From an uncultured Desulfospira sp. (GTDB taxonomy: Bacteria; Desulfobacterota; Desulfobacteria; Desulfobacterales; Desulfobacteraceae): a stretch of DNA of 64,000 nt. The position numbers and the translations under genes were made by a program. The DNA lies in the NCBI GenBank assembly GCA_963663165.1, contig OY760175.1, forward strand, positions 1,728,001-1,792,000, read 5' to 3'. The notes under the pieces were generated by a model that did not search any database, had not been told where the DNA came from, and was given only the letters and a program-made list of their open reading frames with translations. This document shows, in pieces, positions 1 to 64,000 of the stretch. The number at the start of each line of letters is the position of its first letter. The first letter of the stretch is position 1.

Positions 1-2768
1 GCCTTGACCGGCTCGTGGAAGCTTCTGTCTTCAATATCCGGCCTGAAAATCAGGGACACGGGCCGGTCATCTTCTAAAAATCCGGCCCTCTTTTTGGCCT
101 TTTTCCGCTCAACGGACAAAGTCACGGCATTGGTGTTCCGGTCCAGGGTCAACTTAAGATTAAGCACATAATACTTGCCCTGGGACGTGGGCACATGAAA
201 CCGCCACTGGCCGCCCTGGGAATGGGAAAAGACAAACCGGTCCAGGCAGTCCGGGGCAAGTTCCCGGGAATACCCCTGGAAAACCGCCCAGATCCGGCAC
301 CGTGAAAATACCATCCACCGGTCTTCAGGGGTGGTGGCAGACAGGTTGGCCGAAAGCAGGGCATCATACCGGCTGTAAAGTTCGGGCCAGCAGACCGCCG
401 CGCGCATCATCCCGCCATGGCGGGTGGTGCCCAGCAATTTTAAAAAACCGCTTTTAATAATTTCCTTTCGGGTAAAGGCGTAGTTCATGACAAGCTTGTC
501 AAAGGGAGCCAAGAACATCAGGCCGATCCGTTCCACCCGGGTGGGCTGTCCTTGAAAAATTCTTAAATCCAGGAAACAGTCCTGGGGAACCTCTTTGACG
601 GCCATGGGATGGAACAGGGCAAAAAAAGCCGTCCCATCCTCCCGGGACAAGGATTCCCGGTATCCCACAGATTTTTTGTCATTTCCGGTTTCATCCATAA
701 TCCAGGCCCGGAACGGATAAGGGCTTACAATCAGAAAAAAGAACCCGGGCGGGATCATGACCTTCCGGTGCAGATCCTTTTGTGTATCAAGCACAATGAC
801 CCGGCTCTCTTTTGCGTCCGGGTACAGGGAGCGGATGAACTGCCGGGGGTTCTGACCCAAGGCGCCGGCCTGTTTTTCAAGGTCAAGCCCTGACACATCC
901 TTATACCCGTGAACCGCGACAAAGGCCCTGAGGGCCTCGGCCTTAAGCCGCTGGTGCCGGGCCGCCAGGGGCTGGCCCGCCCCTGAGGTCCCGTTCACAA
1001 GCGCAAGATCCGCCTGGCGTGACGTTAAGGCCAGGACCTGTCCGGGGGAGAGGTCTGTTTCAAGGCGGTCACCGGCCTGGCCCAGGGTCACCTGGTCCCC
1101 GGTCAGCAGATCAAAAAAATCAGGGCCGGACCCCAGGCAGGGCTGTGCCGGGAAAACCGCCCTTGAAGGCCGGTCACAGTCCAGGTTGACCAGGATCACC
1201 AGGGCGGCATCCTTTAATTTGTTCTGCCGGAGAAGGACCAGGCACTGGTCATGATTTTCCTGGATCAGGGACAGATCAGTCCCGGCAAAAAAGGCCGGGT
1301 GGACGGCCAGAATCCGGTTGATGCGCGAGATCCGGTCCACCTGGTTGACCGGACTGCCCCAGTTCAGGCTCCGGGATTCATGGACATCAATCTTTTCTTT
1401 GGCAAACCATTCCACCCCGTTGGCAAAGCCGAACCCGCCATTGACGCTGAACAGGGCGCAAAGGGCGGTTCTCATGGCCGCATAGGTTTCAGACCGGGCG
1501 GCCAGGCGGTTGTTGTCATGGGTTTCGGCAAAATGAATGGTATGGCCACAGGTTCTTGAAATATCAAAGGCTGAAGGCAGATAGCCGGAAATCTCTTCTC
1601 TGGAATAGTTTTGAAACAGTTCGGAATAGGCCCAGTTGAAATTGGCCCGGGACAAAATATCCCGGGTGACGGCCACGGGGCCGCCAAGGCCTTCAAGGAA
1701 AAACAGGGTGCCGGGATACTGGCGCCTTACCTTGGCCACGATATACTCCCAGGCCTCCACGGGAATCATGTACCCGGCATCGCACCTGAACCCGTCCACC
1801 CCCCGCTTGCACCAATGAAGAAAAATATCCGCGATATAGGTCCAAAGCCCGGGCCGGGTATAATCCAGGCTGGTGAGATCCGCCCAGACCACCCCCCATG
1901 CCCCGGGGTTCTGAATTTTCTTATCCTCTCCCCTGACCAGCCACTCGGGATGGGTCTCATGGATGGCGGCGGCCCAGCCGGTATGGTTTACGGCAATGTC
2001 CATGAACAGGTAACCGTTACAGGCATGAACCCGGTCCGTTAATTCCATGAACTGGTCCAAAGGCGTTGCGGCCGGGTCAAACCGGGCCAGGGCCGGGTCC
2101 ACCTGGGTAAAGTTCAAGGCCGCATAGGGGCTGCCGAACCGGCCCATCCGGGCATAGGTGGTGGGGGTGGGATGGATGGGCAGCAGCAGCAGGGCACGAC
2201 ACCCGAGCTCATCAAAAATAAAGGGGACCTGCTCGGCCAGATCCCTGAACTTTCCGGATTCCGGAATCACCGTATACCCTTTTTCATCCAACATGGAAAC
2301 GGCCTGGTCCCTGGCCGGATCATCCACGGGCCGTTCCTTTGTCGCGCCGAACTGCCGGACAAAGGCATTGTAGATAATGTTGGCGCAGCAGGTTCCGGCA
2401 GGCTCCACACTGATACAGATATTGTCCCCGCCCGGCCAGACCGGCACGGTATCGTTTTCAGGCAGAAAATAACATTTGGCCTGGAAAAACCCGGTTTCGT
2501 GAAGGGGCAGAACAATGTTGAACCCTTCTTTTACCGAACCTTTCATAGGGATGTCATACCAGGCCTCATCCAGCTTGATTTCATCTTTTTCCACCCGGTT
2601 GATGATCTCGTTCCTGGCAACGGCCACGGCACCGAAGTTGGTCCGGACAAAGGCCGTGCCCTTACCCTTGCCTTGAACATCAAGGGACAGGGTAAGGGTA
2701 TCGCCGGCGTACATGACAAGGGACTGCCCCGGTAAAGGGGACTGAATGACAGCTGTTGGATGGTTCAT
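1..2768 (-). CDS. Large alpha-amylase (GH13) / glycogen debranching (amylo-alpha-1,6-glucosidase-like) protein; 5' part, runs off the left window edge
   Basis: Hand translation of segments from ATG 2768 (AGGAGG upstream) gives MNHPTAVIQSPLPG..., GRFGSPYAALNF and the GH13 nucleophile region VDGFRCDAGYMIP. The same frame is coding at the window edge (..FRPDIEDRSFHEPVK). Its absence from the ORF track is consistent with no in-window stop. Confidence 0.8.
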   Translation of the reverse strand, partial: MNHPTAVIQSPLPGQSLVMYAGDTLTLSLDVQGKGKGTAFVRTNFGAVAVARNEIINRVEKDEIKLDEAWYDIPMKGSVKEGFNIVLPLHETGFFQAKCYFLPENDTVPVWPGGDNICISVEPAGTCCANIIYNAFVRQFGATKERPVDDPARDQAVSMLDEKGYTVIPESGKFRDLAEQVPFIFDELGCRALLLLPIHPTPTTYARMGRFGSPYAALNFTQVDPALARFDPAATPLDQFMELTDRVHACNGYLFMDIAVNHTGWAAAIHETHPEWLVRGEDKKIQNPGAWGVVWADLTSLDYTRPGLWTYIADIFLHWCKRGVDGFRCDAGYMIPVEAWEYIVAKVRRQYPGTLFFLEGLGGPVAVTRDILSRANFNWAYSELFQNYSREEISGYLPSAFDISRTCGHTIHFAETHDNNRLAARSETYAAMRTALCALFSVNGGFGFANGVEWFAKEKIDVHESRSLNWGSPVNQVDRISRINRILAVHPAFFAGTDLSLIQENHDQCLVLLRQNKLKDAALVILVNLDCDRPSRAVFPAQPCLGSGPDFFDLLTGDQVTLGQAGDRLETDLSPGQVLALTSRQADLALVNGTSGAGQPLAARHQRLKAEALRAFVAVHGYKDVSGLDLEKQAGALGQNPRQFIRSLYPDAKESRVIVLDTQKDLHRKVMIPPGFFFLIVSPYPFRAWIMDETGNDKKSVGYRESLSREDGTAFFALFHPMAVKEVPQDCFLDLRIFQGQPTRVERIGLMFLAPFDKLVMNYAFTRKEIIKSGFLKLLGTTRHGGMMRAAVCWPELYSRYDALLSANLSATTPEDRWMVFSRCRIWAVFQGYSRELAPDCLDRFVFSHSQGGQWRFHVPTSQGKYYVLNLKLTLDRNTNAVTLSVERKKAKKRAGFLEDDRPVSLIFRPDIEDRSFHEPVK

Positions 2769-2864
2769 GGGCTTTTTGCGAACCTCCTTAATGTGAAAGG
2801 ATGAAGGATGAAGGCTAAAGGATGAAAAAAAATGATCCGATACACCTCATCGTTTTCAATACAC

Positions 2865-3170
2865 CTATTTTGAGTCTTTGGGCCTGCCTGGTTTTGAAGG
2901 TGCCGGTTTGGGGACGGCTTTTGGAAAAATGTCTTCCAGGTTCAGGCCCTTGATTTTTTTTAAGCAGTCTTCCAGGGCCTGTTGCTCGCTGTCCCCGGCG
3001 CCCTGGTGTTCAGGCCTTGCCACAATATTGACCAGGTTGGGCACGGCAATGTACGCCCCAGCCAGTTTTCCCTGAATTTTCTGATGAACATCAATATAAA
3101 TCATCCGGCCGTTACGAATCAGATTGTACCGGACCACCCGGGTCAGAATATCATTTACGTGCAGATCCAT
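2865..3170 (-). CDS. Hypothetical protein (101 aa)
   Basis: ATG-initiated ORF with natural composition, co-oriented upstream of the GH13 gene. Confidence 0.65.
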   Translation of the reverse strand: MDLHVNDILTRVVRYNLIRNGRMIYIDVHQKIQGKLAGAYIAVPNLVNIVARPEHQGAGDSEQQALEDCLKKIKGLNLEDIFPKAVPKPAPSKPGRPKDSK

Positions 3171-3369
3171 GTCAGATTTTCCCTATGATGATGAAGTGCT
3201 TAAAATTTTTAAATAATTTTACCATTAATTTTTATTCCAGGCAATGGCCGGCCCGGATATTCTCATCACCATCTAACATAGTGCGGCAGATCAGCCGGCA
3301 AAGCCGCTGCCAAACCATATGTTCCCTGCCGGCAAACACCACCTTCCAGGCGCTTGATGGTCATGGCCG

Positions 3370-3569
3370 TTTATATGAAAGTCTCACTAACAAGCTGAAA
3401 AGACTTTTATTTTTCGTTGTGGGCGGTGCTTGGTTGGATAACCAAGGCGGCCCGTGGCCGTTATATGAAAGAATCTGCAGCCTGCTGTAATTCTTTCATG
3501 ATTTGTTGTGGGCCGAACCGGATTAACAATCCAATCGGCCCATGGCCGTTAGTGAGACTTTCATATAAA
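3370..3569. repeat. MITE/REP-like palindromic element, copy A, with perfect 22-bp terminal inverted repeats
   Basis: TTTATATGAAAGTCTCACTAAC (3370-3391) is the reverse complement of 3548-3569; 3430-3569 is a diverged direct repeat of 4798-4937. Confidence 0.8.
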
Positions 3570-3867
3570 AAATTTTGCGTCATCTTAGGCTTTGGGATAT
3601 CCGTAACCATGATCCGCCGCAACCTGTTACTTCCGACTCTATCCCTGATTTGGTTTATGTGTGACCTTCGGGTTATGACTTTTCTGACTCCCAAATCCCG
3701 GCCAGCGGCTTTCATTAATTCCAGCGTTTTGGGGGATTTCCGGTGAGGTATGCTCAAAATTAGCCAAAAAAATAGCTATTCCAGCCCTTTTCTAATGAAT
3801 TCGGTCCGATTTTATAATGTACTCTATTTGGGATTGTTTTTATCTCAACGGCCTTTCTGATGCCGAA

Positions 3868-3915
3868 GCCCCAGCCGGGCACAGCCACAACATGATGGCC
3901 GTGCCCGGCTGGGGC
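3868..3915. terminator. Strong hairpin downstream of the toxin gene (possible terminator or REP)
   Basis: GCCCCAGCCGGGCAC ... GTGCCCGGCTGGGGC, perfect 15-bp stem; no clear U-tract. Confidence 0.45.
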
Positions 3916-4048
3916 CATATTTCAAACTTAATCATCTTTGTCAAACGTTGGTCATCCTTTGCTTGACAAAAAGCGTCTTCCTATCCTACACCAGTTTATC
4001 CGACGCATTTTCTGGTTGGGATCATGTTCCCCAATAAATCATTATCCA

Positions 4049-4348
4049 TCATAATTTCAGCAACTTTGCACCATGAAATATTCGCAGAATATATACTGTT
4101 TTTTCAGCGATTCGATAAACTACCCGATATCTTTTATATATCAGATGGCGGTAGTTGGTTCCGAAGAATTCATTTTCCGGTATGAATGGGTTGCGGTCTG
4201 GAAATGTCTCAAGAGAATATACCTTTTCCTCCAATTGCAAAATAAAATGCCTTGCATTGTTGAAGCTGTCGTCTGCAATATAATAATAGATTTTTTCCAA
4301 ATCATTTTGCGCTTCCTGGGTCAATCTAACCTGATATTTCTTTATCAC
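4049..4348 (-). CDS. Type II TA toxin, RelE/ParE family
   Basis: 99 aa, YQVRLTQEAQNDLEKIYYYI ... YRHLIYKRYRVVYRIAEKTVYILRIFHGA; overlaps the antitoxin stop codon. Confidence 0.9.
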   Translation of the reverse strand: MIKKYQVRLTQEAQNDLEKIYYYIADDSFNNARHFILQLEEKVYSLETFPDRNPFIPENEFFGTNYRHLIYKRYRVVYRIAEKTVYILRIFHGAKLLKL

Positions 4349-4610
4349 GTTTAAATTCCTCGAAAAAGTTCCGCACTTCTTTATATCGCTTGTTTTTTAT
4401 GTCTTCCTCTGCTGACATGAGAAGCTTGAGCAGGTTAAATGCATTTGCAATTTTCTCATATTCATTTGCGCCAAGAAGTACAGCCTCGGCTTTCCCATTC
4501 ACCGTTAGAACAACGGGTCGTTTAGTCTTATTTATTTGTTCAAGCACAGAGTTTGTATTCCTTTTTAAATCTGTAATTGAACGGATATCTTCTGTTATAC
4601 GTAATGTCAT
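4326..4610 (-). CDS. Type II TA antitoxin, Phd/YefM family
   Basis: IRSITDLKRNTNSVLEQINKTKRPVVLTVNGKAEAVLL; ATG 4610 with GGAGG RBS. Confidence 0.9.
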   Translation of the reverse strand: MTLRITEDIRSITDLKRNTNSVLEQINKTKRPVVLTVNGKAEAVLLGANEYEKIANAFNLLKLLMSAEEDIKNKRYKEVRNFFEEFKRDKEISG

Positions 4611-4778
4611 TAGGCACCCTCCGACCACTTAAAAGATTTAATTTGATGTTTTTACTATGCACTACTTGATGATAATAAATCAAGTTGTTTTAATTAAATC
4701 CATTCTTGAAGGCAAACATCTGCGGCCAGTCCGCAGCATGTTACTTGTTGAAGAAAGTTCCTACATTAATGCTTTCAA

Positions 4779-4937
4779 CTAACGGCCACGGGCCGTCTTG
4801 GTTATCCAACCAAGACGGCCCGTGACCGTTGTATAAAAGAATCTGCAAGCTGCTGTAATTCTTTCATGCTTTGTTATGGGCCGGACCGGATTAACAATCC
4901 AATCGGCCCGTGGCCGTTAGTGAGACTTTCATATAAA
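4779..4937. repeat. MITE/REP-like palindromic element, copy B
   Basis: Near-perfect hairpin 4781-4830; 17-bp inverted repeat 4779-4795/4904-4920; diverged direct repeat of copy A. Confidence 0.8.
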
Positions 4938-5767
4938 CTTTTCCATGGTTATGTAGTATCATTTTTTTTATCACATGCAGCACATTTTTTTCGAGGCCCT
5001 TATCCTCAATTTTATATCAGGTAGCAGGTAGCAACACATTATAATCGACGATAAGGCTGCTAATCAGCGGCGCGGCGTCTTGAGTTCCGCTGCAAAAGCC
5101 TTGTCCAGCTTTCGATGTTGCGTATCGTATTCTCATGATTGAAAATGGGGGTTTTCTTTCAGACACCCCGCTTGACTGTACCACCATGTGGCATTATCTT
5201 CTCTTTGTTATTGATCGGAAGGATAGCTGGAAGACGGGTAAAGATTTCCTGTCATTCATAGCTGCATGTCATTACAAAGTGGTATTGGGGACATGTTTAT
5301 CCCCCCCCGGGAATGTGCCTCCGGCTTGGTTTAAGAGCATTTATGCCAATGTCCAAGGAGATTTATCGAAAGGGAAAACAATACCATAAGGCAAACTTGG
5401 ACTTCGTATTTGTTGACAATTTCAAATGGTTGAAACGACCAGGGAGGTTGTATGCTTTATCGTAAAATCAAAAAAAATGGGGACGAATTATCGATTCTTG
5501 GATTTGGGTGTATGCATCTGCCGCAGACAAACAAGGGACAGTTCGGCTATGGTTTCGGGAAAATAGATGAAGAGCGGGCGAGAAACCAAATTTACAGTGC
5601 TGACGCATGAAAATTTATAGTCAATGATATCAATGACGCAGCTCGATATCCAAAATTATTTTGTCGCAAAATTTAAATAGACAAAATTTCGGCCTTTTGA
5701 TAATGTAGCATAGGGTACGAATGAGCGCCCCCCCAATCGAGACACTACATTTGAAGAGGAGGATGTC

Positions 5768-6643
5768 GTGATTGTCCAATGTGGCCGGAAAATTAAAGAC
5801 GAAGAGCTTATACAGATTTGCGAGACAGTAGAGACCTTTTCGAATTTGAGTCAGACTGAACTGGCTCATACAATATGCGAACATTTGGGCTGGTATACCG
5901 CTTCTGGTAGGAACAAGGTGGATGCCTGCCGGAAATTGCTTCTGCGACTGGAGTCCCAAGGTCTCATACGGTTGCCTGAAAAAGAGAAACTCGGTCCCAT
6001 AAAGGGCTCTCAACAGAAACTGCCGGTAGCGGACGACAGGACCCAGCCCCAAGATAAGGTAGCGGGCACGCTTTCGGATATCGGGCCGATCGTTGTCAGG
6101 GTCGCACAAGACACGGAAGAACGCTCACTGGTTAATGAATACCTGCACCGTTACCATTATCTTGGCTACAAGCGGCCGTTCGGATGTCATCTGCGTTATT
6201 TGATACAAGCTCAAGAGCGCATATTGGGATGTATGCTGTTCTCAGGGGCGGCCAAGGCGCTGACCCCGAGGGATCGATGGATCGGCTGGAGCACCAACGA
6301 ACGCTTAAGAAACTTGGGATTTGTTGTAAACAATGGACGCTTCCTGATTTTTCCGTGGGTCAAGGTCCGGTATCTGGCAAGTCACGTATTGGGTAAAATT
6401 GTCAGAGATCTGGTGCAAGACTGGGAGCGGAGCTGGGGGTATCGGCCGGCTTTGCTGGAGACCTTTGTCGACCCACAACACTTCGATGGGACGTGCTATC
6501 GGGCGGCCAATTTTAGACACCTTGGCATGACCAGCGGAAAGGGGCTTGTCCGGCAGGGTAGAAGTTACAGGACCAGTCCCAAAAAAATCTTCGTTTATCC
6601 GCTGGTGAATAATTTCCGTCAGGTTTTGAGGCAGATCGGATGA
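5768..6643 (+). CDS. DUF4338 (DruA-like) domain protein, IS passenger/accessory gene
   Basis: YHYLGY..LRYL, RDRWIGWS, VVNNGRFLIFPWV..LASHVL, LLETFVD..FDGTCYRAANF; GAGGAGG RBS; ATGA overlap with the transposase. Confidence 0.8.
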   Translation: MIVQCGRKIKDEELIQICETVETFSNLSQTELAHTICEHLGWYTASGRNKVDACRKLLLRLESQGLIRLPEKEKLGPIKGSQQKLPVADDRTQPQDKVAGTLSDIGPIVVRVAQDTEERSLVNEYLHRYHYLGYKRPFGCHLRYLIQAQERILGCMLFSGAAKALTPRDRWIGWSTNERLRNLGFVVNNGRFLIFPWVKVRYLASHVLGKIVRDLVQDWERSWGYRPALLETFVDPQHFDGTCYRAANFRHLGMTSGKGLVRQGRSYRTSPKKIFVYPLVNNFRQVLRQIG

Positions 6644-8166
6644 GCAAGCCTATCCGACGCCCCAATCGTGAGGAGATAAAGGCCAAAAGAAAGCAGTTTA
6701 AAAAGGAGCAGAGAAAATTACGTCGGGATGAAGAGGCCAGGGGATTTCAGCCGCCCTCTCATGGCACAATTTCTAACTGCAAATGCCGATATGAAAGTGT
6801 AGAACAGGAGGGGCGCATCCGCAATGAGGCCGTGGCTGAGAAAATGAGTATTTTTCGCGCTAAGCTGCCCATTCTGCTCAAACGTATGGCCAAGATTGAA
6901 GACCCTCGAAACCCTAAGAAGATAAAACACCAAATATCCACACTCATGATCTATGGGATACTGACCTTTGTGTTTCAGATGGCTTCTTGCCGTGAGGCCA
7001 ACAAAGAAATGAGCCGGCCGATGTTCTGGAAGAATCTTCAATATTTTTTCCCGGAGCTTGAAACGCTTCCCCATCATGATACGTTAAAACGCCTATTGTC
7101 TAAGATTGATATCAATCAAATCAAGAAGCTTCATCTCGATCTGGTCAGAGATCTGATCCGGAAAAAGAAATTTCGACGGTACCTGGTCAATGGCTGTTAT
7201 CCGATTGCCATAGATGGTACAGGTAAATTCAAACGCGACTGGCTTTGGGATGAAGAGTGCCTGGAACGTAACATCAAGAAAGAGGATGGCACCAGGAAAC
7301 AGTATCATGTCTATGTTCTGGAAGCTAATCTTGCGTTTTCCGATGGCATGAGCATTCCGCTGATAAGCGAAATCCTGAGCTACACCGAAGGAGATACCGC
7401 TAATGATAAGCAGGACTGCGAACTCAAGGCGTTTTACCGGTTAGCCTCTTGCCTGAAGGCGGCATTTCCCGCCCTAAAAATTATGGTGCTTTTGGATGGG
7501 CTTTATGCCAAGGGCCCCGTGGCAGAAATTTGCCGAACAAACAAATGGCAGTTCATGATTGTACTGAAAGATGACGCTCTACCCAGCGTAATGAATGAAT
7601 TTGAAACGCTTGCCGCACTCGATACAGAAAACTGCCACCAACACACATGGGGCAATAGGAAACAGGTTTTTCGGTGGATCAACGCCATTGACTACCGGTT
7701 TGGTCCGAACGGCAAGAAAAGTCAAATCCTGCACGTTGTTGAATGCAAAGAGAGCTGGAAAGAGGTTAGCCGGGAAAGCGGTCAACCGGAAAAGAAAAAT
7801 AGTCGTCATGTGTGGTTGTCCAGCGAACCTTTGGACAGATTTAATCTTCACGAACGATGCAACATAGCCGCCCGTTCCCGTTGGTGTATTGAAACCGGTA
7901 TTCTCGTTGAGAAACATCATGGATATGAGTACGAGCACTGTTTTTCGTATGATTGGAACGTCATGAAGGGGTATCATGCCTTGATGCGCCTGGGCCATAT
8001 GTTTAACGTTTTGGCCAGATACTCGCAGCGGCTTGCCAGGATTATTGAAGATACCGGCGCACGGGGCCTGATTCGTTTAGTCCGGGATACCATGTCCGGC
8101 CCGTGGCTGGATTACATGTGGCTGGAAGATCGTCTGTCCACTCCCTTTCAACTCCGATTAGTATGA
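6640..8166 (+). CDS. DDE transposase
   Basis: IEDPR N-terminal motif and putative catalytic triad AIDGT / LLDGLYA / RWCIE; lies within the TIRs. Confidence 0.9.
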   Translation: MSKPIRRPNREEIKAKRKQFKKEQRKLRRDEEARGFQPPSHGTISNCKCRYESVEQEGRIRNEAVAEKMSIFRAKLPILLKRMAKIEDPRNPKKIKHQISTLMIYGILTFVFQMASCREANKEMSRPMFWKNLQYFFPELETLPHHDTLKRLLSKIDINQIKKLHLDLVRDLIRKKKFRRYLVNGCYPIAIDGTGKFKRDWLWDEECLERNIKKEDGTRKQYHVYVLEANLAFSDGMSIPLISEILSYTEGDTANDKQDCELKAFYRLASCLKAAFPALKIMVLLDGLYAKGPVAEICRTNKWQFMIVLKDDALPSVMNEFETLAALDTENCHQHTWGNRKQVFRWINAIDYRFGPNGKKSQILHVVECKESWKEVSRESGQPEKKNSRHVWLSSEPLDRFNLHERCNIAARSRWCIETGILVEKHHGYEYEHCFSYDWNVMKGYHALMRLGHMFNVLARYSQRLARIIEDTGARGLIRLVRDTMSGPWLDYMWLEDRLSTPFQLRLV

Positions 8167-9336
8167 CGGCAACGACGGACGGGTAATCGAAAACACTCTC
8201 CCAAGCAGAGAGGTGGGAACGCTATGTTCGGACCGAAGGACCGTCTTTCGTTTCGGCCATAGTCAGTGTCTGAAGGACTGCCTTTTTGAATTAAAAAAGG
8301 CTGGATCTCCCCCCAAAGGGAGTGGTTAGATCGACTAAAGCCAACCTTTTTTTATTCATGCGTCAGCACTGCCAAATTTACGAGGCAATTGACAATGGCG
8401 TCAATTATATCGATACGACAATGATTAATCAAAATGGGGAGTCTGAAACTTTTTTAGGAAAAATATTGTCTGATGGATATCGGGATAAAATACATCTTAC
8501 GACAAAGCTTTTACCCGCTTATGTAAAAAAGCGTGAAGATATGGATCGACTTTTAAATTCGCAACTGGCAAATCTGCAGACTGATTATGTGGATTATTAT
8601 TTTCTTCATGCCATGAACCGGTCGTATTGGAACAGGCTTAAGTCATTGGGAGTTCTTGAGTTTCTTGAAGCCGCCAAAAAGGATCAACGCATTAAAAATA
8701 CGGGTTTTTCGTTTTATGGCGATCTTGATACGTTCAAAGAAATTATTGATTCCTATGACTGGCCGGTCTGCCAGATTCGATACAATTATTTGGATGAATT
8801 GACTCAAGCCGGTAAAAGTGGATTAGAGTATGCAGCAGAAAAAGGCGTTGGCGTGATCGTTATGGAATCTTTAAGACGGGGGCGGCTTGTAGGAGAAACA
8901 CCGGAAACGGTTGAAAAAATTTGGGAAGAGGCTGAACAAAAAAGGAGTCCGGCTGAGTGGGCTCTTCGGTGGGTCTGGAATCATCCGGAAGTCTCGGTGG
9001 TTCTTTCCGGCATGAATGAAGAAGAACATGTCAGAGAAAATATAAAAATTGCAAACCAAGCTATGCCGCAGTCATTGAGTCCGCATGAAGTGGATGTAAT
9101 GAACAGGGTTAAACATCAGTATAACGAATTGAAGAAAAATGGGTGTAGAGGATGCGGTTTGTGTAATTCATAAACATCAATCTCCCTGTCAAAAACGATA
9201 ATGGAAGGGCTGATAAGGGATTTTCCGGGGACAGTGTACCTATTAGTCTAAATCAAAACAGGGATGCTGTCCCCTGATTCTTATGATCTATCCTCGCCCA
9301 AGCCTATTTCAAAGCAGCATTCAATGGCAGAAGCCA

Positions 9337-9455
9337 GGGGGGGGGCGCGCTTTTTGTGCCCACCATTTGTCAAAAATTCGATTCCATCATATTCATCGTT
9401 TAGAGGCCAGGTGTTATGCCCCAAATGGTGGGCAACGCTGCGCTTTTGCCCACCC
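9337..9455. repeat. Degenerate REP-like inverted pair
   Basis: GGGGCGCGCTTTTTGTGCCCACCAT ... ATGGTGGGCAACGCTGCGCTTTTGCCCACCC. Confidence 0.5.
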
Positions 9456-9733
9456 AAATGGTCCTTCATAGTATCTACTTTTCTGAGTTTTCGTATACCG
9501 ACATCTGTCGACCGGGAGTTCACATTACGGTGCTCTTCCCGGCGAACTGTCACATATTTTCTGACAGTTGCCTCTGGTGCCGGCCCACCTCCTTCATCAA
9601 TTGAAATGACGGACAGATAGAACAAACAGGTCAAGGACAATTAACTTGCCATGAGAGACGTTCTACGTCACCACAGGCAAGTTGGGGATTTTTGGAATTC
9701 AAAAAAATGATTGACTAATGGTCATTTCCATGC

Positions 9734-9751
9734 AATGAATGATCATTCATT
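9734..9751. promoter_or_regulatory. Perfect 18-bp palindrome, likely TetR-type operator upstream of acyl-CoA dehydrogenase
   Basis: AATGAATGATCATTCATT is self-complementary and lies about 190 bp before the start codon. Confidence 0.55.
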
Positions 9752-9944
9752 TTTGATAAACGGGATTATTGATGGGGAAACAAAAAATCATATCATCTGG
9801 GAAATAAGATTAACTCAATAGTTTAATTAGATAAATATAAAATCAAAACATTGTCTTGAGACCAGAATAACAGGTTGCTCACTGGAAACAACTCAATGAG
9901 GATAAATTCATCAAAATTTCTCAAACCCAACAGGAGGCTTTAAA

Positions 9945-11759
9945 ATGGCACAGGTACTTTCCGACAAACGGGATATTGAATTTGTCATGCACGAAATGCT
10001 TAATGCGGGACAAATTGCAGATCTGCATGAAAATTTTACCGATTTTAACAAGAAAACCATTGACCTGATCATCTCCGAGGCCCGGAACTTCGCCGTCAAG
10101 GAACTGCTGCCGGCCAATAAAGAAGGTGACGAACAGGGTTGCACCCTTAACGACGGAAAGGTTACCACCCCGGAACCGTTTAAGCGCCTGTTTGAACTGT
10201 TCACTGAAGGCGAATGGCTGGCCCCCACCGAAGCCGTGGAATGGGGCGGCCAGGGCATGCCAAGGACCGTGGCCTCCCCGGTTCTCGAATATTTTAATGC
10301 GGCCAATTTTCCGTTCATGATGTACGGTGCCCTGACCCAGGGAGCCGGCCACTTGGTGGAAAACTTTGGCACAGATGAGCAGAAAAACACCTATCTTAAA
10401 AACATGTATACCGGCCAGTGGACCGGCACCATGCTGCTCACAGAGCCCGGCGCCGGATCAGATGTCGGGGCACTGACCACCAAGGCCGTTCCCAACGGCG
10501 ACGGCACCTATGCCATCACCGGTGAAAAAATATTTATTTCCGGCGGGGAGCATGATCTGGCTGAAAACATCATTCATCCGGTTTTGGCCAGGATCGAAGG
10601 CGCACCCGAAGGCACCAAGGGGATTTCCCTGTTCCTGGTGCCCAAGTTCCGGGTCAATGAAGACGGCTCTTTAGGGGAATTCAACGATGTGATCTGCACC
10701 GGGATTGAACATAAAATGGGCATCCACGGCAACTCCACCTGTTCCCTTTCTTTAGGCTCCAAGGGCGGCTGCATCGGCACCCTCCTGGGCGAAGAGAACA
10801 AAGGTATGAAGGCCATGTTCCTGATGATGAACGAAGCCCGGCGCCTGGTGGGATTCCAGGGGTTTGCCTGTGCCAGTGCCGCCTATATGTATGCCCTGGA
10901 TTATGCCAGAAACAGAATCCAGGGGAAAAACCTGCTTGAAATGCTCAACCCTGAAGCCAAATCCGTTTCCATCTTCCGGCACCCGGACGTCCGGCGCCAG
11001 CTGATGATGATGAAAACCAACGTGGAAGGCATGAGAACCCTGCTGTACTACGTCCAGTTCTGTGCCGACATGGCCAAATACGCTGATTCCGAGGAAGAAA
11101 AGGCCAAATACCAGGGGTTTGTTGAAATTCTTACCCCCATTGTCAAAGGGTATATCACCGACCGGGCCTTTGAGGTGTGCAGCCAGGGTGTTCAAGTATA
11201 CGGCGGTTACGGCTTTATTGAAGAATACCCCATGGCCCAGCTGCTCAGGGACTGCCGCATCACCCTGATCTACGAGGGGACCAACGGGATCCAGGCCATG
11301 GACCTGTTAGGACGAAAACTTGGCCTGAACAAGGGAAAACCCATCATGGACCTGTTCGGGGAAATGCAAAAAACCATTGCCCAGGCCAAACAGATTCCCG
11401 AGCTTGAAAAATTTGCCGTCAAGGTGGAAGAGGTCATTAACAAACTGGCGGAAGTGGCCCTTCACATGGGGCAGACCGCCATGTCTGAAAAGGTGCTGAC
11501 CGCCTTTGCCAATGCCCATCCCTTCCAGGACGCCACCGGCGACGCCGTCATGGCATGGCTGTTGCTCTGGCGGGCCGTGGTGGCAACCCAGAAACTTGAA
11601 AAGGCCAAGAAAAAGGACAAACCCTTTTACCAGGGGATCATCAAGTCCCTGCAATACGTTGTGGAGACCCAGGCCCCCATCACCTTAGGCCGAATGGCGG
11701 CCCTGATGAACACCAGTGCGGTGGCCCTTGAAATCGAGGACGATATGTTTCCCAGTTAA
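9945..11759 (+). CDS. Acyl-CoA dehydrogenase
   Basis: 604 aa; MLLTEPGAGSDVG, GEKIFIS, EHKMGIHG, QVYGGYGFIEEY, IYEGTNGIQA. Confidence 0.95.
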   Translation: MAQVLSDKRDIEFVMHEMLNAGQIADLHENFTDFNKKTIDLIISEARNFAVKELLPANKEGDEQGCTLNDGKVTTPEPFKRLFELFTEGEWLAPTEAVEWGGQGMPRTVASPVLEYFNAANFPFMMYGALTQGAGHLVENFGTDEQKNTYLKNMYTGQWTGTMLLTEPGAGSDVGALTTKAVPNGDGTYAITGEKIFISGGEHDLAENIIHPVLARIEGAPEGTKGISLFLVPKFRVNEDGSLGEFNDVICTGIEHKMGIHGNSTCSLSLGSKGGCIGTLLGEENKGMKAMFLMMNEARRLVGFQGFACASAAYMYALDYARNRIQGKNLLEMLNPEAKSVSIFRHPDVRRQLMMMKTNVEGMRTLLYYVQFCADMAKYADSEEEKAKYQGFVEILTPIVKGYITDRAFEVCSQGVQVYGGYGFIEEYPMAQLLRDCRITLIYEGTNGIQAMDLLGRKLGLNKGKPIMDLFGEMQKTIAQAKQIPELEKFAVKVEEVINKLAEVALHMGQTAMSEKVLTAFANAHPFQDATGDAVMAWLLLWRAVVATQKLEKAKKKDKPFYQGIIKSLQYVVETQAPITLGRMAALMNTSAVALEIEDDMFPS

Positions 11760-11802
11760 TAATTAAACGGAGACCGGATTTGCAGTTCCCTCTGGTTGTG
11801 GC

Positions 11803-11855
11803 GTAGGAGCGGGCCATGCCCGCGATCCGATCGCGGGCATGGCCCGCGCTCCTAC
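11803..11855. repeat. GTAG-type REP doublet (hairpin)
   Basis: GTAGGAGCGGGCCATGCCCGCGAT-CCG-ATCGCGGGCATGGCCCGCGCTCCTAC. Confidence 0.8.
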
Positions 11856-12130
11856 AGGGTTGGTTTTCTTGCCCTTGTTCAAACTATTCAGAGCAAGATG
11901 CTAATCCCCGAATTTGCTATCTGGTCTCCTGTCTCCATTTTTCAATACCATTCCCCCTGATATTTTCCTTGACCCAAGCATCCCTTAAGTTTAAAATTCA
12001 GTTTAAGCAGAAACACTTGAAACGGCCTTTCTTATTCCTGTTCATGGCTGGTTTCACTGATCGACTCTTTCCTGTTTCTCTAAGTTAACTTCCAACCTGC
12101 ACAACCGGTTTTAATTAAAGGAGGTGACCC

Positions 12131-13051
12131 ATGAGAATAGCCCCCAAAAAAATTATGTGTGCCGTTGATTTCAGCGAGCATACCGGCCAGGTCCTGACCA
12201 CCGGCAGCGGCCTGGCAAAGGAGTTCGGCTCACAGCTTATCGTGTGCCATGTGTTGTCCAATGTGGTCCTGGTTTCCAGCGCAGGCCAGGCCTATATCGT
12301 TGCCAGAAGAATAGAGGAGGAACAGCGCCAGGAAGTTGAAACCCGCATGGAAAACTTAAAAGAGCTGCTGGACATTCCTTTTCAACCCCTTGTTCTGTCC
12401 GGGCACCCGGCCACTGTCCTGACCCAGACCGCCCTTGAGGAAAAAGTCGATCTGGTGATTGCCGCCACCCACGGCAGGGCCGGCATAAACCGGTTTCTGG
12501 TGGGCTCAGTCACGGACCGGCTGGTCAAAACCCTGGCCTGCCCGCTGATGGTGCTGCCCCCCGGGGGGCCTTCGGACCAGGATGTCCGCCGCCTTCAGAT
12601 AAACCGGATCCTGGTGGGATGCGATTTTTCCAGGGACTCAGCCCTTGCCTTCAACTACGGGTTAAGCCTTGCCCAGGAATTCCAGGCAGATCTTTTTCTG
12701 GCCCATGTCATAAGGTTCCCGGACCGGCTTGAATTTATCAGTGCGGGCAATGACGGCCAGGCCATGCCCGGGTACGATCGCCCAGTGACCGGCACCCTTG
12801 CAAGGATCGAACAAAAACTGTTTGAAATGGTTCCCGAAGACTGCCGGAACTGGTGCACCCCCATTACCGCCGTTCTTGAAGGGGAGCCCTGGTCTGAACT
12901 GATCCGCTTTTCCAAGCAGGAGAACGTAGACCTTATCGTGCTTGGCATTCACGGCCGAAGCCTTTTGGAACAGTTTTTGGTGGGGTCCACCACGGACCGG
13001 GTCATTGGCCGGGGGAAATGTCCGGTACTGGCGGTCAGACAGGAAGCATAA
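12131..13051 (+). CDS. Universal stress protein (tandem USP domains)
   Basis: Two repeats of xxDFS ... DLxVxxxHGR ... LVGSxTDRx. Confidence 0.92.
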   Translation: MRIAPKKIMCAVDFSEHTGQVLTTGSGLAKEFGSQLIVCHVLSNVVLVSSAGQAYIVARRIEEEQRQEVETRMENLKELLDIPFQPLVLSGHPATVLTQTALEEKVDLVIAATHGRAGINRFLVGSVTDRLVKTLACPLMVLPPGGPSDQDVRRLQINRILVGCDFSRDSALAFNYGLSLAQEFQADLFLAHVIRFPDRLEFISAGNDGQAMPGYDRPVTGTLARIEQKLFEMVPEDCRNWCTPITAVLEGEPWSELIRFSKQENVDLIVLGIHGRSLLEQFLVGSTTDRVIGRGKCPVLAVRQEA

Positions 13052-13139
13052 AAAAGGTTTTTCTTCCGGTCAAAAAATGTGGTATATTCCATAAAAGCTA
13101 TAACAACATATCAACATATTTTAATATGGAATAGACAAC

Positions 13140-14204
13140 ATGACCCGTTTCAAAGCCAACAGCTTTGCCCTGCTCATCGGCAGCCTTCCCATGGACGACC
13201 ACAAGGCCGCAACCGACCTTGTTTTTGATCATACCCCCCAGGTCCCCCTGTGGGTCCAGCTTCCTGCGTTCAAAAAGGAAGGCATGATTGAGCAGTTCCT
13301 TTCAGGCCTTCCCGGGCTGACCCGGGAAAAAGACAAATCTTTTTTAGATACCAGCAAGCCGGGCTTTGATGAAGCGTATCTTGCCTTTTATGAAAATTAC
13401 CTGGCCCTGTCTGAGTCTGGTGCTGATTTAAGCGACTCCACCTTTGCCTTTAATCAGGAGAATGGCAAAGGGTTTTTTGAATTTACCCGGCAGGTTGATG
13501 AACGAAAAGGGCCGTTTCATGCCTTAAAAGGCCAGATTACCGGTCCCGTCACCTTTGGCACGGCCGTCAAAGACGAGAATGACCGGGATATTTTCTACAA
13601 TGACCAGTTAAGGGATGCGGCTTTAAAGAAACTGGCCCTGAATGCGAAATGGCAGACCCGGGAACTTGGCAAACGGGCTGAAGTTCCAATTTTGTTCATG
13701 GACGAACCGGCCCTGGCGGGATTCGGTACATCCGCCTATATCACCATCACCCAGAAGGATGTGGTTGACAGTTTAGAAGAAATTGCCACGGAAATCCATG
13801 CTGAGAACGGCCTTGCCGGGGTTCATGTCTGCGCCAATACCGAGTGGGATATGCTCCTCACCGCCAATATCGACATCATATCCTTTGACGCATTTTCCTA
13901 TTTTGACCGGTTCATTCTCTACCCGGACCAGATCAGATCCTTTTTTGGCAAAGGCGGTATTCTGGCCTGGGGGATTGTTCCCACAGACAACGCCGACCTC
14001 ATTGCCGACCAGACCAAAGAAGGGTTAACGCAAAAGCTCCAAGACCAGATTCAGCAGGTGGTTGATCTGGGGATTTCCCGGGAAACCGTCTTAGAGCAGA
14101 TGTTTGTCACGCCCAGCTGCGGTACCGGATCATTGGATTTTGGCTCGGCCAAAAAGGTGCTGACACTGACCCGGGAAGTTTCTGAAGCCATCAGAACCGT
14201 TTAA
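13140..14204 (+). CDS. Cobalamin-independent methionine synthase catalytic-domain-like (UROD/MetE superfamily) protein
   Basis: KGQITGPVT, MDEPAL, GVHVCAN and TPSCG Zn-ligand motifs. Confidence 0.75.
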   Translation: MTRFKANSFALLIGSLPMDDHKAATDLVFDHTPQVPLWVQLPAFKKEGMIEQFLSGLPGLTREKDKSFLDTSKPGFDEAYLAFYENYLALSESGADLSDSTFAFNQENGKGFFEFTRQVDERKGPFHALKGQITGPVTFGTAVKDENDRDIFYNDQLRDAALKKLALNAKWQTRELGKRAEVPILFMDEPALAGFGTSAYITITQKDVVDSLEEIATEIHAENGLAGVHVCANTEWDMLLTANIDIISFDAFSYFDRFILYPDQIRSFFGKGGILAWGIVPTDNADLIADQTKEGLTQKLQDQIQQVVDLGISRETVLEQMFVTPSCGTGSLDFGSAKKVLTLTREVSEAIRTV

Positions 14205-14214
14205 AATGAAAAAA

Positions 14215-14874
14215 TCAGTTCTCTTTTAACGCCTCAGCCTTAAAATCGGCCTGTCCCCGGTCTTTATTTTGAAAGTAGCCGGGGTAGGCCTTAATCGAAT
14301 CTGCCATGATCCGTTCAAAGGGAAGATCGGCAAAGGTGCCGTGGTCCCGGACATACTCCATATGCCGGTTTCCCCTGGCGTCAAAGGGATGAAAGATGGA
14401 GTCACTGATGCCGTCAAACTCCAGGGGCTTAACCTTAAAAGCCTTACAGAGGCTTAAGTTAAATGCCGGGGTGGCCTTGACCCATTGGCCTTCCAGAAAA
14501 ACATCAGTATACCCGTGCCAGATAAAGAGGTCTGTTTGCATTAAGGCTTTCAAACGGCCGGTAACCAGGTGGTTTTTCACATCGGCAAAGCCCAGGCGGG
14601 CCGGAATCCCAAGACTTCTCAAACAGGCGGCTAACAGCACGGCCTTGGCCACACAATACCCCTCTTTTTTTTCCAGAATCCGGCTTGCCCGCATATTTTC
14701 TTTTGCCTGGTCCATCCCATAAGGGTTATAGCGGATCTGATCCCTGACCCCGTAATAGATGGCCACGGCCCGGTCCGTATCGGTTTGTTTGCCCTTGGAA
14801 ACCTTTTGGGAGAATGCCCGAATTTTTGGGTGGTCCTTTTCAATAAAATAGGTGGCCTTTAAGTACGCTTCCAT
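14215..14874 (-). CDS. Transglutaminase-like family protein
   Basis: GYCVAKAVLLAACLRSLGIPARLGFADV..HL, WHGY, WVKATP. Confidence 0.88.
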   Translation of the reverse strand: MEAYLKATYFIEKDHPKIRAFSQKVSKGKQTDTDRAVAIYYGVRDQIRYNPYGMDQAKENMRASRILEKKEGYCVAKAVLLAACLRSLGIPARLGFADVKNHLVTGRLKALMQTDLFIWHGYTDVFLEGQWVKATPAFNLSLCKAFKVKPLEFDGISDSIFHPFDARGNRHMEYVRDHGTFADLPFERIMADSIKAYPGYFQNKDRGQADFKAEALKEN

Positions 14875-15161
14875 TTTTTTGCCCCTTTCATCCGGGCTGT
14901 TTTGTAAACTGACGTGCCTCTATTGAGCCGCCCGAACATGGATTTTCGCCCAACTGTCCAATAAGATGGCCTGGTTTTACCTATACTCAAAATCCCCTGG
15001 ATGAACAAGGTACTTCTAAAAGATACAACCTTTTTACAATGGGCCGGCCCTCTTCCCATAAGCCCCATGGGCAAATTTACGCTAAAAATTATGCCTCAGC
15101 TTGAAATAGTGGTATACTTTTTTTAGTCCCAACCCAATTGGTATGCTGATTAAAGGAAAAA

Positions 15162-15653
15162 GTGATGACCGAATATCGAAAACTTGAACATGTTGATATG
15201 GACTGTTTTGCCTGCGGCCCGGAAAATCCCCACGGACTGCACATGACCTTTGAAACCAACGGGGAAGCCCTTAGATCCACGGTAACCATCCCATCCTACC
15301 TGAGGGGTTGGCACAACCTGGTCCACGGGGGAATTTTGTCCACCATCTGCGATGAGGTCATGTCCTGGGCCGCCATCTACTTAACCCAGCGGTTTATCCT
15401 CACCCGGGGCCTGAATGTCCGCTACCTGAAGCCGGTTACCATTGGTGAGACGGTCACGGCCACAGGGTTTATCAAAGAACGAATCGACAAGCGAAATGCC
15501 GTTGTCTGTGCTGAAATTAAAAATGAAAAAGGGGAGCTTTGCACCACAAGCCAGGGGGATTTTGCCCTGTTTTCCCCGGAGAATTTCCGAAAACTCAACA
15601 TCATGCCGGAAAATTTGATTGATGAGATGTTGGCAACCTTTGAGGATTTCTAA
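15162..15653 (+). CDS. PaaI-family thioesterase
   Basis: CFACGPENPHGL, HGGILSTICDE. Confidence 0.9.
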   Translation: MMTEYRKLEHVDMDCFACGPENPHGLHMTFETNGEALRSTVTIPSYLRGWHNLVHGGILSTICDEVMSWAAIYLTQRFILTRGLNVRYLKPVTIGETVTATGFIKERIDKRNAVVCAEIKNEKGELCTTSQGDFALFSPENFRKLNIMPENLIDEMLATFEDF

Positions 15654-15665
15654 ACCGTAAGGATA

Positions 15666-16361
15666 ATGAATTCAACAAAAAAATCACCATCTCCCCGGGG
15701 AAGACAAACCCGGAAAAATGTTCTAAGGATTCTTAAATTTTCAGACAAAGAACAGGCCTTAGAACGTCTGGCCCAAATCCCCGATGAACAGCTGGTGGCC
15801 CACCTGTTCTCCCATTTTTACCGGGGAGACGAGCTGGTCAAGTTTCGAAGCGCGGCCGCCATGGGAGAACTGGTCAGCCGGATGGCGGCCCAAAGCATGG
15901 AAAAAGCCCGGATTGTACTGCGAAGAATCATGTGGAACCTGAACGATGAATCCGGCGGCATCGGCTGGGGATCGCCTGAGGCCATGGGGGAGATTCTATC
16001 CCGGAACCCTGCGCTTGCCGCTGATTTTAAGTCTATTTTGTTTTCCTATCTGGATGACAAAGGCAACTTTATTGAACATGAACTGCTTCAGCAAGGGGTC
16101 CTGTGGGGGGTGGGGACCTATCTTAAAACAAGTCCCAAGGATCTGGATAAGACAACCCAAAAAATTCTTGAAAATTTCCTGACATCACCGGACCCGGTCA
16201 AACGGGCCTATGCCCTTCGTGCCCTTGTGAACGCCGGGCAACCCCTGGAAACGGCTGCTTTAGAAAAGCTTAAAGGCGACGGTACCCGTGTGGATATCTT
16301 CAATGGCTGGGATTTTGAAAACAGCCGGATCTGCGATATGGTTCCGGAAAATCCGGCCTGA
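15666..16361 (+). CDS. DVU0298-like HEAT-repeat protein
   Basis: RRIMWNLNDESGGIGWGSPEAMGEI signature. Confidence 0.75.
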   Translation: MNSTKKSPSPRGRQTRKNVLRILKFSDKEQALERLAQIPDEQLVAHLFSHFYRGDELVKFRSAAAMGELVSRMAAQSMEKARIVLRRIMWNLNDESGGIGWGSPEAMGEILSRNPALAADFKSILFSYLDDKGNFIEHELLQQGVLWGVGTYLKTSPKDLDKTTQKILENFLTSPDPVKRAYALRALVNAGQPLETAALEKLKGDGTRVDIFNGWDFENSRICDMVPENPA

Positions 16362-16371
16362 TCCGGCAGCG

Positions 16372-16872
16372 TTAAGATTCATCCTCGCTGGTGGATTCAT
16401 CGGTTGTGGTGGTATCTTCATCGGTTTCCTCGGTGGTGGTGTCATCTTCGCTTTCATCTTCCTCACCGCTGATGGCCGAAATCGTAGTACTGCTGGAGTC
16501 TGTGTCGGTGAAAATTTCCTCAAAGGTGTCCGGATCCGACGTGGCCAGTTCTTCGGCCTGTCCTAAGGCATCCAGGATAGTGAGGGTGTCGTACCCTTCT
16601 GCCTGAAGCTGGGAGGCAAAGGCCCAGACATTGGTAATGGCTTCCTCGGATATGCCCGATTCTTCAGCAGCCTTGACAACGGCGCTGGCAGCCGCTGAAA
16701 TGGATGAAAGGGTACAGATATCGGTCTGGGAGGAACACAGGGTTTCTGTGAAACTCGCGATGGATGTATCGCCGGACAGGAGGATGGATACTGAATTGGC
16801 CTTGGCCTCAATCATCTGCGAGCCAACAGTGCTGTACTGGGATAAAACCGAACTGCTGATGGAACTTGTCAT
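16372..16872 (-). CDS. Hypothetical Ser/Thr/acidic-rich protein
   Basis: ATG 16872 with AGGAGG RBS; fills the gap between flanking genes; low-complexity acidic tail. Confidence 0.65.
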   Translation of the reverse strand: MTSSISSSVLSQYSTVGSQMIEAKANSVSILLSGDTSIASFTETLCSSQTDICTLSSISAAASAVVKAAEESGISEEAITNVWAFASQLQAEGYDTLTILDALGQAEELATSDPDTFEEIFTDTDSSSTTISAISGEEDESEDDTTTEETDEDTTTTDESTSEDES

Positions 16873-16971
16873 GGGACCCTCCTGACGGATGTAATTTATT
16901 GCTCAACTACATCATCGGCAGATTTGATCAAAAAATTAGAGGAAAAGAAATTCTTCATATTCTCCACACAT

Positions 16972-18423
16972 TCAAATTCCGCCCATGCACAAATATTTAA
17001 TCTCAAGGTAATCGTCCATCCCATATTTTGACCCTTCCCGGCCGTTTCCTGACGCCTTGATGCCGCCAAAGGGGGCGGCCTCATTGGAAATAATACCCTC
17101 GTTGATGCCGACGATGCCGTATTCAAGCCCTTCGGCCACCCGCCAGACCCGGCCAATGTCCCGGGCGTAAAAGTAGCCGGCCAGGCCAAATTCCGTATCA
17201 TTGGCCATTTTTATGGCCTCTTCTTCGGTATCAAACTTTAATACCGGGGCCACCGGCCCGAAAATTTCCTCTTTAAAGACCCGCATTGAAGGGGTGACCC
17301 CGGTTAAAACAGTGGGCTCAAAAAAGCAGACCCCCAGTTCCGAGGGCTTTCCGCCCAGAACCGCCGTTGCCCCTTTTTCAAGGGCGTCTTCCACCATTTG
17401 GGCCACATTGGCCACAGCTGAAGTGGTAATCATGGGCCCCACAGCTACCCCTTCCTGGGTTCCGGGACCCATCTTCAACGCTTTAACTGCAGCCACCAGT
17501 TTTTTCACAAACGCATCATAAATCCCTGACTGGACAATCAAACGGTTGGAGCAGACACAGGTCTGGCCGGCATTCCGGTATTTGCTGGCCACAGTCCCTT
17601 TGACGGCTTCATCAAGATCCGCATCATCAAACACAATAAAGGGGGCATTGCCCCCCAGTTCCATGGAGGTTTTTTTTACAGTGTCGGCGCAGGCCCGGAT
17701 CAGTTGACTTCCGACCGCTGTAGAGCCCGTAAAAGCAAGCTTTCGGACAACGGGATTCGAGGCCAGTTCGTCCCCGATGGCATCGGTGGCCCCGGCCACG
17801 ATGTTGATCACCCCGGAAGGAATCCCTGCCCTGTGGGCCAGTTCCCCCAGGGCCAGGGCCGATAAGGGGGTAGCCGTGGCAGGCTTGCAGACCACGGTAC
17901 ACCCTGCAGCCAGGGCCGGGGCAATTTTGCGGGTCAGCATGGCATTGGGAAAATTCCAGGGGGTGATGCAGGCCACCACGCCGACCGGCTGTTTGATACA
18001 GACAATCCGCTTGTCCTTTGAAGGTCCTGGAATGGTATCCCCGTAAATGCGCCGGGCCTCTTCTGCAAACCAGCGGATGTAGGATGCCCCGTACCGGATC
18101 TCACCGGCCGCCTCGGCCAGGGGTTTGCCCTGTTCGGCCGTTAAAATCCAGGCCAGATCGTCCACATGGGCCATGACCTGTTCATACCACTTCATCAACA
18201 GGTCCGATCTTTCAAGGGCCGTCAAGGCTTTAAAGGAAGCAAAGGCCCTGTCGGCGGCCTCAATGGCCCTGCGGGTTTCAGCCCCGCCGCACCGGGCCAC
18301 CGAAGCAATGGTCTTTCCGGTGGCCGGGTTGGTCACGTCAAACAGACTGCCATCATCACTGTCCATCCACTGGCCATCCACATAGGCCCCTGTTTTCAAC
18401 AAGCCCTTATCCCTTAATTCCAT
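16972..18423 (-). CDS. gabD: NAD(P)-dependent succinate-semialdehyde dehydrogenase
   Basis: ITPWNFP, FTGST, MELGGNAP, RNAGQTCVC, EEIFGP, GREGSKYG. Confidence 0.92.
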   Translation of the reverse strand: MELRDKGLLKTGAYVDGQWMDSDDGSLFDVTNPATGKTIASVARCGGAETRRAIEAADRAFASFKALTALERSDLLMKWYEQVMAHVDDLAWILTAEQGKPLAEAAGEIRYGASYIRWFAEEARRIYGDTIPGPSKDKRIVCIKQPVGVVACITPWNFPNAMLTRKIAPALAAGCTVVCKPATATPLSALALGELAHRAGIPSGVINIVAGATDAIGDELASNPVVRKLAFTGSTAVGSQLIRACADTVKKTSMELGGNAPFIVFDDADLDEAVKGTVASKYRNAGQTCVCSNRLIVQSGIYDAFVKKLVAAVKALKMGPGTQEGVAVGPMITTSAVANVAQMVEDALEKGATAVLGGKPSELGVCFFEPTVLTGVTPSMRVFKEEIFGPVAPVLKFDTEEEAIKMANDTEFGLAGYFYARDIGRVWRVAEGLEYGIVGINEGIISNEAAPFGGIKASGNGREGSKYGMDDYLEIKYLCMGGI

Positions 18424-18459
18424 TGCCTTAAGTTTCCTTCCTTTAATAATGATTCAGCC

Positions 18460-18540
18460 CCCACCGGCCCACCGGCCCACTTTCTCACTTTCTCACTTTC
18501 TCACTTTCCCACTTTCCCACTTTCCCTTCAGCCTTCAGCC
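18460..18540. repeat. Short tandem repeats (8-mers CCACCGGC and YCACTTTC, 7-mer CCTTCAG)
   Basis: Seen directly in the gabD-clpB intergenic region. Confidence 0.8.
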
Positions 18541-21131
18541 TATCGACCTAATTTCAAATGCTCGCCTGAGGGATCCGCCGTAAACCGAATCACATCCCCT
18601 TTGGTAAACTCTCCTTTAAGCAATGCCATAGACAACGGATTTTCAATTTCCCGCTGGATCATCCGTTTCAAAGGCCTTGCACCGAATCCCGGATCATACC
18701 CGTTCTGGGCCAGCCAGTCCATGGCTGCGTCATCCAGGTTAACCTCAAGATTCCGGGATCTTAACCGCTTGTTCAGGCCGTTGATCTGGATTTTGGCAAT
18801 ATCCTGAATATCTTCCCGGCTCAGGGCATGGAAGGTAATGATCTCGTCAATCCGGTTAAGAAACTCGGGTCTGAACGCCTGTTTTAATGCCTGAGTGACC
18901 CCTTCCTGCCGGTCGGACTCAGACAGGGTGGCATCTTCGCCGGCCGCCTGGATAAACCGGGACCCCACATTGGAGGTCATGATGATAATGGTGTTTCTAA
19001 AATCCACGGTCCGCCCCTGTCCGTCGGTCATCCTTCCGTCGTCCAGCACCTGGAGCAGCACGTTAAACACATCGGGATGGGCCTTTTCAATCTCGTCAAA
19101 CAGGATCACCGAATAGGGCCGCCGTCTCACCGACTCGGTCAGATAACCGCCTTCATCATATCCCACATATCCGGGAGGGGCACCAATCAGCCTTGCCACC
19201 GAGTGTTTTTCCATGTACTCGGACATGTCCACCCTGACCATGGCCTGGTCGCTGTCAAACATAAATTCAGCCAAAGACTTGGCAAGCTCGGTCTTGCCCA
19301 CGCCCGTGGGTCCCATGAAGATAAAGGTCCCGATGGGCCGGTCTTCGGGCTGAAGCCCGGATCTTGCCCGTCTGACGGCATTGGATACGGCGTCAATGGC
19401 GGTCTTCTGGCCAATGACCCGTTTCTGGATATAGGATTCCATGGCCACCAGTTTTTCCTGCTCGCCCTGGAGCATCTTGGATACCGGAATCCCGGTCCAG
19501 GAAGAGACCACCTCTGCCACGTCAGCTTCTTCCACGTCCTCCCGGAGCATCTTCCGGTTTTCCTGGAGGCGGTTCAGCTCCTGCTTCTTGGCTTCAATCC
19601 GTTTTTTTAATTCTTCAATGGTGCCGTACCGGATCTGGGCCACTTTTTCAAGGTCCCCGCTGCGTTCGGCCATCTGGGCCTGGGTCTGGGCCCGGTCTAC
19701 ATCTTCCCTTAACCCGGAAATCTCCTGGATCAGGGATTTTTCATTATCCCAGTGAAGTTTTAAGGGACCCATCTCCTCCTGCATGGCCGCGATCTGCCGT
19801 TCAAGAACTTCGAGCCGTTCTTTTGAGGCGGCATCCTTTTCCTTTACCAGGGCCTGGCGCTCAATCTGGGCCTGGGTGATTTTACGCTGAATCTCGTCAA
19901 TGGCCCGGGGCATGGAGTCGATCTCAATCCGAAGCCTTGAGGCACACTCATCAATCAAGTCCACGGCCTTATCCGGCAAAAACCGGTCGGCAATGTACCG
20001 GTTGGACAGGGTGGCGGCCGCCACGATGGCCGAGTCTTTGATCCTTATGCCGTGGTGGACCTCGTATTTTTCCTTAAGTCCCCTTAAAATGGAGATGGTA
20101 TCCGCCACGGTGGGCTCCTTGGCCATGACCGGCTGGAACCGCCGTTCTAAGGCGGCATCCTTTTCAATATACTTTCGGTACTCGTCCAGGGTGGTGGCGC
20201 CCACGCATCTTAAGGTGCCTCTGGCCAGGGCCGGCTTGAGCATGTTGGAGGCATCTACGGAGCCTTCGGCGGCACCGGCGCCCACGACGGTATGAAGCTC
20301 GTCAATAAAGAGGACCACTTCCCCTTCAGCCGCTTCCACCTCCTTTAAAACCGCCTTTAACCGGTCTTCAAACTCGCCCCTGAACTTGGCACCGGCCAGC
20401 AAGGCCCCCATATCCAGGGCAATCACCCGCCTGTTTTTCAAGCTGTCGGACACATCGCCTTCCACGATTCTCTGGGCCAAGCCTTCCACAATGGCAGTTT
20501 TTCCCACCCCGGGATCACCGATGAGAACCGGGTTGTTCTTCCGTCTGCGGGACAGCACCTGGACAATCCTTCGGATTTCCTCATCCCGTCCGATCACCGG
20601 ATCCAGTTTGCCGGACCGGGCAAGGTCGGTGAGGTCTCTGCCGAATTTTTCCAGGGCCTGGTACTTTTCTTCCGGGTTCTGGTCAGTGACGGTCTGATTT
20701 CCCCGGATATCCTTTAACACGGACAAAATCGCCTCCCGGGTAACCCCGGCCCCTGACAGGATATCCCGGGTCTCCCCTTTCTGGCCGGCAAGGGAAAGGA
20801 AAATGTGTTCTAAACTGACATACTGGTCCTTCATCTTTGAGGCTTCATCAAATGCCAGGTCCAGAATTTTCTTGCCGTCCCGGGAAAGGTACAGATCCGC
20901 CCCCCCGGACACCGTGGGCTTTTTCCCAAGGCCCTCATCAACGGCCCGGTTCAGGGACGCTGTGTCCACCCCGATTTTTTTTAAGATGGAAACCGCCACC
21001 CCCTGATGATCCCCGAGCATGGCTTTAAGGAAATGAATGGGGTCAATGGTCGGATGATGGGCACCCGATGCCAGATCGTGGGCTGCTTGAACCAGTTCCT
21101 GGGACTTTACCGTGAGCTTGTCATATTTCAT
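18540..21131 (-). CDS. clpB: ATP-dependent chaperone ClpB
   Basis: 863 aa; two AAA+ modules ([16 protein letters not shown]), coiled-coil middle domain, GAPPGYVGY. Confidence 0.97.
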
Positions 21132-21333
21132 TTATTTTTCCTTTTCATTATCATTTTCAGTTTATAACAAAAAGTAATGCGATTTGGACCTTGGTCAAGC
21201 CACGCTGAAAAATAAATTTACATTATCCCAAACCAATGCCATTAACTTAAGAGTTTTCATCACTATAAATTGGAACGGCTCTTATTAACATCATGAAGTG
21301 CACATCTCCCAATGCCTGACCCTGTCCGTTACT

Positions 21334-21514
21334 CTCTGTGAAGTTTGGCGCAACCAAACCTTAAGTGTCCTCTGTGGTTTAAAAACATGAAATCCCAAAG
21401 GGATTGAAAGGTTTTTCTTGAAATTCCTGGTTTGTGAAATCAGCGGGCTTCGCCCGCATTTTCTATTCAACCACAGAGAGAATAGAGGTTTGGCTTGCGC
21501 CAAACTACACAGAG
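21334..21514. repeat. Intergenic imperfect inverted repeat (about 45-bp arms) with internal hairpin
   Basis: CTCTGTGAAGTTTGGCGCAACCAAACCT...CTCTGTGGTT vs AACCACAGAG...AGGTTTGGCTTGCGCCAAACTACACAGAG; GCGGGCTTCGCCCGC at 21443-21457. Confidence 0.7.
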
Positions 21515-21570
21515 GAAACCTACAAATAACATACTCGATGCTTAAGTTAATGACATTGTATCCCAAACAC

Positions 21571-22734
21571 CTAATTTGTCTCCCAGAAAGGCGACATCTG
21601 CCTTAACCGTTCAATAATGGGCACCATGGCCTCAACAATGTCATCCATTTCCTGGCGGGTATTGTAATGGGACAGGGAAAACCGGATGGTCCCGTGAAGG
21701 GATTTCTGGGGGACCTTCATGGCCATGAGCACATGGGAGGGATCAAGAGAGCCCGAGGTGCAGGCCGATCCGGAAGAGGCGCAGATGCCTTTCTGATCCA
21801 GGAGCATGAGAATGGACTCCCCCTCTACGGCGTCAAAGCCGATGGACAGGGTATTGGGCAGCCGGTGGTCCATATCCCCGTTCACGGAACAGGCAGGAAT
21901 GGTGTCAAGCAGCCGGTTCTGGAGACAATCCCTTAACTCCTTAACCCGGGTGTTCATTTCATCTAAATTCTCTTTGGCCAGTTGGGCGGCCTTGCCAAGG
22001 CCGATAATGGAAACCGTGTTTTCCGTTCCGCCCCGCCGGCCCTTTTCCTGGTGGCCGCCAATAAGAAATGGCGTGAACTTGAGGCCGTTTTTGATATACA
22101 GCACACCAATGCCCTTGGGGGCATGAATTTTATGCCCGGACAAGGAGAGCATGTCCACACCGGTTTTCTTCACGTCAATGGGCACCTTGCCCGTGGCCTG
22201 GACCGCGTCGGTATGAAATAAAATCCCTTTTTGAGCCGCTTCTTTAGCAATCTCGTCAATGGGGAAAATCACGCCTGTTTCGTTGTTGGCCCACATGACG
22301 GATACGATGGCGGTATTCTCAGACATGCTTGAATAGAGCAGGTCCAGGTCCAGCCGCCCCCTGCTGTCCACGGGCACCAGGGTAATCTCATACCCCCGGT
22401 TTCTTTTTAGGTGTTTACACAGGTTAAGAATGGCCGGATGCTCAACCGCTGTGGTAATGATATGCTTTTTTTCGGGGAAAGCGGCAAGGGCCGTGTTAAT
22501 GGCCGCATTATCACTCTCCGTGCCGCAGCTGGTAAACACGATCTCATCCGGGTCCGCATTGATCAGGCCGGCCACATGTTCTCTGGCCTGTTTAACCTTT
22601 TGGGCCACCTGGTCCCCGAAGGTATACATGGAAGACGGGTTCCCGTACATCTCGCCGAAATAAGGAAGCATTGTCTCAATGACCTCATCAGCGACTTTGG
22701 TGGTGGCGTTGTTATCCGTGTAAATAATAGTCAT
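21571..22734 (-). CDS. nifS: Cysteine desulfurase NifS
   Basis: DNNATT, GNPSS, FTSCGTESDN, SGHKIHAPKG (PLP Lys), SSGSACTSGSLDPSHVL. Confidence 0.95.
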   Translation of the reverse strand: MTIIYTDNNATTKVADEVIETMLPYFGEMYGNPSSMYTFGDQVAQKVKQAREHVAGLINADPDEIVFTSCGTESDNAAINTALAAFPEKKHIITTAVEHPAILNLCKHLKRNRGYEITLVPVDSRGRLDLDLLYSSMSENTAIVSVMWANNETGVIFPIDEIAKEAAQKGILFHTDAVQATGKVPIDVKKTGVDMLSLSGHKIHAPKGIGVLYIKNGLKFTPFLIGGHQEKGRRGGTENTVSIIGLGKAAQLAKENLDEMNTRVKELRDCLQNRLLDTIPACSVNGDMDHRLPNTLSIGFDAVEGESILMLLDQKGICASSGSACTSGSLDPSHVLMAMKVPQKSLHGTIRFSLSHYNTRQEMDDIVEAMVPIIERLRQMSPFWETN

Positions 22735-22750
22735 GGGTCACCTTCTCGGG

Positions 22751-23323
22751 TTATGCCAGGCCTTGAGCAGCCCGGGTGGATTCAATGATCTGTTCGATCC
22801 GGTCAATGCATTTGCCGCAGCCGCCGCCAGCCTTAAGATAGTTGGTGACATCTTCGGTGGTCTTAAGGTCGTTGTTTTTGACGGCATCCTTAATTTCAAG
22901 ATCGGTCACATCAAAACATTCACAGACCAGGTCTCCTGGTTTCTCAAGGATCTGAACGCCCCGGTAATTGGCAATGGCCTTTTTCAAGGCGGCATGGCCC
23001 ATGACCGAGCAGTGCATTTTGGCTTTGGGAAGCCCCCCTAAATAATCGGCAATATCGTCGTTGGTCACCTTGATAGCCTCATCCAGGGTCATGCCCTTGA
23101 TGATTTCCGTCAGGGCCGATGAGGACGCCACGGCACTGGCGCAGCCAAATGTCATGAAAGAGGCATTGATGATTCTTTCATTTTCATTCACCTTTAAATA
23201 TAAGGTCAGGGCATCCCCGCAATTGAGGGACCCGGTCTCTCCCACCGCATTTGCATCTCTCATGACCCCTACGTTCCTGGGGTTCAAAAAATGGTCTTTG
23301 ACCTGATCAGAGTAATTCCACAT
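22751..23323 (-). CDS. nifU: Fe-S scaffold NifU (N-terminal scaffold plus BFD-like [2Fe-2S] domain; no C-terminal Nfu domain)
   Basis: HFLNPRNVG, CGDAL, FGCASA, KMHCSVM, then VCECF...GGGCGKC; ends at 190 aa. Confidence 0.88.
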   Translation of the reverse strand: MWNYSDQVKDHFLNPRNVGVMRDANAVGETGSLNCGDALTLYLKVNENERIINASFMTFGCASAVASSSALTEIIKGMTLDEAIKVTNDDIADYLGGLPKAKMHCSVMGHAALKKAIANYRGVQILEKPGDLVCECFDVTDLEIKDAVKNNDLKTTEDVTNYLKAGGGCGKCIDRIEQIIESTRAAQGLA

Positions 23324-23614
23324 GACAGCCTCCCTTATTGATCTGTTTTACGGCCTGCCCCGGGAATCGTGTAACAGGCCTGATGATTTTGCCATGATTT
23401 AAAATACTACATGGTGGTAGATTGTCAAATAGAAACAATGGAGACCGGAAGAAGGGAAACCGCCAGACCGGAAACGGGAGACCGGATGTTACGGACCCTT
23501 TAGGCTGTCTTTTTTTCCATGGTGTAAAAAAACCCGACAAAATGCGGTGCCATTCCCTGCATTGTTTTCCATTCATTTCATTGAATTACAAGCAGTTAAA
23601 CAAAATCCCCCCCA

Positions 23615-23631
23615 TTGGTATGGTCATTGCT
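23615..23631 (+). promoter_or_regulatory. Putative sigma54 (-24/-12) promoter of the aspA-hydF-...-nif-like operon
   Basis: TTGGTATGGTCATTGCT has GG-N10-GC spacing; IHF-like TTACAAGCAGTTA lies just upstream (about 23586-23598). Confidence 0.65.
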
Positions 23632-23945
23632 CATACAGGTTTTATCAGCCGTCCGGTACAAGGATATCCCGGCCGGGCCAAGATGAACCGGCAGATTGGA
23701 CGTTTGGGGCATTAAACTTTTAAATTAGGTTGACAAGAGGCAATGACTTATCATATGACCACCGTAACGGAAAACAGCCACGAAGGCTTAAAGGTTATCC
23801 CCAGGGATAGGTTTAGGCTTTTGTGGCTGTTTTTTTTTGCGCCGTTGCCCACCCCTTGCAAAAGGGTGCCAAAAAAAGGGAAGGGCCATGGCCCGGTCTG
23901 CCCGTTTGAACTTGATGAAGCACTGTTTTTTACAGGATATCAACC

Positions 23946-25382
23946 ATGAGCAGCAACCAGACATTAATGCGCCGGGAGCGTGACACCTTAGGAGAACTCG
24001 ATGTTCCGGCCACGGCCCTTTACGGCATCCATACCATGCGGGCCATCCACAATTTCCCCTTTTCAACGGCCCGCCTTCCCGAACCGTTCATAAAGGCCAT
24101 GGGACAGGTAAAACAGGCCTGTGCCCTGACGAACCAGACCCTTGGCTATCTTGATCCAAATCCGGGCGAGGCCGTTATCACCGCCTGCAAAGAGCTTGAA
24201 AAAGGCGATCTGTCAGACCACATTCTGGTGGACCCCTTCCAGGGCGGGGCCGGCACCTCCACCAACATGAACGTTAACGAGGTCATTGCCAACCGGGCCG
24301 AACAACTCCTGGGCGGGAATCTAGGCGAATACCGGATGGTTCACCCCATTCATCACGTCAATATGCACCAGTCCACCAATGATGTGTATCCCACGGCTCT
24401 GAAGGTAGCAGCGCTTAAGCTGCTGGTGACCCTGGAAAACGAGATAGAAAAGCTGCAACAGGCCCTCCAGGAAAAGGAGGGGGAATTTCGCAGCATTGTA
24501 AAGGTGGCCAGAACCGAGCTTGTGGACGCCGTTCCCATGACCCTGGGCATGACCTTTGGGGCCTTTGCCGATGCCGCGGCCCGTGACCGCTGGCGTATTT
24601 TCAAGAGCCGGGAACGGATCAAACGGGTCAATCTTGGGGGAACCGCCATTGGTACGGGGCTGGGCGCGCCCAGGGACTATGTGCTGAAGGTGACTGAAAC
24701 CCTGCGGAATATCACCGCTTTACCGGTATCCCGTGCTGAAAATCTCATCGACGCCACCCAGAATATGGACCCTTTGGTAGAAGTTTCGGGCATGCTCAAG
24801 GCCTATGCGGCCAATCTGCTCAAACTGTCCTCGGATTTAAGGCTGCTGTCCAGCGGGCCTGAAACCGGCATCGGGGAGATCATTCTTGACCCCTTGCAGG
24901 CGGGATCTTCCATTATGGCCGGCAAGATCAATCCGGTCATGCCCGAAGCCGTGACCCAGGTGGCGATCAAGGTGATGGGCAACGACCAGACCATCGCCTT
25001 TGCCGCCGGCATGGGCCAGCTTGAACTCAATCACCTCCTGCCGCTGTTAACCCACACTTTTTTAGAATCACTGATGCTGCTGATCAGCGCCACAAAAGGG
25101 CTTTCCACACACTGTATCCCTAAAATCCAAGCCAACCCAAAACAATGTCTGGCCCATTTAGAACGAAGCCATGCGCTGGCCACGGTCCTGGTCCCGGCAC
25201 TGGGATATGCCCGGGTGGAGGAGATCGTCAACGCCGCAAGGGCATCGGGCAGATCCATAAAAGAGGAGATCATCCATCAGCATCTGGCATCACGGGAAAT
25301 TGTCGATACGCTGCTGTCGCCCAAACGGCTGTGTAAACTCGGGTTTACGCCAAATGAATTTGACGGGGTGAACCGGCCATGA
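23946..25382 (+). CDS. aspA: Aspartate ammonia-lyase family protein (hydrogenase-maturation-cluster type)
   Basis: QGGAGTSTNMNVNEVIAN, QSTNDVYPT, GSSIMAGKINPV. Confidence 0.9.
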   Translation: MSSNQTLMRRERDTLGELDVPATALYGIHTMRAIHNFPFSTARLPEPFIKAMGQVKQACALTNQTLGYLDPNPGEAVITACKELEKGDLSDHILVDPFQGGAGTSTNMNVNEVIANRAEQLLGGNLGEYRMVHPIHHVNMHQSTNDVYPTALKVAALKLLVTLENEIEKLQQALQEKEGEFRSIVKVARTELVDAVPMTLGMTFGAFADAAARDRWRIFKSRERIKRVNLGGTAIGTGLGAPRDYVLKVTETLRNITALPVSRAENLIDATQNMDPLVEVSGMLKAYAANLLKLSSDLRLLSSGPETGIGEIILDPLQAGSSIMAGKINPVMPEAVTQVAIKVMGNDQTIAFAAGMGQLELNHLLPLLTHTFLESLMLLISATKGLSTHCIPKIQANPKQCLAHLERSHALATVLVPALGYARVEEIVNAARASGRSIKEEIIHQHLASREIVDTLLSPKRLCKLGFTPNEFDGVNRP

Positions 25383-25430
25383 CCCCTGTGGCAGGACTTA
25401 TAAAAACACCGGCTGAAAGGAGAAATGCTT

Positions 25431-26636
25431 ATGTCCAGTAAGGCCCCCCGGGGTGTACGCCTTGTTATTGCACTGGTGGGCCGGCGCAATGCCGGAAAAT
25501 CATCCCTTGTCAACGCCATTGCCGGGCAGGAGATTGCCATCGTTTCCGATCACCCGGGCACGACCACGGACCCGGTGGCCAAGCCCTACGAACTGCTGCC
25601 CTTAGGGCCTGTCACCTTTTATGATACGGCAGGCCTGGATGACGAAGGGGAACTTGGAGACCTGCGGGTCAGGGCCACCCGGAAAATCCTCTGGCGGTCG
25701 GATGTGGCCGTGGTGGTCATTTCAGAGCAAGGCATCACCCATTATGAAAAAAAGATCGTTGATGAAATCCGTGATCTGGACATTCCCTTCCTCATGGTCT
25801 TTAACAAGAGCGATCTGGCCAGGCCTTCAGACCCGGATCTTGCCTTTTGCAGGGAAAACAGCCTGCCTTATCTGATCATCAGTGCAAAAGACAATGTGAA
25901 TATTACGGCAGTAAAAGAGGCAATTATCGACATTGCCCCGCCGGAAATAAAGCGGGAGCCTTTGCTGGCCGGCGACCTCATCAATGAGGGCGACTGGGTG
26001 GTCTGTGTGGTTCCCATTGATCTGGCAGCCCCCAAAGGCAGGCTCATCCTGCCCCAGGTTCAGGTTCTTCGTGAAATCCTGGACTGTGATGCCTTGGGGC
26101 TCATGGTCAAGGAAAAAGAAATTGATGCGGCCCTTTCCGGCCTGCATCGAAAACCGGCCCTGGTGATTGCCGATTCCCAGGTGGTGATGAGCGTGGCCGG
26201 GGACGTGCCCGAAGATATCCCCTTAACCACTTTTTCCATTCTGTTTGCCCGGTACAAGGGGGACATCACAAAGCTTACGGCCGGTGCGGCCGCCATAGAC
26301 GATCTTAAGGACGGGGACCGGGTCCTTATTGCCGAGGCCTGTTCCCACCATCCAGTGGCCGACGACATCGGCCGGGTCAAGATTCCCCGCTGGATCACCC
26401 AGTACACGGGCAGGGATTTGAACTTTGATGTCTATTCCGGCCACGATTTTCCTGAACATCTGGAAAAGTACCGGCTGGCCGTTCATTGCGGGGGATGCAT
26501 GATCAACCGCGTTGAAATGCTGCGCAGAATCAAGGAGTGCCGCCGCCGAGGGGTGGCCATTACCAACTTTGGCCTGGCCATCTCAAAGGTCCAGGGGGTG
26601 CTGGACAGGGTCATAAAGCCCTTTGGAGGGATATAA
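25431..26636 (+). CDS. hydF: [FeFe]-hydrogenase maturation GTPase HydF
   Basis: GRRNAGKSS, GTTTDPV, DTAG, NKSD, APKGRLILPQ, CSHH...HCGGC cluster motif. Confidence 0.95.
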   Translation: MSSKAPRGVRLVIALVGRRNAGKSSLVNAIAGQEIAIVSDHPGTTTDPVAKPYELLPLGPVTFYDTAGLDDEGELGDLRVRATRKILWRSDVAVVVISEQGITHYEKKIVDEIRDLDIPFLMVFNKSDLARPSDPDLAFCRENSLPYLIISAKDNVNITAVKEAIIDIAPPEIKREPLLAGDLINEGDWVVCVVPIDLAAPKGRLILPQVQVLREILDCDALGLMVKEKEIDAALSGLHRKPALVIADSQVVMSVAGDVPEDIPLTTFSILFARYKGDITKLTAGAAAIDDLKDGDRVLIAEACSHHPVADDIGRVKIPRWITQYTGRDLNFDVYSGHDFPEHLEKYRLAVHCGGCMINRVEMLRRIKECRRRGVAITNFGLAISKVQGVLDRVIKPFGGI

Positions 26637-28309
26637 TGCACCTTCAGGAAAACGGCATTACCTTCGCAGCCCCCCCCTTGAACCGGCTGCCGTCGGTTCA
26701 CAGGAAAATTTTCTGTCCGGGAAACACCTTGATTGTCTGCGTGCAGCTGGCAGACGGGCGGGTGGAAGATGCCTGGAGTACCGGCCGGATGATGCGCAGC
26801 ATGAACCTTTTGCTGCAGGTTATTTCAGATGACCCCGGCCGGCCCTGTTTTGTCCGGCGCGCCCATTGCCTGTGCAACGACGGACATGCCCTGGCTGCGG
26901 TTCGCGCATTAGAGGACCTGGCCGGGATAGCGCCGCCCCGCAGCGCGCTTCTGGTGCGCAGCCTGGTTCAGGCCCTTCGATGTATCCAGGAGCACCTGCT
27001 TCACTTTTATCAATTTCACCTGTCCAACTGGGTCTGTTTAGGGCCGGCCCTGGGGGCTGATCCCGGTAAAACCGCCCGGCTGGCAGATCCATTGAACCGG
27101 GGACCTGATTATTTCAGGCAGGTCCAGGAGCGGTTGCGGCCCCTGGCTGAAAATAAAGGGATCAATGGATTTAATGACCGTTTCTGTGATCATCCGGATT
27201 ACCGTGGAGCCGACGAATTCCATCTGCTGGTTCACAGCCACAGCCTGGAATCCCTTCAAATACAAAGTCTTCTGAACAAGGCCCTGGGGCTGCTTGGCTG
27301 TAAAAACGGCCGGCATCCGGCCTATCAGACAGGCGGGCTGTCCCCGGACATGAACCTTGGACAGGCCGTGCTGCAGCAGCTGCACGGCCTGGTTCGCCAC
27401 TGCCGGGATTTTATTAACACCTCTTTTCTTACCGATCTTGAACAGATGGCCAGGGCCTACCCCCATTGGAAGGACCTGGCCATTGGCAGCACGTTTCTTT
27501 GCCTGGGCGATTTTGCCCGACCCCATGACAGGGGCCTGCTGTTTCCCAACGGCATTACCCGGACGGCAGGCAAAAATCAAATCGTTGATCCGGCCCGGCC
27601 CGATCGGGTCACGGAAGAACACACCCCTAAATGGAAGGACCTGGACACAGAACGGTACCGGCTCAACTTCGGCAGACACGGCCCGGTATTTTTCTGGAAC
27701 AAAGGAAATTTGCCTTGGATTTTTGCTCCCCGCCACGGCAAAGATGCCTGTGAGGCGGGATCCCTTGCCCGGGTGATGGGGGCCTTTACCCAGGGCCGGC
27801 AGGAAGTGTGTAAAGCCGTAAATAACAGCCTGAAGGCCTCCGGCCTTTTGCCGGGGGATATGAACTGTGCACTGGGGAGGCTGTTGTCCCGGGGCATTGA
27901 ATCTTCGGTTCTTTCAAAGGCCGCTTTGGACTGGCTGGATGAACTCAAGACTGAACCGGTCGGCAAACGGGCATTGATGAACCAGAACTTTCGTCTGCCC
28001 CGTACCGGTGTGGGAACCGGAAAGGTGGAAGTGCCAAGGGGATCTTTGATCCATACCATCCAAATGGACAAACACAGAATCATCCGCCATGACTGCCTTA
28101 TCCCGTCCATGTGGAATTTTTCCGTCCGGGATTCAAAGGGCCGGCGCGGCCCCCTGGAACAGGCGCTGCTGGGGACACCGGTGAGAAACCCTGATCATCC
28201 CCTGGAACTTTTACGCATTGTCCACGCCTTTGACCCCTGCAACCCCTGCCATGTGGTGGTCCAGGATGCGGACACCGGAAGGGTCACCCTGTCAGGCCCC
28301 GGGACGTGA
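26636..28309 (+). CDS. Degenerate [NiFe]-hydrogenase large-subunit homolog (557 aa)
   Basis: TAATG overlap with hydF; HLLHFYQFHLSNWV, EAGSLAR, EVPRGSLIH, IPSMWN, GPLEQALLGTP, RIVHAFDPCNPC; L1 motif altered to RAHCLCNDGH. Confidence 0.85.
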   Translation: MHLQENGITFAAPPLNRLPSVHRKIFCPGNTLIVCVQLADGRVEDAWSTGRMMRSMNLLLQVISDDPGRPCFVRRAHCLCNDGHALAAVRALEDLAGIAPPRSALLVRSLVQALRCIQEHLLHFYQFHLSNWVCLGPALGADPGKTARLADPLNRGPDYFRQVQERLRPLAENKGINGFNDRFCDHPDYRGADEFHLLVHSHSLESLQIQSLLNKALGLLGCKNGRHPAYQTGGLSPDMNLGQAVLQQLHGLVRHCRDFINTSFLTDLEQMARAYPHWKDLAIGSTFLCLGDFARPHDRGLLFPNGITRTAGKNQIVDPARPDRVTEEHTPKWKDLDTERYRLNFGRHGPVFFWNKGNLPWIFAPRHGKDACEAGSLARVMGAFTQGRQEVCKAVNNSLKASGLLPGDMNCALGRLLSRGIESSVLSKAALDWLDELKTEPVGKRALMNQNFRLPRTGVGTGKVEVPRGSLIHTIQMDKHRIIRHDCLIPSMWNFSVRDSKGRRGPLEQALLGTPVRNPDHPLELLRIVHAFDPCNPCHVVVQDADTGRVTLSGPGT

Positions 28310-28340
28310 CAAGAAACCGGAAAAAAAGATAAAAGAAGCT

Positions 28341-29351
28341 ATGAACCGGAACACCATATTAGATGCACTTAAAGACCAAACCGGACAAACCGGCCTGTTT
28401 GCGGCAGCCGATCGGGTGCGCAAAGAAAACCTTGGCGACACCGCCCAGCTGCGCGGCGTGGTCCATTTCTCAAATTACTGCCGGTGTAATGACCTTTATT
28501 GCGGCCTGCTTAAAAACAACACCCAATGCCGGCGGTTTCGCATGAGTGAGGATAAGATTGTCGACACGGCCCTGGCCATTGCCCGGGCCGGGTTAAAAAC
28601 CGTGGTGCTTCAGTCGGGTGAGGACCTTTACTACACCCGGCCCATGATCAGTTCTGTGATTGAACGAATCCTGGATAACGCCGATGTGGCCGTTACCTTA
28701 AGCTTGGGAATGCGGTCCAGAGACGACTTTAAGGCCTTTCGGGACGCCGGGGCCCAGCGGTATCTCATGAAGCACGAAACCATGAACCCCGTTCTCTATT
28801 CCAGGATGCGCCCGGGCCAGCAGCTTGCGGACCGGCTTAAAACCATCCATGAGTTGCGGGAACTCGGATACCAGGTGGGGGTGGGCAATATCGTGGGCCT
28901 GCCCGGCCAGACCCTTTCAGATCTGTGCGAGGACATCCTTTTTTTCCAGGATTTCCAGCCGGACATGATTAATATCGGCCCGTTTATTCCCCATGCCCAG
29001 ACCGTGCTTAAGGATGAACCGGCCGGGGACATGGACCTGATGCTGCGGGTGTTTGCCTTAACCCGGATGGTGACCGGCAACACCCATATTGCTGCGGCCA
29101 ATACCGTGGCCACCCTGGACCCGGAACAGGGGCAGTACCGGGCCTTGACTCAGGGCGGCGCCAATGTAATGATGCCCAATTGCAACCCGTTTCAAAAAAG
29201 CCAAAAGGATAAAATTGAATACGAGTTTCAGATAACCACCCATAAACGCTACGTTTCCGTTAACGAGGCCCGAAGCGTCCTTGCCCGGGCCAACCGGACC
29301 GTGGACAAGGGAAAGGGACACTCCCTTAAAATACGAGGAGAACAGGTTTGA
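28341..29351 (+). CDS. hydE: HydE-like radical SAM protein with non-canonical Cys motif
   Basis: LRGVVHFSNYCRCNDLYCGL, TVVLQSGED, TLSLG, RYLMKHET, VGLPGQT, GPFIPH, GANVMMPN. Confidence 0.8.
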   Translation: MNRNTILDALKDQTGQTGLFAAADRVRKENLGDTAQLRGVVHFSNYCRCNDLYCGLLKNNTQCRRFRMSEDKIVDTALAIARAGLKTVVLQSGEDLYYTRPMISSVIERILDNADVAVTLSLGMRSRDDFKAFRDAGAQRYLMKHETMNPVLYSRMRPGQQLADRLKTIHELRELGYQVGVGNIVGLPGQTLSDLCEDILFFQDFQPDMINIGPFIPHAQTVLKDEPAGDMDLMLRVFALTRMVTGNTHIAAANTVATLDPEQGQYRALTQGGANVMMPNCNPFQKSQKDKIEYEFQITTHKRYVSVNEARSVLARANRTVDKGKGHSLKIRGEQV

Positions 29352-30103
29352 TTAAGGTAGCCATATACGGTAAGGGGGGCATTGGCAAATCCACCGTGGC
29401 CTCATGCATATCCGCCGCTTTAGGGATACAGGGAACCCATGTCATGCAGATCGGCTGCGACCCCAAAACCGATTCCACCATCAATCTTCTGGGGGGAACC
29501 CCGCCGCCGCCCATCCTGCAGTATCTTCAGGAAAACGGGCGGCCCGACACCCTGGACGCCATTGCCAGACGGGGCTTCGGCAATACAATCTGCATGGAGG
29601 TAGGCGGCCCGACCCCGGGTGTGGGCTGTTTTGGCCGGGGCATGCTCACCGCTTTTGAGCTTTTGGACGACATGGGCGCCTATGATGTTTACCAGCCGGA
29701 CGTGGTGCTTTACGACATTCTGGCCGATGTGGTGTGCGGCGGCATTGCCGTGCCCATGCGCGAAGGATTTGCCGATAAGGTCTGTATTGTCACCTCAGGT
29801 GAAAAAATGGCCCTGCTGGCCGCCCAGAACATTATCCTGGCCCTGCGCAATTTTGCAGACCGCAACTATGCTGAACTCGGCGGGCTGATCCTCAACTGCC
29901 GGGATATGGAAAACGAAGCGGAACGGGTAAAGGCCTTTGCCCAGAAAATGGAAACCGCCATTTTAGGGGTGATTCCCCGGGACAGGGCCATCCACACATT
30001 TGAAGAAGAAGGCAAGACCATTGTTGAGGCAGACCGTACCCTGCCCACCTCGGCCCGGTTTTTTGAACTGGCCAAAACCATTGCCGGGTTTGGGGACCTT
30101 TAA
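29348..30103 (+). CDS. NifH-like reductase (nitrogenase-like, group IV type Fe protein)
   Basis: YGKGGIGKST, QIGCDPK, PGVGCFGRG and DVVCGG (both cluster Cys), VTSGE; TTGA overlap with hydE. Confidence 0.9.
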   Translation: MIKVAIYGKGGIGKSTVASCISAALGIQGTHVMQIGCDPKTDSTINLLGGTPPPPILQYLQENGRPDTLDAIARRGFGNTICMEVGGPTPGVGCFGRGMLTAFELLDDMGAYDVYQPDVVLYDILADVVCGGIAVPMREGFADKVCIVTSGEKMALLAAQNIILALRNFADRNYAELGGLILNCRDMENEAERVKAFAQKMETAILGVIPRDRAIHTFEEEGKTIVEADRTLPTSARFFELAKTIAGFGDL

Positions 30104-30148
30104 AACATTGCTCAAGGATTGAACAAACACGACCGTAAGGATATTTGT

Positions 30149-31447
30149 ATGGACCTGGATCATGCCCGCATCAGGGTTGAAAACCTGCGTGAGAAATCGG
30201 ATTTTCCCTTTGCCCCCCTGGAAGGGGTGGGCCCTAACCTGGCCGGCTGGGGCGTCATCGAGACCTGCCTGCTGCTGCCGGAGTCGGTGGCGGTCATGGT
30301 CGGGCCTTCGGCCTGCCTGCGCCATTCAGCCTTTATGGCCCATGCCAGGGGATTTACAGAACGGTTTTATATGCTGTGCGTGCCTGAACTTGACATGGCC
30401 ATGGGCAATCACCTGTCCGTGGTGGAAAAGGGCATCAGGGACATTGCAAAAACGCGGCAGGAAAAGGTAATTTTCCTGATTGTGGGGTGCCCGGATTATA
30501 TTCTGGGTACGGATCTTACCGGGGTCATCCGGCGCCTGGAAGCCGCCACCGGGAAAAAGATCATCCCCGGGGCCATGGCACCCATTACCATCGGGCTTAA
30601 ATCATCCCCCTTTGCCTCGGCCTATACCTCGTTTTTCGAGTTCCTTAAGGACACACCCCGGGGTCAAGATGACCGGGTCCTCAACCTTTTGGGCACATTT
30701 ATGCCCCTGTCGGATTCCGGGGAGCTTTATCAGGTTCTGGCCGCCGCCGGCATGGACACGGTACTTCAAATCCCCCTGTGCCGTGATTTAACACAATTCT
30801 CGCGCATGGCCCATGGCCGGGCCTCAGTGGTCCTGCACCCGCTGGCCAACGGCCTTTCCGGCAAAATGGAACAAGAGATGGGCATTCCGGCCTGTTTTGC
30901 GCCAACGTCCTATGGATTTTCCATTATCCGGGAACAGTATGAGAAAATCAGTGAGGCTGTGGGACAGCCCCTTGATACCGGGCCTTATGAACAGGCGGCC
31001 CGGCAGGCGGCGGCCCCCTTGCTGGAGATGCTTTACGGCAAATCGGCCGCCGTGGGATGCAGTATCAACGGCAGCCCCTTTGAGCTTTCCCTGTTTCTGG
31101 TCCAAAGCGGTGTCAATGTGGAAGCCGTTTTTGCCCGGGGCGCCATCAAGCCCTATGAATGGGACCTGATCCAGCAATTGCGTAAGGTAAAACCGGACAT
31201 CCATGTGTACAACGCATCCCATCCGGCCCTGTGCGGACACACCCAACCTTTTGACACCGTGGAACTGGCCTATGGCGTTGATGCGGGTATTTTTTGTGCC
31301 CAGGCCGCCAATGTGCCCCTGTCCCGCTACCAGGAACAAACATACGGGTTTGAAGCCGCTGTCTGGATGCTTGAACAAAGCTGCCGGGCCCTGACCCATC
31401 CGGTGGACAACTATGAGTGGATATACAAACACAACTTTCTCATATGA
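30149..31447 (+). CDS. Nitrogenase component-1-like subunit (NifD/NflD-like)
   Basis: VMVGPSACLRH, ELDMAMG, IVGCPDYILGTD, LNLLG; follows the NifH-like gene. Confidence 0.8.
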   Translation: MDLDHARIRVENLREKSDFPFAPLEGVGPNLAGWGVIETCLLLPESVAVMVGPSACLRHSAFMAHARGFTERFYMLCVPELDMAMGNHLSVVEKGIRDIAKTRQEKVIFLIVGCPDYILGTDLTGVIRRLEAATGKKIIPGAMAPITIGLKSSPFASAYTSFFEFLKDTPRGQDDRVLNLLGTFMPLSDSGELYQVLAAAGMDTVLQIPLCRDLTQFSRMAHGRASVVLHPLANGLSGKMEQEMGIPACFAPTSYGFSIIREQYEKISEAVGQPLDTGPYEQAARQAAAPLLEMLYGKSAAVGCSINGSPFELSLFLVQSGVNVEAVFARGAIKPYEWDLIQQLRKVKPDIHVYNASHPALCGHTQPFDTVELAYGVDAGIFCAQAANVPLSRYQEQTYGFEAAVWMLEQSCRALTHPVDNYEWIYKHNFLI

Positions 31448-31457
31448 GGGATCACCC

Positions 31458-32657
31458 ATGAAAGCATATCATCATCTCCTTCCCCTGGCCACGGGCTATT
31501 TCGGGGTCAGTTCCGCACTTTACAACTTTGGCGGCCTGGTGGTCATCTATGGACCTGCAGGCGGGGCCTGGCACATCAATATCGAGGATGAACCGCGCTG
31601 GTACCGGGGGCCGGCCACAGTGGTGGGGGCGGGCCTGCTGGAAATGGACGTGATCCTGGGCAATGATAACAAATTTATCACCCATATCGTTGAGACCGCC
31701 AAGGGGTTGAATTCCCCTTTTGTGGCCCTGTCAGGCACCCCCATCTCAGAGATTATCGGTACCGATCTTAAGGGATTTGTGCGGAGTGTTGAAAGCCGTA
31801 CCGGCATCCCGGTGTTCATGGTGCCCACGGCCGGTTCCGAACCCTATCCCGAGGGGGCGTCCAAGGCGCTTCTGGCCCTTTCCGACAAAATCATGGATCC
31901 GGATGCCCCTAAGCAGCCCAAAGGGGTTAACATCCTCGGGGCCATTCATCTTTCCACGGGCCGGCAGGCCCATATCGAACCGTTGCTTAACGCCATCCGG
32001 GAAGATGGATTTAAGCTTATGGGCGGGTTTTCCTGCCCCATCCCCGGGCAGGATGATCCCCTTGAAGGGATTCGCGTGGCGCCGGGTGCTGAGGTTAACG
32101 CCGTGGTGTCCACCAGCGGGCTGGCCCTGGCCGAGCGGATGTATACGGATTTTGGAATTCCCTTTGTGGCGGGCATGCCGGTCGGGCTTTCCGGACGTGA
32201 TGCCTTTCTGGCCATGCTGCACGGACAACGGCCTGAGTTTCAGCTGCCAAAACAGGAAACAACCCCTTACCGGCACGCCCTGGTTATTGGCGAACCAATC
32301 ATGGGATACGGGGTCCGGCATTGCCTGCGTTATGATTTCGGCCTGCCCCGGGTGGACGTGATCTCAGTAACCCCCAGTGAACCGCTTTTCCGGGAATCCA
32401 AAGGCCGGACCGGCATCTTGGCCGAACAGGGACCCGCAGATATGGACACGGACGACGAGCAGCAGATCACAGAATTGATGAATGACCCGGATGTGGACCT
32501 GATTGTAGCGGACCCCTTTTACCAGGCCCTGCTCACCAAAGAGGCAGCGTTCATCCCTTTACCCCATGTGGCCATGAGTGCCCGGATTCATTGGGACATG
32601 GGTTACGAATACGCCGTGGACAAGGGGTACGCGTATCTGGCCTCACGTCTGCAATGA
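31458..32657 (+). CDS. Nitrogenase component-1-like subunit (NifK/NflK-like), lacking the usual cluster Cys
   Basis: GVSSAL, LLEMDVILG, GTPISEIIGTDL, GVNILG, GIPFVAGMPVG, LIVADP. Confidence 0.75.
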   Translation: MKAYHHLLPLATGYFGVSSALYNFGGLVVIYGPAGGAWHINIEDEPRWYRGPATVVGAGLLEMDVILGNDNKFITHIVETAKGLNSPFVALSGTPISEIIGTDLKGFVRSVESRTGIPVFMVPTAGSEPYPEGASKALLALSDKIMDPDAPKQPKGVNILGAIHLSTGRQAHIEPLLNAIREDGFKLMGGFSCPIPGQDDPLEGIRVAPGAEVNAVVSTSGLALAERMYTDFGIPFVAGMPVGLSGRDAFLAMLHGQRPEFQLPKQETTPYRHALVIGEPIMGYGVRHCLRYDFGLPRVDVISVTPSEPLFRESKGRTGILAEQGPADMDTDDEQQITELMNDPDVDLIVADPFYQALLTKEAAFIPLPHVAMSARIHWDMGYEYAVDKGYAYLASRLQ

Positions 32658-32679
32658 AAATGAACTTTCCCCTCAAACA

Positions 32680-34644
32680 CTAATTTAATGTTGGCTTTTC
32701 CTGATAATTTTGTAAGCTGGCATACAAATCATCCTGGTAAGCGATACTTCCCCACAGGGAATATGCCAGGGCTTTTTTGACCGTATCCCGGGACAGCGGA
32801 GCATCGCTCAAGGTTTTGGTGTGGCGGTTATAGCGGAATGTCCGGGGCGGTTTATGGGGCTGGAAGGCCACCAGTTCATGGTTGGCACCCATCCATGCGA
32901 ATGTTTTATCCCGTTGCATAATCGCACGTAGTTTGTCCATGGGGATATCTTTTGTCATATCATGGCCGATCATGGGCGTATAGGCACTGATGCCGGCCAG
33001 TGACAGCAACGTTACCGGCAAATCAAGCTGACTGGCAAGGCGATCATCCATTCGCGGCGCAATGCCGCCGCCGGTAATAACGGCAGGAATATGGAAGTGA
33101 GTAACCGGGACCATCTGATCCCCGTAAGTCCGGGCGTCATGGTCTGCAACCACCAGAAAAATGGTGTTTTCCCAGTAATTGGACTTCCTGGCCTTTTCAA
33201 AGAACCGCCCAATGGCATAGTCCGCATATTTTACCGCATTTTCACGGGTTGAAGCTGGTTCATTAACCGGGCTGATCCGCCCTTGCGGGTATTCAAAGGG
33301 GGAATGGTTTGAGGATGTGAACACCAGGCTGAAGAAAGGCTTATGCTCAGTGGCGAACCCGGTGAACTGCTGATGGGCTTTATTAAAAAGGTCTTCATCA
33401 CTTACCCCCCAGGAACCGACATATTCCGGATTGGAAAACGTGGGGGCATCCTGAATACGGTTAAAGCCATTGCCCAGAAAAAAGTGTTTCATGTTGTCAA
33501 AGTGGCTTTCACCGCCATAGATAAACTCGGTGACATACCCTTGTTTTTTTAATACATCCGCAATGGTGAAAAAATTGGCCTGGCTTTTGCCCAGCTTAAC
33601 TGTTGAACGGGCCGGCGTTGGCGGGAATCCGGCTGTAAGCGCTTCAATCCCCCGCACAGAGCGGGTTCCCGTTGCATATAAATTGGTAAATGCCCAGCCT
33701 GAGTGAATCAGATTATCCATGTTCGGTGACAAATCTTTTCCCCCCAGGGATTTCACAAACTGTGACCCATGGCTTTCCAAAAGAAGAATGACCATATTTT
33801 TTTTCTTTGTCCCTGTGGCTTTATGATAGGCAAGGGTCGGATATTGACCGGTAGCAAACGCATCCGGATTTAAATCCATTTGAGACCGGATGGTTTTGAT
33901 CACGTCAGCCTTATCCATTTTGGGATACAGGTCCACCGCACTGGCCTCACCCCCCATCTGGGTTATGGCAAACATAACCGAGTATGATGAATTTAAAACC
34001 AGATCATTAACCAGCGGGTCGGTGGAAAATGAGACCATAGAAGGATTCATGGGCCTGTGGTCGAGGCTGTTTCTTGCGCCAAAAACGCACAATGCCGTCA
34101 ACATCACCCCAATGGCCGGACGATAAATCCATTTGACGGGGGATGACAGGTTACTGGTCCACCGGCCCGTTGCTCGCCACAAGGCCCAGACGGTTAACAG
34201 GGAGACCCCAAGCCCCACCAAAAGTTCCGGCTTATAACCGGCCCACAACATGGCCAGGACTTCCCTGGGATAGATCAGGTATTCTACAAAGATACGGCCG
34301 GGCCGAAGGTCGTATTCCTGAACATAGGAAACCGTGGCCACTTCCATATAGACCAATATCCATCCGCCAACGGTAAGCCATATTCTGAGCACGGATTTCC
34401 ATATCCGGCCGGCCCGATGAGAACCAGATATTACACAATGAAGAAGTGCCGGAAGAACCAGAAAATAACTGAGGGTGGACATATCAACCCGCAATCCCCC
34501 CAAAAAAAGCCGGGCCAGGTCTGAGGCCCCATGCAGACGGTCCCATTGCCATAAGGACAGGCAAAGCCGCGAGGCTGACAGAAAAACCAGGGCCAGTATG
34601 AAAAAATTAACTATGGGCGTTAAATAATGACGCTGTTTCATCAT
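32680..34644 (-). CDS. LTA synthase family / sulfatase-like membrane protein
   Basis: About 5 N-terminal TM helices, then VILLLES, TGTRSVRG, SSNHSPF, YADYAIG, VADHDAR; ATG 34644 with GGAGGA RBS. Confidence 0.9.
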   Translation of the reverse strand: MMKQRHYLTPIVNFFILALVFLSASRLCLSLWQWDRLHGASDLARLFLGGLRVDMSTLSYFLVLPALLHCVISGSHRAGRIWKSVLRIWLTVGGWILVYMEVATVSYVQEYDLRPGRIFVEYLIYPREVLAMLWAGYKPELLVGLGVSLLTVWALWRATGRWTSNLSSPVKWIYRPAIGVMLTALCVFGARNSLDHRPMNPSMVSFSTDPLVNDLVLNSSYSVMFAITQMGGEASAVDLYPKMDKADVIKTIRSQMDLNPDAFATGQYPTLAYHKATGTKKKNMVILLLESHGSQFVKSLGGKDLSPNMDNLIHSGWAFTNLYATGTRSVRGIEALTAGFPPTPARSTVKLGKSQANFFTIADVLKKQGYVTEFIYGGESHFDNMKHFFLGNGFNRIQDAPTFSNPEYVGSWGVSDEDLFNKAHQQFTGFATEHKPFFSLVFTSSNHSPFEYPQGRISPVNEPASTRENAVKYADYAIGRFFEKARKSNYWENTIFLVVADHDARTYGDQMVPVTHFHIPAVITGGGIAPRMDDRLASQLDLPVTLLSLAGISAYTPMIGHDMTKDIPMDKLRAIMQRDKTFAWMGANHELVAFQPHKPPRTFRYNRHTKTLSDAPLSRDTVKKALAYSLWGSIAYQDDLYASLQNYQEKPTLN

Positions 34645-34699
34645 GGGGTCACATCCTCCAGGCTCCAAATAATTCGGGCTAAAGGATATCAGAGGATAT

Positions 34700-34748
34700 A
34701 TGAAGAATTTATGAAGACGCCTCATTTTTCTCTTCACGGTTCCTTCAT
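34700..34748. promoter_or_regulatory. Two oppositely oriented 11-bp-period direct repeats (OmpR/PhoB-type box candidates)
   Basis: ATGAAG-N5-ATGAAG (34700-34716; CTTCAT-N5-CTTCAT on the minus strand) and CTTCAC-N5-CTTCAT (34732-34748). Confidence 0.5.
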
Positions 34749-34800
34749 AGTGGTGGTGCTATCGTCCCTGAAACAAACCTAAAAAATTTTGGAGACCATC

Positions 34801-36486
34801 ATGAAGACAACCATGGACAGGAGACAATTTTTAAAATATACGGGTGTCAGCTTGGCCGGCCTGGGGCTGTCTTCCCTTAACCTGCCTTTTTTCCGTATGG
34901 GAAAGGCCCGTGCTGCCCTTGGCCGTGACGCCTGGTGTTTTGGCGTCATGGGCGATACCCAGTGGAAGACCGGCCTTTGGGAGACAGGGGGGCATATGTC
35001 CTGTGCCACAGGCATTATTGACGTCATCAACCAGCAGTTTATCGGGCATGGCTGCAAATTTGTGGTTCAGGTCGGGGACCTTGTGGGAGATGAATCCTAT
35101 ATGGGCAAACGGTGCCTGCCCACCCGGGCTGACCATGCCCGGGAACTTTACCATGAAGGCATCGGCTTTTTCCCGTTAAGGGGAAACCATGAATCCAGCT
35201 CAACCGCAGCCAATGAGTTTCCGGTTATTTTCCCCCAGACCCTGGGAAAAGGCCACAACCTTAACGGTGCCGCCCATTTCCAGGCATCGGATAATGAGCA
35301 GCTCAAAGGCCTGACCTATGCCTTTGACTACAATAATGTGCGCTGCGTCATGCTCGACCAGTTTGTCCGCAGGGACGGCAGCAACTACAACCCATCAGAC
35401 AAAGCCAGACAGGAGTACTCCAACAATATGGTGGATCAGGTGGACTGGACAGACAGGGTTTTATCTTCCACGCCTGACGGATACCATTCCTTTGTTTTTT
35501 CCCATAAGAATCTCATCGGCCAGAACCACAAGGACAATCTGTTCGGCGACAGCCTGACATCCAATGCCCATGCCAGAGATAAATTTCTGACCAGCCTCCA
35601 CCACAACGGCACCGGCTATTATATCAGCGGCCATGATCACATGCACCACCGCTCCCTGGTATCCACCAGCGATGGATCTGCCATGGTGCCCCAGATGATT
35701 ACCGCTTCCAACAGTTATAAATTTTATACCCCCCGAACCGGTGATGATAAGAGAGAGACCCCCCTTGGCCAGGAATTGTATACCATCGGATATTACATTG
35801 TGACCGTAGAAGGCCCCAGGGTCACCGTGGATTTTTACTCTGCCAGCCACGGCAGAAAATTCACCCGGGTCACCCGCGAAAGCCTTGATTCTATTCCATC
35901 TTCCTTTGCCTTTTTCTTAAGGGAACGGTTTGGTTACAGCCTGAACGGCCGGCAGTTTGAAATCCCCCAGGAAGGGGCTTACATTGATGTGACGGACAAT
36001 TATCGGGGCACCACGGCCAAAATCCTGGCCGGGACAAACAAGGATACCAAAACCGATTACCTGAACCGCAATCTGACCAAAACCGTAAATACCGGCTGGG
36101 CTGATTCCAATAATACGGATGATGCTGTCAGTGACATCTTTACCCTGTGGGGAATGGCAGATAACTTAAGCCTTTATTCAGGTGCTGGCCTGCTGCCGGC
36201 TTCAGACAGGGTTCAGGTTACCGATGAATACGTTCTTTCCATGTCTTACAACAGCAAGAAAACAGGGGCTTTTGAACTTTCCAACGGCAAGGTATGCATT
36301 GCCGCCAGAAATAAAGACGACCAGTGGGTCAATGCCGTGAAGCTGAACCATGGCGGCACCACAGCTTTCAAAAAAGGCCCATATAAATCCACTTATGGTC
36401 TGGGCACCTATGGCATTGACCCTGACACCAGGACCGTCTGGGCAGTGATGAATCATGAAGGAGACTTTGTGGCCAAACTGATTTAA
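34801..36486 (+). CDS. Tat-exported calcineurin-like metallophosphoesterase
   Basis: DRRQFLK twin-arginine signal; GDTQ, QVGDL, RGNHE, FSHK, SGHDH metal motifs. Confidence 0.88.
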   Translation: MKTTMDRRQFLKYTGVSLAGLGLSSLNLPFFRMGKARAALGRDAWCFGVMGDTQWKTGLWETGGHMSCATGIIDVINQQFIGHGCKFVVQVGDLVGDESYMGKRCLPTRADHARELYHEGIGFFPLRGNHESSSTAANEFPVIFPQTLGKGHNLNGAAHFQASDNEQLKGLTYAFDYNNVRCVMLDQFVRRDGSNYNPSDKARQEYSNNMVDQVDWTDRVLSSTPDGYHSFVFSHKNLIGQNHKDNLFGDSLTSNAHARDKFLTSLHHNGTGYYISGHDHMHHRSLVSTSDGSAMVPQMITASNSYKFYTPRTGDDKRETPLGQELYTIGYYIVTVEGPRVTVDFYSASHGRKFTRVTRESLDSIPSSFAFFLRERFGYSLNGRQFEIPQEGAYIDVTDNYRGTTAKILAGTNKDTKTDYLNRNLTKTVNTGWADSNNTDDAVSDIFTLWGMADNLSLYSGAGLLPASDRVQVTDEYVLSMSYNSKKTGAFELSNGKVCIAARNKDDQWVNAVKLNHGGTTAFKKGPYKSTYGLGTYGIDPDTRTVWAVMNHEGDFVAKLI

Positions 36487-36499
36487 AGAAAATGGACAG

Positions 36500-37216
36500 T
36501 TAAAGAAATAATTCTACCGGCACCGGGCGGTTCAGGCAGATCCGCTCAAGATCAATGGATACGTCCCGGGTTATGATCCGAACCCCGTTGGCCGCTGCAT
36601 TCTTAAGTTTGTCAGCATATGCCGGATCAATATGGGAGGCCGGGGAAAATTGTCTGGCATCCATGCGCTGGATCAAATAGAAAATCACCCCCATGTCTCC
36701 TTCTTTGACCAGGCGGACCAGTTCATCAAGATGCTTTTGCCCCCGGGTGGTCACGGCATCGGGGAACATGGCCCTTCCCTGCTCCACCAGGGTGCAGTTT
36801 TTGATTTCCACAAAGCAAAGCTTTCCGGAAGGGCTTTCCAGCTTCAGGTCCAGGCGGGTGTGATCGCTTGTTTTTACCTCTGATGTTACCTTTTTAAAGG
36901 CAGCCAACTCCTCAACCAGGCCGGCTTTAATCGAGTCCCGGACCAGTCTGTTGGGCACCTGGGTATTGATGCCGACCATGGACTCGGGCATCCGGATCAG
37001 TTCCCAGGTGTATTTGAGCTTTCGTTTTGGATTGTCACTCTGGGAAATCCAGACCGGGGCATCGTTCAGGGCACACCCGGTCATGGCTCCGGAGTTGGGA
37101 CAATGGGCCGTAACGGTCTGCCCGTTTTCAAGGATCACATCCGCCAGAAACCGTTTATACCGCTTAACCAGCCGGCCGGCAATCAGCGGCGGCAGCTCAT
37201 ATCCGTTATATGTCAC
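36500..37216 (-). CDS. sfsA: DNA/RNA nuclease SfsA
   Basis: RYKRFLADV, HCPNSGAM, EIKNCTL, FPDAVTTRGQKHL. Confidence 0.93.
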   Translation of the reverse strand: MTYNGYELPPLIAGRLVKRYKRFLADVILENGQTVTAHCPNSGAMTGCALNDAPVWISQSDNPKRKLKYTWELIRMPESMVGINTQVPNRLVRDSIKAGLVEELAAFKKVTSEVKTSDHTRLDLKLESPSGKLCFVEIKNCTLVEQGRAMFPDAVTTRGQKHLDELVRLVKEGDMGVIFYLIQRMDARQFSPASHIDPAYADKLKNAAANGVRIITRDVSIDLERICLNRPVPVELFL

Positions 37217-37219
37217 CGG

Positions 37220-37660
37220 TTACTTGCCGTTTCCCTGGCCGGTCATATAAAGCCGCAACGCTTCCTGAACGGTTCCGGCGGCAAGGTAGGCGCAATGTTC
37301 CTCATCTTTGGGCATTTCCCCGAGTTTGGACAAGATCAGCTCCCCGGTTATATCGGCCAGCTCTTCCACCTGTTTTCCAATGCTCAGTTCTGCGGCAAAT
37401 GATCCGCACACGTTGCTGGACCCGCACCCGTCGGTCACGTATGAAGCACTTTTGACCCTTTCCCCCTCAAGTTCAAGAAAAATATCCATGGAATCCCCGC
37501 AGTCTCCCACGGTATGGGCATGAACATCGCAGTGTTCCATGACCCCCCTGAATTTGGGATTCTGCCACCGGTCAAAACCGGCATCCCCTAAAACGGTCCT
37601 TGCCTCATCAAATATCTGACCTTGAAGGTCATCCAAAAACTTATCCAGGTTGTCCGCCAT
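37220..37660 (-). CDS. IscU/NifU N-terminal-domain scaffold-like protein
   Basis: GDCGDSM, DGCGSS, EHCAYLA. Confidence 0.85.
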   Translation of the reverse strand: MADNLDKFLDDLQGQIFDEARTVLGDAGFDRWQNPKFRGVMEHCDVHAHTVGDCGDSMDIFLELEGERVKSASYVTDGCGSSNVCGSFAAELSIGKQVEELADITGELILSKLGEMPKDEEHCAYLAAGTVQEALRLYMTGQGNGK

Positions 37661-38447
37661 TATTATGGTCCTTTCATTTTATATTATCTTGATCATGTTA
37701 ATCATGATCTACCCTTCGTAAACCCCCTAATAATTGATTTCCCAGGGCATTCCCGTGAAAAAACATCAAGAATCGGCCTAACCGTCAACTGCTCAATTGT
37801 GAAAAATAGGTCTCTATAGAAACAGGCAAATACAGCCAGGGTGAATATAACATAATATGCGAAATATCATCATATTTCCTGACGAACATTTGTAAGGATT
37901 GCAGATGAAATAACTTGATCAAAATTGCGCCGAACTTTGGCTCATATACAAGGCGCATCAAAGGTTTAATAGCAGGCCTATTCAGCCTTTGATGCAACGC
38001 TGTAGATGAGTCAAAGGGCAAGTAATTTTGTTCAAGTTATAAAATTTGCAATCCTAAGGAAGCGAAACGGTTCACTCTGTCATGAAAAAGGATCTGACTG
38101 TAGGAACATTGCCGTCAAGAGAAATTGCAGCATGGTGGTGGATAATGATCCCGGTTTTAAATCTGAACCAGATGCCGTGGATTTGGATCTTGACATCTAA
38201 TTGCGAAGTTGGTAAGCGAATTATGAAGTATAGAAAAAAAAGCTAAACTGTTTCAAAATAATATAGCGCTTACATTGAAGGATAATCCATTCTTTGTTTA
38301 CGGAATTATCTGTTTTCATAAAGCGTTTTACGGCTCAACAATGGGTCAAATGCATTTAGAAATAAGTACTCAGCCCATTTAAGGGTCATTTGGTTTAGAA
38401 ACCATCGTTGTTCCATAACAAAGTATCTTTGAGTCCGGAGGCTGCGT

Positions 38448-41165
38448 ATGAATTTCTTATCAGGCAGATTTCTATTGTCAATTTGTATCTATCTTTTCTG
38501 TGGACTTATCGCAACAACATCCTTTGCTGCTAACGTGAGCGATAAGTTAAAACTAACCAAATCAACCATAAATTATGACTCTCAAACCCAAACCGGAACC
38601 ATAGAGGTCAAACTGCAAAATACCGGCGCCGAGGATTTGAGTTATCCCATCAAAGTTGCGGTCATGGAAATTTTTTATTCCCTGGACAATGCCGACCTGG
38701 ACGGGGACGGGGATGTGGACGGCCAGGACCTGGCATATGTCATCCGTCTGGCCGGTACGCCCGATGAAATTGCTTTAACGGATTTAATAGGACATTACGG
38801 ACGCACGGATATTCTATCAGCTACAGGAACAAACCTTTCGGATTTTCAGATAACCAACCGTGTTGGCACCACCCCTGAAGGATTGCCATACCTGATCTAC
38901 ACTCAGGAGGCAGGCCAGGTATTGTCCCCGGGAGAAGAAACCGATCCTATTGCCTGGCAAGTCCATATCCCCGTTGATGCGTTTCAGGCCGACCGGACAT
39001 TTCATTTCAGGGTAAAAGCGTTCTCAGGGGAAGACGTCACCCTGCCGGATCTTGATATTATTGAACCCGCTGAAGGTGCCAACTTAGAAACAGTCCGGCC
39101 CACGGTCAGGGTTGCTTTCCAGGATGAAGAATCGGACATCGACACAACGTCCCTGATCGTTGAAGTCAACGGCGTTGCTGTCAGCACTTCCGGTTTTACC
39201 GTCACCTCTGCCGGGGCCACCGGCGAAGTTCCCAACGATCTTCCCTTTAATGATAATACCATTACGGTAAGCATTGCCGATACTGCCGGAAATATAAAAG
39301 AAGCAACTGTGAACTTCCTGGTACAACCGGATACGGATACAGACGCTGACGGCATCCCGGACTGGTGGGAAACATTGCATTTCTCAAGTTTAGATGCTGA
39401 TTCGGATTCTGACGGGGACGGGATTTCCAACTATGATGAATACCTTGCCAATACCGATCCCAATAATTCGGATATCCAGGCACCTGAAGTTTTAAGCCAG
39501 TATCCCCCTGCCGGTACAAGTTCAGTGGCTACCCAGGGCAATCCTTTTGAAATGGTCGTCACTTTCACGGACAGTGGGTCCGGCATTGCCTCGGTTGTCC
39601 TTTTAGATGAAAACGGGGTGGACATATCCGGCCAGGCGGTTATTACCGGGAACTCTATCATCTTTACCCTGGATAATCCGGAAAACAGGGCATACCAATA
39701 CCAGTTAATCCTCATAGATGAGGCCGGGAACAAAACCATTGTGAATTTTTCTTTCACAATAGACAGCATCCTTCCTTTTGTCACGCCCAGTATAGCCGCA
39801 GGGCATTATGAGTCTGCGTTCACAGTAGACTTAACCTGCTCGGAAACAGCAGACATCTATTATTCCACAGACGGATACCCGCCTTTTGAAGGCGCGGCCA
39901 ACACAACCGTGCAAACCGCTACCCTGGCCGTAACAGGGATAAACATAGATAAAACCACCCACCTTCAATATTTTGCAATAGACGAGGCCGGTAATACCGG
40001 CCCCACAGAAAGCGCCGTCTATCACCTTGATTCTACTATCCCTGTGACACAGATCCAGGCACAGCAGGGAGAAAATGATTATGTCACCCTTTCCTGGACA
40101 TCTGTTGCCCAGGCTGCAAGTTACCACATCTACCGGGTGGTGAACCCGGTTGACAAACAGATTCTGGACGACTGCGTTGCCAACGGTATTGCTCCTCCGT
40201 CCCGGTTAAGGCTTCTTGGCAGCGTCACCGGAGAAACACAAACCGATGACCAGGTTATTCCCGGCACCACATACTATTACGGGATAACCATAAACACCCA
40301 GGAAGCATTGGAAGGCCCTCTGTCTGAATTAGCCTCAATTGAGTTTTTAGGCTCATCAACAGCCGTGGATAAGGATGAGGCCATTCAAAGAGCCAAAACC
40401 TGGCTTAAGGCAAACCAAACCACCCTTGGTTTCTGGGGCAATGAAAAAAACAAACTCCTTGTAACAAGCCAGGTGCTTAACGCATTCAACTCTTTAGAAG
40501 AGGATGATGCAGCCGTAAGAAAAGGTGTTTTCTTCTTAAGAGGGAACTATGCGGACAACAATGATTTTCTTGGACGGCAAATCAACACGCTCTATGATTT
40601 TGACCAAAATGTTGATTATCTTGTGGCTAAACTGATCGCTCAGTCCTACATCGTAGAATCCGGTGAAACATCATACATTACGGGTTGGGGGACCAGACCG
40701 GGATATTACCCTGATCCTGTCTGTACGGCTGTAGGGGCTTCCACTGTAGCAAAAACAACAAAGAGTACCTCATTAGTCAATTATAGTTTTACGGCCTTAA
40801 AAACCAATTGGTCCAGTCTCTTTTACAGCTCGGAGAACTATCGTTTCGGCTGGATCGCTGGTGGAGATGCAAGCGTCTATGTTTCAAGCCTGATTTACCA
40901 TATTCTTGCAGACAATTTCTCTGCCTCATCCCTGACAAACTTCACCAGTGACTGGATCATTAACACTCAGACGGATAACGGAGACGGATCATTCGGCAAC
41001 GGAGTGATCGACACAGCTGCCGTCCTTTTATGGCTGGACATCCCTGAAACCAACAAAATAAATGCCGTCAGTTACCTTGTAAATCAGCAAAACCCCGACG
41101 GTTCCTGGTTAAACGATCCTTATGTCACCGGCTTATGCCTTAAAGCACTTTCAAATATAGACTGA
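38448..41165 (+). CDS. Secreted multidomain protein (Ca-binding/dockerin-like, Ig-like, TSP3-like, FN3-associated, C-terminal prenyltransferase/squalene-cyclase-like repeats)
   Basis: Signal peptide ending TTSFA; DLDGDGDVDGQDL; DTDADGIPDWWE..DSDGDGISNYDEY; IYYSTDG; QNPDGSW-type repeats. Confidence 0.8.
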   Translation: MNFLSGRFLLSICIYLFCGLIATTSFAANVSDKLKLTKSTINYDSQTQTGTIEVKLQNTGAEDLSYPIKVAVMEIFYSLDNADLDGDGDVDGQDLAYVIRLAGTPDEIALTDLIGHYGRTDILSATGTNLSDFQITNRVGTTPEGLPYLIYTQEAGQVLSPGEETDPIAWQVHIPVDAFQADRTFHFRVKAFSGEDVTLPDLDIIEPAEGANLETVRPTVRVAFQDEESDIDTTSLIVEVNGVAVSTSGFTVTSAGATGEVPNDLPFNDNTITVSIADTAGNIKEATVNFLVQPDTDTDADGIPDWWETLHFSSLDADSDSDGDGISNYDEYLANTDPNNSDIQAPEVLSQYPPAGTSSVATQGNPFEMVVTFTDSGSGIASVVLLDENGVDISGQAVITGNSIIFTLDNPENRAYQYQLILIDEAGNKTIVNFSFTIDSILPFVTPSIAAGHYESAFTVDLTCSETADIYYSTDGYPPFEGAANTTVQTATLAVTGINIDKTTHLQYFAIDEAGNTGPTESAVYHLDSTIPVTQIQAQQGENDYVTLSWTSVAQAASYHIYRVVNPVDKQILDDCVANGIAPPSRLRLLGSVTGETQTDDQVIPGTTYYYGITINTQEALEGPLSELASIEFLGSSTAVDKDEAIQRAKTWLKANQTTLGFWGNEKNKLLVTSQVLNAFNSLEEDDAAVRKGVFFLRGNYADNNDFLGRQINTLYDFDQNVDYLVAKLIAQSYIVESGETSYITGWGTRPGYYPDPVCTAVGASTVAKTTKSTSLVNYSFTALKTNWSSLFYSSENYRFGWIAGGDASVYVSSLIYHILADNFSASSLTNFTSDWIINTQTDNGDGSFGNGVIDTAAVLLWLDIPETNKINAVSYLVNQQNPDGSWLNDPYVTGLCLKALSNID

Positions 41166-41213
41166 GCCGCTAAAAAATGAATCAAACACTTTGTCGATAA
41201 AAGGGGAATACCA

Positions 41214-44200
41214 ATGAGATACCCGAAACACATTCGAATTTTTAGATTCATCATCCCGGTAATATTGTTCACCATTCTCAGTATAACACCCGCTTTTGGA
41301 ACAGACCTTCCCACAGACGATGATCTGGCCCAGACCATGGAGTGTGAATGGGCGACAATTGAAGATCCGGAAAATCCCGGAGAAGAAATCAATGATCCCA
41401 ATGACAAGTTAGTCGCCCTTGCGGCCAGCCTGGATAATGACCCGGTTAAAATTTACAACTGGGTTTATAAGAATATTTATTCTCCCCAGTTTATTTACTC
41501 TCAGCTTGAGAATGGCTCCTGGAAGTATGATTATACGAAATCCAGGTTGGGGGCAAGAGGGGCATATCTATCAAAAAGAGGAAATTCATGGGACCAGTCT
41601 TCCTTATTAATTGCACTTTTAAGGATATCCAATATTCCGGCTCGTTATGTTCAACTGGGGTCATATCATCTGGTTTATGTTGAAGCCTGGCTGGATCTGG
41701 ACAATTATCATGGAATAGCTGATAGCAGCCAGAAAGGATGGGTCCCTCTTTTTCCCTGGCTCAAAGAGAACAATTTCATTGAAGGCCTGGATCTGTTTGT
41801 AACGGACGGGTCGATAACAGACCCGGTACCGGACGGTTTGGAATTTGATTTTAAAGACTACCTTTCTTCACCGGACGAAAATGGAAGCGTTGTAAAGCAT
41901 GAGACAACACTTGAAAAATATGAAGAAAAACTCCAGAATATTTTAAACACAAACCATCCAGGGAAATCATTAAAAGATATTCCCTTCAATGAAGACTTAA
42001 TCGACAACACGGCCCTGGTTCTGCCCAGATCTTTTCCGTCAAAACTTAAACTATTTTTATCAGTCACCAAGAACCGGTTCAGCGAAGTTGACCCTTCAAA
42101 CCGGGAATACATCCGGCTGGTAATAAGAAATTACAGCAGCACCGGCACCAGCCTCCTTGATTACACCCTTTACATGCCAAAAGCTGCCGGTAAAAGGTTT
42201 TGCCTGGACTGGAATTATTCAGGCTCTTCTTTTCAGCCGGTATTCAAATTAGATGGTGAGTCTGTCCAGACAAGCTCCTACACATTGGGGGCTGATGATA
42301 ATTTTTATATCGTGTATCAGGTTGCTGGTCAAAGTTCGGTTCTCCGCGATCAAAAACGGGCCGCAGGCACTTTCATGCAGATCGGTTTTGACCCTTTAAG
42401 TGCTTCTCAGATCACCATTGAAAAAGCCAAACAAGAATTACAAACCGTTGATGCCAGCAACGTCCTTGATCCGTCTACCCACGAAGAATATCTCGGACTC
42501 ATGGGGCAGGTTTTATCGGAAACTTTTTTATACCGGCTATATGAAAATGCCAGGAAAACCACCAGTTATTTCTATGGGATAAAATACTGGGGCCTTAGTC
42601 CAACGTTTATTTACACAGATTATAATTCTGACGACCATCCTATCCCGACAGACCCGGAATCCAAATTTTATTATCATCCACAATGGAAAATTGACGCTCA
42701 ATCTTCAGCTTCCATGATTAAATGGGACAGTTCAGGACAGCAACTGGTTACCTACTCTACCGACCCTGATCATAACAACTGGGATGCGCCGATAAACGTG
42801 ACCTCAAAAAGGATTTCAGGGTTTGTCGCGTCATTTAACGAAGGCAGAATCTTTGAAGACTGGATGGATACTCCGGGGGCCAGCACCATCAAAGGGCTGA
42901 TGATAGCCAATGAAGACCCTGACAATACCGGCAACCATATGGTGGAATTAACGAGTGACAGCATTGTTAGCGAAACTCAGACAACAACATCTTCCTTTGA
43001 AAGTGTTCCTCTTTCCGGTGAACAGCCTACATGGTCTACTGGTGCGGCGATAAATGATCTTTATAAAGTAGATTACGATGAAGCTTATGATGGTTTTCAA
43101 CTTAATGGTGCTTTAAGGGTTCCTGATAGCTGGGTACTGGTTGATCCTAACAGCAACTCCTTTCCTTTGGATGCAGATGCAATTGATGGTAGCTACGGAG
43201 TTGTTGTTTGGCCTAACGCATACATCACAAGAGGATCAAAATTTGACCTGAAAACATTTAAGTACGCCAGTCTGGGTAATGGGGCTAAGTATAAAGTTGT
43301 TGGTTATCGTAGAGATTCCAATGGTAATTTAGTTTCTGTCAGTGGGTATGAAAAAAATCTAACGGCAAATCAAAGTCCACAAATAGCGACTTTCAATTGG
43401 ACGGATGTTCATCAAATTTATATTGTACGAACAACAGCGGCAACTACATTTTATGACCCGCTTATTATTGATAATCTCCAGTATATCCGCAAAGAATACG
43501 TTTCCGACCTTGAAAATCAAACAGAAGGATATCTCGGCACCAAAACCGTTTGGGACATTATCCAATTGCTTGACCAAGGTGACACCGTTGTAACACCGGT
43601 CCAAATCGTTGAACATGACGGCATGACGGGCAATATCCGCATTGTTTACGGAGCAGATGGAAGCGACCAGTATTCCTTTGGCATGGATAACGGCGGATCT
43701 TCTTCAAAAGAAACAACAACAAACGAGTCCTATACAGATACGAATACAATCTCGCTGGACTCAGGCACTTTAAGCTCTACTACCCAGACCGACTGGAAAG
43801 ATAAATACACCACCCTGGTCAATGGTGTAGAAACAACCATTAAAAAAGCCTCAGAAACCATGAATGCGGCAAAGACCGCCCTGGGCGACCCGGTAGACAT
43901 GGTAAGCGGCGAGTTCTACACGGAAGAAACCCCGGATTTCCTGATCAAGTCCCGGGGGCTCGATTTATCCATTATCCGTAAATACAGAAGCCAGCTGATC
44001 TACAACGGCCCGTTCGGATACGGCTGGACCTGGAATCATGCAGAGCGTATCCTGCCCTTGGCCGGTGGTGATGTCCTTTATTACAATAACGACGGGGATG
44101 CCCTGGAACTCACCTCTAACGGTGACGGGACATATACCTGTCCTTTGGGGTCGCAATTTGTTCTGGCCATAGAATCCGGCCAATACGTCATCACCCAAAA

Positions 44201-47200
44201 CCGGACCCGGCAAAAATCCTATTTTTCCGACCAGGGGTATCTGGTCAGGAAAGAGGACCGGTTCGGCAATACCCTGACATTTGGATATGGCAATACCAGC
44301 TATCCGGGTCAAATTACCGCCATAACGGACGGCCTTGGCAGATCCCTTACCCTGGCCTATAACTCAAACGGTAAAGTCATCAGTATCACGGACTTTGAGG
44401 GCCGGTCCTGTTCCTACCTTTACAGTGACATAAGTTCCGGAGACGGGCTTGGAGACGACCTGATTGAGTTCAGAGGCCTTGATTACCAAACCAGCCTTGA
44501 TAACGCCACCCGGTACGAATATTTGTCCAATCAGGAAAACGTATACCTGAACCATAACATGACCAAGTACACCCTGCCGGGCGGGGATTATCTTGAGATC
44601 GGGTATTATAAAAACGACCAGGCGGCCTATCATACCAACGCCAAGGGCGAGACCTTCAACTTCATGTACAGCCGGTTGAACCGGTATGCAGAAACCTGGA
44701 ACGAAGAGGGGTATTACCGGAAGGTCTTTTTCAACGAAGCCAATGACGTTATCCGGGTCGCCAATGAGGACGGCACCATTGAACAGATGGCGTATGATGA
44801 ATACGGCCATCATAATAAGATTTCTCATACGGATGGCAATGGATACACCACCACGTTCCAATACTATCCTGACGGCGCAGCCGATCCGGAAGCTTATGTC
44901 AAAAAACGGAATCTGTATCTTAAAACCGATGCCCTGGGCTGCACCTGGGCTTATCAGTACGATGATACGAATAACGCCTATGCACCGTCTCAAGCAACAG
45001 ACCCTGCCGGTAACATCACTCAGTTTGAATATGATACCAACGGCAGTCTCTATAAAAAAATTCAGGCTCCGGGTTACGCCTTTGATGGTAACCAAGATCT
45101 GGTGGCGGACGCAAACGCCACGGGATTCGAAACCGTATACGAGTATGACGCTTACGGGAATATCACCAGAATCACGGACCCGTTAAGCCGGTATGAAGAA
45201 CGGATCTACGATACAAACAGCCTGTATCTTGTCACTAAAAAGGACAAGCTGGGCAACGAGACCCGGTACCAGTATTACAAAGACTTCGTGGAAAACATGC
45301 CCATAGGGGCGGTTAAATCCGTAACGGTTGTATCCGGAACCAATGAATACACCACCACTTATGAATATGACCAACTGGGCCGGAAAACCAAAGAAACAGA
45401 TCCGCTATCCCAGGCAACCCAATACCAGTACACCCTTGACGGGAAGCTTGAAAAAATCACTAAGCCCAACGGTGCCGTAACCCAACATATCTATGACACG
45501 GCCAGGGACATCGTGTCCGGAGCCCAGATCATAGAAACCATAGATCCGCTGGGTAACTCCGTTCATTTTTCCTATGATGCCACAGGCAAGCTGATTAAAA
45601 AGCAGGATAAAAACGGGAACATCTTCACCTTTGCCTATGACAAAATGGGCCGCCTCGCCAAAGAGGTTGATCCGTTCAGAACCGTCAAAAATTATGTTTA
45701 TGACGGCAACGGCAATAAAACCTCAATCAAACTTTATAATCAGGCTGGAGTTCTGCTCAAGGAAACCAAATTCACCTATAACGCCGCCAACCAGCTGGTG
45801 GAAAAAACCATCCCCTGCGACTTTGAAGAAGATGGTTGTGAAAAAACGGTTCAGTACCAATACACCCTTGACGGTAAACCACAGAGCCAGACCATTGTTT
45901 TTCCGGAAGGGGACGATTTAGTCACCTGGTATGAATACAATGCCCTGGGCCGGTTAAAACAGGAAACCAAAGGATACGGAACTGATGACGCCCGGGCCAC
46001 CCAATACAGATATGACGCCCTGGGCCGGTTGACCCGGACCATATTCCCCTTAGGCAATTCTGAGGTCCGTGAATATGATGCCAACGGCAATGTAACTGCC
46101 GTAAAACTCTATGACCAGGCCGGGACCCTGATGGAAGAGACTGGAAACATTTATGATGCCCGTAATCTTCTGGTTGAAACCGTTAATCCTCTGGGAAACA
46201 GCACATACTACACCTATGACGCCCTTGGAAGAAAAACGGAACAATTTCAATTCCTGACCGAATCCGGGGATATGATCCAGTACCAGTGGCAGTATGATGC
46301 CGTGGGCAACCTGGTCCAGGAAACCGACCCCCTGGGCCGGCTGACCCGGCACGGATATGACCTGAACAACCAAAAGGCCAAAACTGTTGACGCCCTGGGC
46401 CAGACCACTGCATTTGAATACGATCCCAACGGCAACCTGGTGGCCGTCACCTATCCGGACTTGAGCCGGACTGTTACCTATTATGACGCCCTGAACCGAA
46501 AAATCGGTGTTGAAGATGAACTGGGCTATATTCAGACCCTTGACTATGATGAAGACTCCAACCTGGTGTCCCACCTGGATGCCCGGAAGGGGATCTCCAC
46601 CTTTGAATATGATGCGGCCAAGCGGTTGAGAAGAAAAACCAATGCCCTTGGATATACTGAAGAGACCGAATACGACCCGGCAGACCGGGTAATTCAGACA
46701 ACAGACGCCAGGGGGATTATAACCCTGCTTTCATATGATGCCGCAAGCAACCTGGTCAGCCAAACCCTGGCTTCCGGCACAGATGATCAAACCGTTACCC
46801 AATTTGAATATGACCTCAACAACCGGAAAATCAGAGAGATCCATGAGACAACCCAAGGGGACCAGATTACAGCCTTCGAATATGACGACCGGGGCTTGCT
46901 GACCCACAGGAAAAACGGATTCCACACCGGTTCCCCGGAAATCTGGGAATATGAATATGATAAAGCCAGGCAACTGGTGGCGACCATTGATCCCAACGGT
47001 AACACCATCCAGGTGTTTTATGATGCCGTTGGCCGCAAAAAAGCCCAGACCCAGGCCCAGGGCCTGGTGAAATATTACTGGGAGTACGACCTGGCCGGAA
47101 ACGTCACCCTTGAAAGAAAACCCGAGGGAGAGGAAATCCAGAACGCCTATGATGCCCTTAACCGCCTGGTTCTGGAAACCAGGGGGGGCGACCAGCGCCG

Positions 47201-49511
47201 GTTTGAATATGACAGCCGGGGGCATCTTACCCGGGAAGAGAATTTTAACGGGGATGCCACGCAATACCAATATGATTTAGCCGGCAGAATGACCCAAAAA
47301 ACAGAAGCCGCCGGTACGGTCGATGAAGCCGTAAGCAAGTATGAATATGATGAAAACGGTAACCTGGTTGCTATCACCAATCCTTTGCTTAAAACCGTGT
47401 CCTTTGAATATGATGCGCTGAATCAGCGGATTACAGAAACCGACAGTGATCTCACTGTCAAAACCATCACCTATGATGAAAACGGTAATACCCTGTCCAT
47501 TGAAAAAAAGGACGGCACAGACATCGAGTTTGTATGGGATAACCTGAACCGGAAGGAAGCAACAAAGGTTGATACGGTAATCCGGCAGACCTTTGATTAT
47601 GATGTGCTTTCCAGGCTGGTATCTGCCACGGACACCAACCAGGGCACCGTAACCCACACCGCCACCTTTGATTACAACGACTACGGCCGCCTGGAAACCG
47701 AGGCCCAGGACTCGTATACAATCGGAAAACTCTATGACAACAACGGCAATAAAATCCAAATCACCTATCCTTCGGGCCGGGTGGTGGATAAGACCTACAA
47801 TGAAAACAACGCCCTGACCCAGATCCTTTACCAGGGGAACACCATTGCCGATCTTACCCGTGACCGAAACAACCGGCTGACAGCCGCATCCTTCGGAAAC
47901 GGCACAGGCCTTGCCCTGGACTATGACACCCGGGAACGGGAAACTTTAAGAACATACACGGATACTTTATTCTCCCAGGAAACAGGATATGATGCCCAAA
48001 GCAACATCCTTGAAGAGACGTTAGCCCTGAACGGCACCACCCGGGAAAAAGAGTACACCTACGACCACCAGGACAGGCTGGTCACAGCCACACCATCAAC
48101 GACCTGGGACTATGACAGCGTGGGCAACTGGCTTTCTACCAACCAGAACGGCACAGCCGAATCAAGAACCGCCAACGATGACAATGAATACACCCTTGTT
48201 GACGGCACCGCCTTCATCCATGACCCCAACGGCAACCTGACCTCAGACGGTGAAAAAGACTATGTCTACGACTGGGCAAACCGGCTTATCCAGGTGGAGG
48301 AAAGCGGTCAGGTCCTGGCCGAGTACACCTATGACGCGGTGAACCGCAGGGTTACCAAAACGGTGGGAACGACAGTGACCACCTATGTCTATGACGAAAC
48401 AGAGGTCATTGAAGAATACACCGGCGGCACATTAAGCCGGTCATATGTTTACTCAAGCAGCATTGATAAACCAATCCTCCTGGAAACCGGCAGCCAATTT
48501 TACTACTACATTGCCGACCGCCAGGGAAGTGTATGGGGATTCACGGATAACACCGGAACCCTGGTGGAGTCCTATGAATACACTCCCTTTGGCCTTATGA
48601 CCATCTACGACAGCCAGGGCCAGGATATCACCGCAACCGGCTCCGCCATCGGCAATCCGTTCGGCTATACCGGCAGAAGATGGGATAGTGAATCAGGCCT
48701 GTGGTACTACCGCAACCGGATGTACTCTGCCGAACTAGGCCGGTTCCTCCAGCGCGACCCGGCTGGTTATGTGGATGGGCTTAACCTGTATCAATATACC
48801 TTGAACAATCCACTGCGGTACATTGATCCTATGGGGTTGACCTCAAGGGAAAACGATTTTTCATACAGCCTTCCAATTATCAATCTGAACGCTGATTATC
48901 AAAAACAACAGCAAGACTGGGAACAGCGTCAATTAATTGGTGCATACATTCAAGAAAAACAAGAAAAAATTTTCGTATCAACAACTTTGGACTTTACGCC
49001 AGGTGTAGGAGATGCAAAGGGAATTGGAGAGGGGCTATATAACGTATATGAAAATCCGGCCAGAAAAAGTGCATGGGGTTCATTAGGAGTTGGAATAGCA
49101 ACTGTATTGCCTATTACAGATATAGTTAAGCTTCCTAAAATAGTTGACAAATTTTCTGAAATAAGTGAAACAGCAGAACGTTTGGTAGATATGGTCTCAA
49201 AGCAGGGAGGACGCTATGGGGACTTAGTTACCGACGGTGCGCATCGTCACCATATGCCAGCAAAACAGGCTACCCCTCTTACAGAAGCCGATGGACCAGC
49301 TATTCGAATGAGTCCTTCAGACCATCGTAAAACTGCGAGTTATGGTGGGAGGAAAGGATCAGCACAACAGGCATATAGAGACAAACAGGCAGATCTGATT
49401 CAACAAGGGAAGTTTGATGATGCATTTTTGATGGACGTTGATGACATTCAGTCAAAGTTTGGGAATAAATATGATGACGCAATTTTGGAAGCTATGGATG
49501 CGCTTCCATAG
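41214..49511 (+). CDS. Rhs/YD-repeat polymorphic toxin 1 (signal peptide, transglutaminase-like N-domain, DUF6531-like, Rhs core, His-rich nuclease-like CT)
   Basis: 2765 aa; GDPVDMVSGE, many YD repeats, RFLQRDPAGYVDGLNLYQY..NNPLRYIDPMG; CT HRHHMPA..GPAIRM..DHRKTASYG. Confidence 0.92.
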   Translation: MRYPKHIRIFRFIIPVILFTILSITPAFGTDLPTDDDLAQTMECEWATIEDPENPGEEINDPNDKLVALAASLDNDPVKIYNWVYKNIYSPQFIYSQLENGSWKYDYTKSRLGARGAYLSKRGNSWDQSSLLIALLRISNIPARYVQLGSYHLVYVEAWLDLDNYHGIADSSQKGWVPLFPWLKENNFIEGLDLFVTDGSITDPVPDGLEFDFKDYLSSPDENGSVVKHETTLEKYEEKLQNILNTNHPGKSLKDIPFNEDLIDNTALVLPRSFPSKLKLFLSVTKNRFSEVDPSNREYIRLVIRNYSSTGTSLLDYTLYMPKAAGKRFCLDWNYSGSSFQPVFKLDGESVQTSSYTLGADDNFYIVYQVAGQSSVLRDQKRAAGTFMQIGFDPLSASQITIEKAKQELQTVDASNVLDPSTHEEYLGLMGQVLSETFLYRLYENARKTTSYFYGIKYWGLSPTFIYTDYNSDDHPIPTDPESKFYYHPQWKIDAQSSASMIKWDSSGQQLVTYSTDPDHNNWDAPINVTSKRISGFVASFNEGRIFEDWMDTPGASTIKGLMIANEDPDNTGNHMVELTSDSIVSETQTTTSSFESVPLSGEQPTWSTGAAINDLYKVDYDEAYDGFQLNGALRVPDSWVLVDPNSNSFPLDADAIDGSYGVVVWPNAYITRGSKFDLKTFKYASLGNGAKYKVVGYRRDSNGNLVSVSGYEKNLTANQSPQIATFNWTDVHQIYIVRTTAATTFYDPLIIDNLQYIRKEYVSDLENQTEGYLGTKTVWDIIQLLDQGDTVVTPVQIVEHDGMTGNIRIVYGADGSDQYSFGMDNGGSSSKETTTNESYTDTNTISLDSGTLSSTTQTDWKDKYTTLVNGVETTIKKASETMNAAKTALGDPVDMVSGEFYTEETPDFLIKSRGLDLSIIRKYRSQLIYNGPFGYGWTWNHAERILPLAGGDVLYYNNDGDALELTSNGDGTYTCPLGSQFVLAIESGQYVITQNRTRQKSYFSDQGYLVRKEDRFGNTLTFGYGNTSYPGQITAITDGLGRSLTLAYNSNGKVISITDFEGRSCSYLYSDISSGDGLGDDLIEFRGLDYQTSLDNATRYEYLSNQENVYLNHNMTKYTLPGGDYLEIGYYKNDQAAYHTNAKGETFNFMYSRLNRYAETWNEEGYYRKVFFNEANDVIRVANEDGTIEQMAYDEYGHHNKISHTDGNGYTTTFQYYPDGAADPEAYVKKRNLYLKTDALGCTWAYQYDDTNNAYAPSQATDPAGNITQFEYDTNGSLYKKIQAPGYAFDGNQDLVADANATGFETVYEYDAYGNITRITDPLSRYEERIYDTNSLYLVTKKDKLGNETRYQYYKDFVENMPIGAVKSVTVVSGTNEYTTTYEYDQLGRKTKETDPLSQATQYQYTLDGKLEKITKPNGAVTQHIYDTARDIVSGAQIIETIDPLGNSVHFSYDATGKLIKKQDKNGNIFTFAYDKMGRLAKEVDPFRTVKNYVYDGNGNKTSIKLYNQAGVLLKETKFTYNAANQLVEKTIPCDFEEDGCEKTVQYQYTLDGKPQSQTIVFPEGDDLVTWYEYNALGRLKQETKGYGTDDARATQYRYDALGRLTRTIFPLGNSEVREYDANGNVTAVKLYDQAGTLMEETGNIYDARNLLVETVNPLGNSTYYTYDALGRKTEQFQFLTESGDMIQYQWQYDAVGNLVQETDPLGRLTRHGYDLNNQKAKTVDALGQTTAFEYDPNGNLVAVTYPDLSRTVTYYDALNRKIGVEDELGYIQTLDYDEDSNLVSHLDARKGISTFEYDAAKRLRRKTNALGYTEETEYDPADRVIQTTDARGIITLLSYDAASNLVSQTLASGTDDQTVTQFEYDLNNRKIREIHETTQGDQITAFEYDDRGLLTHRKNGFHTGSPEIWEYEYDKARQLVATIDPNGNTIQVFYDAVGRKKAQTQAQGLVKYYWEYDLAGNVTLERKPEGEEIQNAYDALNRLVLETRGGDQRRFEYDSRGHLTREENFNGDATQYQYDLAGRMTQKTEAAGTVDEAVSKYEYDENGNLVAITNPLLKTVSFEYDALNQRITETDSDLTVKTITYDENGNTLSIEKKDGTDIEFVWDNLNRKEATKVDTVIRQTFDYDVLSRLVSATDTNQGTVTHTATFDYNDYGRLETEAQDSYTIGKLYDNNGNKIQITYPSGRVVDKTYNENNALTQILYQGNTIADLTRDRNNRLTAASFGNGTGLALDYDTRERETLRTYTDTLFSQETGYDAQSNILEETLALNGTTREKEYTYDHQDRLVTATPSTTWDYDSVGNWLSTNQNGTAESRTANDDNEYTLVDGTAFIHDPNGNLTSDGEKDYVYDWANRLIQVEESGQVLAEYTYDAVNRRVTKTVGTTVTTYVYDETEVIEEYTGGTLSRSYVYSSSIDKPILLETGSQFYYYIADRQGSVWGFTDNTGTLVESYEYTPFGLMTIYDSQGQDITATGSAIGNPFGYTGRRWDSESGLWYYRNRMYSAELGRFLQRDPAGYVDGLNLYQYTLNNPLRYIDPMGLTSRENDFSYSLPIINLNADYQKQQQDWEQRQLIGAYIQEKQEKIFVSTTLDFTPGVGDAKGIGEGLYNVYENPARKSAWGSLGVGIATVLPITDIVKLPKIVDKFSEISETAERLVDMVSKQGGRYGDLVTDGAHRHHMPAKQATPLTEADGPAIRMSPSDHRKTASYGGRKGSAQQAYRDKQADLIQQGKFDDAFLMDVDDIQSKFGNKYDDAILEAMDALP

Positions 49512-49527
49512 AATGGAGAATTGATAA

Positions 49528-49920
49528 ATGCAATGGAAGATAGATGATAATGGAATAACTGGCCCTATTGATTTTGATATGCAGATCGAGAATGTAAAAT
49601 CTCTATTGGGAGAGCCAACCGACTCGTTTAAAAGGACAAAAGATTCGAATGATGTGGTTATTGCCTATGAGGATGAAGGAATTCATCTGAATGTAAATGA
49701 TGAGGGCATATTGACTCAATTAACCATCTTTCCTGATAACGAGGTATTTCTTGGCAATATTCAGCTAATCAACAAACCAATTGATTCTATTTATGCAGAA
49801 TTTCAAACTCTCGGTATTGCAGTTGTTCGTGAGGATTCAGGATTGTGGTGTGAGGAGCAGAAAGTGTTTCTTGTTGATGTGGAAGGGATAGTGGATGGTG
49901 TAGAAATATACCGTGATTAA
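49528..49920 (+). CDS. Putative immunity protein for Rhs1
   Basis: Small, acidic, AT-rich ORF 16 bp after the toxin CT, with GGAG RBS. Confidence 0.75.
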   Translation: MQWKIDDNGITGPIDFDMQIENVKSLLGEPTDSFKRTKDSNDVVIAYEDEGIHLNVNDEGILTQLTIFPDNEVFLGNIQLINKPIDSIYAEFQTLGIAVVREDSGLWCEEQKVFLVDVEGIVDGVEIYRD

Positions 49921-49987
49921 GCATGAATACCTCAAAGAACTTAGCAGACCCGTGGAGATCAGGAGGTCAGGTCAGATCAAAGATCAA

Positions 49988-50340
49988 GAGTCGGGCCGAG
50001 TTAACCATAAGGAATCAAACGACTAATTGTTTTAGACGGGGCTTAAAACCATCTTAAACAACCGTTTTTGGTCCCCAAATAACCATTTTAAGAAAATCGA
50101 TGCTATAAAAAGCCCATTCGGTTTCATTTCCTTTTGCCAAAAACGATTGGACGATTGGGCGATTGGGGATTGGGTGGGGATTGGGGGTCGGGCCAAGCCA
50201 ATCATCTAATATTAAAAGGGGAACGCCCCCAAAATGGGCTTAAAACAAGCTTAAATCAATGTTTTTGGCCCCCAAATGCCCACTTTAAGAAAACCGATGT
50301 TATAAAAGCCCATCCGGTTTCATTTCCTTTTGCAAAAAAA
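49988..50340 (+). repeat. Two tandem diverged copies of an intergenic repeat unit preceding Rhs2
   Basis: GTCGGGCC...GGGCTTAAAAC...TTTTTGGYCCCCAAAT..TTTAAGAAAA.CGATG.TATAAAA..CCCAT.CGGTTTCATTTCCTTTTGC occurs twice; homologous to 56765-57128. Confidence 0.8.
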
Positions 50341-50359
50341 GAGTGATAGGGAAAGATGT

Positions 50360-53300
50360 ATGAATTATATTGCCAGAAACGGATGGACTTTTCATATTGC
50401 CGCTATCATTATTATGATCTCGGCTTGTTTGTGTTTCCAGCCTTTCTCTTCTGTTCTTGGCAGCGCAGCATCTTTTTCAACTATTGCAGCCGCTGATTGT
50501 GTCGATACCGGCATCATCTCCTTTGATACTTGCAAGTTAAGCTCCACTACCCAGGCCGACTGGAAAGATAAATACACCACCCTGGTCAACGGTGTAGAAA
50601 CAACCGTTAAAAAAGCCTCAGAAACCATCAACGCGGCTAAAACCTACCTGGGCGACCCCGTAGACATGGTAACCGGGGAGTTCTACACGGAAGAAACCCC
50701 GGATTTTCAGATCAAAGGCCGAGGCCTTGATCTGTCCATTGCCCGAAAATACAAAAGCAAGACCATCTACAACGGCCCGTTCGGCTACGGCTGGACCTGG
50801 AACCACGGGGAACGCATTCTGCCCCTGACCGGGGGCGATGTCCTTTATTATGATAATGACGGGGATGCCCAGGAGATTAATTCCAATGGCGACGGGACTT
50901 ATACATATCCTAAGGGATCTCAGTTTGTTTTGACCATGGAATCCGGGGAATATGTGATTACCCGGAACCGGACCCGGCTAAGATCCTTTTTTTCCGGCCA
51001 GGGATATCTGATCAGGAAGGCGGACCGGTTCGGCAATACCCTGACATTTGAATACAACAATGCCGGCCACCCGGAGCAGCTTACCCACATCAAAGACAAC
51101 CTGCTGGTGAACGGACAACCCCGGTCCCTGGAGCTGACCTACAACTCAAGCGGCAAAGTTACCAGTGTGACGGATTTTGAAGGCCGGACCTGCTCCTATC
51201 ATTACCTTGGGGATGATCTGATCGAATTCAGGGGTCTTGATTACCAGGCCTCACCCGGCAATGCCACCCGGTACGAATACCTGTCCGGCCAGGCAAACGA
51301 GTTTCTGAACCACAACATGACAAAGTACACCCTGCCGGGCGGGGATTATCTTGAAATCGGGTATTATAAAAACGACCAGGCAGCTTTTCACCGCAACGCC
51401 AAGGGCGAGACCTTCAACTTCATGTACAGCCGGCTGAACCGGTACGCCGAGACCTGGAACGAAGAGGGGTATTACCGTAAACTATTTTTCAACGAAGCCA
51501 ATGACGTTATCCGGATCGCCAACGAGGACGGCACCATTGAACAGATGGCCTATGATGAATACGGCCATCACAACAAGATTTCCCATACAGACGGCAACGG
51601 GTACACAACCACGTTTCAATATTACCCCGAAGGCACTGCGGAACCAGCCCGGGAAGCCTTTGTCAAAAACCGTAACCTGTATCTTAAGACCGACGCCCTG
51701 GGCCGCACCTGGAAGTACCGGTACGATGATGCAAACAACCCTTATGCACCGTCACAGGCAACGGACCCTGCAGACCATATTACCCGGTTTGAGTATTATA
51801 CCAACGGCAGCCTGCATAAAAAAATCCAGGCCCCGGGTTACAAATTTGATGATGACGGGGGTCTGGTTGAAGATGCAACCGCGCAGGGTTTTGTAACCGC
51901 ATACGAATATGACGCTTACGGCCATACCATCAAAATCACGGACCCGCTGAACAAATTTGAGGAACGGATCTATGATACAGCCAACAACCTGTATCTGATG
52001 GTGCTCAAAGATAAGCGGGGCAATGAGACCCGATACCAGTATTATGAAGATTTTTCGGAAAACATGCCCATAGGGGCTCTGAAATCCAAAACCGTCATAT
52101 CCGGGACAAAGGAGTACACTACAACATACCAATATGATCCGCTGGGCCGAAAGACCAGGGAAACAGATCCCCTTTTACAGGAGACGGAATACCAGTACAC
52201 CCTTGACGGCAAGCTTAAAAAAATCATCAAACCCAACCAGGCTGTCACCGAACACATCTACGACACCGCCCGGGACATCGTATCCGGGGCACAGATAATA
52301 GAAACCATTGACCCCTTGGGCAACAGCGAGCATTTTTCTTACGACGCCACAGGCAAACTGATTAAAAAACAGGATAAAAACGGGAACACCTACACGTTTT
52401 CCTATGATGCCATGGGACGGCTTGCCAAAGAAGTTGACCCGTTCAGAACCATCAGGATGTACACCTATGACGGCAACGGCAATAAAACATCCGTCCGGCT
52501 TTATGACCAGGCAGGCGAACTGCTCAAGGAAACCCGGTTCACCTATGACGCGGCCAACCAGCTGGTGGAGAAAACCATACCCTGCCAGTTTGAGGAAGAT
52601 GCTTGTGAAAAGGTTATCCAGTATCAGTACTCCCTTGACGGCAAACCGGAAAAAGAGACCATCCTGTTCCCGGATGAAGAAGCGGACCTGGTCTCCTTTT
52701 ATGAATACAATGCCCTGGGCCACCTGAAACAGTCAACCACAGGATATGGCACCGATGACGCCCGGACAACCCAATACCGGCACGATGCCTTAGGCCGGCT
52801 GACCCGGACCATACTTCCCTTAGGCAATTCAAAACAGAACGAATACGATGCCAACGGCAATGTAACCGAAATACGATTTTTTGACCGGAACGGGAACCTG
52901 CTGGAAGAGACCTCCCATCTGTATGATGCCAGAAACCTTTTGGAAGGAACCGTCAATCCACTGGGGGACAGTATCTATTATTCCCATGACGCCCTGGGAA
53001 GAAAAGACAGTCAATCGCAGGTTCTTGCCTCCGGTGATGTAATCGAATATCAATGGCAGTATGACGAGGTTGGCAATGTAATCCAGGAGACAGATCCATT
53101 AGGCCGGCTGACCCGGCACGGGTACGACCTGAACGGCCGGAAAACCAGGACCGTGGATGCCCTTGGCCAGACAGTTGCCTTTGAATACGACCCCAACGGC
53201 AACCAGACCGCCGTTACCTGGCCGGACCAAAGCCGAACCACGACCTATTATGATGCCCTGAACCGGAAAATCGGCGTTGAAGACGAGCTGGGCCATGTCC

Positions 53301-56300
53301 AGGTCTTTGACTATGATGAAGCCTCCAACCTGGTAACCCTTCAGGATGCCCGGGGCAACATCACTAATTTTGAATATGACGCAGCCAACCGGCTGAGAAG
53401 AAAAACCAATGCATTGGGGAATACTGAGGAAACCGGATATGATCCGGCGGACCGGGTGAGAGAAAAAACAGATGCCCGGGGGATCACCACCCTGCTTGAT
53501 TATGATACAGCCGGCAACCTGACCTGCCGGACCCTGGCCGCAGACACGGAAGATGAGACCGTTATCCGGTTTGAATACGACCTGAACAATCAAAAAGAAC
53601 GGGAGATCCATGAAACAGATGGTACAGACCTGATAACGGCGTTCCAATATGACGACCGGGGCCTGTTAACCCACAGAAAAGAGGGGTTCCAGACCGGCGC
53701 CCCGGAAATATGGACCTACGGCTACGACGAGGCCAGGCAGCTTGTCTCCACCACAGACCCCAACGGCAACACCACCCGGGTCTTTTATGATACCGCCGGT
53801 CGCAAGAGCGCACAAACCCAGGCCCAGGGTATGATTGAATACTATTGGGAATATGACCTGGCCGGCAACGTTACCCTTGAAAGAAAACCCGAAGGCGAGG
53901 AGGTCTTAAGCGCCTATGACGCCCTGAACCGCCTGGTTCTGGAAACCAGGGGCGACGACCAGCGCCGATTTGAATATGACAGCCGGGGGCGTCTCACCCG
54001 GGAGGAGAATTTTAACGGGGATGCTACGGAGTACCTGTATGACCAGGCCGGCAGGATGATCCAGGAAACCAAAGCCACAGGCTCTGTGGATGAAGCCGTA
54101 AGCATCTATGATTATGATCAGAACGGCAACCTGATTGCCATCACCAATCCCCTGTCTAAAATAGTGGCATTTGAATATGACGAGCTGAACCAGCGGATCA
54201 AGGAGGCTGACAGCGATACTTCCAGGTTCAAAACCATCACCTATGATGAAAACGGTAATATAAAAACCGTTAAGAAAAGGGACGGCACAGACATCGAGTT
54301 TGTATGGGATAACCTGAACCGGAAGGAAGCAACAAAGGTTGATACGGTAATCCGGCAGACCTTTGATTATGATGTGCTTTCCAGGCTGGTATCTGCCACG
54401 GACACCAACCAGGGCACCGTAACCCACACCGCCACCTTTGATTACAACGACTACGGCCGCCTGGAAACCGAGGCCCAGGACTCGTATACAATCGGAAAAC
54501 TCTATGACAACAACGGCAATAAAATCCAAATCACCTATCCTTCTGGCCGGGTGGTGGATAAGACCTACAATGAAAACAATGCCCTGACCCAAATTCTTTA
54601 CCAGGGAACCACCATTGCCAACCTCACCCGTGACCGGAACAGCCGGCTGACAGCCGCATCCTTCGGAAACGGCACAGGCCTTGCCCTGGACTATGACACC
54701 CGGGAACGGGAAACTTTAAGAACATACACGGATACTTTATTCTCCCAGGAAACAGGATATGATGCCCAAAGCAACATCCTTGAAGAGACGTTAGCCCTGA
54801 ACGGCACCACCCGGGAAAAAGAGTACACCTACGACCACCAGGACAGGCTGGTCACAGCCACACCATCAACGACCTGGGACTATGACAGCGTGGGCAACTG
54901 GCTTTCTACCAACCAGAACGGCACAGCCGAATCAAGAACCGCCAACGATGACAATGAATACACCCTTGTTGACGGCACCGCCTTCATCCATGACCCCAAC
55001 GGCAACCTGACCTCAGACGGTGAAAAAGACTATGTCTACGACTGGGCAAACCGGCTTATCCAGGTGGAGGAAAGCGGTCAGGTCCTGGCCGAGTACACCT
55101 ATGACGCGGTGAACCGCAGGGTTACCAAAACGGTGGGAACGACAGTGACCACCTATGTCTATGACGAAACAGAGGTCATTGAAGAATACACCGGCGGCAC
55201 ATTAAGCCGGTCATATGTTTACTCAAGCAGCATTGATAAACCAATCCTCCTGGAAACCGGCAGCCAATTTTACTACTACATTGCCGACCGCCAGGGAAGC
55301 GTATGGGGCCTCACGGATAACACCGGAAGCCTGGTGGAGTCCTATGAATACACTCCCTTTGGCCTGATGACCATCTACGACAGTCAGGGTCTGGACATCA
55401 CTGCCACCGGCTCCGCCATCGGCAATCCGTTTGGCTTTACCGGCAGAAGATGGGATAGTGAATCAGGACTCTGGTACTACCGCAACCGGATGTACTCCGC
55501 CGAGCTGGGCCGGTTCCTCCAGCGCGACCCGGCTGGTTATGTGGATGGGCTTAACCTGTATCAATATTGTCTAAATAACCCTCTGCGTTATACCGACCCG
55601 GATGGGTTAATGGCAAAGGCTGCTTATGATTGGACTTCAGAAAATGTTCTTGATCCCTCATCTGCGTATGTGTCTGAAGCGGTAACGTATTATGATAACA
55701 AGTGGAATAACGATTATATTGACACGAGTTCTATAATTTATACTAGTGAAAATATAACGAAAAATTCTATTATAGCAAGCAGCCGTAGTTTACTTGAACT
55801 TACTCGGACTATTACCGGGACAATAGCTGTTACTGGCGAACGCTTAGGCTCTGGTTTGAAAGCAAGTTTTCAAAGGAATGAATTATATGAAAATCCAACA
55901 TCTTTTAAAGAATTTTTGTCTGTAGGAAAAGATAGTGGAATAAATCTTGTTTCATATAGTGCCACAGGAAGTTTAGAATCAATTGAGACTGGGCTATTTT
56001 TGGGTGAGATAACTGCTGAAATAGGAACTAATATCATTAATGCAGAAACCGGAGAAAATTATGAAGGTATTGCTACAGACCTACGACAATGTAGAATTAT
56101 AACGAACGCTATCTCAACAGAAGTTTTGGACCAAACAAACAATCTGATTATGGGTAAAGGGCAAGACGTTCCATTCTTCACTTCTGCAAGAAAAGATATT
56201 AGCTCAAGAAGCACCTTGAATCGAACAGAAATATCTACGTTATTTGGTGATATTGCTTATGATTCAATAATATTCATGAAACAATGGCATAATCTGAATA

Positions 56301-56308
56301 AGAAATAG
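50360..56308 (+). CDS. Rhs/YD-repeat polymorphic toxin 2 (short hydrophobic leader, Rhs core, unknown CT)
   Basis: MNYIARNGWTFHIAAIIIMISACL leader; GDPVDMVTGE; NNPLRYTDPDG; about 1982 aa. Confidence 0.92.
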   Translation: MNYIARNGWTFHIAAIIIMISACLCFQPFSSVLGSAASFSTIAAADCVDTGIISFDTCKLSSTTQADWKDKYTTLVNGVETTVKKASETINAAKTYLGDPVDMVTGEFYTEETPDFQIKGRGLDLSIARKYKSKTIYNGPFGYGWTWNHGERILPLTGGDVLYYDNDGDAQEINSNGDGTYTYPKGSQFVLTMESGEYVITRNRTRLRSFFSGQGYLIRKADRFGNTLTFEYNNAGHPEQLTHIKDNLLVNGQPRSLELTYNSSGKVTSVTDFEGRTCSYHYLGDDLIEFRGLDYQASPGNATRYEYLSGQANEFLNHNMTKYTLPGGDYLEIGYYKNDQAAFHRNAKGETFNFMYSRLNRYAETWNEEGYYRKLFFNEANDVIRIANEDGTIEQMAYDEYGHHNKISHTDGNGYTTTFQYYPEGTAEPAREAFVKNRNLYLKTDALGRTWKYRYDDANNPYAPSQATDPADHITRFEYYTNGSLHKKIQAPGYKFDDDGGLVEDATAQGFVTAYEYDAYGHTIKITDPLNKFEERIYDTANNLYLMVLKDKRGNETRYQYYEDFSENMPIGALKSKTVISGTKEYTTTYQYDPLGRKTRETDPLLQETEYQYTLDGKLKKIIKPNQAVTEHIYDTARDIVSGAQIIETIDPLGNSEHFSYDATGKLIKKQDKNGNTYTFSYDAMGRLAKEVDPFRTIRMYTYDGNGNKTSVRLYDQAGELLKETRFTYDAANQLVEKTIPCQFEEDACEKVIQYQYSLDGKPEKETILFPDEEADLVSFYEYNALGHLKQSTTGYGTDDARTTQYRHDALGRLTRTILPLGNSKQNEYDANGNVTEIRFFDRNGNLLEETSHLYDARNLLEGTVNPLGDSIYYSHDALGRKDSQSQVLASGDVIEYQWQYDEVGNVIQETDPLGRLTRHGYDLNGRKTRTVDALGQTVAFEYDPNGNQTAVTWPDQSRTTTYYDALNRKIGVEDELGHVQVFDYDEASNLVTLQDARGNITNFEYDAANRLRRKTNALGNTEETGYDPADRVREKTDARGITTLLDYDTAGNLTCRTLAADTEDETVIRFEYDLNNQKEREIHETDGTDLITAFQYDDRGLLTHRKEGFQTGAPEIWTYGYDEARQLVSTTDPNGNTTRVFYDTAGRKSAQTQAQGMIEYYWEYDLAGNVTLERKPEGEEVLSAYDALNRLVLETRGDDQRRFEYDSRGRLTREENFNGDATEYLYDQAGRMIQETKATGSVDEAVSIYDYDQNGNLIAITNPLSKIVAFEYDELNQRIKEADSDTSRFKTITYDENGNIKTVKKRDGTDIEFVWDNLNRKEATKVDTVIRQTFDYDVLSRLVSATDTNQGTVTHTATFDYNDYGRLETEAQDSYTIGKLYDNNGNKIQITYPSGRVVDKTYNENNALTQILYQGTTIANLTRDRNSRLTAASFGNGTGLALDYDTRERETLRTYTDTLFSQETGYDAQSNILEETLALNGTTREKEYTYDHQDRLVTATPSTTWDYDSVGNWLSTNQNGTAESRTANDDNEYTLVDGTAFIHDPNGNLTSDGEKDYVYDWANRLIQVEESGQVLAEYTYDAVNRRVTKTVGTTVTTYVYDETEVIEEYTGGTLSRSYVYSSSIDKPILLETGSQFYYYIADRQGSVWGLTDNTGSLVESYEYTPFGLMTIYDSQGLDITATGSAIGNPFGFTGRRWDSESGLWYYRNRMYSAELGRFLQRDPAGYVDGLNLYQYCLNNPLRYTDPDGLMAKAAYDWTSENVLDPSSAYVSEAVTYYDNKWNNDYIDTSSIIYTSENITKNSIIASSRSLLELTRTITGTIAVTGERLGSGLKASFQRNELYENPTSFKEFLSVGKDSGINLVSYSATGSLESIETGLFLGEITAEIGTNIINAETGENYEGIATDLRQCRIITNAISTEVLDQTNNLIMGKGQDVPFFTSARKDISSRSTLNRTEISTLFGDIAYDSIIFMKQWHNLNKK

Positions 56309-56321
56309 AGGTAAAACCATT

Positions 56322-56711
56322 TTGGAAAAAATAGATTATTTATTCATATATGTCATTGGACCGGTGATACTTTTATGTTTGATTGGCCTAAAAATATATT
56401 ACCGATTTTATAAAAACAAAAAGCTGCGTAGAGGGCTGTTTTTCAAAAAAAAATGTCCTTACTGTCATAACGAAGTAAAAAAGAATGATAAATTTTGTAT
56501 GAGCTGCGATAAACAAATAGCAGCTATTAACAAAAACGAACTCTTTTGTGATTATTGTGGGGAAATTAATGATATTTATTACTATATAACTTATTGGGAA
56601 TTTTGGATAACGTTCTCCTTGCTGGGTTTAATTGGTATCTTTCCAGGTATAGTCTACATTTTTTTACATTATGACAAAAAAATATGTAAAAAATGTAATC
56701 AGTTCTTATGA
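56322..56711 (+). CDS. Putative membrane immunity protein with Zn-ribbon CxxC pairs
   Basis: N-terminal TM segment, CPYC..CMSC, CDYC, second hydrophobic segment, CKKC; 13 bp after Rhs2. Confidence 0.7.
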   Translation: MEKIDYLFIYVIGPVILLCLIGLKIYYRFYKNKKLRRGLFFKKKCPYCHNEVKKNDKFCMSCDKQIAAINKNELFCDYCGEINDIYYYITYWEFWITFSLLGLIGIFPGIVYIFLHYDKKICKKCNQFL

Positions 56712-56764
56712 ATGGGGGGCGTATAGAATTCGGGGGACATACTTAATTATTGTTAATCTCAATT

Positions 56765-57128
56765 GAGCTGGGGTCGGACCAAGCTAATAGGCTGATATCA
56801 TAACAAAAACCATCGAAAACCACCCCCAAAACAGGGCTATATTGCACTTTTGGGGGCCAAAAAGAGCAATATAGAAAAATAACATGAAAGAATGCGGGGT
56901 CAGGTGTTACTGGCCAAAATCCTGTCAAGTCCGGCAAGTCCGGGGTCGGACCAGGAATAATAAAATGGAGCTGGGGTCGGACCAGGAATAATACAATAAA
57001 TTAAGTCGATTAAGACCCAAAAACACCCTTAAAATGGGGCTATATTGTGTTTTTTGGCCCCAAAATGTCCATTTTAAGAAAAACGATGTTATAAAAGCCC
57101 ATCCGGTTTCATTTCCTTTTGCAAAAAA
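56765..57128 (+). repeat. Repeat units preceding Rhs3 (GGGGTCGGACCA motif x3 plus copy of the Rhs2 upstream region)
   Basis: GGGGTCGGACCA at about 56770, 56942 and 56973; about 57050-57128 is closely similar to about 50262-50340. Confidence 0.8.
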
Positions 57129-57147
57129 GAGTGATAGGGAAAGATGT

Positions 57148-60100
57148 ATGAATTATATTGCCAGAAACGGATGGGCTTTACATATTGCCGCTATCATTAT
57201 TATGATCTCGGCTTGTTTGTCTTTCTATCCTTACTTTCCTGCTCTTGGCAACACAGCATTTTTTTCAACTATTGCCGTCGCTGATTGTGTCGATACCGAC
57301 ACCACCTCCTTTGATGCAGTCAACTTAAACACTTCAATCCAAGACGCCTGGAAAGATAAATACACCACCGTAGTCAAAGGTGTTGAAATAACCGTTAAAA
57401 AGACGTCCGAAACAGTCAATGCCGCCACAATTTCCCTTGGCGACCCCGTAGACATGGTAACCGGAGAATTCTACACGGAAGCCCCACCTGATTTCAAGGT
57501 CAAAGGCCGTGGCGTTGACCTGTCCATTGTCCGCAAATATAAAAGCAAAACTATATACAACGGCCCTTTTGGTTACGGCTGGACCTGGAACCACGGGGAA
57601 CGCATTCTGCCTTTGACCGGAAACGATCTTAAATACTATAACAACGACGGGGACGCTCTGGAGATTACGTCCAACGGCGACGGGACATATACCTATCCCC
57701 GGGGGGCGCAGTTTGTTTTGACCATAGAATCCGGGGAATACGTCATCACCCAAAACCGGACCGGCTTAAAATCCTATTTTTCCGACCAGGGGGATCTGGT
57801 CAGAAAAGAGGACAGGTTCGGCAATACCCTGACATTTGAACACAGTGACACCAGTTATCCGGGCCGGATTACCGCCATAACGGACGGCTTAGGCCGGTCC
57901 CTGACCCTGGACTACAACTCAAGCGGCAAGGTCACCAGCGTAACGGACTTTGAAGGCCGGTCCTGTTCCTACCATTACAATGATATCACTTCCGGAGACG
58001 GACTCGGGGACGACCTGATTGAATTCAGGGGGCTGGATTACCAGGCAGCCCTTGATAACGCCACCCGGTACGAATATTTGTCCAATCAGGAAAACGTATA
58101 CCTGAACCATAACATGACCAAGTACACCCTGCCGGGCGGGGATTATCTTGAGATCGGGTATTATAAAAACGACCAGGCGGCCTATCATACCAACACCAAG
58201 GGCGAGACCTTCAACTTCATGTACAGCCGGTTGAACCGGTATGCAGAAACCTGGAACGAAGAGGGGTATTACCGGAAGGTCTTTTTCAACGAAGCCAATG
58301 ACGTTATCCGGGTCGCCAATGAGGACGGCACCATTGAACAGATGGAGTATGATGAATACGGCCATCATAATAAGATTTCCCATACGGACGGCAATGGCTA
58401 CACAACCACATTTGATTATTACCCGGACGGCGCAACTGATCCTGAAGCTTATGTCAAAAAACGGAATTTGTATCTCAAAACCGATGCTCTGAATCGCACC
58501 TGGGCTTACCAGTATAATGATACAAATAACGCCTATGCGCCGTCCCAGGTAACAGACCCTGCCGGAAATATCACAAAGTTCGAATATAGTTCCAACGGCA
58601 GCCTGTCTAAGAAAATCCAGGCACCGGGGTACACTTATGATGCCGGCGGTGATCTGGTCGCGGACTCAAATGCTACCGGATTCGAAACCGTATACGACTA
58701 TGACGATTACGGAAATATCACCAAAATCACAGACTCTTTAGGCCAGTATGAAGAACGGACCTATGATGCAAACAGCCTCTATCTTGTGGCCCAAAAAGAT
58801 AAGCTGGGCAACGAAACCCAATACCTGTATTACGAAGACATTACGGAAAATATGCCAATAGGGGCGGTAAAATCCGTAACAGTTGTATCCGGAACCAATG
58901 AATACACCACGACCTATGAGTATGACCAACTGGGCCGGAAAACCAAGGAAACAAACGCCCTTAATCAGGAGACCGAATATCAATACACCCTTGACGGCAA
59001 GCTTGAAAAAACAATTAAACCCAATGGTGCCGTAACCCGGCATGTCTATGATGTGGCCCGGGACATCGTGTCCGGAGCCCAGATCATAGAAACCATAGAT
59101 CCGTTGGGGAATTCGGTTCATTTTTCCTATGACGCCACAGGCAAGCTGGTTAAAAAGCAGGATAAGAACGGGAATATCTTCACGTTTAGCTACGACAAAA
59201 TGGGCCGCCTTGCCAAGGAGGTTGACCCGTTCAGAACCGTCAAGAATTCTGTTTATGACGGCAACGGCAACAAAACCGCTATTAAGCTTTATAACCAGGC
59301 AGGCGAACTGCTCAAGGAAACTCTATTTACCTATAACGCCGCCAACCAACTGGTGAGAACAACCATCCCCTGCGATTTTGAAGAAGATGGTTGTGAAAAA
59401 ACAATTCAGTATCAGTACACCCTTGACGGCAAACCACAGAGCCAGACCATTGTTTTTCCGGAAGGAGACGATTTAGTCACCTATTATCAATACAATGCCC
59501 TGGGCCTATTAATACAGGAAACCAAAGGATACGGAACCGCTGACGCCCGGGCAACCCAATACAGATATGATGCCATGGGCCGGTTAACCCAGACCATATT
59601 TGCGCTGGGCAATTCTGAAATCCGTGAATACGATGCCAACGGCAATGTAATCGCCGTAAAGCTCTATGACCAGTCCGGCACCCTGCTGGAAGAGACTGAA
59701 AACATTTATGATGCCCGTAATCTTTTAGTTGAAACCGTTAATCCTCTGGGAAACAGCACATACTACACCTATGACGCCCTGGGAAGAAAGACGGAACAAT
59801 CACAGTTCCTGACCGAATCCGGGGATATTATTCAATACCAGTGGACGTATGACAGCGTGGGTAACGTAATCCAGTTGACTGACCCTTTGAATCGGTTGAC
59901 CCGGCACGGATATGACCTGAACAACCGGAAAACCAAAACCGTTGACGCCCTGGGCCAAACCACAGCCTTTGAATACGACCCCAATGGCAATCTGGTGGCC
60001 GTCACCTATCCGGACTTGAGTCGGACTGTTACCTATTATGACGCCCTGAACCGAAAAATCGGTGTTGAAGATGAACTGGGCTATATTCAGACCTTTGACT

Positions 60101-63003
60101 ATGATGAAGACTCCAACCTGGTGTCCCACCTGGATGCCCGGAAGGGGATCTCCACCTTTGAATATGATGCGGCCAAGCGGTTGAGAAGAAAAACCAATGC
60201 CCTTGGATATACTGAAGAGACCGAATACGACCCGGCAGACCGGGTAATTCAGACAACAGACGCCAGGGGGATTATAACCCTGCTTTCATATGATGCCGCA
60301 AGCAACCTGGTCAGCCAGACCCTGGCTTCCGGCACAGATGATCAAACCGTTACCCAATTTGAATATGACCTCAACAACCGGAAAATCAGAGAGATCCATG
60401 AGACAACCCAAGGGGACCAGATTACAGCCTTCGAATATGACGACCGGGGCTTGCTGACCCACAGGAAAAACGGATTCCACACCGGTTCCCCGGAAATCTG
60501 GGAATATGAATATGATAAAGCCAGGCAACTGGTGGCGACCATTGATCCCAACGGTAACACCATCCAGGTGTTTTATGATGCCGTTGGCCGCAAAAAAGCC
60601 CAGACCCAGGCCCAGGGCCTGGTGAAATATTACTGGGAGTACGACCTGGCCGGAAACGTCACCCTTGAAAGAAAACCCGAGGGAGAGGAAATCCAGAACG
60701 CCTATGATGCCCTTAACCGCCTGGTTCTGGAAACCAGGGGGGGCGACCAGCGCCGGTTTGAATATGACAGCCGGGGGCATCTTACCCGGGAAGAGAATTT
60801 TAACGGGGATGCCACGCAATACCAATATGATTTAGCCGGCAGAATGACCCAAAAAACAGAAGCCGCCGGTACGGTCGATGAAGCCGTAAGCACCTATGAA
60901 TATGATGAAAACGGCAACCTGGTTGCTATCACCAATCCTTTGCTTAAAACCGTGTCCTTTGAATATGATGCGCTGAATCAGCGGATTACAGAAACCGACA
61001 GTGATCTCACTGTCAAAACCATCACCTATGATGAAAACGGTAATACCCTGTCCATTGAAAAAAAGGACGGCACAGACATAGAGTTTGTCTGGGATAATCT
61101 GAACCGGAAGATTGAGGTTATTGCTGACAACACCACTCAGCAAACCTTTGGTTATGACGAGCTTTCCAGACTGGTTACTGCAACGGACAGCACTCACACA
61201 ACCACGTTCGCTTACAACGACTACGGATGCCTTATAACAGAAACCCAAGGGTCTTATGAAGTTGCAAAACTCTACGATGCCAACGGAAACAAAACCCAAA
61301 TTACCTATCCATCAGGCCGGGTAGTTGAAAAAAATTACAACGAAAACGACGCACTGACGAAAATCATTTACCAGGGCAGCTCTATAGCCAAACTTACCCA
61401 CGACCGTAATAACCGGCTGACAGCCGTATCTTATGGGAACGGGACAGGCCTTACCCTGGCCTATGATGACCGGGAACGTGAAGTCTCAAGGACTTATACG
61501 GGCTCTCTCTTTGCCCAGACAACGGGATATGACGCCCAGGGCAACATCCTCGAAGAGACGTTAGATCGGAACGGCACCAGCCAGACAAAGGATTACACGT
61601 ACGACCATTTGGACAGGTTGGTTGACGATACCACTTCAACAACCTGGGACCATGACGGAGTGGGCAACTGGCTGGCAACCAACCAAAACGGCGAGGCTGA
61701 AACAAGAACCCCCAACGATGATAACGAATACGCTTCCGTCAACGGTGTTGCTTATTCTTATGACAACAACGGGAACCTGACCTCGGATGGTACGAAAGAT
61801 TACACTTACGACTGGGCAGACCGGCTTATCCAGGTTGAAAACAGCGGCCAGGTCCTGGCTGCGTATACTTATGATGCTTTGAACCGCAGGGTTACCCGGG
61901 TTGTCGGGACCGAAGCAACAACCTTTGTTTATGACGGATCAGATGTCATTGAAGAATACACGGATGGCGTATTCGACCGATCCTTTGTTTACGGCAGTAC
62001 CATTGATGAACCGATCCTTTTGGAAACCGGCGGCCTGCTTTATTATTATGTTGCCGGTCGCCAGGGAAGTGTCCGGGTGATTGCTGATGATGCCGGGGCA
62101 TTGGTGGAATCATATGAATACAGTCCGTTCGGCCTGATGTCCATCTACGACAGCCTGGAGCAGGATATCACTTCAACAGGTTCCTCCATCGGTAACCCGT
62201 TCGGATATACCGGCAGAAGATGGGATATTGAATCCGGACTGTGGCATTACCGGAACCGGACTTATTCTGCTGAACTGGGGCGGTTCCTGCAACGGGACCC
62301 TGCCGGGTATGTGGATGGATTGAATCTTTATGTTGCATGCTTGAATAATCCCTTGCGGTACACTGACCCTGATGGGTTGATGGCACGGACCGCTTGGGAT
62401 TATACCGAAAGATCAGGCGAACAGCTTCTTTTGGGAAATTATTCGGATGAAGTGACCCTGTTGGGGACAGGAGCTCAGATTGTAACCGGCCTTTTTGATC
62501 TTGACCTTCCTGGTGACATAAGGGACATAACTTATGATATTCAGAATTGGGAGTGGTCATGGTCGCATGCGGGGCAGACTGCCATTGATACAGTAGGGCT
62601 TTTACCAATAATCGGTGCGATAAAATACACTGATGAGACCAAAACACTTATTAAGGGACTGGATAACGTTGATGAAGTTTCAAACAGTGGATTGAAAGCT
62701 TTATCCAAAGCAGATGACTTTGGTATACAATCATACAATAACCTTAAAAAATTGACAAAAGGTACTAATCTTCAATCACACCATTTAATAGAGAAACGTT
62801 TTGCTGATATTATGGGGATAAAACCGGGAGAGATGGATGCTATAGCTGTCACCAAAACTGAACATCAAGCCTTTACAAATGCCTGGAGAAAGGCAATACC
62901 CTACGGAGAAGGCACTGCTAACGCCACTCAACAACAAATCCAAAACGCTGCGAGGCAAATATACAAGGAATATCCAGAGGTAATAAAGGCTCTGGGGCTT
63001 TAG
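57148..63003 (+). CDS. Rhs/YD-repeat polymorphic toxin 3 (same leader as Rhs2, His-rich nuclease-like CT)
   Basis: MNYIARNGWALHIAAIIIMISACL; NNPLRYTDPDG; CT QSHHLIEKRF...EHQAFTNAWRKAIPYG; about 1951 aa. Confidence 0.92.
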   Translation: MNYIARNGWALHIAAIIIMISACLSFYPYFPALGNTAFFSTIAVADCVDTDTTSFDAVNLNTSIQDAWKDKYTTVVKGVEITVKKTSETVNAATISLGDPVDMVTGEFYTEAPPDFKVKGRGVDLSIVRKYKSKTIYNGPFGYGWTWNHGERILPLTGNDLKYYNNDGDALEITSNGDGTYTYPRGAQFVLTIESGEYVITQNRTGLKSYFSDQGDLVRKEDRFGNTLTFEHSDTSYPGRITAITDGLGRSLTLDYNSSGKVTSVTDFEGRSCSYHYNDITSGDGLGDDLIEFRGLDYQAALDNATRYEYLSNQENVYLNHNMTKYTLPGGDYLEIGYYKNDQAAYHTNTKGETFNFMYSRLNRYAETWNEEGYYRKVFFNEANDVIRVANEDGTIEQMEYDEYGHHNKISHTDGNGYTTTFDYYPDGATDPEAYVKKRNLYLKTDALNRTWAYQYNDTNNAYAPSQVTDPAGNITKFEYSSNGSLSKKIQAPGYTYDAGGDLVADSNATGFETVYDYDDYGNITKITDSLGQYEERTYDANSLYLVAQKDKLGNETQYLYYEDITENMPIGAVKSVTVVSGTNEYTTTYEYDQLGRKTKETNALNQETEYQYTLDGKLEKTIKPNGAVTRHVYDVARDIVSGAQIIETIDPLGNSVHFSYDATGKLVKKQDKNGNIFTFSYDKMGRLAKEVDPFRTVKNSVYDGNGNKTAIKLYNQAGELLKETLFTYNAANQLVRTTIPCDFEEDGCEKTIQYQYTLDGKPQSQTIVFPEGDDLVTYYQYNALGLLIQETKGYGTADARATQYRYDAMGRLTQTIFALGNSEIREYDANGNVIAVKLYDQSGTLLEETENIYDARNLLVETVNPLGNSTYYTYDALGRKTEQSQFLTESGDIIQYQWTYDSVGNVIQLTDPLNRLTRHGYDLNNRKTKTVDALGQTTAFEYDPNGNLVAVTYPDLSRTVTYYDALNRKIGVEDELGYIQTFDYDEDSNLVSHLDARKGISTFEYDAAKRLRRKTNALGYTEETEYDPADRVIQTTDARGIITLLSYDAASNLVSQTLASGTDDQTVTQFEYDLNNRKIREIHETTQGDQITAFEYDDRGLLTHRKNGFHTGSPEIWEYEYDKARQLVATIDPNGNTIQVFYDAVGRKKAQTQAQGLVKYYWEYDLAGNVTLERKPEGEEIQNAYDALNRLVLETRGGDQRRFEYDSRGHLTREENFNGDATQYQYDLAGRMTQKTEAAGTVDEAVSTYEYDENGNLVAITNPLLKTVSFEYDALNQRITETDSDLTVKTITYDENGNTLSIEKKDGTDIEFVWDNLNRKIEVIADNTTQQTFGYDELSRLVTATDSTHTTTFAYNDYGCLITETQGSYEVAKLYDANGNKTQITYPSGRVVEKNYNENDALTKIIYQGSSIAKLTHDRNNRLTAVSYGNGTGLTLAYDDREREVSRTYTGSLFAQTTGYDAQGNILEETLDRNGTSQTKDYTYDHLDRLVDDTTSTTWDHDGVGNWLATNQNGEAETRTPNDDNEYASVNGVAYSYDNNGNLTSDGTKDYTYDWADRLIQVENSGQVLAAYTYDALNRRVTRVVGTEATTFVYDGSDVIEEYTDGVFDRSFVYGSTIDEPILLETGGLLYYYVAGRQGSVRVIADDAGALVESYEYSPFGLMSIYDSLEQDITSTGSSIGNPFGYTGRRWDIESGLWHYRNRTYSAELGRFLQRDPAGYVDGLNLYVACLNNPLRYTDPDGLMARTAWDYTERSGEQLLLGNYSDEVTLLGTGAQIVTGLFDLDLPGDIRDITYDIQNWEWSWSHAGQTAIDTVGLLPIIGAIKYTDETKTLIKGLDNVDEVSNSGLKALSKADDFGIQSYNNLKKLTKGTNLQSHHLIEKRFADIMGIKPGEMDAIAVTKTEHQAFTNAWRKAIPYGEGTANATQQQIQNAARQIYKEYPEVIKALGL

Positions 63004-63012
63004 GAAGATACA

Positions 63013-63798
63013 ATGAAGATAACACACAAAATATCTTTATCTGTTGATAAAAAAATAAAGAAGACACTATCAAACCTTGGAATAGACGTTCAACTCGGTT
63101 TTGAGAGTTTTGAAATTGATGAAAGTCTTTCAGCTTGGTCTGAGCTTGAGCCTTTAATACAAGACTGGCAGGCTGTTGATGTAGTCAAAACAAAGTTTAC
63201 CAAATCTGAACTTGATAATGCAAAATATCTTAAATTATCTGCTGACTGGCATTGGGGCTACCCACAACCAGATGAGGATTTTGGATATCTTGATAAAAGT
63301 TATGATTTGTCAACATATTCTAAACATTCAGGAATTGGCAAGGTACAAAAAGCTCCTATCAGAATCAAGGGAGAGCCAAGATGGGGCAAGAAAAATATTT
63401 TGCAACTAAATTGGCTTTATGATCTTTTTTTTATCCAACCCAATATTTGGGAATCAATATTCAAACCATTAAATGTTGAAAACATGCCTGTTATAGATCA
63501 TAAAAAGAATACAATTGCCAAAACGATTCTACAACTCGTACCACAGGGAATGGCTGAATTAAAGCTTTCGGGATACCCAAGTAAAACTTGTCCTGATACT
63601 TGCGTTGAAAAATATTTACCTATCACCAAGGGTTTCTTCCCCTCTATTCAAAACGATGATGGTTTAGATTTTATACAAAGCAAAGAATTTTTTGGGAGTG
63701 GTCATTCAGCTTTCCAAGCAACTATTATTTCGGCTTCTTTGTATAAAAAATTGATCAATTATAAAATTAAAGGGATAAAGTTTACTCCGCTGCAATAA
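63013..63798 (+). CDS. Putative immunity protein for Rhs3
   Basis: AT-rich 261-aa ORF 9 bp after the toxin stop codon. Confidence 0.75.
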   Translation: MKITHKISLSVDKKIKKTLSNLGIDVQLGFESFEIDESLSAWSELEPLIQDWQAVDVVKTKFTKSELDNAKYLKLSADWHWGYPQPDEDFGYLDKSYDLSTYSKHSGIGKVQKAPIRIKGEPRWGKKNILQLNWLYDLFFIQPNIWESIFKPLNVENMPVIDHKKNTIAKTILQLVPQGMAELKLSGYPSKTCPDTCVEKYLPITKGFFPSIQNDDGLDFIQSKEFFGSGHSAFQATIISASLYKKLINYKIKGIKFTPLQ

Positions 63799-63816
63799 TA
63801 TTGAGCCTCCCCATAG

Positions 63817-63948
63817 CTAAAGCTATGGGAACGAGGACTGGATCTGCAATACGATCTATATGTAAGACCAACGACAAAGTTGTCCGGGCCTTTGCAAGAA
63901 GCTATTAAAGAAGGATCAATCAATTTAAAAATAATTCCAGGGATGTAA
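63817..63948 (+). pseudogene. Orphan toxin C-terminal remnant (Tox-REase-7-like)
   Basis: Frame without a start codon reading ...LQYDLYVRPTTKLSGPLQEAIKEGSINLKIIPGM*. Confidence 0.5.
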
Positions 63949-63949
63949 A

Positions 63950-64000
63950 ATGAGCAAAACGGCAGCCGAGCTATTAGCTGAGCTATCAAAAGATAAAAAA
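63950..64000 (+). CDS. 5' end of a probable further immunity gene (truncated by the window edge)
   Basis: ATG 1 bp after the remnant's stop codon: MSKTAAELLAELSKDKK. Confidence 0.5.
   Translation, partial: MSKTAAELLAELSKDKK

Follow-up and report, generated by a model that had tools for sequence, protein, structure and literature searches.

How might an [FeFe]-hydrogenase be matured in a cell that encodes the scaffold HydF without HydG, and why should hydF be found there beside relatives of the [NiFe]-hydrogenase large subunit and of nitrogenase? The question is raised by a gene cluster in a stretch of 64,000 nucleotides from an uncultured Desulfospira sp. (the whole stretch analysed, hereafter the window), which in some sulfate-reducing bacteria brings together components of three assembly lines for metal enzymes and appears to replace two radical-SAM maturases. 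To our knowledge, HydG and HydE are regarded as maturases that no natural [FeFe]-hydrogenase can do without, and we found no published description of a HydG-free route in the literature. In a 2026 review of nitrogenase-like (NFL) systems (PMC13474568), HydE, HydF and "hydrogenase large" have no occurrence in the main text, and the section on NFL phylogeny (section 16) names no link with hydrogenase maturation.

Layout of the locus and its conserved core

The initial annotation had described seven co-oriented genes at this point, and all seven are present as tightly packed ORFs on the + strand (23946-32657):

23946..25382, +, aspA, aspartate ammonia-lyase (NF008909, 604.8 bits against a cut-off of 510)
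25425..26636, +, hydF, H-cluster scaffold GTPase (TIGR03918, 548 bits against a cut-off of 325)
26636..28309, +, LSU-like, [NiFe]-hydrogenase large-subunit paralog (PF00374, 320 bits)
28341..29351, +, HydE-like (TIGR03956, 265 bits against a cut-off of 254.6)
29348..30103, +, nflH, NifH-like ATP-dependent [4Fe-4S] reductase (PF00142, 251.6 bits)
30149..31447, +, nflD, NifD/NifE-like Oxidored_nitro subunit (PF00148, 94.5 bits)
31458..32657, +, nflK, NifK/NifN-like Oxidored_nitro subunit (PF00148, 98.1 bits)

The HydE-like ORF is open from 28218 and has its real ATG at 28341, the ATG of nflD at 30149 is confirmed, and that of nflK at 31458 is preceded by GAGGGA 7 nt to its 5′ side, with an alternative start at 31413. 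The two overlaps noted earlier are real in the sequence, the stop of hydF and the start of the LSU-like gene sharing TAATG (26634-26638), and the stop of the HydE-like gene and the start of nflH sharing TTGA (29348-29351). The G+C content of the cluster region is higher than that of its flanks. As had been claimed for the window, hydG, hydA, a [NiFe] small subunit, hyp genes, nifB and nifEN were not found by a Pfam scan of the window ORFs of at least 150 aa (7 + 19, apart from the three giant ones at 41-63 kb).

A check of synteny, which the initial annotation had proposed, carries the gene order well beyond the host genome. What is conserved is a unit of five genes (LSU-like, HydE-like, nflH, nflD and nflK) and not the whole of the seven: the order of this core is kept in 14/14 mapped loci belonging to two families, and it is also intact in 5 metagenome contigs. 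The carriers span 14 genera plus two more and comprise 3/151 Desulfobacteraceae and 24/301 Desulfovibrionaceae genomes, and the LSU-like gene is found in every one of the 24 NflD-bearing genomes, at 2-3.5 kb from NflD.

On the upstream side, aspA-hydF is the immediate neighbour of the core in the window as well as in loci L036, L037, L159, L160 and L161, hydA-hydB-aspA-hydF abuts it in L156-L158, and in L159 aspA, hydF, the core and hydAB follow one another on one strand. The aspA gene, which is the sole close AspA-type gene detected by tblastn in the host genome, is accessory to the five-gene core. On the downstream side, hypC-hypD lie 3′ of nflK in 6/12 Desulfovibrionaceae loci, accompanied by hypE in 5 of those 6, and hyp genes are placed likewise in both of the metagenome contigs that extend beyond nflK. 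The host genome has one hypD and one hypE, both distant from the cluster, which counts against a role of the cluster in maturation.

The proteins of the cluster

HydF is encoded by a single copy in the host genome; it matches the domains PF18133, PF18128 (dimer/tetramer) and PF01926 (GTPase), and its translation carries CSHH...HCGGC. As described in PMC11736057, HydF can mature HydA if given what HydE presumably makes, with neither HydG nor HydE present, and ammonia-lyases have a part in making the dithiomethylamine bridge (DTMA). The locus resembles the canonical HydE/HydF/HydG system with its ammonia-lyases in being an operon with a bona fide HydF and AspA, in having a HydE-family protein and, in relatives, in the proximity of HydA and HydB to the core, but it differs from it in the lack of HydG, in a HydE-type protein with CX3DX2C, and in five additional genes of the [NiFe] and nitrogenase families.

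The HydE-like protein is the product of the only HydE-type gene in the host genome, and its TIGR03956 score is marginal, canonical HydE reaching 336-346 bits. C47, D51 and C54, which form the CX3DX2C motif, are invariant in 15/15 members of the family, whereas CX3CX2C is read in the canonical HydE aligned with them, with Cys at the position equivalent to D51 in 3/3; the middle Cys of the radical-SAM motif is absent from the HydE-like protein, and a third Cys near CX3DX2C varies across the family.

The LSU-like protein belongs to a family of 55 clusters, beyond which identity falls abruptly, canonical hydrogenases being at 25%, and it scores below every NCBIfam equivalog cut-off (e.g. 248 against 600 bits). 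The metal motifs of [NiFe] large subunits, which we take to be an N-terminal RxCGxC and a C-terminal DPCxxC and which are seen also in the aligned canonical sequences, correspond here to (Q/R)AHCLCNDGH (AHCLCNDGH in the window) and DPCNPC. C80 and C535 are invariant in the family and at least 90% of its members have C538, while in place of the first N-terminal Cys there is His (in the window and most members), Asn, Ser or Ala; the arginine of PRG is retained. With three of the four metal cysteines kept, this is not the dead-looking subunit of the initial annotation. It also matches the [NiFe] large-subunit profile (PF00374) and has its overall fold, the AF2 model (pLDDT 85.9) finding its best PDB match in the large subunit of D. 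gigas (TM 0.77-0.81). Pfam reveals no small subunit among the window genes, and in all 14 mapped loci the direct flanks of the LSU-like gene are hydF (or an unrelated gene) and the HydE-like gene. The likeness with the system in which HypCDEF build the Fe(CN)2CO unit and place it in the [NiFe] large subunit consists in the two iron-bridging cysteines and in the dedicated hypC, hypD and hypE directly downstream of the core in Desulfovibrionaceae, and the difference in the replaced first nickel cysteine, the lack of an adjoining small subunit, and partners that are HydF, the HydE-like protein and NflHDK.

In the translation of NflH one reads GKGGIGKS (P-loop), CDPKTDST, GVGCFGRG and VVCGG, presumably the functional P-loop, switch and [4Fe-4S] positions, with both cluster cysteines present; its closest PDB entries are NifH (1.8e-63) and 9fmg_D (3e-61), and it lies under the NifH, CfbC and BchL equivalog cut-offs. 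NflD has seven invariant Cys, three of them in the N-terminal third (C66, C87 and C124), and NflK has none there, C304 being its sole invariant Cys, so that the 3 + 3 P-cluster cysteines of NifDK/NifEN, with positions equated by motif and not by structural alignment, are not found in the pair. The closest PDB entries of NflD, at just 45.8 bits, are 9fmg_A and 9d9u_A, which we take to be methylthio-alkane reductase, and its scores with known families are far below the cut-offs (BchN 30.6 against 420, NifE 49 against 505, CfbD 23 against 268 bits). Remote relatives of NflD, with 43-47% identity, are found in Thermodesulfobium and Lebetimonas, and the search of the LSU-like family returned no member from either, which counts against a role in maturation.

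These proteins recall two kinds of known machinery. The first is NifB/NifEN/NifH, given a radical-SAM-family protein, a candidate D/K-like heterotetramer and a NifH-like ATPase beside a possible product acceptor, but NflK lacks P-cluster cysteines, NifB is not part of the cluster, PF00148 reaches only about 95 bits and, unlike FeMo-co, the product proposed below would be an iron carbonyl-cyanide and not an Fe-S-carbide cluster. The second consists of the NFL systems that carry out non-N2 chemistry (DPOR/COR, CfbCD, Mar, Isr and Group VI of Elusimicrobia), which equally have a NifH-like ATP-dependent reductase with D/K-like subunits, and a cysteine pattern with three on D but none on K brings DPOR in particular to mind; NflHDK nevertheless scores below all the NCBIfam cut-offs of these families.

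HydG across genomes and a candidate maturation route

The host genome encodes two HydA, each with its H-cluster motifs intact, and no HydG: the best TIGR03955 match (36.8 bits) is the HydE-like gene itself, and tblastn with a true HydG recovers only that gene, at 23% identity. Nor does any hydG at another place in the genome, which the initial annotation had considered as an ordinary explanation of hydEF, account for them. The same set (two HydA, one HydF, no HydG) is found in each of the other genomes G401 and G402. The core was seen only in HydA-encoding genomes, and the core-positive Desulfovibrionaceae have HydA in 24/24 cases and HydF in 23/24. HydG exceeds its cut-off in 4/24 of them, against 74/80 of the HydF-positive core-negative Desulfovibrionaceae, and within the seven genera that include both kinds, in 4/13 core-positive against 34/34 core-negative genomes, although these genomes are related and not independent, so that Fisher p-values overstate the support. 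A second, canonical HydE accompanies HydG in the core-positive genomes (4/4), as against 2/12 of those without HydG.

Not all of the distribution points the same way. Four carriers retain HydG and HydE, so the core cannot be called a strict alternative, and HydG and core are both absent in 6/80 HydF-positive Desulfovibrionaceae as well as in the Desulfobacteraceae G438 and G447, so the absence of HydG does not always need the core. Of the HydA-positive Desulfobacteraceae, 16/23 have neither HydF nor HydG, and this also counts against a maturation role.

With these reservations, we lean somewhat towards a Hyp-, nitrogenase-like- and ATP-dependent route that would make the [2Fe]H precursor in place of HydG and HydE, and that would dispense with HydG and, in the majority of carriers, with canonical HydE as well. 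An undescribed cofactor pathway, such as a HydG-independent route to the H-cluster, had been suggested by the initial annotation, and it gains support from the synteny and from the fact that, among HydF-positive genomes of the two families, HydG tends to be absent where the core is present. The steps, as inferred from comparative genomics, could be: (i) HypE, together with a HypF encoded elsewhere, would produce cyanide from carbamoyl phosphate; (ii) HypCD would assemble an Fe-CN/CO unit; (iii) this unit would be handed to the LSU-like protein, proposed as its carrier or scaffold, which has kept both of the cysteines that coordinate iron in [NiFe] enzymes and lost one nickel ligand; (iv) it would be processed by the HydE-like protein and NflDK, a putative NifEN-like scaffold receiving low-potential electrons from the ATPase NflH and in which NflD is proposed as scaffold or catalytic subunit, to give a reduced diiron carbonyl-cyanide precursor; (v) and finally, HydF would add the dithiomethylamine bridge, with AspA as the proposed source of ammonium, and would deliver the cluster to HydA. 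The Hyp machinery yields Fe(CN)2(CO), whereas in the H-cluster CO has to outnumber CN; this mismatch in the CN/CO ratio counts against the pathway, whose steps as drawn name no conversion.

A further reading of the same genes, which we put forward only tentatively and as the less probable, is that the diiron core of the H-cluster may be built without radical-SAM chemistry and without tyrosine, the three metallocofactor assembly lines having been recombined into a single pathway that moved between Desulfovibrionaceae and Desulfobacteraceae. Dedicated HypCDE would then be the source of both CN and CO, the unit would be parked on the nickel-free large-subunit paralog, and its reductive coupling to an Fe(I)-Fe(I) precursor would occur on NflDK, driven by NflH, with the participation of a HydE paralog that would have given up its radical-SAM cysteine.

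Were a HydG-free route of this kind true, the genome-based prediction of hydrogenase capacity would change (20/24 carriers would at present be scored as lacking maturation), nitrogenase-like proteins would acquire their first role in hydrogenase biogenesis, the clade of [NiFe] large subunits without a small subunit would acquire a function, and new parts would become available for the heterologous production of H2 catalysts. The cluster likewise makes the question of Fe-CO/CN cross-feeding between Hyp-type and Hyd-type systems testable via isotope labelling.

Alternative readings of the cluster

The alternative that survives best, although we judge it unlikely, is that the core makes and uses its own cofactor and that the LSU-like protein is itself what is being produced, either a novel enzyme akin to hydrogenases or an H2/redox sensor whose maturation would fall to HypCDE, the HydE-like protein and the NflHDK scaffold, the core acting alongside HydAB or regulating it with no supply of cofactor, and the loss of HydG being compensated otherwise. 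Dedicated hypCDE adjoin the gene for a large-subunit paralog, an arrangement familiar from ordinary [NiFe] maturation, the protein has kept most of its metal cysteines together with the fold, and both the carriers with the full HydEFG set and the HydF-positive genomes without HydG or core agree with this explanation. It leaves unexplained, however, why HydG and canonical HydE were lost in carriers of the very genera whose other members all keep HydG; moreover, neither a small subunit nor any other electron-transfer partner adjoins the LSU-like gene in the 14 loci, and in the window hydF is translationally coupled to it.

Considerably less probable is that NflHDK is a reductase of small molecules (sulfur cleavage of the Mar/Isr type, or a tetrapyrrole) unrelated to hydrogenase, whose neighbours would share only regulation. 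Every characterised NFL system in section 16 of PMC13474568 is a substrate reductase or a nitrogenase, the closest solved D subunit is that of 9fmg and 9d9u, and the lack of P-cluster cysteines in NflK is as in DPOR. That match is weak, however, sulfur or tetrapyrrole genes are not recurrent beside the core, and a free-standing reductase would hardly be expected always to be accompanied by the LSU-like gene, in a fixed order with it and the HydE-like gene.

That the genes lie together by accident, or are what is left of a transferred segment in decay, without any function in common, was already disfavoured and retains very little probability: the rarity of the cluster, its G+C content and the nflH frameshift in the carrier G696 would be in keeping with it, but whereas the initial annotation had linked such decay to an order unique to this genome and a dN/dS near 1, the core order recurs throughout the mapped loci, the members of NflD and NflK are 65-93% identical across the two families, and dN/dS lies at 0.10-0.35 for all seven genes, indicating purifying selection.

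Seven genes in the window and their surroundings

Positions 23946-32657 hold seven open reading frames, all on the forward strand and overlapping or narrowly spaced, and both overlaps described in the initial annotation (TAATG and TTGA) are seen in the sequence. The last five form what is here called the core, in which LSU-like denotes the paralog of the [NiFe]-hydrogenase large subunit and Nfl stands for nitrogenase-like.

Genes of the cluster, in order, and the pair lying beside it
+, AspA; NF008909, 604.8 bits, over the cut-off
+, HydF; TIGR03918, 548 bits; HydF dimer and tetramer domains present
+, [NiFe] large-subunit homolog (LSU-like); PF00374, 320 bits, under every equivalog cut-off
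start ATG 28341 (refined), +, HydE-like; TIGR03956, 265 bits (cut-off 254.6)
+, NflH; PF00142, 251.6 bits, under the NifH, CfbC and BchL cut-offs
start ATG 30149 (refined), +, nflD; weak Oxidored_nitro match, about 95 bits
start ATG 31458 (refined) with GAGGGA 7 bases upstream, +, nflK; weak Oxidored_nitro match, about 95 bits
21571-23323, -, nifS-like cysteine desulfurase and nifU-like scaffold genes, divergent from aspA

The G+C content of the cluster region is 0.54-0.59, against 0.43-0.52 in the flanking DNA. Upstream lie the divergent nifU-like, nifS-like and clpB genes, and downstream a convergent sulfatase-family gene. The nifS-like/nifU-like pair, whose products may assist in loading the cluster's numerous Fe-S proteins, occupies the same place in the mapped locus L036, at 92-97% identity, and is absent there in the mapped locus L037.

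The gap between the nifU-like gene and aspA (23730-23890) contains a TTGACA box, a long hairpin (AAACAGCCAC...GTGGCTGTTT), nine T and a second hairpin, an element that could act as a leader or attenuator ahead of aspA, or could encode a short RNA. It is not among the sites listed by a consensus promoter/terminator scan of 23300-33000, which returned 4 promoter-like and 15 terminator-like sites, not above shuffles, and an Rfam search of 21000-35000 gave zero matches. Elsewhere in the window, a DruA-like (Druantia) frame within 5768-8166 extends over the beginning of a gene whose product has a DDE-transposase-associated domain, and the forward strand of 41214-63003 carries three giant frames of 2765, 1992 and 1989 aa, preceded by one of 905 aa with a chitobiase C-terminal domain.

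A conserved five-gene module

The five-gene module is conserved and under selection. The initial annotation had considered that the gene order might be unique to this genome and decaying, with dN/dS near 1; on the contrary, dN/dS of the cluster is 0.10-0.35 and the order recurs. The whole seven-gene order is also found in two chromosome-level MAGs, labelled Desulfospira and Desulfobacter; the LSU-like gene occurs in 3 of 151 sampled Desulfobacteraceae genomes and, among 401 genomes sampled from the phylum, in the host genome (G000) only. In the family f49, taken as Desulfovibrionaceae from the source names of homologs, 24 of the 301 genomes sampled encode NflD; they belong to 14 of 72 genera, and in all 24 the LSU-like gene lies 2-3.5 kb from nflD. 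The order LSU-like, HydE-like, NflH, NflD, NflK holds in every one of the 14 loci mapped (12 of the 24 from f49, together with L036 and L037), and five metagenome contigs carry the same core. Remote relatives of NflD are found in Thermodesulfobium and Lebetimonas, a finding that counts against the reading given below.

In six of the 12 f49 loci nflK is followed by hypC-hypD, with hypE next in five of these (HypC identity was confirmed by Pfam in both loci tested), and the two metagenome contigs that extend past nflK both have hypD, with hypE next in L092 only. On the other side, aspA-hydF stands immediately upstream of the core in the loci L159, L160 and L161, and hydA-hydB-aspA-hydF abuts it in L156-L158; L159 reads aspA-hydF-core-hydA-hydB on a single strand, and HydB was confirmed in 4/4 loci.

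The HydF of the window is 68-72% identical to those of L156-L158 and L161, 52-55% to those of L159 and L160, and only 39% to a canonical HydF of Desulfobacter. Such a pattern of sequence identity and the G+C island suggest a transfer of the module between Desulfobacteraceae and Desulfovibrionaceae. The idea that the HydF of the cluster is a special high-scoring type was discarded, as HydF from core-negative Desulfovibrionaceae score equally.

Proteins of the core

The LSU-like proteins form a discrete family: among the 61 matches listed, 55 clusters share 39-99% identity, beyond which identity falls to 25% with ordinary hydrogenases. The N-terminal metal motif is (Q/R)AHCLCNDGH, in which the first Cys is substituted and the second (C80) invariant; the C-terminal DPCxxC keeps C535 in all members and C538 in nearly all, and CPGNTF stands in place of RIEGH. 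Periplasmic [NiFe] large subunits match the AF2 model (pLDDT 85.9) with a TM of 0.77-0.82 at 26-30% identity. The initial annotation had regarded this subunit as dead-looking, but the retention of C80, C535 and C538 and the purifying dN/dS rule out a dead pseudo-enzyme. A predicted complex of the LSU-like and HydE-like proteins scored 0.00 in two runs, with controls not folded, and speaks neither for nor against their association.

The HydE-like protein has the motif CX3DX2C where canonical HydE in the same alignment has CX3CX2C (3/3); C47, D51 and C54 are invariant in 15/15 members, and conservation extends to no third Cys. NflH retains the P-loop and both cluster cysteines. NflD and NflK each retain 65-93% identity between families, well above the LSU-like protein. 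Seven Cys are invariant in NflD, and NflK has zero Cys at the N-terminal cluster positions. The best solved D-subunit matches to NflD reach only 45.8 bits (9fmg_A, 9d9u_A), and the best solved match to NflK is NifE, at 2e-5.

The core, HydG and a proposed role in hydrogenase maturation

The host genome, in which the initial annotation had proposed to look for hydG, hydA and hypA-F, is a single 6.74-Mb contig. HydG is absent from it, the best match to TIGR03955 (36.8 bits) being the HydE-like gene itself, which is also the sole match in a tblastn with a true HydG from the genome G499 (23% identity). The genome's sole HydE-type gene and its sole HydF lie inside the window, and two HydA genes lie outside it, both with TSCCP, MPCxxKK and ExMxCPGGCxxGGGQP, which we take to be the H-cluster motifs of this enzyme.

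HydA with no HydG was rejected as a sufficient argument, and HydF-positive genomes were chosen as the denominator, because 16 of 23 HydA-positive Desulfobacteraceae genomes (for example the complete G412 and G445) have neither HydF nor HydG, a count that itself goes against replacement of HydG by the core. Within f49, all 24 core-positive genomes have HydA and 23 have HydF (the exception, G695, is 92% complete), against a HydF background of 141/301, and HydG exceeds its cut-off in only four. Core-negative genomes with HydF number 118, and in the 80 tested (the first 80 in list order with completeness of at least 97) HydG was found in 74. In the seven genera holding both kinds, whose members are kin and not independent, HydG is present in 34/34 core-negative versus 4/13 core-positive genomes. 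A second, canonical HydE adjoins hydF in all four carriers with HydG, and a second, canonical HydE is present in only 2 of the 12 HydG-negative carriers tested.

Against replacement stand these same four carriers, which retain HydG and HydE, as well as six HydF-positive f49 genomes and the Desulfobacteraceae G438 and G447, which have neither HydG nor core. G438 and G447, which encode neither HydG nor ThiH, have the arrangement hydA...hydE-lyase-hydF, and genes for an ABC transporter and a sigma-54 regulator lie in between. In the HydG-positive carrier G696 (L166 6278-7020), nflH is frameshifted within a run of C beside a full hydE-hydF-hydG set, which may reflect either degeneration of a redundant module or an error in sequencing the homopolymer.

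A HydG-independent maturation route to the H-cluster, the example offered in the initial annotation, is the best-supported reading, with slightly better than an even chance. According to PMC11736057, the nitrogen of the dithiomethylamine bridge comes from ammonia-lyases, and maturation of HydA by HydF from the presumed HydE product is possible without HydG or HydE. The module would then make this presumed product, the precursor on which HydF acts, by an alternative route: the Hyp proteins would supply an Fe-CN/CO unit to the LSU-like protein as carrier, and the HydE-like protein, with an NflDK scaffold driven by NflH, would turn that unit into the reduced diiron species that HydF receives.

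The initial annotation called the system undescribed, and it has no described counterpart in the literature searched in full text, where no paper joins these components, although the genome-neighborhood networks in the supplements of PMC11736057 might list such neighbors. A 2026 review of NFL proteins (PMC13474568) has zero occurrences of HydE, HydF or "hydrogenase large" in its main text; the groups with known or proposed function that it names are N2 fixation, F430, Mar, Isr, DPOR/COR and a proposed tetrapyrrole cofactor.

The host genome also has one hypD-hypE pair, at 4.12 Mb, and one canonical [NiFe] large subunit, besides two large-subunit genes that probably encode [NiFeSe] selenocysteine enzymes:

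G000:C1:4597005-4598309, [NiFe] large-subunit gene with an in-frame TGA
G000:C1:3148876-3150126, [NiFe] large-subunit gene with an in-frame TGA

A canonical nifHDKEN cluster lies at 5.377-5.385 Mb. Distinct from it and from the cluster in the window is a second NFL locus (G000:C1:2838324-2841813), in which NifH and Oxidored_nitro domains share a single open frame of 812 aa, followed by another Oxidored_nitro gene.

What the first reader, a model, noticed from the sequence alone, without database searches (positions are those of the whole stretch)
26636..28309. [NiFe] large-subunit homolog keeps the Fe(CN)2CO pocket but changes Ni and catalytic residues
Seen: the L1 motif RxCGxC reads RAHCLC (first Cys to His, new Cys at +1). 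L2 reads DPCNPCHVV, so both Cys are kept but the terminal His of DPCxxCxxH is lost. The N-terminal RIEGH motif with the catalytic Glu is not recognisable, while VPRG and IPSMWN are kept. The full-length 557-aa frame is intact. Established: the second Cys of each pair bridges to Fe, and the PRG and PS/TxWN segments contact the CN/CO ligands. Inference: this is a non-catalytic scaffold, carrier or sensor for an Fe(CN)x(CO)y unit, possibly standing in for the missing HydG synthon source, since it sits between hydF and hydE.
Basis: partly seen in the sequence, partly recalled or inferred. Interest (0 to 1): 0.82.

Follow-up and report, generated by a model that had tools for sequence, protein, structure and literature searches.

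The report
Hydrogenase-like scaffold in HydG-less maturation operon
A well-conserved but rewired copy of the nickel-iron hydrogenase catalytic subunit always sits in an operon with an odd HydE, a nitrogenase-like reductase and often HypCDE, in bacteria that mostly lack HydG, so it may be part of an undescribed way of building the iron-iron hydrogenase cofactor.

Summary
ORF 26636-28309(+) is an intact 557-aa group-1 [NiFe] large-subunit (LSU) homologue. RIEGH reads FCPGN, RxCGxCxxxH reads RAHCLCNDGH, and DPCxxCxxH reads DPCNPCHVV. EVPRG and IPSMWN are kept.

These changes are conserved in 56 family members. The family is one clade under purifying selection (dN/dS 0.19-0.35), so it is not a decaying gene.

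In 23 of 23 orthologous loci the gene heads a fixed module: LSU-like, HydE', NflH, NflD, NflK.
- HydE' has its middle radical-SAM Cys replaced by Asp in all 22 orthologues scored.
- hypC follows nflK in 14 of 18 loci, usually with hypD and hypE.
- aspA-hydF precede the module in 8 loci, and hydA-hydB follow it in one.

Across 26 module-bearing genomes, HydA is present in 25, HydF in 24 and HydG in only 4. Among Desulfovibrionaceae genomes that have HydE but no module, 45 of 54 have HydG.

Best reading (about 0.45): a Hyp-loaded Fe-CN/CO scaffold in a HydG-independent route to the H-cluster.

Counter-examples exist, and nothing has been tested biochemically. I found no paper describing this module.

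The parts
23946..25382 (+). aspA-like class II lyase (aspartate ammonia-lyase family), first gene of the operon in this genome
   Evidence: PF00206 and PF10415. NF008909 at 605 bits, above its cut-off of 510. Directly upstream with hydF in 7 other loci. aspA in hyd operons is proposed to supply NH3 for the dithiomethylamine bridge (PMC11736057, passages read).
25425..26636 (+). hydF, the [FeFe]-hydrogenase maturation GTPase and scaffold. It is the only copy in the genome.
   Evidence: TIGR03918 at 548 bits, cut-off 325.6. The CxH...HCxxC ligands (C306, H308, H354, C355, C358) are invariant in 10 orthologues. Its TAA stop overlaps the LSU-like ATG.
26636..28309 (+). LSU-like protein (557 aa), the finding itself: a group-1 [NiFe] large-subunit paralogue with a rewired metal site
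   Evidence: It forms a separate clade with SH-aLRT 100. dN/dS is 0.19-0.35.
26711..26725 (+). FCPGN, aligned with the canonical RIEGH. The proton-relay Glu is replaced by Pro, the His by an invariant Asn, and there is a new Cys27.
   Evidence: Alignment A4. Tallies: C27 53/56, N30 56/56, Glu at position 28 only 3/56.
26858..26887 (+). RAHCLCNDGH, the altered L1 motif
   Evidence: Tallies: H77 47/56, C78 54/56, C80 56/56, H84 56/56.
28028..28117 (+). EVPRG (28028-28042) and IPSMWN (28100-28117), the retained active-site Arg and Pro-Ser segments
   Evidence: R468 54/54, P490 55/56, S/T491 55/56, W493 56/56.
28232..28258 (+). DPCNPCHVV, the altered L2 motif. Both Cys are kept, and the His at the cleavage and Mg site is replaced by Val541.
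   Evidence: C535 53/53, C538 50/53, His at 541 0/53. Alignment.
28341..29351 (+). hydE' (336 aa from the ATG at 28341): a HydE-family radical-SAM protein with a non-canonical cluster motif. It is the only HydE homologue in the genome.
   Evidence: TIGR03956 at 265 bits, cut-off 254.6. T. maritima HydE at 253 bits. Start codon.
28479..28502 (+). CRCNDLYC in HydE'. The canonical CX3CX2C has its middle Cys replaced by Asp, with an extra Cys at +2.
   Evidence: Asp at this position in all 22 module orthologues scored. The extra Cys is at +1 or +2 in 21 of them, and L058 has none. Two canonical HydEs (L108, L111) read CxxxCxxC.
29348..30103 (+). nflH, a NifH-like ATP-dependent reductase
   Evidence: PF00142 at 252 bits. 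P-loop GKGGIGKS is present. Cys94 and Cys130, aligned with the NifH cluster ligands, are invariant in 22 sequences. Its TTG start overlaps the hydE' stop.
30119..31447 (+). nflD, a NifD/NifE-like component-1 subunit
   Evidence: PF00148. C66, C87, C124, C372 and C393 are invariant, and C221 and C314 are at 95%, in 20 sequences. The nearest solved relative is 9fmg_A, E 4e-11. That entry is cited by the methylthio-alkane reductase preprint (listing only).
31413..32657 (+). nflK, a NifK/NifN-like component-1 subunit. The exact start is uncertain.
   Evidence: PF00148. Only one Cys (C304) is invariant in 20 sequences. The nearest PDB match is NifE, E 2e-5.

Best explanation
**What it is.** The ORF encodes a selected, non-hydrogenase descendant of a group-1 [NiFe] large subunit.

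**What it has lost.** These roles are recalled from the [NiFe] literature.
- One terminal Ni-Cys.
- The proton-relay Glu.
- The C-terminal His used for Mg binding and for endopeptidase cleavage.
- Any small subunit.

**What it keeps.**
- The positions aligned with the two bridging Cys and one terminal Cys.
- The Arg, Pro-Ser and Asp-Pro segments that surround Fe(CN)2CO.

**Proposed mechanism (inferred).**
1. The protein is loaded by HypC/D/E(/F) with an Fe-CN/CO unit and acts as a scaffold or carrier.
2. HydE' and the ATP-driven NflHDK reductase, which always accompany it, process that unit. The processing could be reduction, ligand exchange or addition of CO, or release from the Cys thiolates.
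3. The product is the organometallic iron precursor that HydF, with AspA supplying NH3, passes on to HydA.

The module would then replace HydG in organisms that lack it.

**Shown:** sequence features, conservation, selection, fixed synteny, and the co-occurrence statistics.

**Inferred:** cofactor binding, the direction of transfer, the chemistry of HydE' and NflHDK, and the link to the H-cluster.
For: 1. **A fixed module.** All 23 orthologous loci show LSU-like, hydE', nflH, nflD, nflK in the same order as far as each contig reaches, and 18 show all five genes. In a sample of 161 Desulfovibrionaceae genomes, NflD orthologues are in 18. These are exactly the 17 with the LSU-like gene plus G178, where the LSU-like gene looks broken.
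2. **Hyp link.**
   - hypC follows nflK on the same strand in 14 of the 18 loci that extend past nflK.
   - Ten of those 14 carry hypC, hypD and hypE together.
   - All 8 in-cluster sets checked keep HypC MC-, HypD CGxH/GFETT/CPVC and HypE -PRIC.
   - G167 and G164 each have a second HypD elsewhere, so the in-cluster copy is an extra one.
3. **Link to [FeFe] hydrogenase.**
   - aspA-hydF lie directly upstream in the window and 7 loci, and nearby on the other strand in 2.
   - In L058, hydA, hydB and a TM1266-like regulator follow the module directly.
   - Over 26 module genomes, HydA is in 25 and HydF in 24.
4. **HydG is usually missing.**
   - It is over cut-off in 4 of 26 module genomes.
   - In the Desulfovibrionaceae sample, 3 of 18 module genomes have HydG. 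Among HydE-positive genomes without the module, 45 of 54 have it. Fisher p = 6e-7, not corrected for relatedness.
   - G168, G174, G213 and G250 have a canonical HydE, and G168 and G174 also have HydF beside it next to hydA. None of the four has HydG, and in each the module lies elsewhere.
5. **This genome needs an H-cluster.** Both HydA genes keep TSCCPxW, MPCxxKxxE and ExMxCxxGCxxG. The single-contig genome, 96.7% complete, has no HydG.
6. **Not an ordinary hydrogenase.**
   - No small-subunit gene lies in any of these loci.
   - Three of the genome's four Oxidored_q6 genes sit beside their own LSUs. The fourth is 690 kb away.
7. **Open question in print.** The literature treats an alternative H-cluster maturation route as likely but unknown (PMC11216029, passages read).
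Against: - **No direct test.** Nothing shows that the protein binds Fe, CO or CN, or that the module affects HydA.
- **The anti-correlation is imperfect.**
  - Four module genomes have HydG (G176, G267, G311, G318). In G311 and G318, HydF sits with a canonical HydE and HydG, not with the module.
  - Nine HydE-positive Desulfovibrionaceae genomes have neither HydG nor the module. Their completeness was not given.
- **HydG absence is not specific to the module in this organism's own family (161 genomes).**
  - 24 genomes have HydA homologues, but only 7 have HydE and 2 have HydG.
  - G104 and G111, both 100% complete, carry HydA-HydE-AspA-HydF with neither HydG nor the module.
  - G112, of the same genus and 100% complete, has a HydA homologue and no maturase at all.
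- **One module genome lacks the supposed client.** G163 shows neither HydA nor HydF.
- **Stoichiometry.** The Hyp product Fe(CN)2(CO) differs from the HydG synthon Fe(CO)2(CN), recalled from the literature, so extra chemistry has to be assumed.
- **Some 'metal' positions vary.** H77, C78, C27 and C538 are each lost in a few members.
- **Relatedness.** Related genomes are not independent, so the Fisher test overstates the signal.
Confidence: 0.45

Rival explanations
1. The LSU-like protein is the end user. It would be the catalytic subunit of a new enzyme whose organometallic site is built by HypCDE, HydE' and perhaps HydF, with NflHDK as its ATP-driven electron donor or maturase. That site might be Fe-only, or a Cys/His-ligated Fe-CN/CO centre. 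On this reading, proximity to hyd genes reflects a shared H2-metabolism island or shared maturases.
For: It is the first gene of the module and always co-occurs with NflD. Dedicated hypCDE genes are what one expects for maturation of a large subunit. New conserved residues (C27, H77, C78, N30) suggest a remodelled site rather than an emptied one. The module occurs with HydG in 4 genomes, and without HydA or HydF in G163.
Against: There is no small subunit or other FeS electron-transfer partner next to the site, and the proton-relay Glu is lost. The LSU-like protein evolves faster than every other module protein: 39-81% identity against 61-95%, and dN/dS 0.19-0.35 against 0.09-0.25 for HydE'. 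That fits a scaffold better than a catalyst. This reading does not explain why HydG is missing in 22 of 26 carriers.
Confidence: 0.28
2. NflHDK is the real enzyme: a nitrogenase-like reductase of an unknown small molecule with a radical-SAM helper, like methylthio-alkane or isethionate reductase. The LSU-like protein would be an accessory, for example a metallochaperone or a gas- or redox-sensing partner.
For: Known nitrogenase-like systems pair NflHDK with a radical-SAM protein. I saw the abstract of PMC11423573 in a listing and read passages of the NFL review PMC13474568. NflD keeps many invariant Cys, and its nearest solved relative is the methylthio-alkane reductase entry 9fmg.
Against: The radical-SAM partner here is a HydE homologue, not a NifB-type protein. 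The neighbours are hydF, aspA, hypCDE and hydA, not sulfur-assimilation genes. The similarity of NflD to MarD is weak, E 4e-11.
Confidence: 0.12
3. It is an ordinary Ni-binding hydrogenase large subunit that works with a small subunit encoded elsewhere.
For: It has the full-length group-1 fold, three of the four Cys positions, and the active-site Arg.
Against: No member has the canonical L1 motif, none has the C-terminal His, and Glu is present at the relay position in only 3 of 56. No small subunit lies in any of the 23 loci, and the genome has no orphan group-1 small subunit nearby. The family is a separate long-branch clade.
Confidence: 0.03
4. It is a decaying duplicate with no function.
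For: It evolves faster than its neighbours. One or two copies look broken (L098, and the hyp genes of L060), though these may be long-read assembly errors.
Against: The frame is intact in nearly all copies. dN/dS is 0.19-0.35, 79 columns are invariant across 17 orthologues, and the position is fixed in a conserved operon with translational coupling.
Confidence: 0.02

Closest known systems
Group-1 periplasmic [NiFe]-hydrogenase large subunit (D. gigas 1YQ9/2FRV; this genome's own HynA-like LSU at G000:C1:4462370-4464046)
   Same: Same fold: Foldseek TMq 0.77-0.78, PF00374 at 320 bits, about 30% identity. The second L1 Cys, both L2 Cys, His at L1+4, the EVPRG Arg, PSxWN and DPC are retained.
   Different: First L1 Cys is replaced by His with a new adjacent Cys. 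RIEGH reads xCxGN. The C-terminal His is lost. There is no small subunit, no Tat partner and no endopeptidase gene. It forms a separate clade on a long branch, and its neighbours are HydE', NflHDK and HypCDE rather than hydrogenase structural genes.
HydG (radical-SAM tyrosine lyase that makes the Fe(CO)2(CN)Cys synthon)
   Same: This is the proposed functional equivalence only. The module is found where HydA, HydF and a HydE are present but HydG is not, in 22 of 26 carriers.
   Different: There is no sequence relationship. The only TIGR03955 hit in this genome is HydE' at 37 bits. The chemistry would start from Hyp-type carbamoyl-phosphate-derived CN rather than from tyrosine. That is an inference.
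HydE (T. maritima, PDB 3CIX/7O1O family)
   Same: HydE' aligns over 279 residues at 253 bits and passes the TIGR03956 cut-off.
   Different: The CX3CX2C radical-SAM motif has Asp in place of the middle Cys in all 22 orthologues scored. A displaced Cys sits at +1 or +2 in 21 of them, and there is a Cys in the MPNCNP segment. Genomes with HydG carry a second, canonical HydE.
Nitrogenase-like (NFL) systems with a radical-SAM partner: methylthio-alkane reductase MarBHDK and isethionate reductase
   Same: An ATP-dependent NifH-like protein plus a D/K heterotetramer-type pair, encoded with a radical-SAM gene.
   Different: NflD and NflK are only distantly related to any solved member, E 4e-11 and 2e-5. 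NflK has a single invariant Cys. The radical-SAM partner is HydE-like, not NifB-like. The 2026 NFL review does not contain the terms HydE, HypD, Desulfovibrio or 'hydrogenase large'.
HypCDEF-dependent maturation of [NiFe] large subunits
   Same: Complete in-cluster hypC-hypD-hypE sets with the hallmark motifs follow the module in most Desulfovibrionaceae loci.
   Different: No hypA/hypB (Ni insertion) or endopeptidase genes were seen in the module. The recipient lacks a Ni ligand and the cleavage-site His. In this window the only HypD lies 2.4 Mb away.

Membership tests
[NiFe]-hydrogenase large subunit (PF00374, group 1) | Sequence and fold homology to the large subunit | tested here: met
   PF00374 at 320 bits, cut-off 25.8. 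1yq9_H at E 2e-76. Foldseek TMq 0.77, TMt 0.81.
[NiFe]-hydrogenase large subunit (PF00374, group 1) | L1 motif RxCGxCxxxH with two metal-binding Cys | tested here: not met
   Reads RAHCLCNDGH. The first Cys position is His in 47/56, and 1 of 56 has Cys there, beside C78 where the Gly should be, so 0 of 56 have the canonical CGxC.
[NiFe]-hydrogenase large subunit (PF00374, group 1) | L2 motif DPCxxCxx(H/R) | tested here: not met
   Both Cys are kept (53/53 and 50/53), but the terminal His/Arg position is Val, Leu, Arg or Met. It is His in 0 of 53 and Arg in 4 of 53.
[NiFe]-hydrogenase large subunit (PF00374, group 1) | N-terminal RIEGH with the proton-relay Glu | tested here: not met
   Aligned segment is FCPGN. 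Glu is present in 3 of 56, and the His position is Asn in 56 of 56.
[NiFe]-hydrogenase large subunit (PF00374, group 1) | Co-encoded FeS small subunit | tested here: not met
   None in the window operon or in the gene order of the 23 loci. Three of the genome's four Oxidored_q6 genes are next to other LSUs, and the fourth is 690 kb away.
[NiFe]-hydrogenase large subunit (PF00374, group 1) | Ni-Fe(CN)2CO content and H2 turnover | not testable with these tools
   Needs metal analysis, FTIR and an activity assay on purified protein.
HydE radical-SAM maturase (TIGR03956), for the neighbouring gene hydE' | Score over the curated cut-off | tested here: met
   265 bits against 254.6. Canonical HydEs of the same family score 335-346.
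HydE radical-SAM maturase (TIGR03956), for the neighbouring gene hydE' | CX3CX2C radical-SAM cluster motif | tested here: not met
   C-x-x-x-D-x-x-C in all 22 module orthologues scored. Whether a displaced Cys rescues cluster binding is not testable here.
HydG (TIGR03955) | Any HydG homologue in the module or the genome | tested here: not met
   No hit over the cut-off of 312 bits in G000. The best hit is HydE' at 36.8 bits.
Nitrogenase-like reductase (NflHDK), for the neighbouring genes | NifH-type P-loop and two cluster Cys; component-1 pair with PF00148 | tested here: met
   Assignment to a named NFL subgroup was not tested.
Hyp-dependent large-subunit maturation | Dedicated hypC/hypD/hypE next to the large-subunit gene | tested here: inconclusive
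   hypC follows the module in 14 of 18 loci that extend far enough, and hypCDE are complete in 10. This does not hold for this window, L040, L041 or L053. A HypD exists elsewhere in G000.

The most novel reading that the evidence does not exclude
Sulfate reducers that lack HydG build the [2Fe] subcluster of [FeFe] hydrogenase by a hybrid pathway.

1. HypCDE(F) make an Fe-CN/CO unit from carbamoyl phosphate, as they do for [NiFe] enzymes.
2. That unit is parked on a repurposed [NiFe] large-subunit scaffold.
3. A HydE paralogue with an Asp-substituted radical-SAM motif and an ATP-driven nitrogenase-like reductase convert it to the HydF-bound precursor. The conversion would involve extra CO, reduction to Fe(I), and release from the Cys thiolates.

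This would be the first HydG-independent H-cluster pathway. It would also be the first system to join the Hyp, Hyd and Nif-like maturation machineries.
Probability: 0.4. Interest if true: 0.95.

Novelty: new variant of a known kind. Interest (0 to 1): 0.85.

Why it matters
How organisms without the full HydEFG set mature [FeFe] hydrogenases is an acknowledged open question (PMC11216029, passages read). This module gives a concrete, genetically compact candidate that can be tested by deletion, heterologous reconstitution and isotope labelling.

If the candidate is wrong, the finding still defines three things:
- A conserved, rewired [NiFe] large-subunit clade that is not an ordinary hydrogenase.
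- A HydE subfamily with a non-canonical radical-SAM motif.
- A functional context for an uncharacterised nitrogenase-like clade. The 2026 NFL review says genomic context has so far given little help for such clades (passages read).

A HydG-free route could also simplify heterologous production of [FeFe] hydrogenases.

Tried and rejected
- **Complex prediction.** LSU-like (alignment A2) with HydE' (alignment A3) returned 'no answer', score 0.00 in two runs, and the controls were not folded. It says nothing either way.
- **Sequencing runs.** Seven holders of the stretch were listed and none is on record as RNA. No reads were laid, so there is no evidence on expression.
- **Earlier findings of this scan.** Look-ups by place, words and sequence returned nothing.
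- **Literature.** Eight searches found no paper describing an LSU-like/HydE/NflHDK/HypCDE cluster or a HydG-independent bacterial route. The library holds open-access papers and bioRxiv only, and supplements were not read.
- **HydE score as a marker.** I considered using the TIGR03956 score to separate HydE' from canonical HydE. Canonical Desulfovibrionaceae HydEs overlap it in score (212-315 bits). The Asp-for-Cys motif separates them instead.
- **C-terminal tail.** I considered the conserved tail VVVEDxDTGR a new feature. Canonical LSUs of these lineages have a similar V-I-D-x-x-T extension, so it is inherited.
- **Clean complementarity in the window's own family.** HydG against the module did not hold there. 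Most HydA-bearing genomes have no maturase at all.
- **Tree search.** The careful treekit search did not finish in 300 s, so the quick IQ-TREE result was used. L060 was mislabelled 'canonical' by my 39% identity cut but falls inside the LSU-like clade.
- **Flank annotation.** My first annotation of L046 and L043 picked spurious opposite-strand ORFs and missed hypCDE. tblastn corrected this.

Full report
**1. The observation**

Window 26636-28309(+) is an open 557-aa frame. It matches PF00374 at 320 bits, and its best solved relative is the D. gigas periplasmic [NiFe] large subunit, E 2e-76. An AF2 model built on 35 homologues has pLDDT 85.9 and pTM 0.89, with low confidence at residues 1-20, 61-74 and 175-182. 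Foldseek places the model on group-1 large subunits with TMq 0.77-0.78.

I aligned the protein with this genome's own canonical large subunit and three others and with 1yq9.
- RIEGH aligns with FCPGN.
- RSCGVCTYIH aligns with RAHCLCNDGH.
- DPCIACxxH aligns with DPCNPCHVV.
- EVPRG and IPSMWN are present.

The start codon is well supported: a GGAGG lies 7 nt upstream, and the ATG overlaps the hydF stop as TAATG.

**2. The changes are conserved, not drift**

A database search returned 55 close homologues at 39-99% identity. Their source names point to Desulfovibrionaceae: Pseudodesulfovibrio, Desulfobaculum and Desulfolutivibrio. The next hits fall to 25% identity.

Counts over 56 sequences, three of them truncated:

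| Position | Kept |
|---|---|
| N30 | 56/56 |
| C80 | 56/56 |
| H84 | 56/56 |
| W493 | 56/56 |
| R468 | 54/54 |
| C535 | 53/53 |
| C78 | 54/56 |
| C27 | 53/56 |
| C538 | 50/53 |
| H77 | 47/56 |
| His at the canonical C-terminal position | 0/53 |
| Glu at the relay position | 3/56 |

Further support:
- dN/dS for four LSU-like pairs is 0.19-0.35.
- In a tree with 45 canonical large subunits, the 21 LSU-like rows form one clade. SH-aLRT is 100, and the separating branches are 0.79 and 0.78. This was a quick search, and one row was mislabelled by my identity cut-off.
- The three Desulfobacteraceae rows (window, L040, L041) nest inside the Desulfovibrionaceae rows. That suggests lateral acquisition.
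- Against 1.84 billion cluster representatives, only about nine have the xCxGN form. From the next hit down, the sequences read RIEGH.

**3. The surroundings in the window**

The operon reads aspA-like lyase, hydF, LSU-like, hydE', nflH, nflD, nflK. The stops and starts overlap or nearly abut.
- HydF is canonical at 548 bits, with its CxH...HCxxC ligands kept.
- NflH keeps the P-loop and both cluster Cys.
- NflD has many invariant Cys, while NflK has one.
- The nearest solved relatives are distant. NflD matches 9fmg_A at E 4e-11, and NflK matches NifE at E 2e-5. The entry 9fmg is cited by the methylthio-alkane reductase preprint (listing only).

HydE' is the surprise.
- It aligns well with T. 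maritima HydE at 253 bits.
- It just passes TIGR03956, at 265 bits against a cut-off of 254.6.
- Its radical-SAM motif reads C-R-C-N-D-L-Y-C, with Asp in place of the middle Cys of CX3CX2C.
- All 22 module orthologues scored have Asp there. The extra Cys is at +1 or +2 in 21 of them, and L058 has none.
- The two canonical HydEs that my pattern caught read CxxxCxxC.

**4. Synteny elsewhere**

A scan of one genome per species gave 23 loci with an LSU-like orthologue.

*Core module.* All 23 loci show LSU-like, hydE', nflH, nflD, nflK in that order as far as the contig reaches. Eighteen show all five genes. The partners are much more conserved than the LSU-like protein: 61-95% identity against 39-81%.

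*aspA-hydF.*
- Directly upstream in 7 loci and the window.
- On the other strand, 2-4 kb downstream, in 2 loci.
- Outside the 10-kb flank in most of the others.

*hyp genes.*
- hypC follows nflK on the same strand in 14 of the 18 loci that extend past nflK.
- Ten of those carry hypC, hypD and hypE together.
- The window, L040, L041 and L053 lack them.
- All eight in-cluster sets examined keep HypC MC-, HypD CGxH/GFETT/CPVC and HypE -PRIC. These motifs are recalled from the literature.
- G167 and G164 each have a second HypD elsewhere. G000, G162 and G171 have one HypD in total.

*hydA.* In L058, hypC, hydA, the hydrogenase small subunit and a TM1266-like regulator follow the module directly.

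**5. Genome-wide co-occurrence**

*This genome* is one contig of 6.74 Mb, 96.7% complete.
- No HydG: the best TIGR03955 hit is HydE' at 37 bits.
- One HydE and one HydF, both in this operon.
- Two HydA genes with all three H-cluster motifs.
- Canonical [NiFe] and [NiFeSe] enzymes, each with its own small subunit.

*Over 26 module-bearing genomes:*

| Protein | Genomes with it | Exceptions |
|---|---|---|
| HydA | 25 | not G163 |
| HydF | 24 | not G163 or G178 |
| HydG | 4 | G176, G267, G311, G318 |

*In a sample of 161 Desulfovibrionaceae genomes:*
- The LSU-like gene is in 17.
- NflD orthologues are in exactly those 17 plus G178, where the LSU-like gene looks broken.
- HydG is in 52 and HydE in 72.
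- Of 18 module genomes, 3 have HydG.
- Of 54 HydE-positive genomes without the module, 45 have HydG. Fisher p = 6e-7, uncorrected for relatedness.

*Where things sit:*
- In G311 and G318, which have HydG, a second canonical HydE and HydF sit beside it.
- G168, G174, G213 and G250 each have a canonical HydE, no HydG, and the module elsewhere. In G168 and G174, HydF sits beside that HydE, next to hydA.

**6. Results against a simple 'HydG replacement' story**

In the window's own family (161 genomes; Desulfobacteraceae by the record titles of L040 and L041):
- 24 genomes carry HydA homologues, but only 7 carry HydE and 2 carry HydG.
- G104 and G111, both 100% complete, have a HydA-HydE-AspA-HydF locus with neither HydG nor the module. 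In G111 a transposase sits next to it.
- G112, of the same genus and 100% complete, has a HydA homologue and no maturase at all.

Elsewhere:
- Nine HydE-positive Desulfovibrionaceae genomes lack both HydG and the module. Their completeness was not given.
- G163 has the module but neither HydA nor HydF was found.

So HydG absence is neither necessary nor sufficient for the module. Other unknown routes, or non-matured HydA homologues, must exist.

**7. Interpretation**

The following roles are recalled from the [NiFe] literature. The second Cys of each pair bridges Ni and Fe. The first of each pair binds Ni only. The PRG Arg and the P-S/T segment surround the CN and CO ligands. The C-terminal His marks the cleavage site and binds Mg.

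On that basis the protein keeps the Fe side of the site and has lost parts of the Ni side, the proton path, the processing site and the electron-transfer partner. A dedicated HypCDE set points to loading with an Fe-CN/CO unit.

Several things point to the [2Fe] subcluster of [FeFe] hydrogenase as the destination:
- The invariant HydE' and NflHDK partners.
- The frequent aspA-hydF neighbours.
- The hydA neighbour in L058.
- The scarcity of HydG.

I put this at about 0.45. What HydE' and NflHDK actually do is inference only. Candidates are reduction, CO supply, or release of the unit from the Cys thiolates.

The main rival, at about 0.28, is that the LSU-like protein is itself a new enzyme matured by these factors. 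A third reading, at about 0.12, makes NflHDK the enzyme and the LSU-like protein an accessory. An ordinary hydrogenase or a pseudogene is very unlikely.

**8. Novelty**

Eight full-text searches found no description of this cluster.
- The 2026 review of nitrogenase-like systems contains none of the terms HydE, HypD, Desulfovibrio or 'hydrogenase large'. It also states that most group IV and VI clades lack a function (passages).
- A 2024 Cell paper states that an alternative H-cluster maturation pathway is likely but unknown (passages).
- aspA next to hyd genes is already explained as an NH3 source (passages).

The library holds open-access papers and preprints only, and I did not read supplements.

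**9. Verdict**

The protein is a new, conserved variant of the [NiFe] large subunit, and it marks a previously undescribed Hyp/Hyd/Nif-like hybrid module. Interest is high because the module makes an open question directly testable.

Noticed in passing
window 41214-49511, 50330-56308, 57034-63003 (+): Three very large RHS-repeat proteins in tandem (2765, 1992 and 1989 aa). Each has a DUF6531 domain and is followed by a small ORF: 49528-49920, 56322-56711 (a double zinc ribbon) and 63013-63798. The arrangement looks like polymorphic toxin and immunity cassettes.
   Followed up: no
window 5768-6643 and 6640-8166 (+): A DruA-like (Druantia) protein is next to a DDE_Tnp_1-associated ORF.
   Followed up: no
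window 21571-23323 (-) and 37220-37660 (-): nifS-like and nifU-like genes lie divergently upstream of the operon, together with clpB. A second NifU_N protein lies downstream. This arrangement is shared only with L040, so it is not part of the conserved module.
   Followed up: partly
window 23946-25382 (+): The hyd-associated AspA-like lyase has four Cys (C59, C81, C390, C401) that are invariant in 10 orthologues. This seemed unusual to me for an aspartase/fumarase-family enzyme.
   Followed up: no
L114 (G111:C1:2060001-2080000): A complete Desulfobacteraceae genome has the gene order FDH-like, ferredoxin, HydA, sigma-54 activator, ABC transporter, HydE, AspA-like, HydF, transposase. It has neither HydG nor the module. 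This is a second kind of HydG-less hyd locus.
   Followed up: partly
L098 (10001-11625; 16620-18752) and L060 (16204-16832): The LSU-like gene and hypD/hypE in L098, and hypD/hypE in L060, appear split. G178, the genome holding L098, also lacks HydF. This could be real decay of the module or indel errors in long-read assemblies.
   Followed up: partly
G000:C1:4597005-4598309 and 3148876-3150126: Two further large-subunit genes in the same genome have an in-frame TGA, consistent with [NiFeSe] selenocysteine enzymes.
   Followed up: no
L116 (G000:C1:4890001-4902000): HydA1 (618 aa) is preceded by a protein with NuoF-type 4Fe-4S and GltD-like pyridine-nucleotide oxidoreductase domains. It is followed by Pta and a radical-SAM protein.
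   Followed up: no
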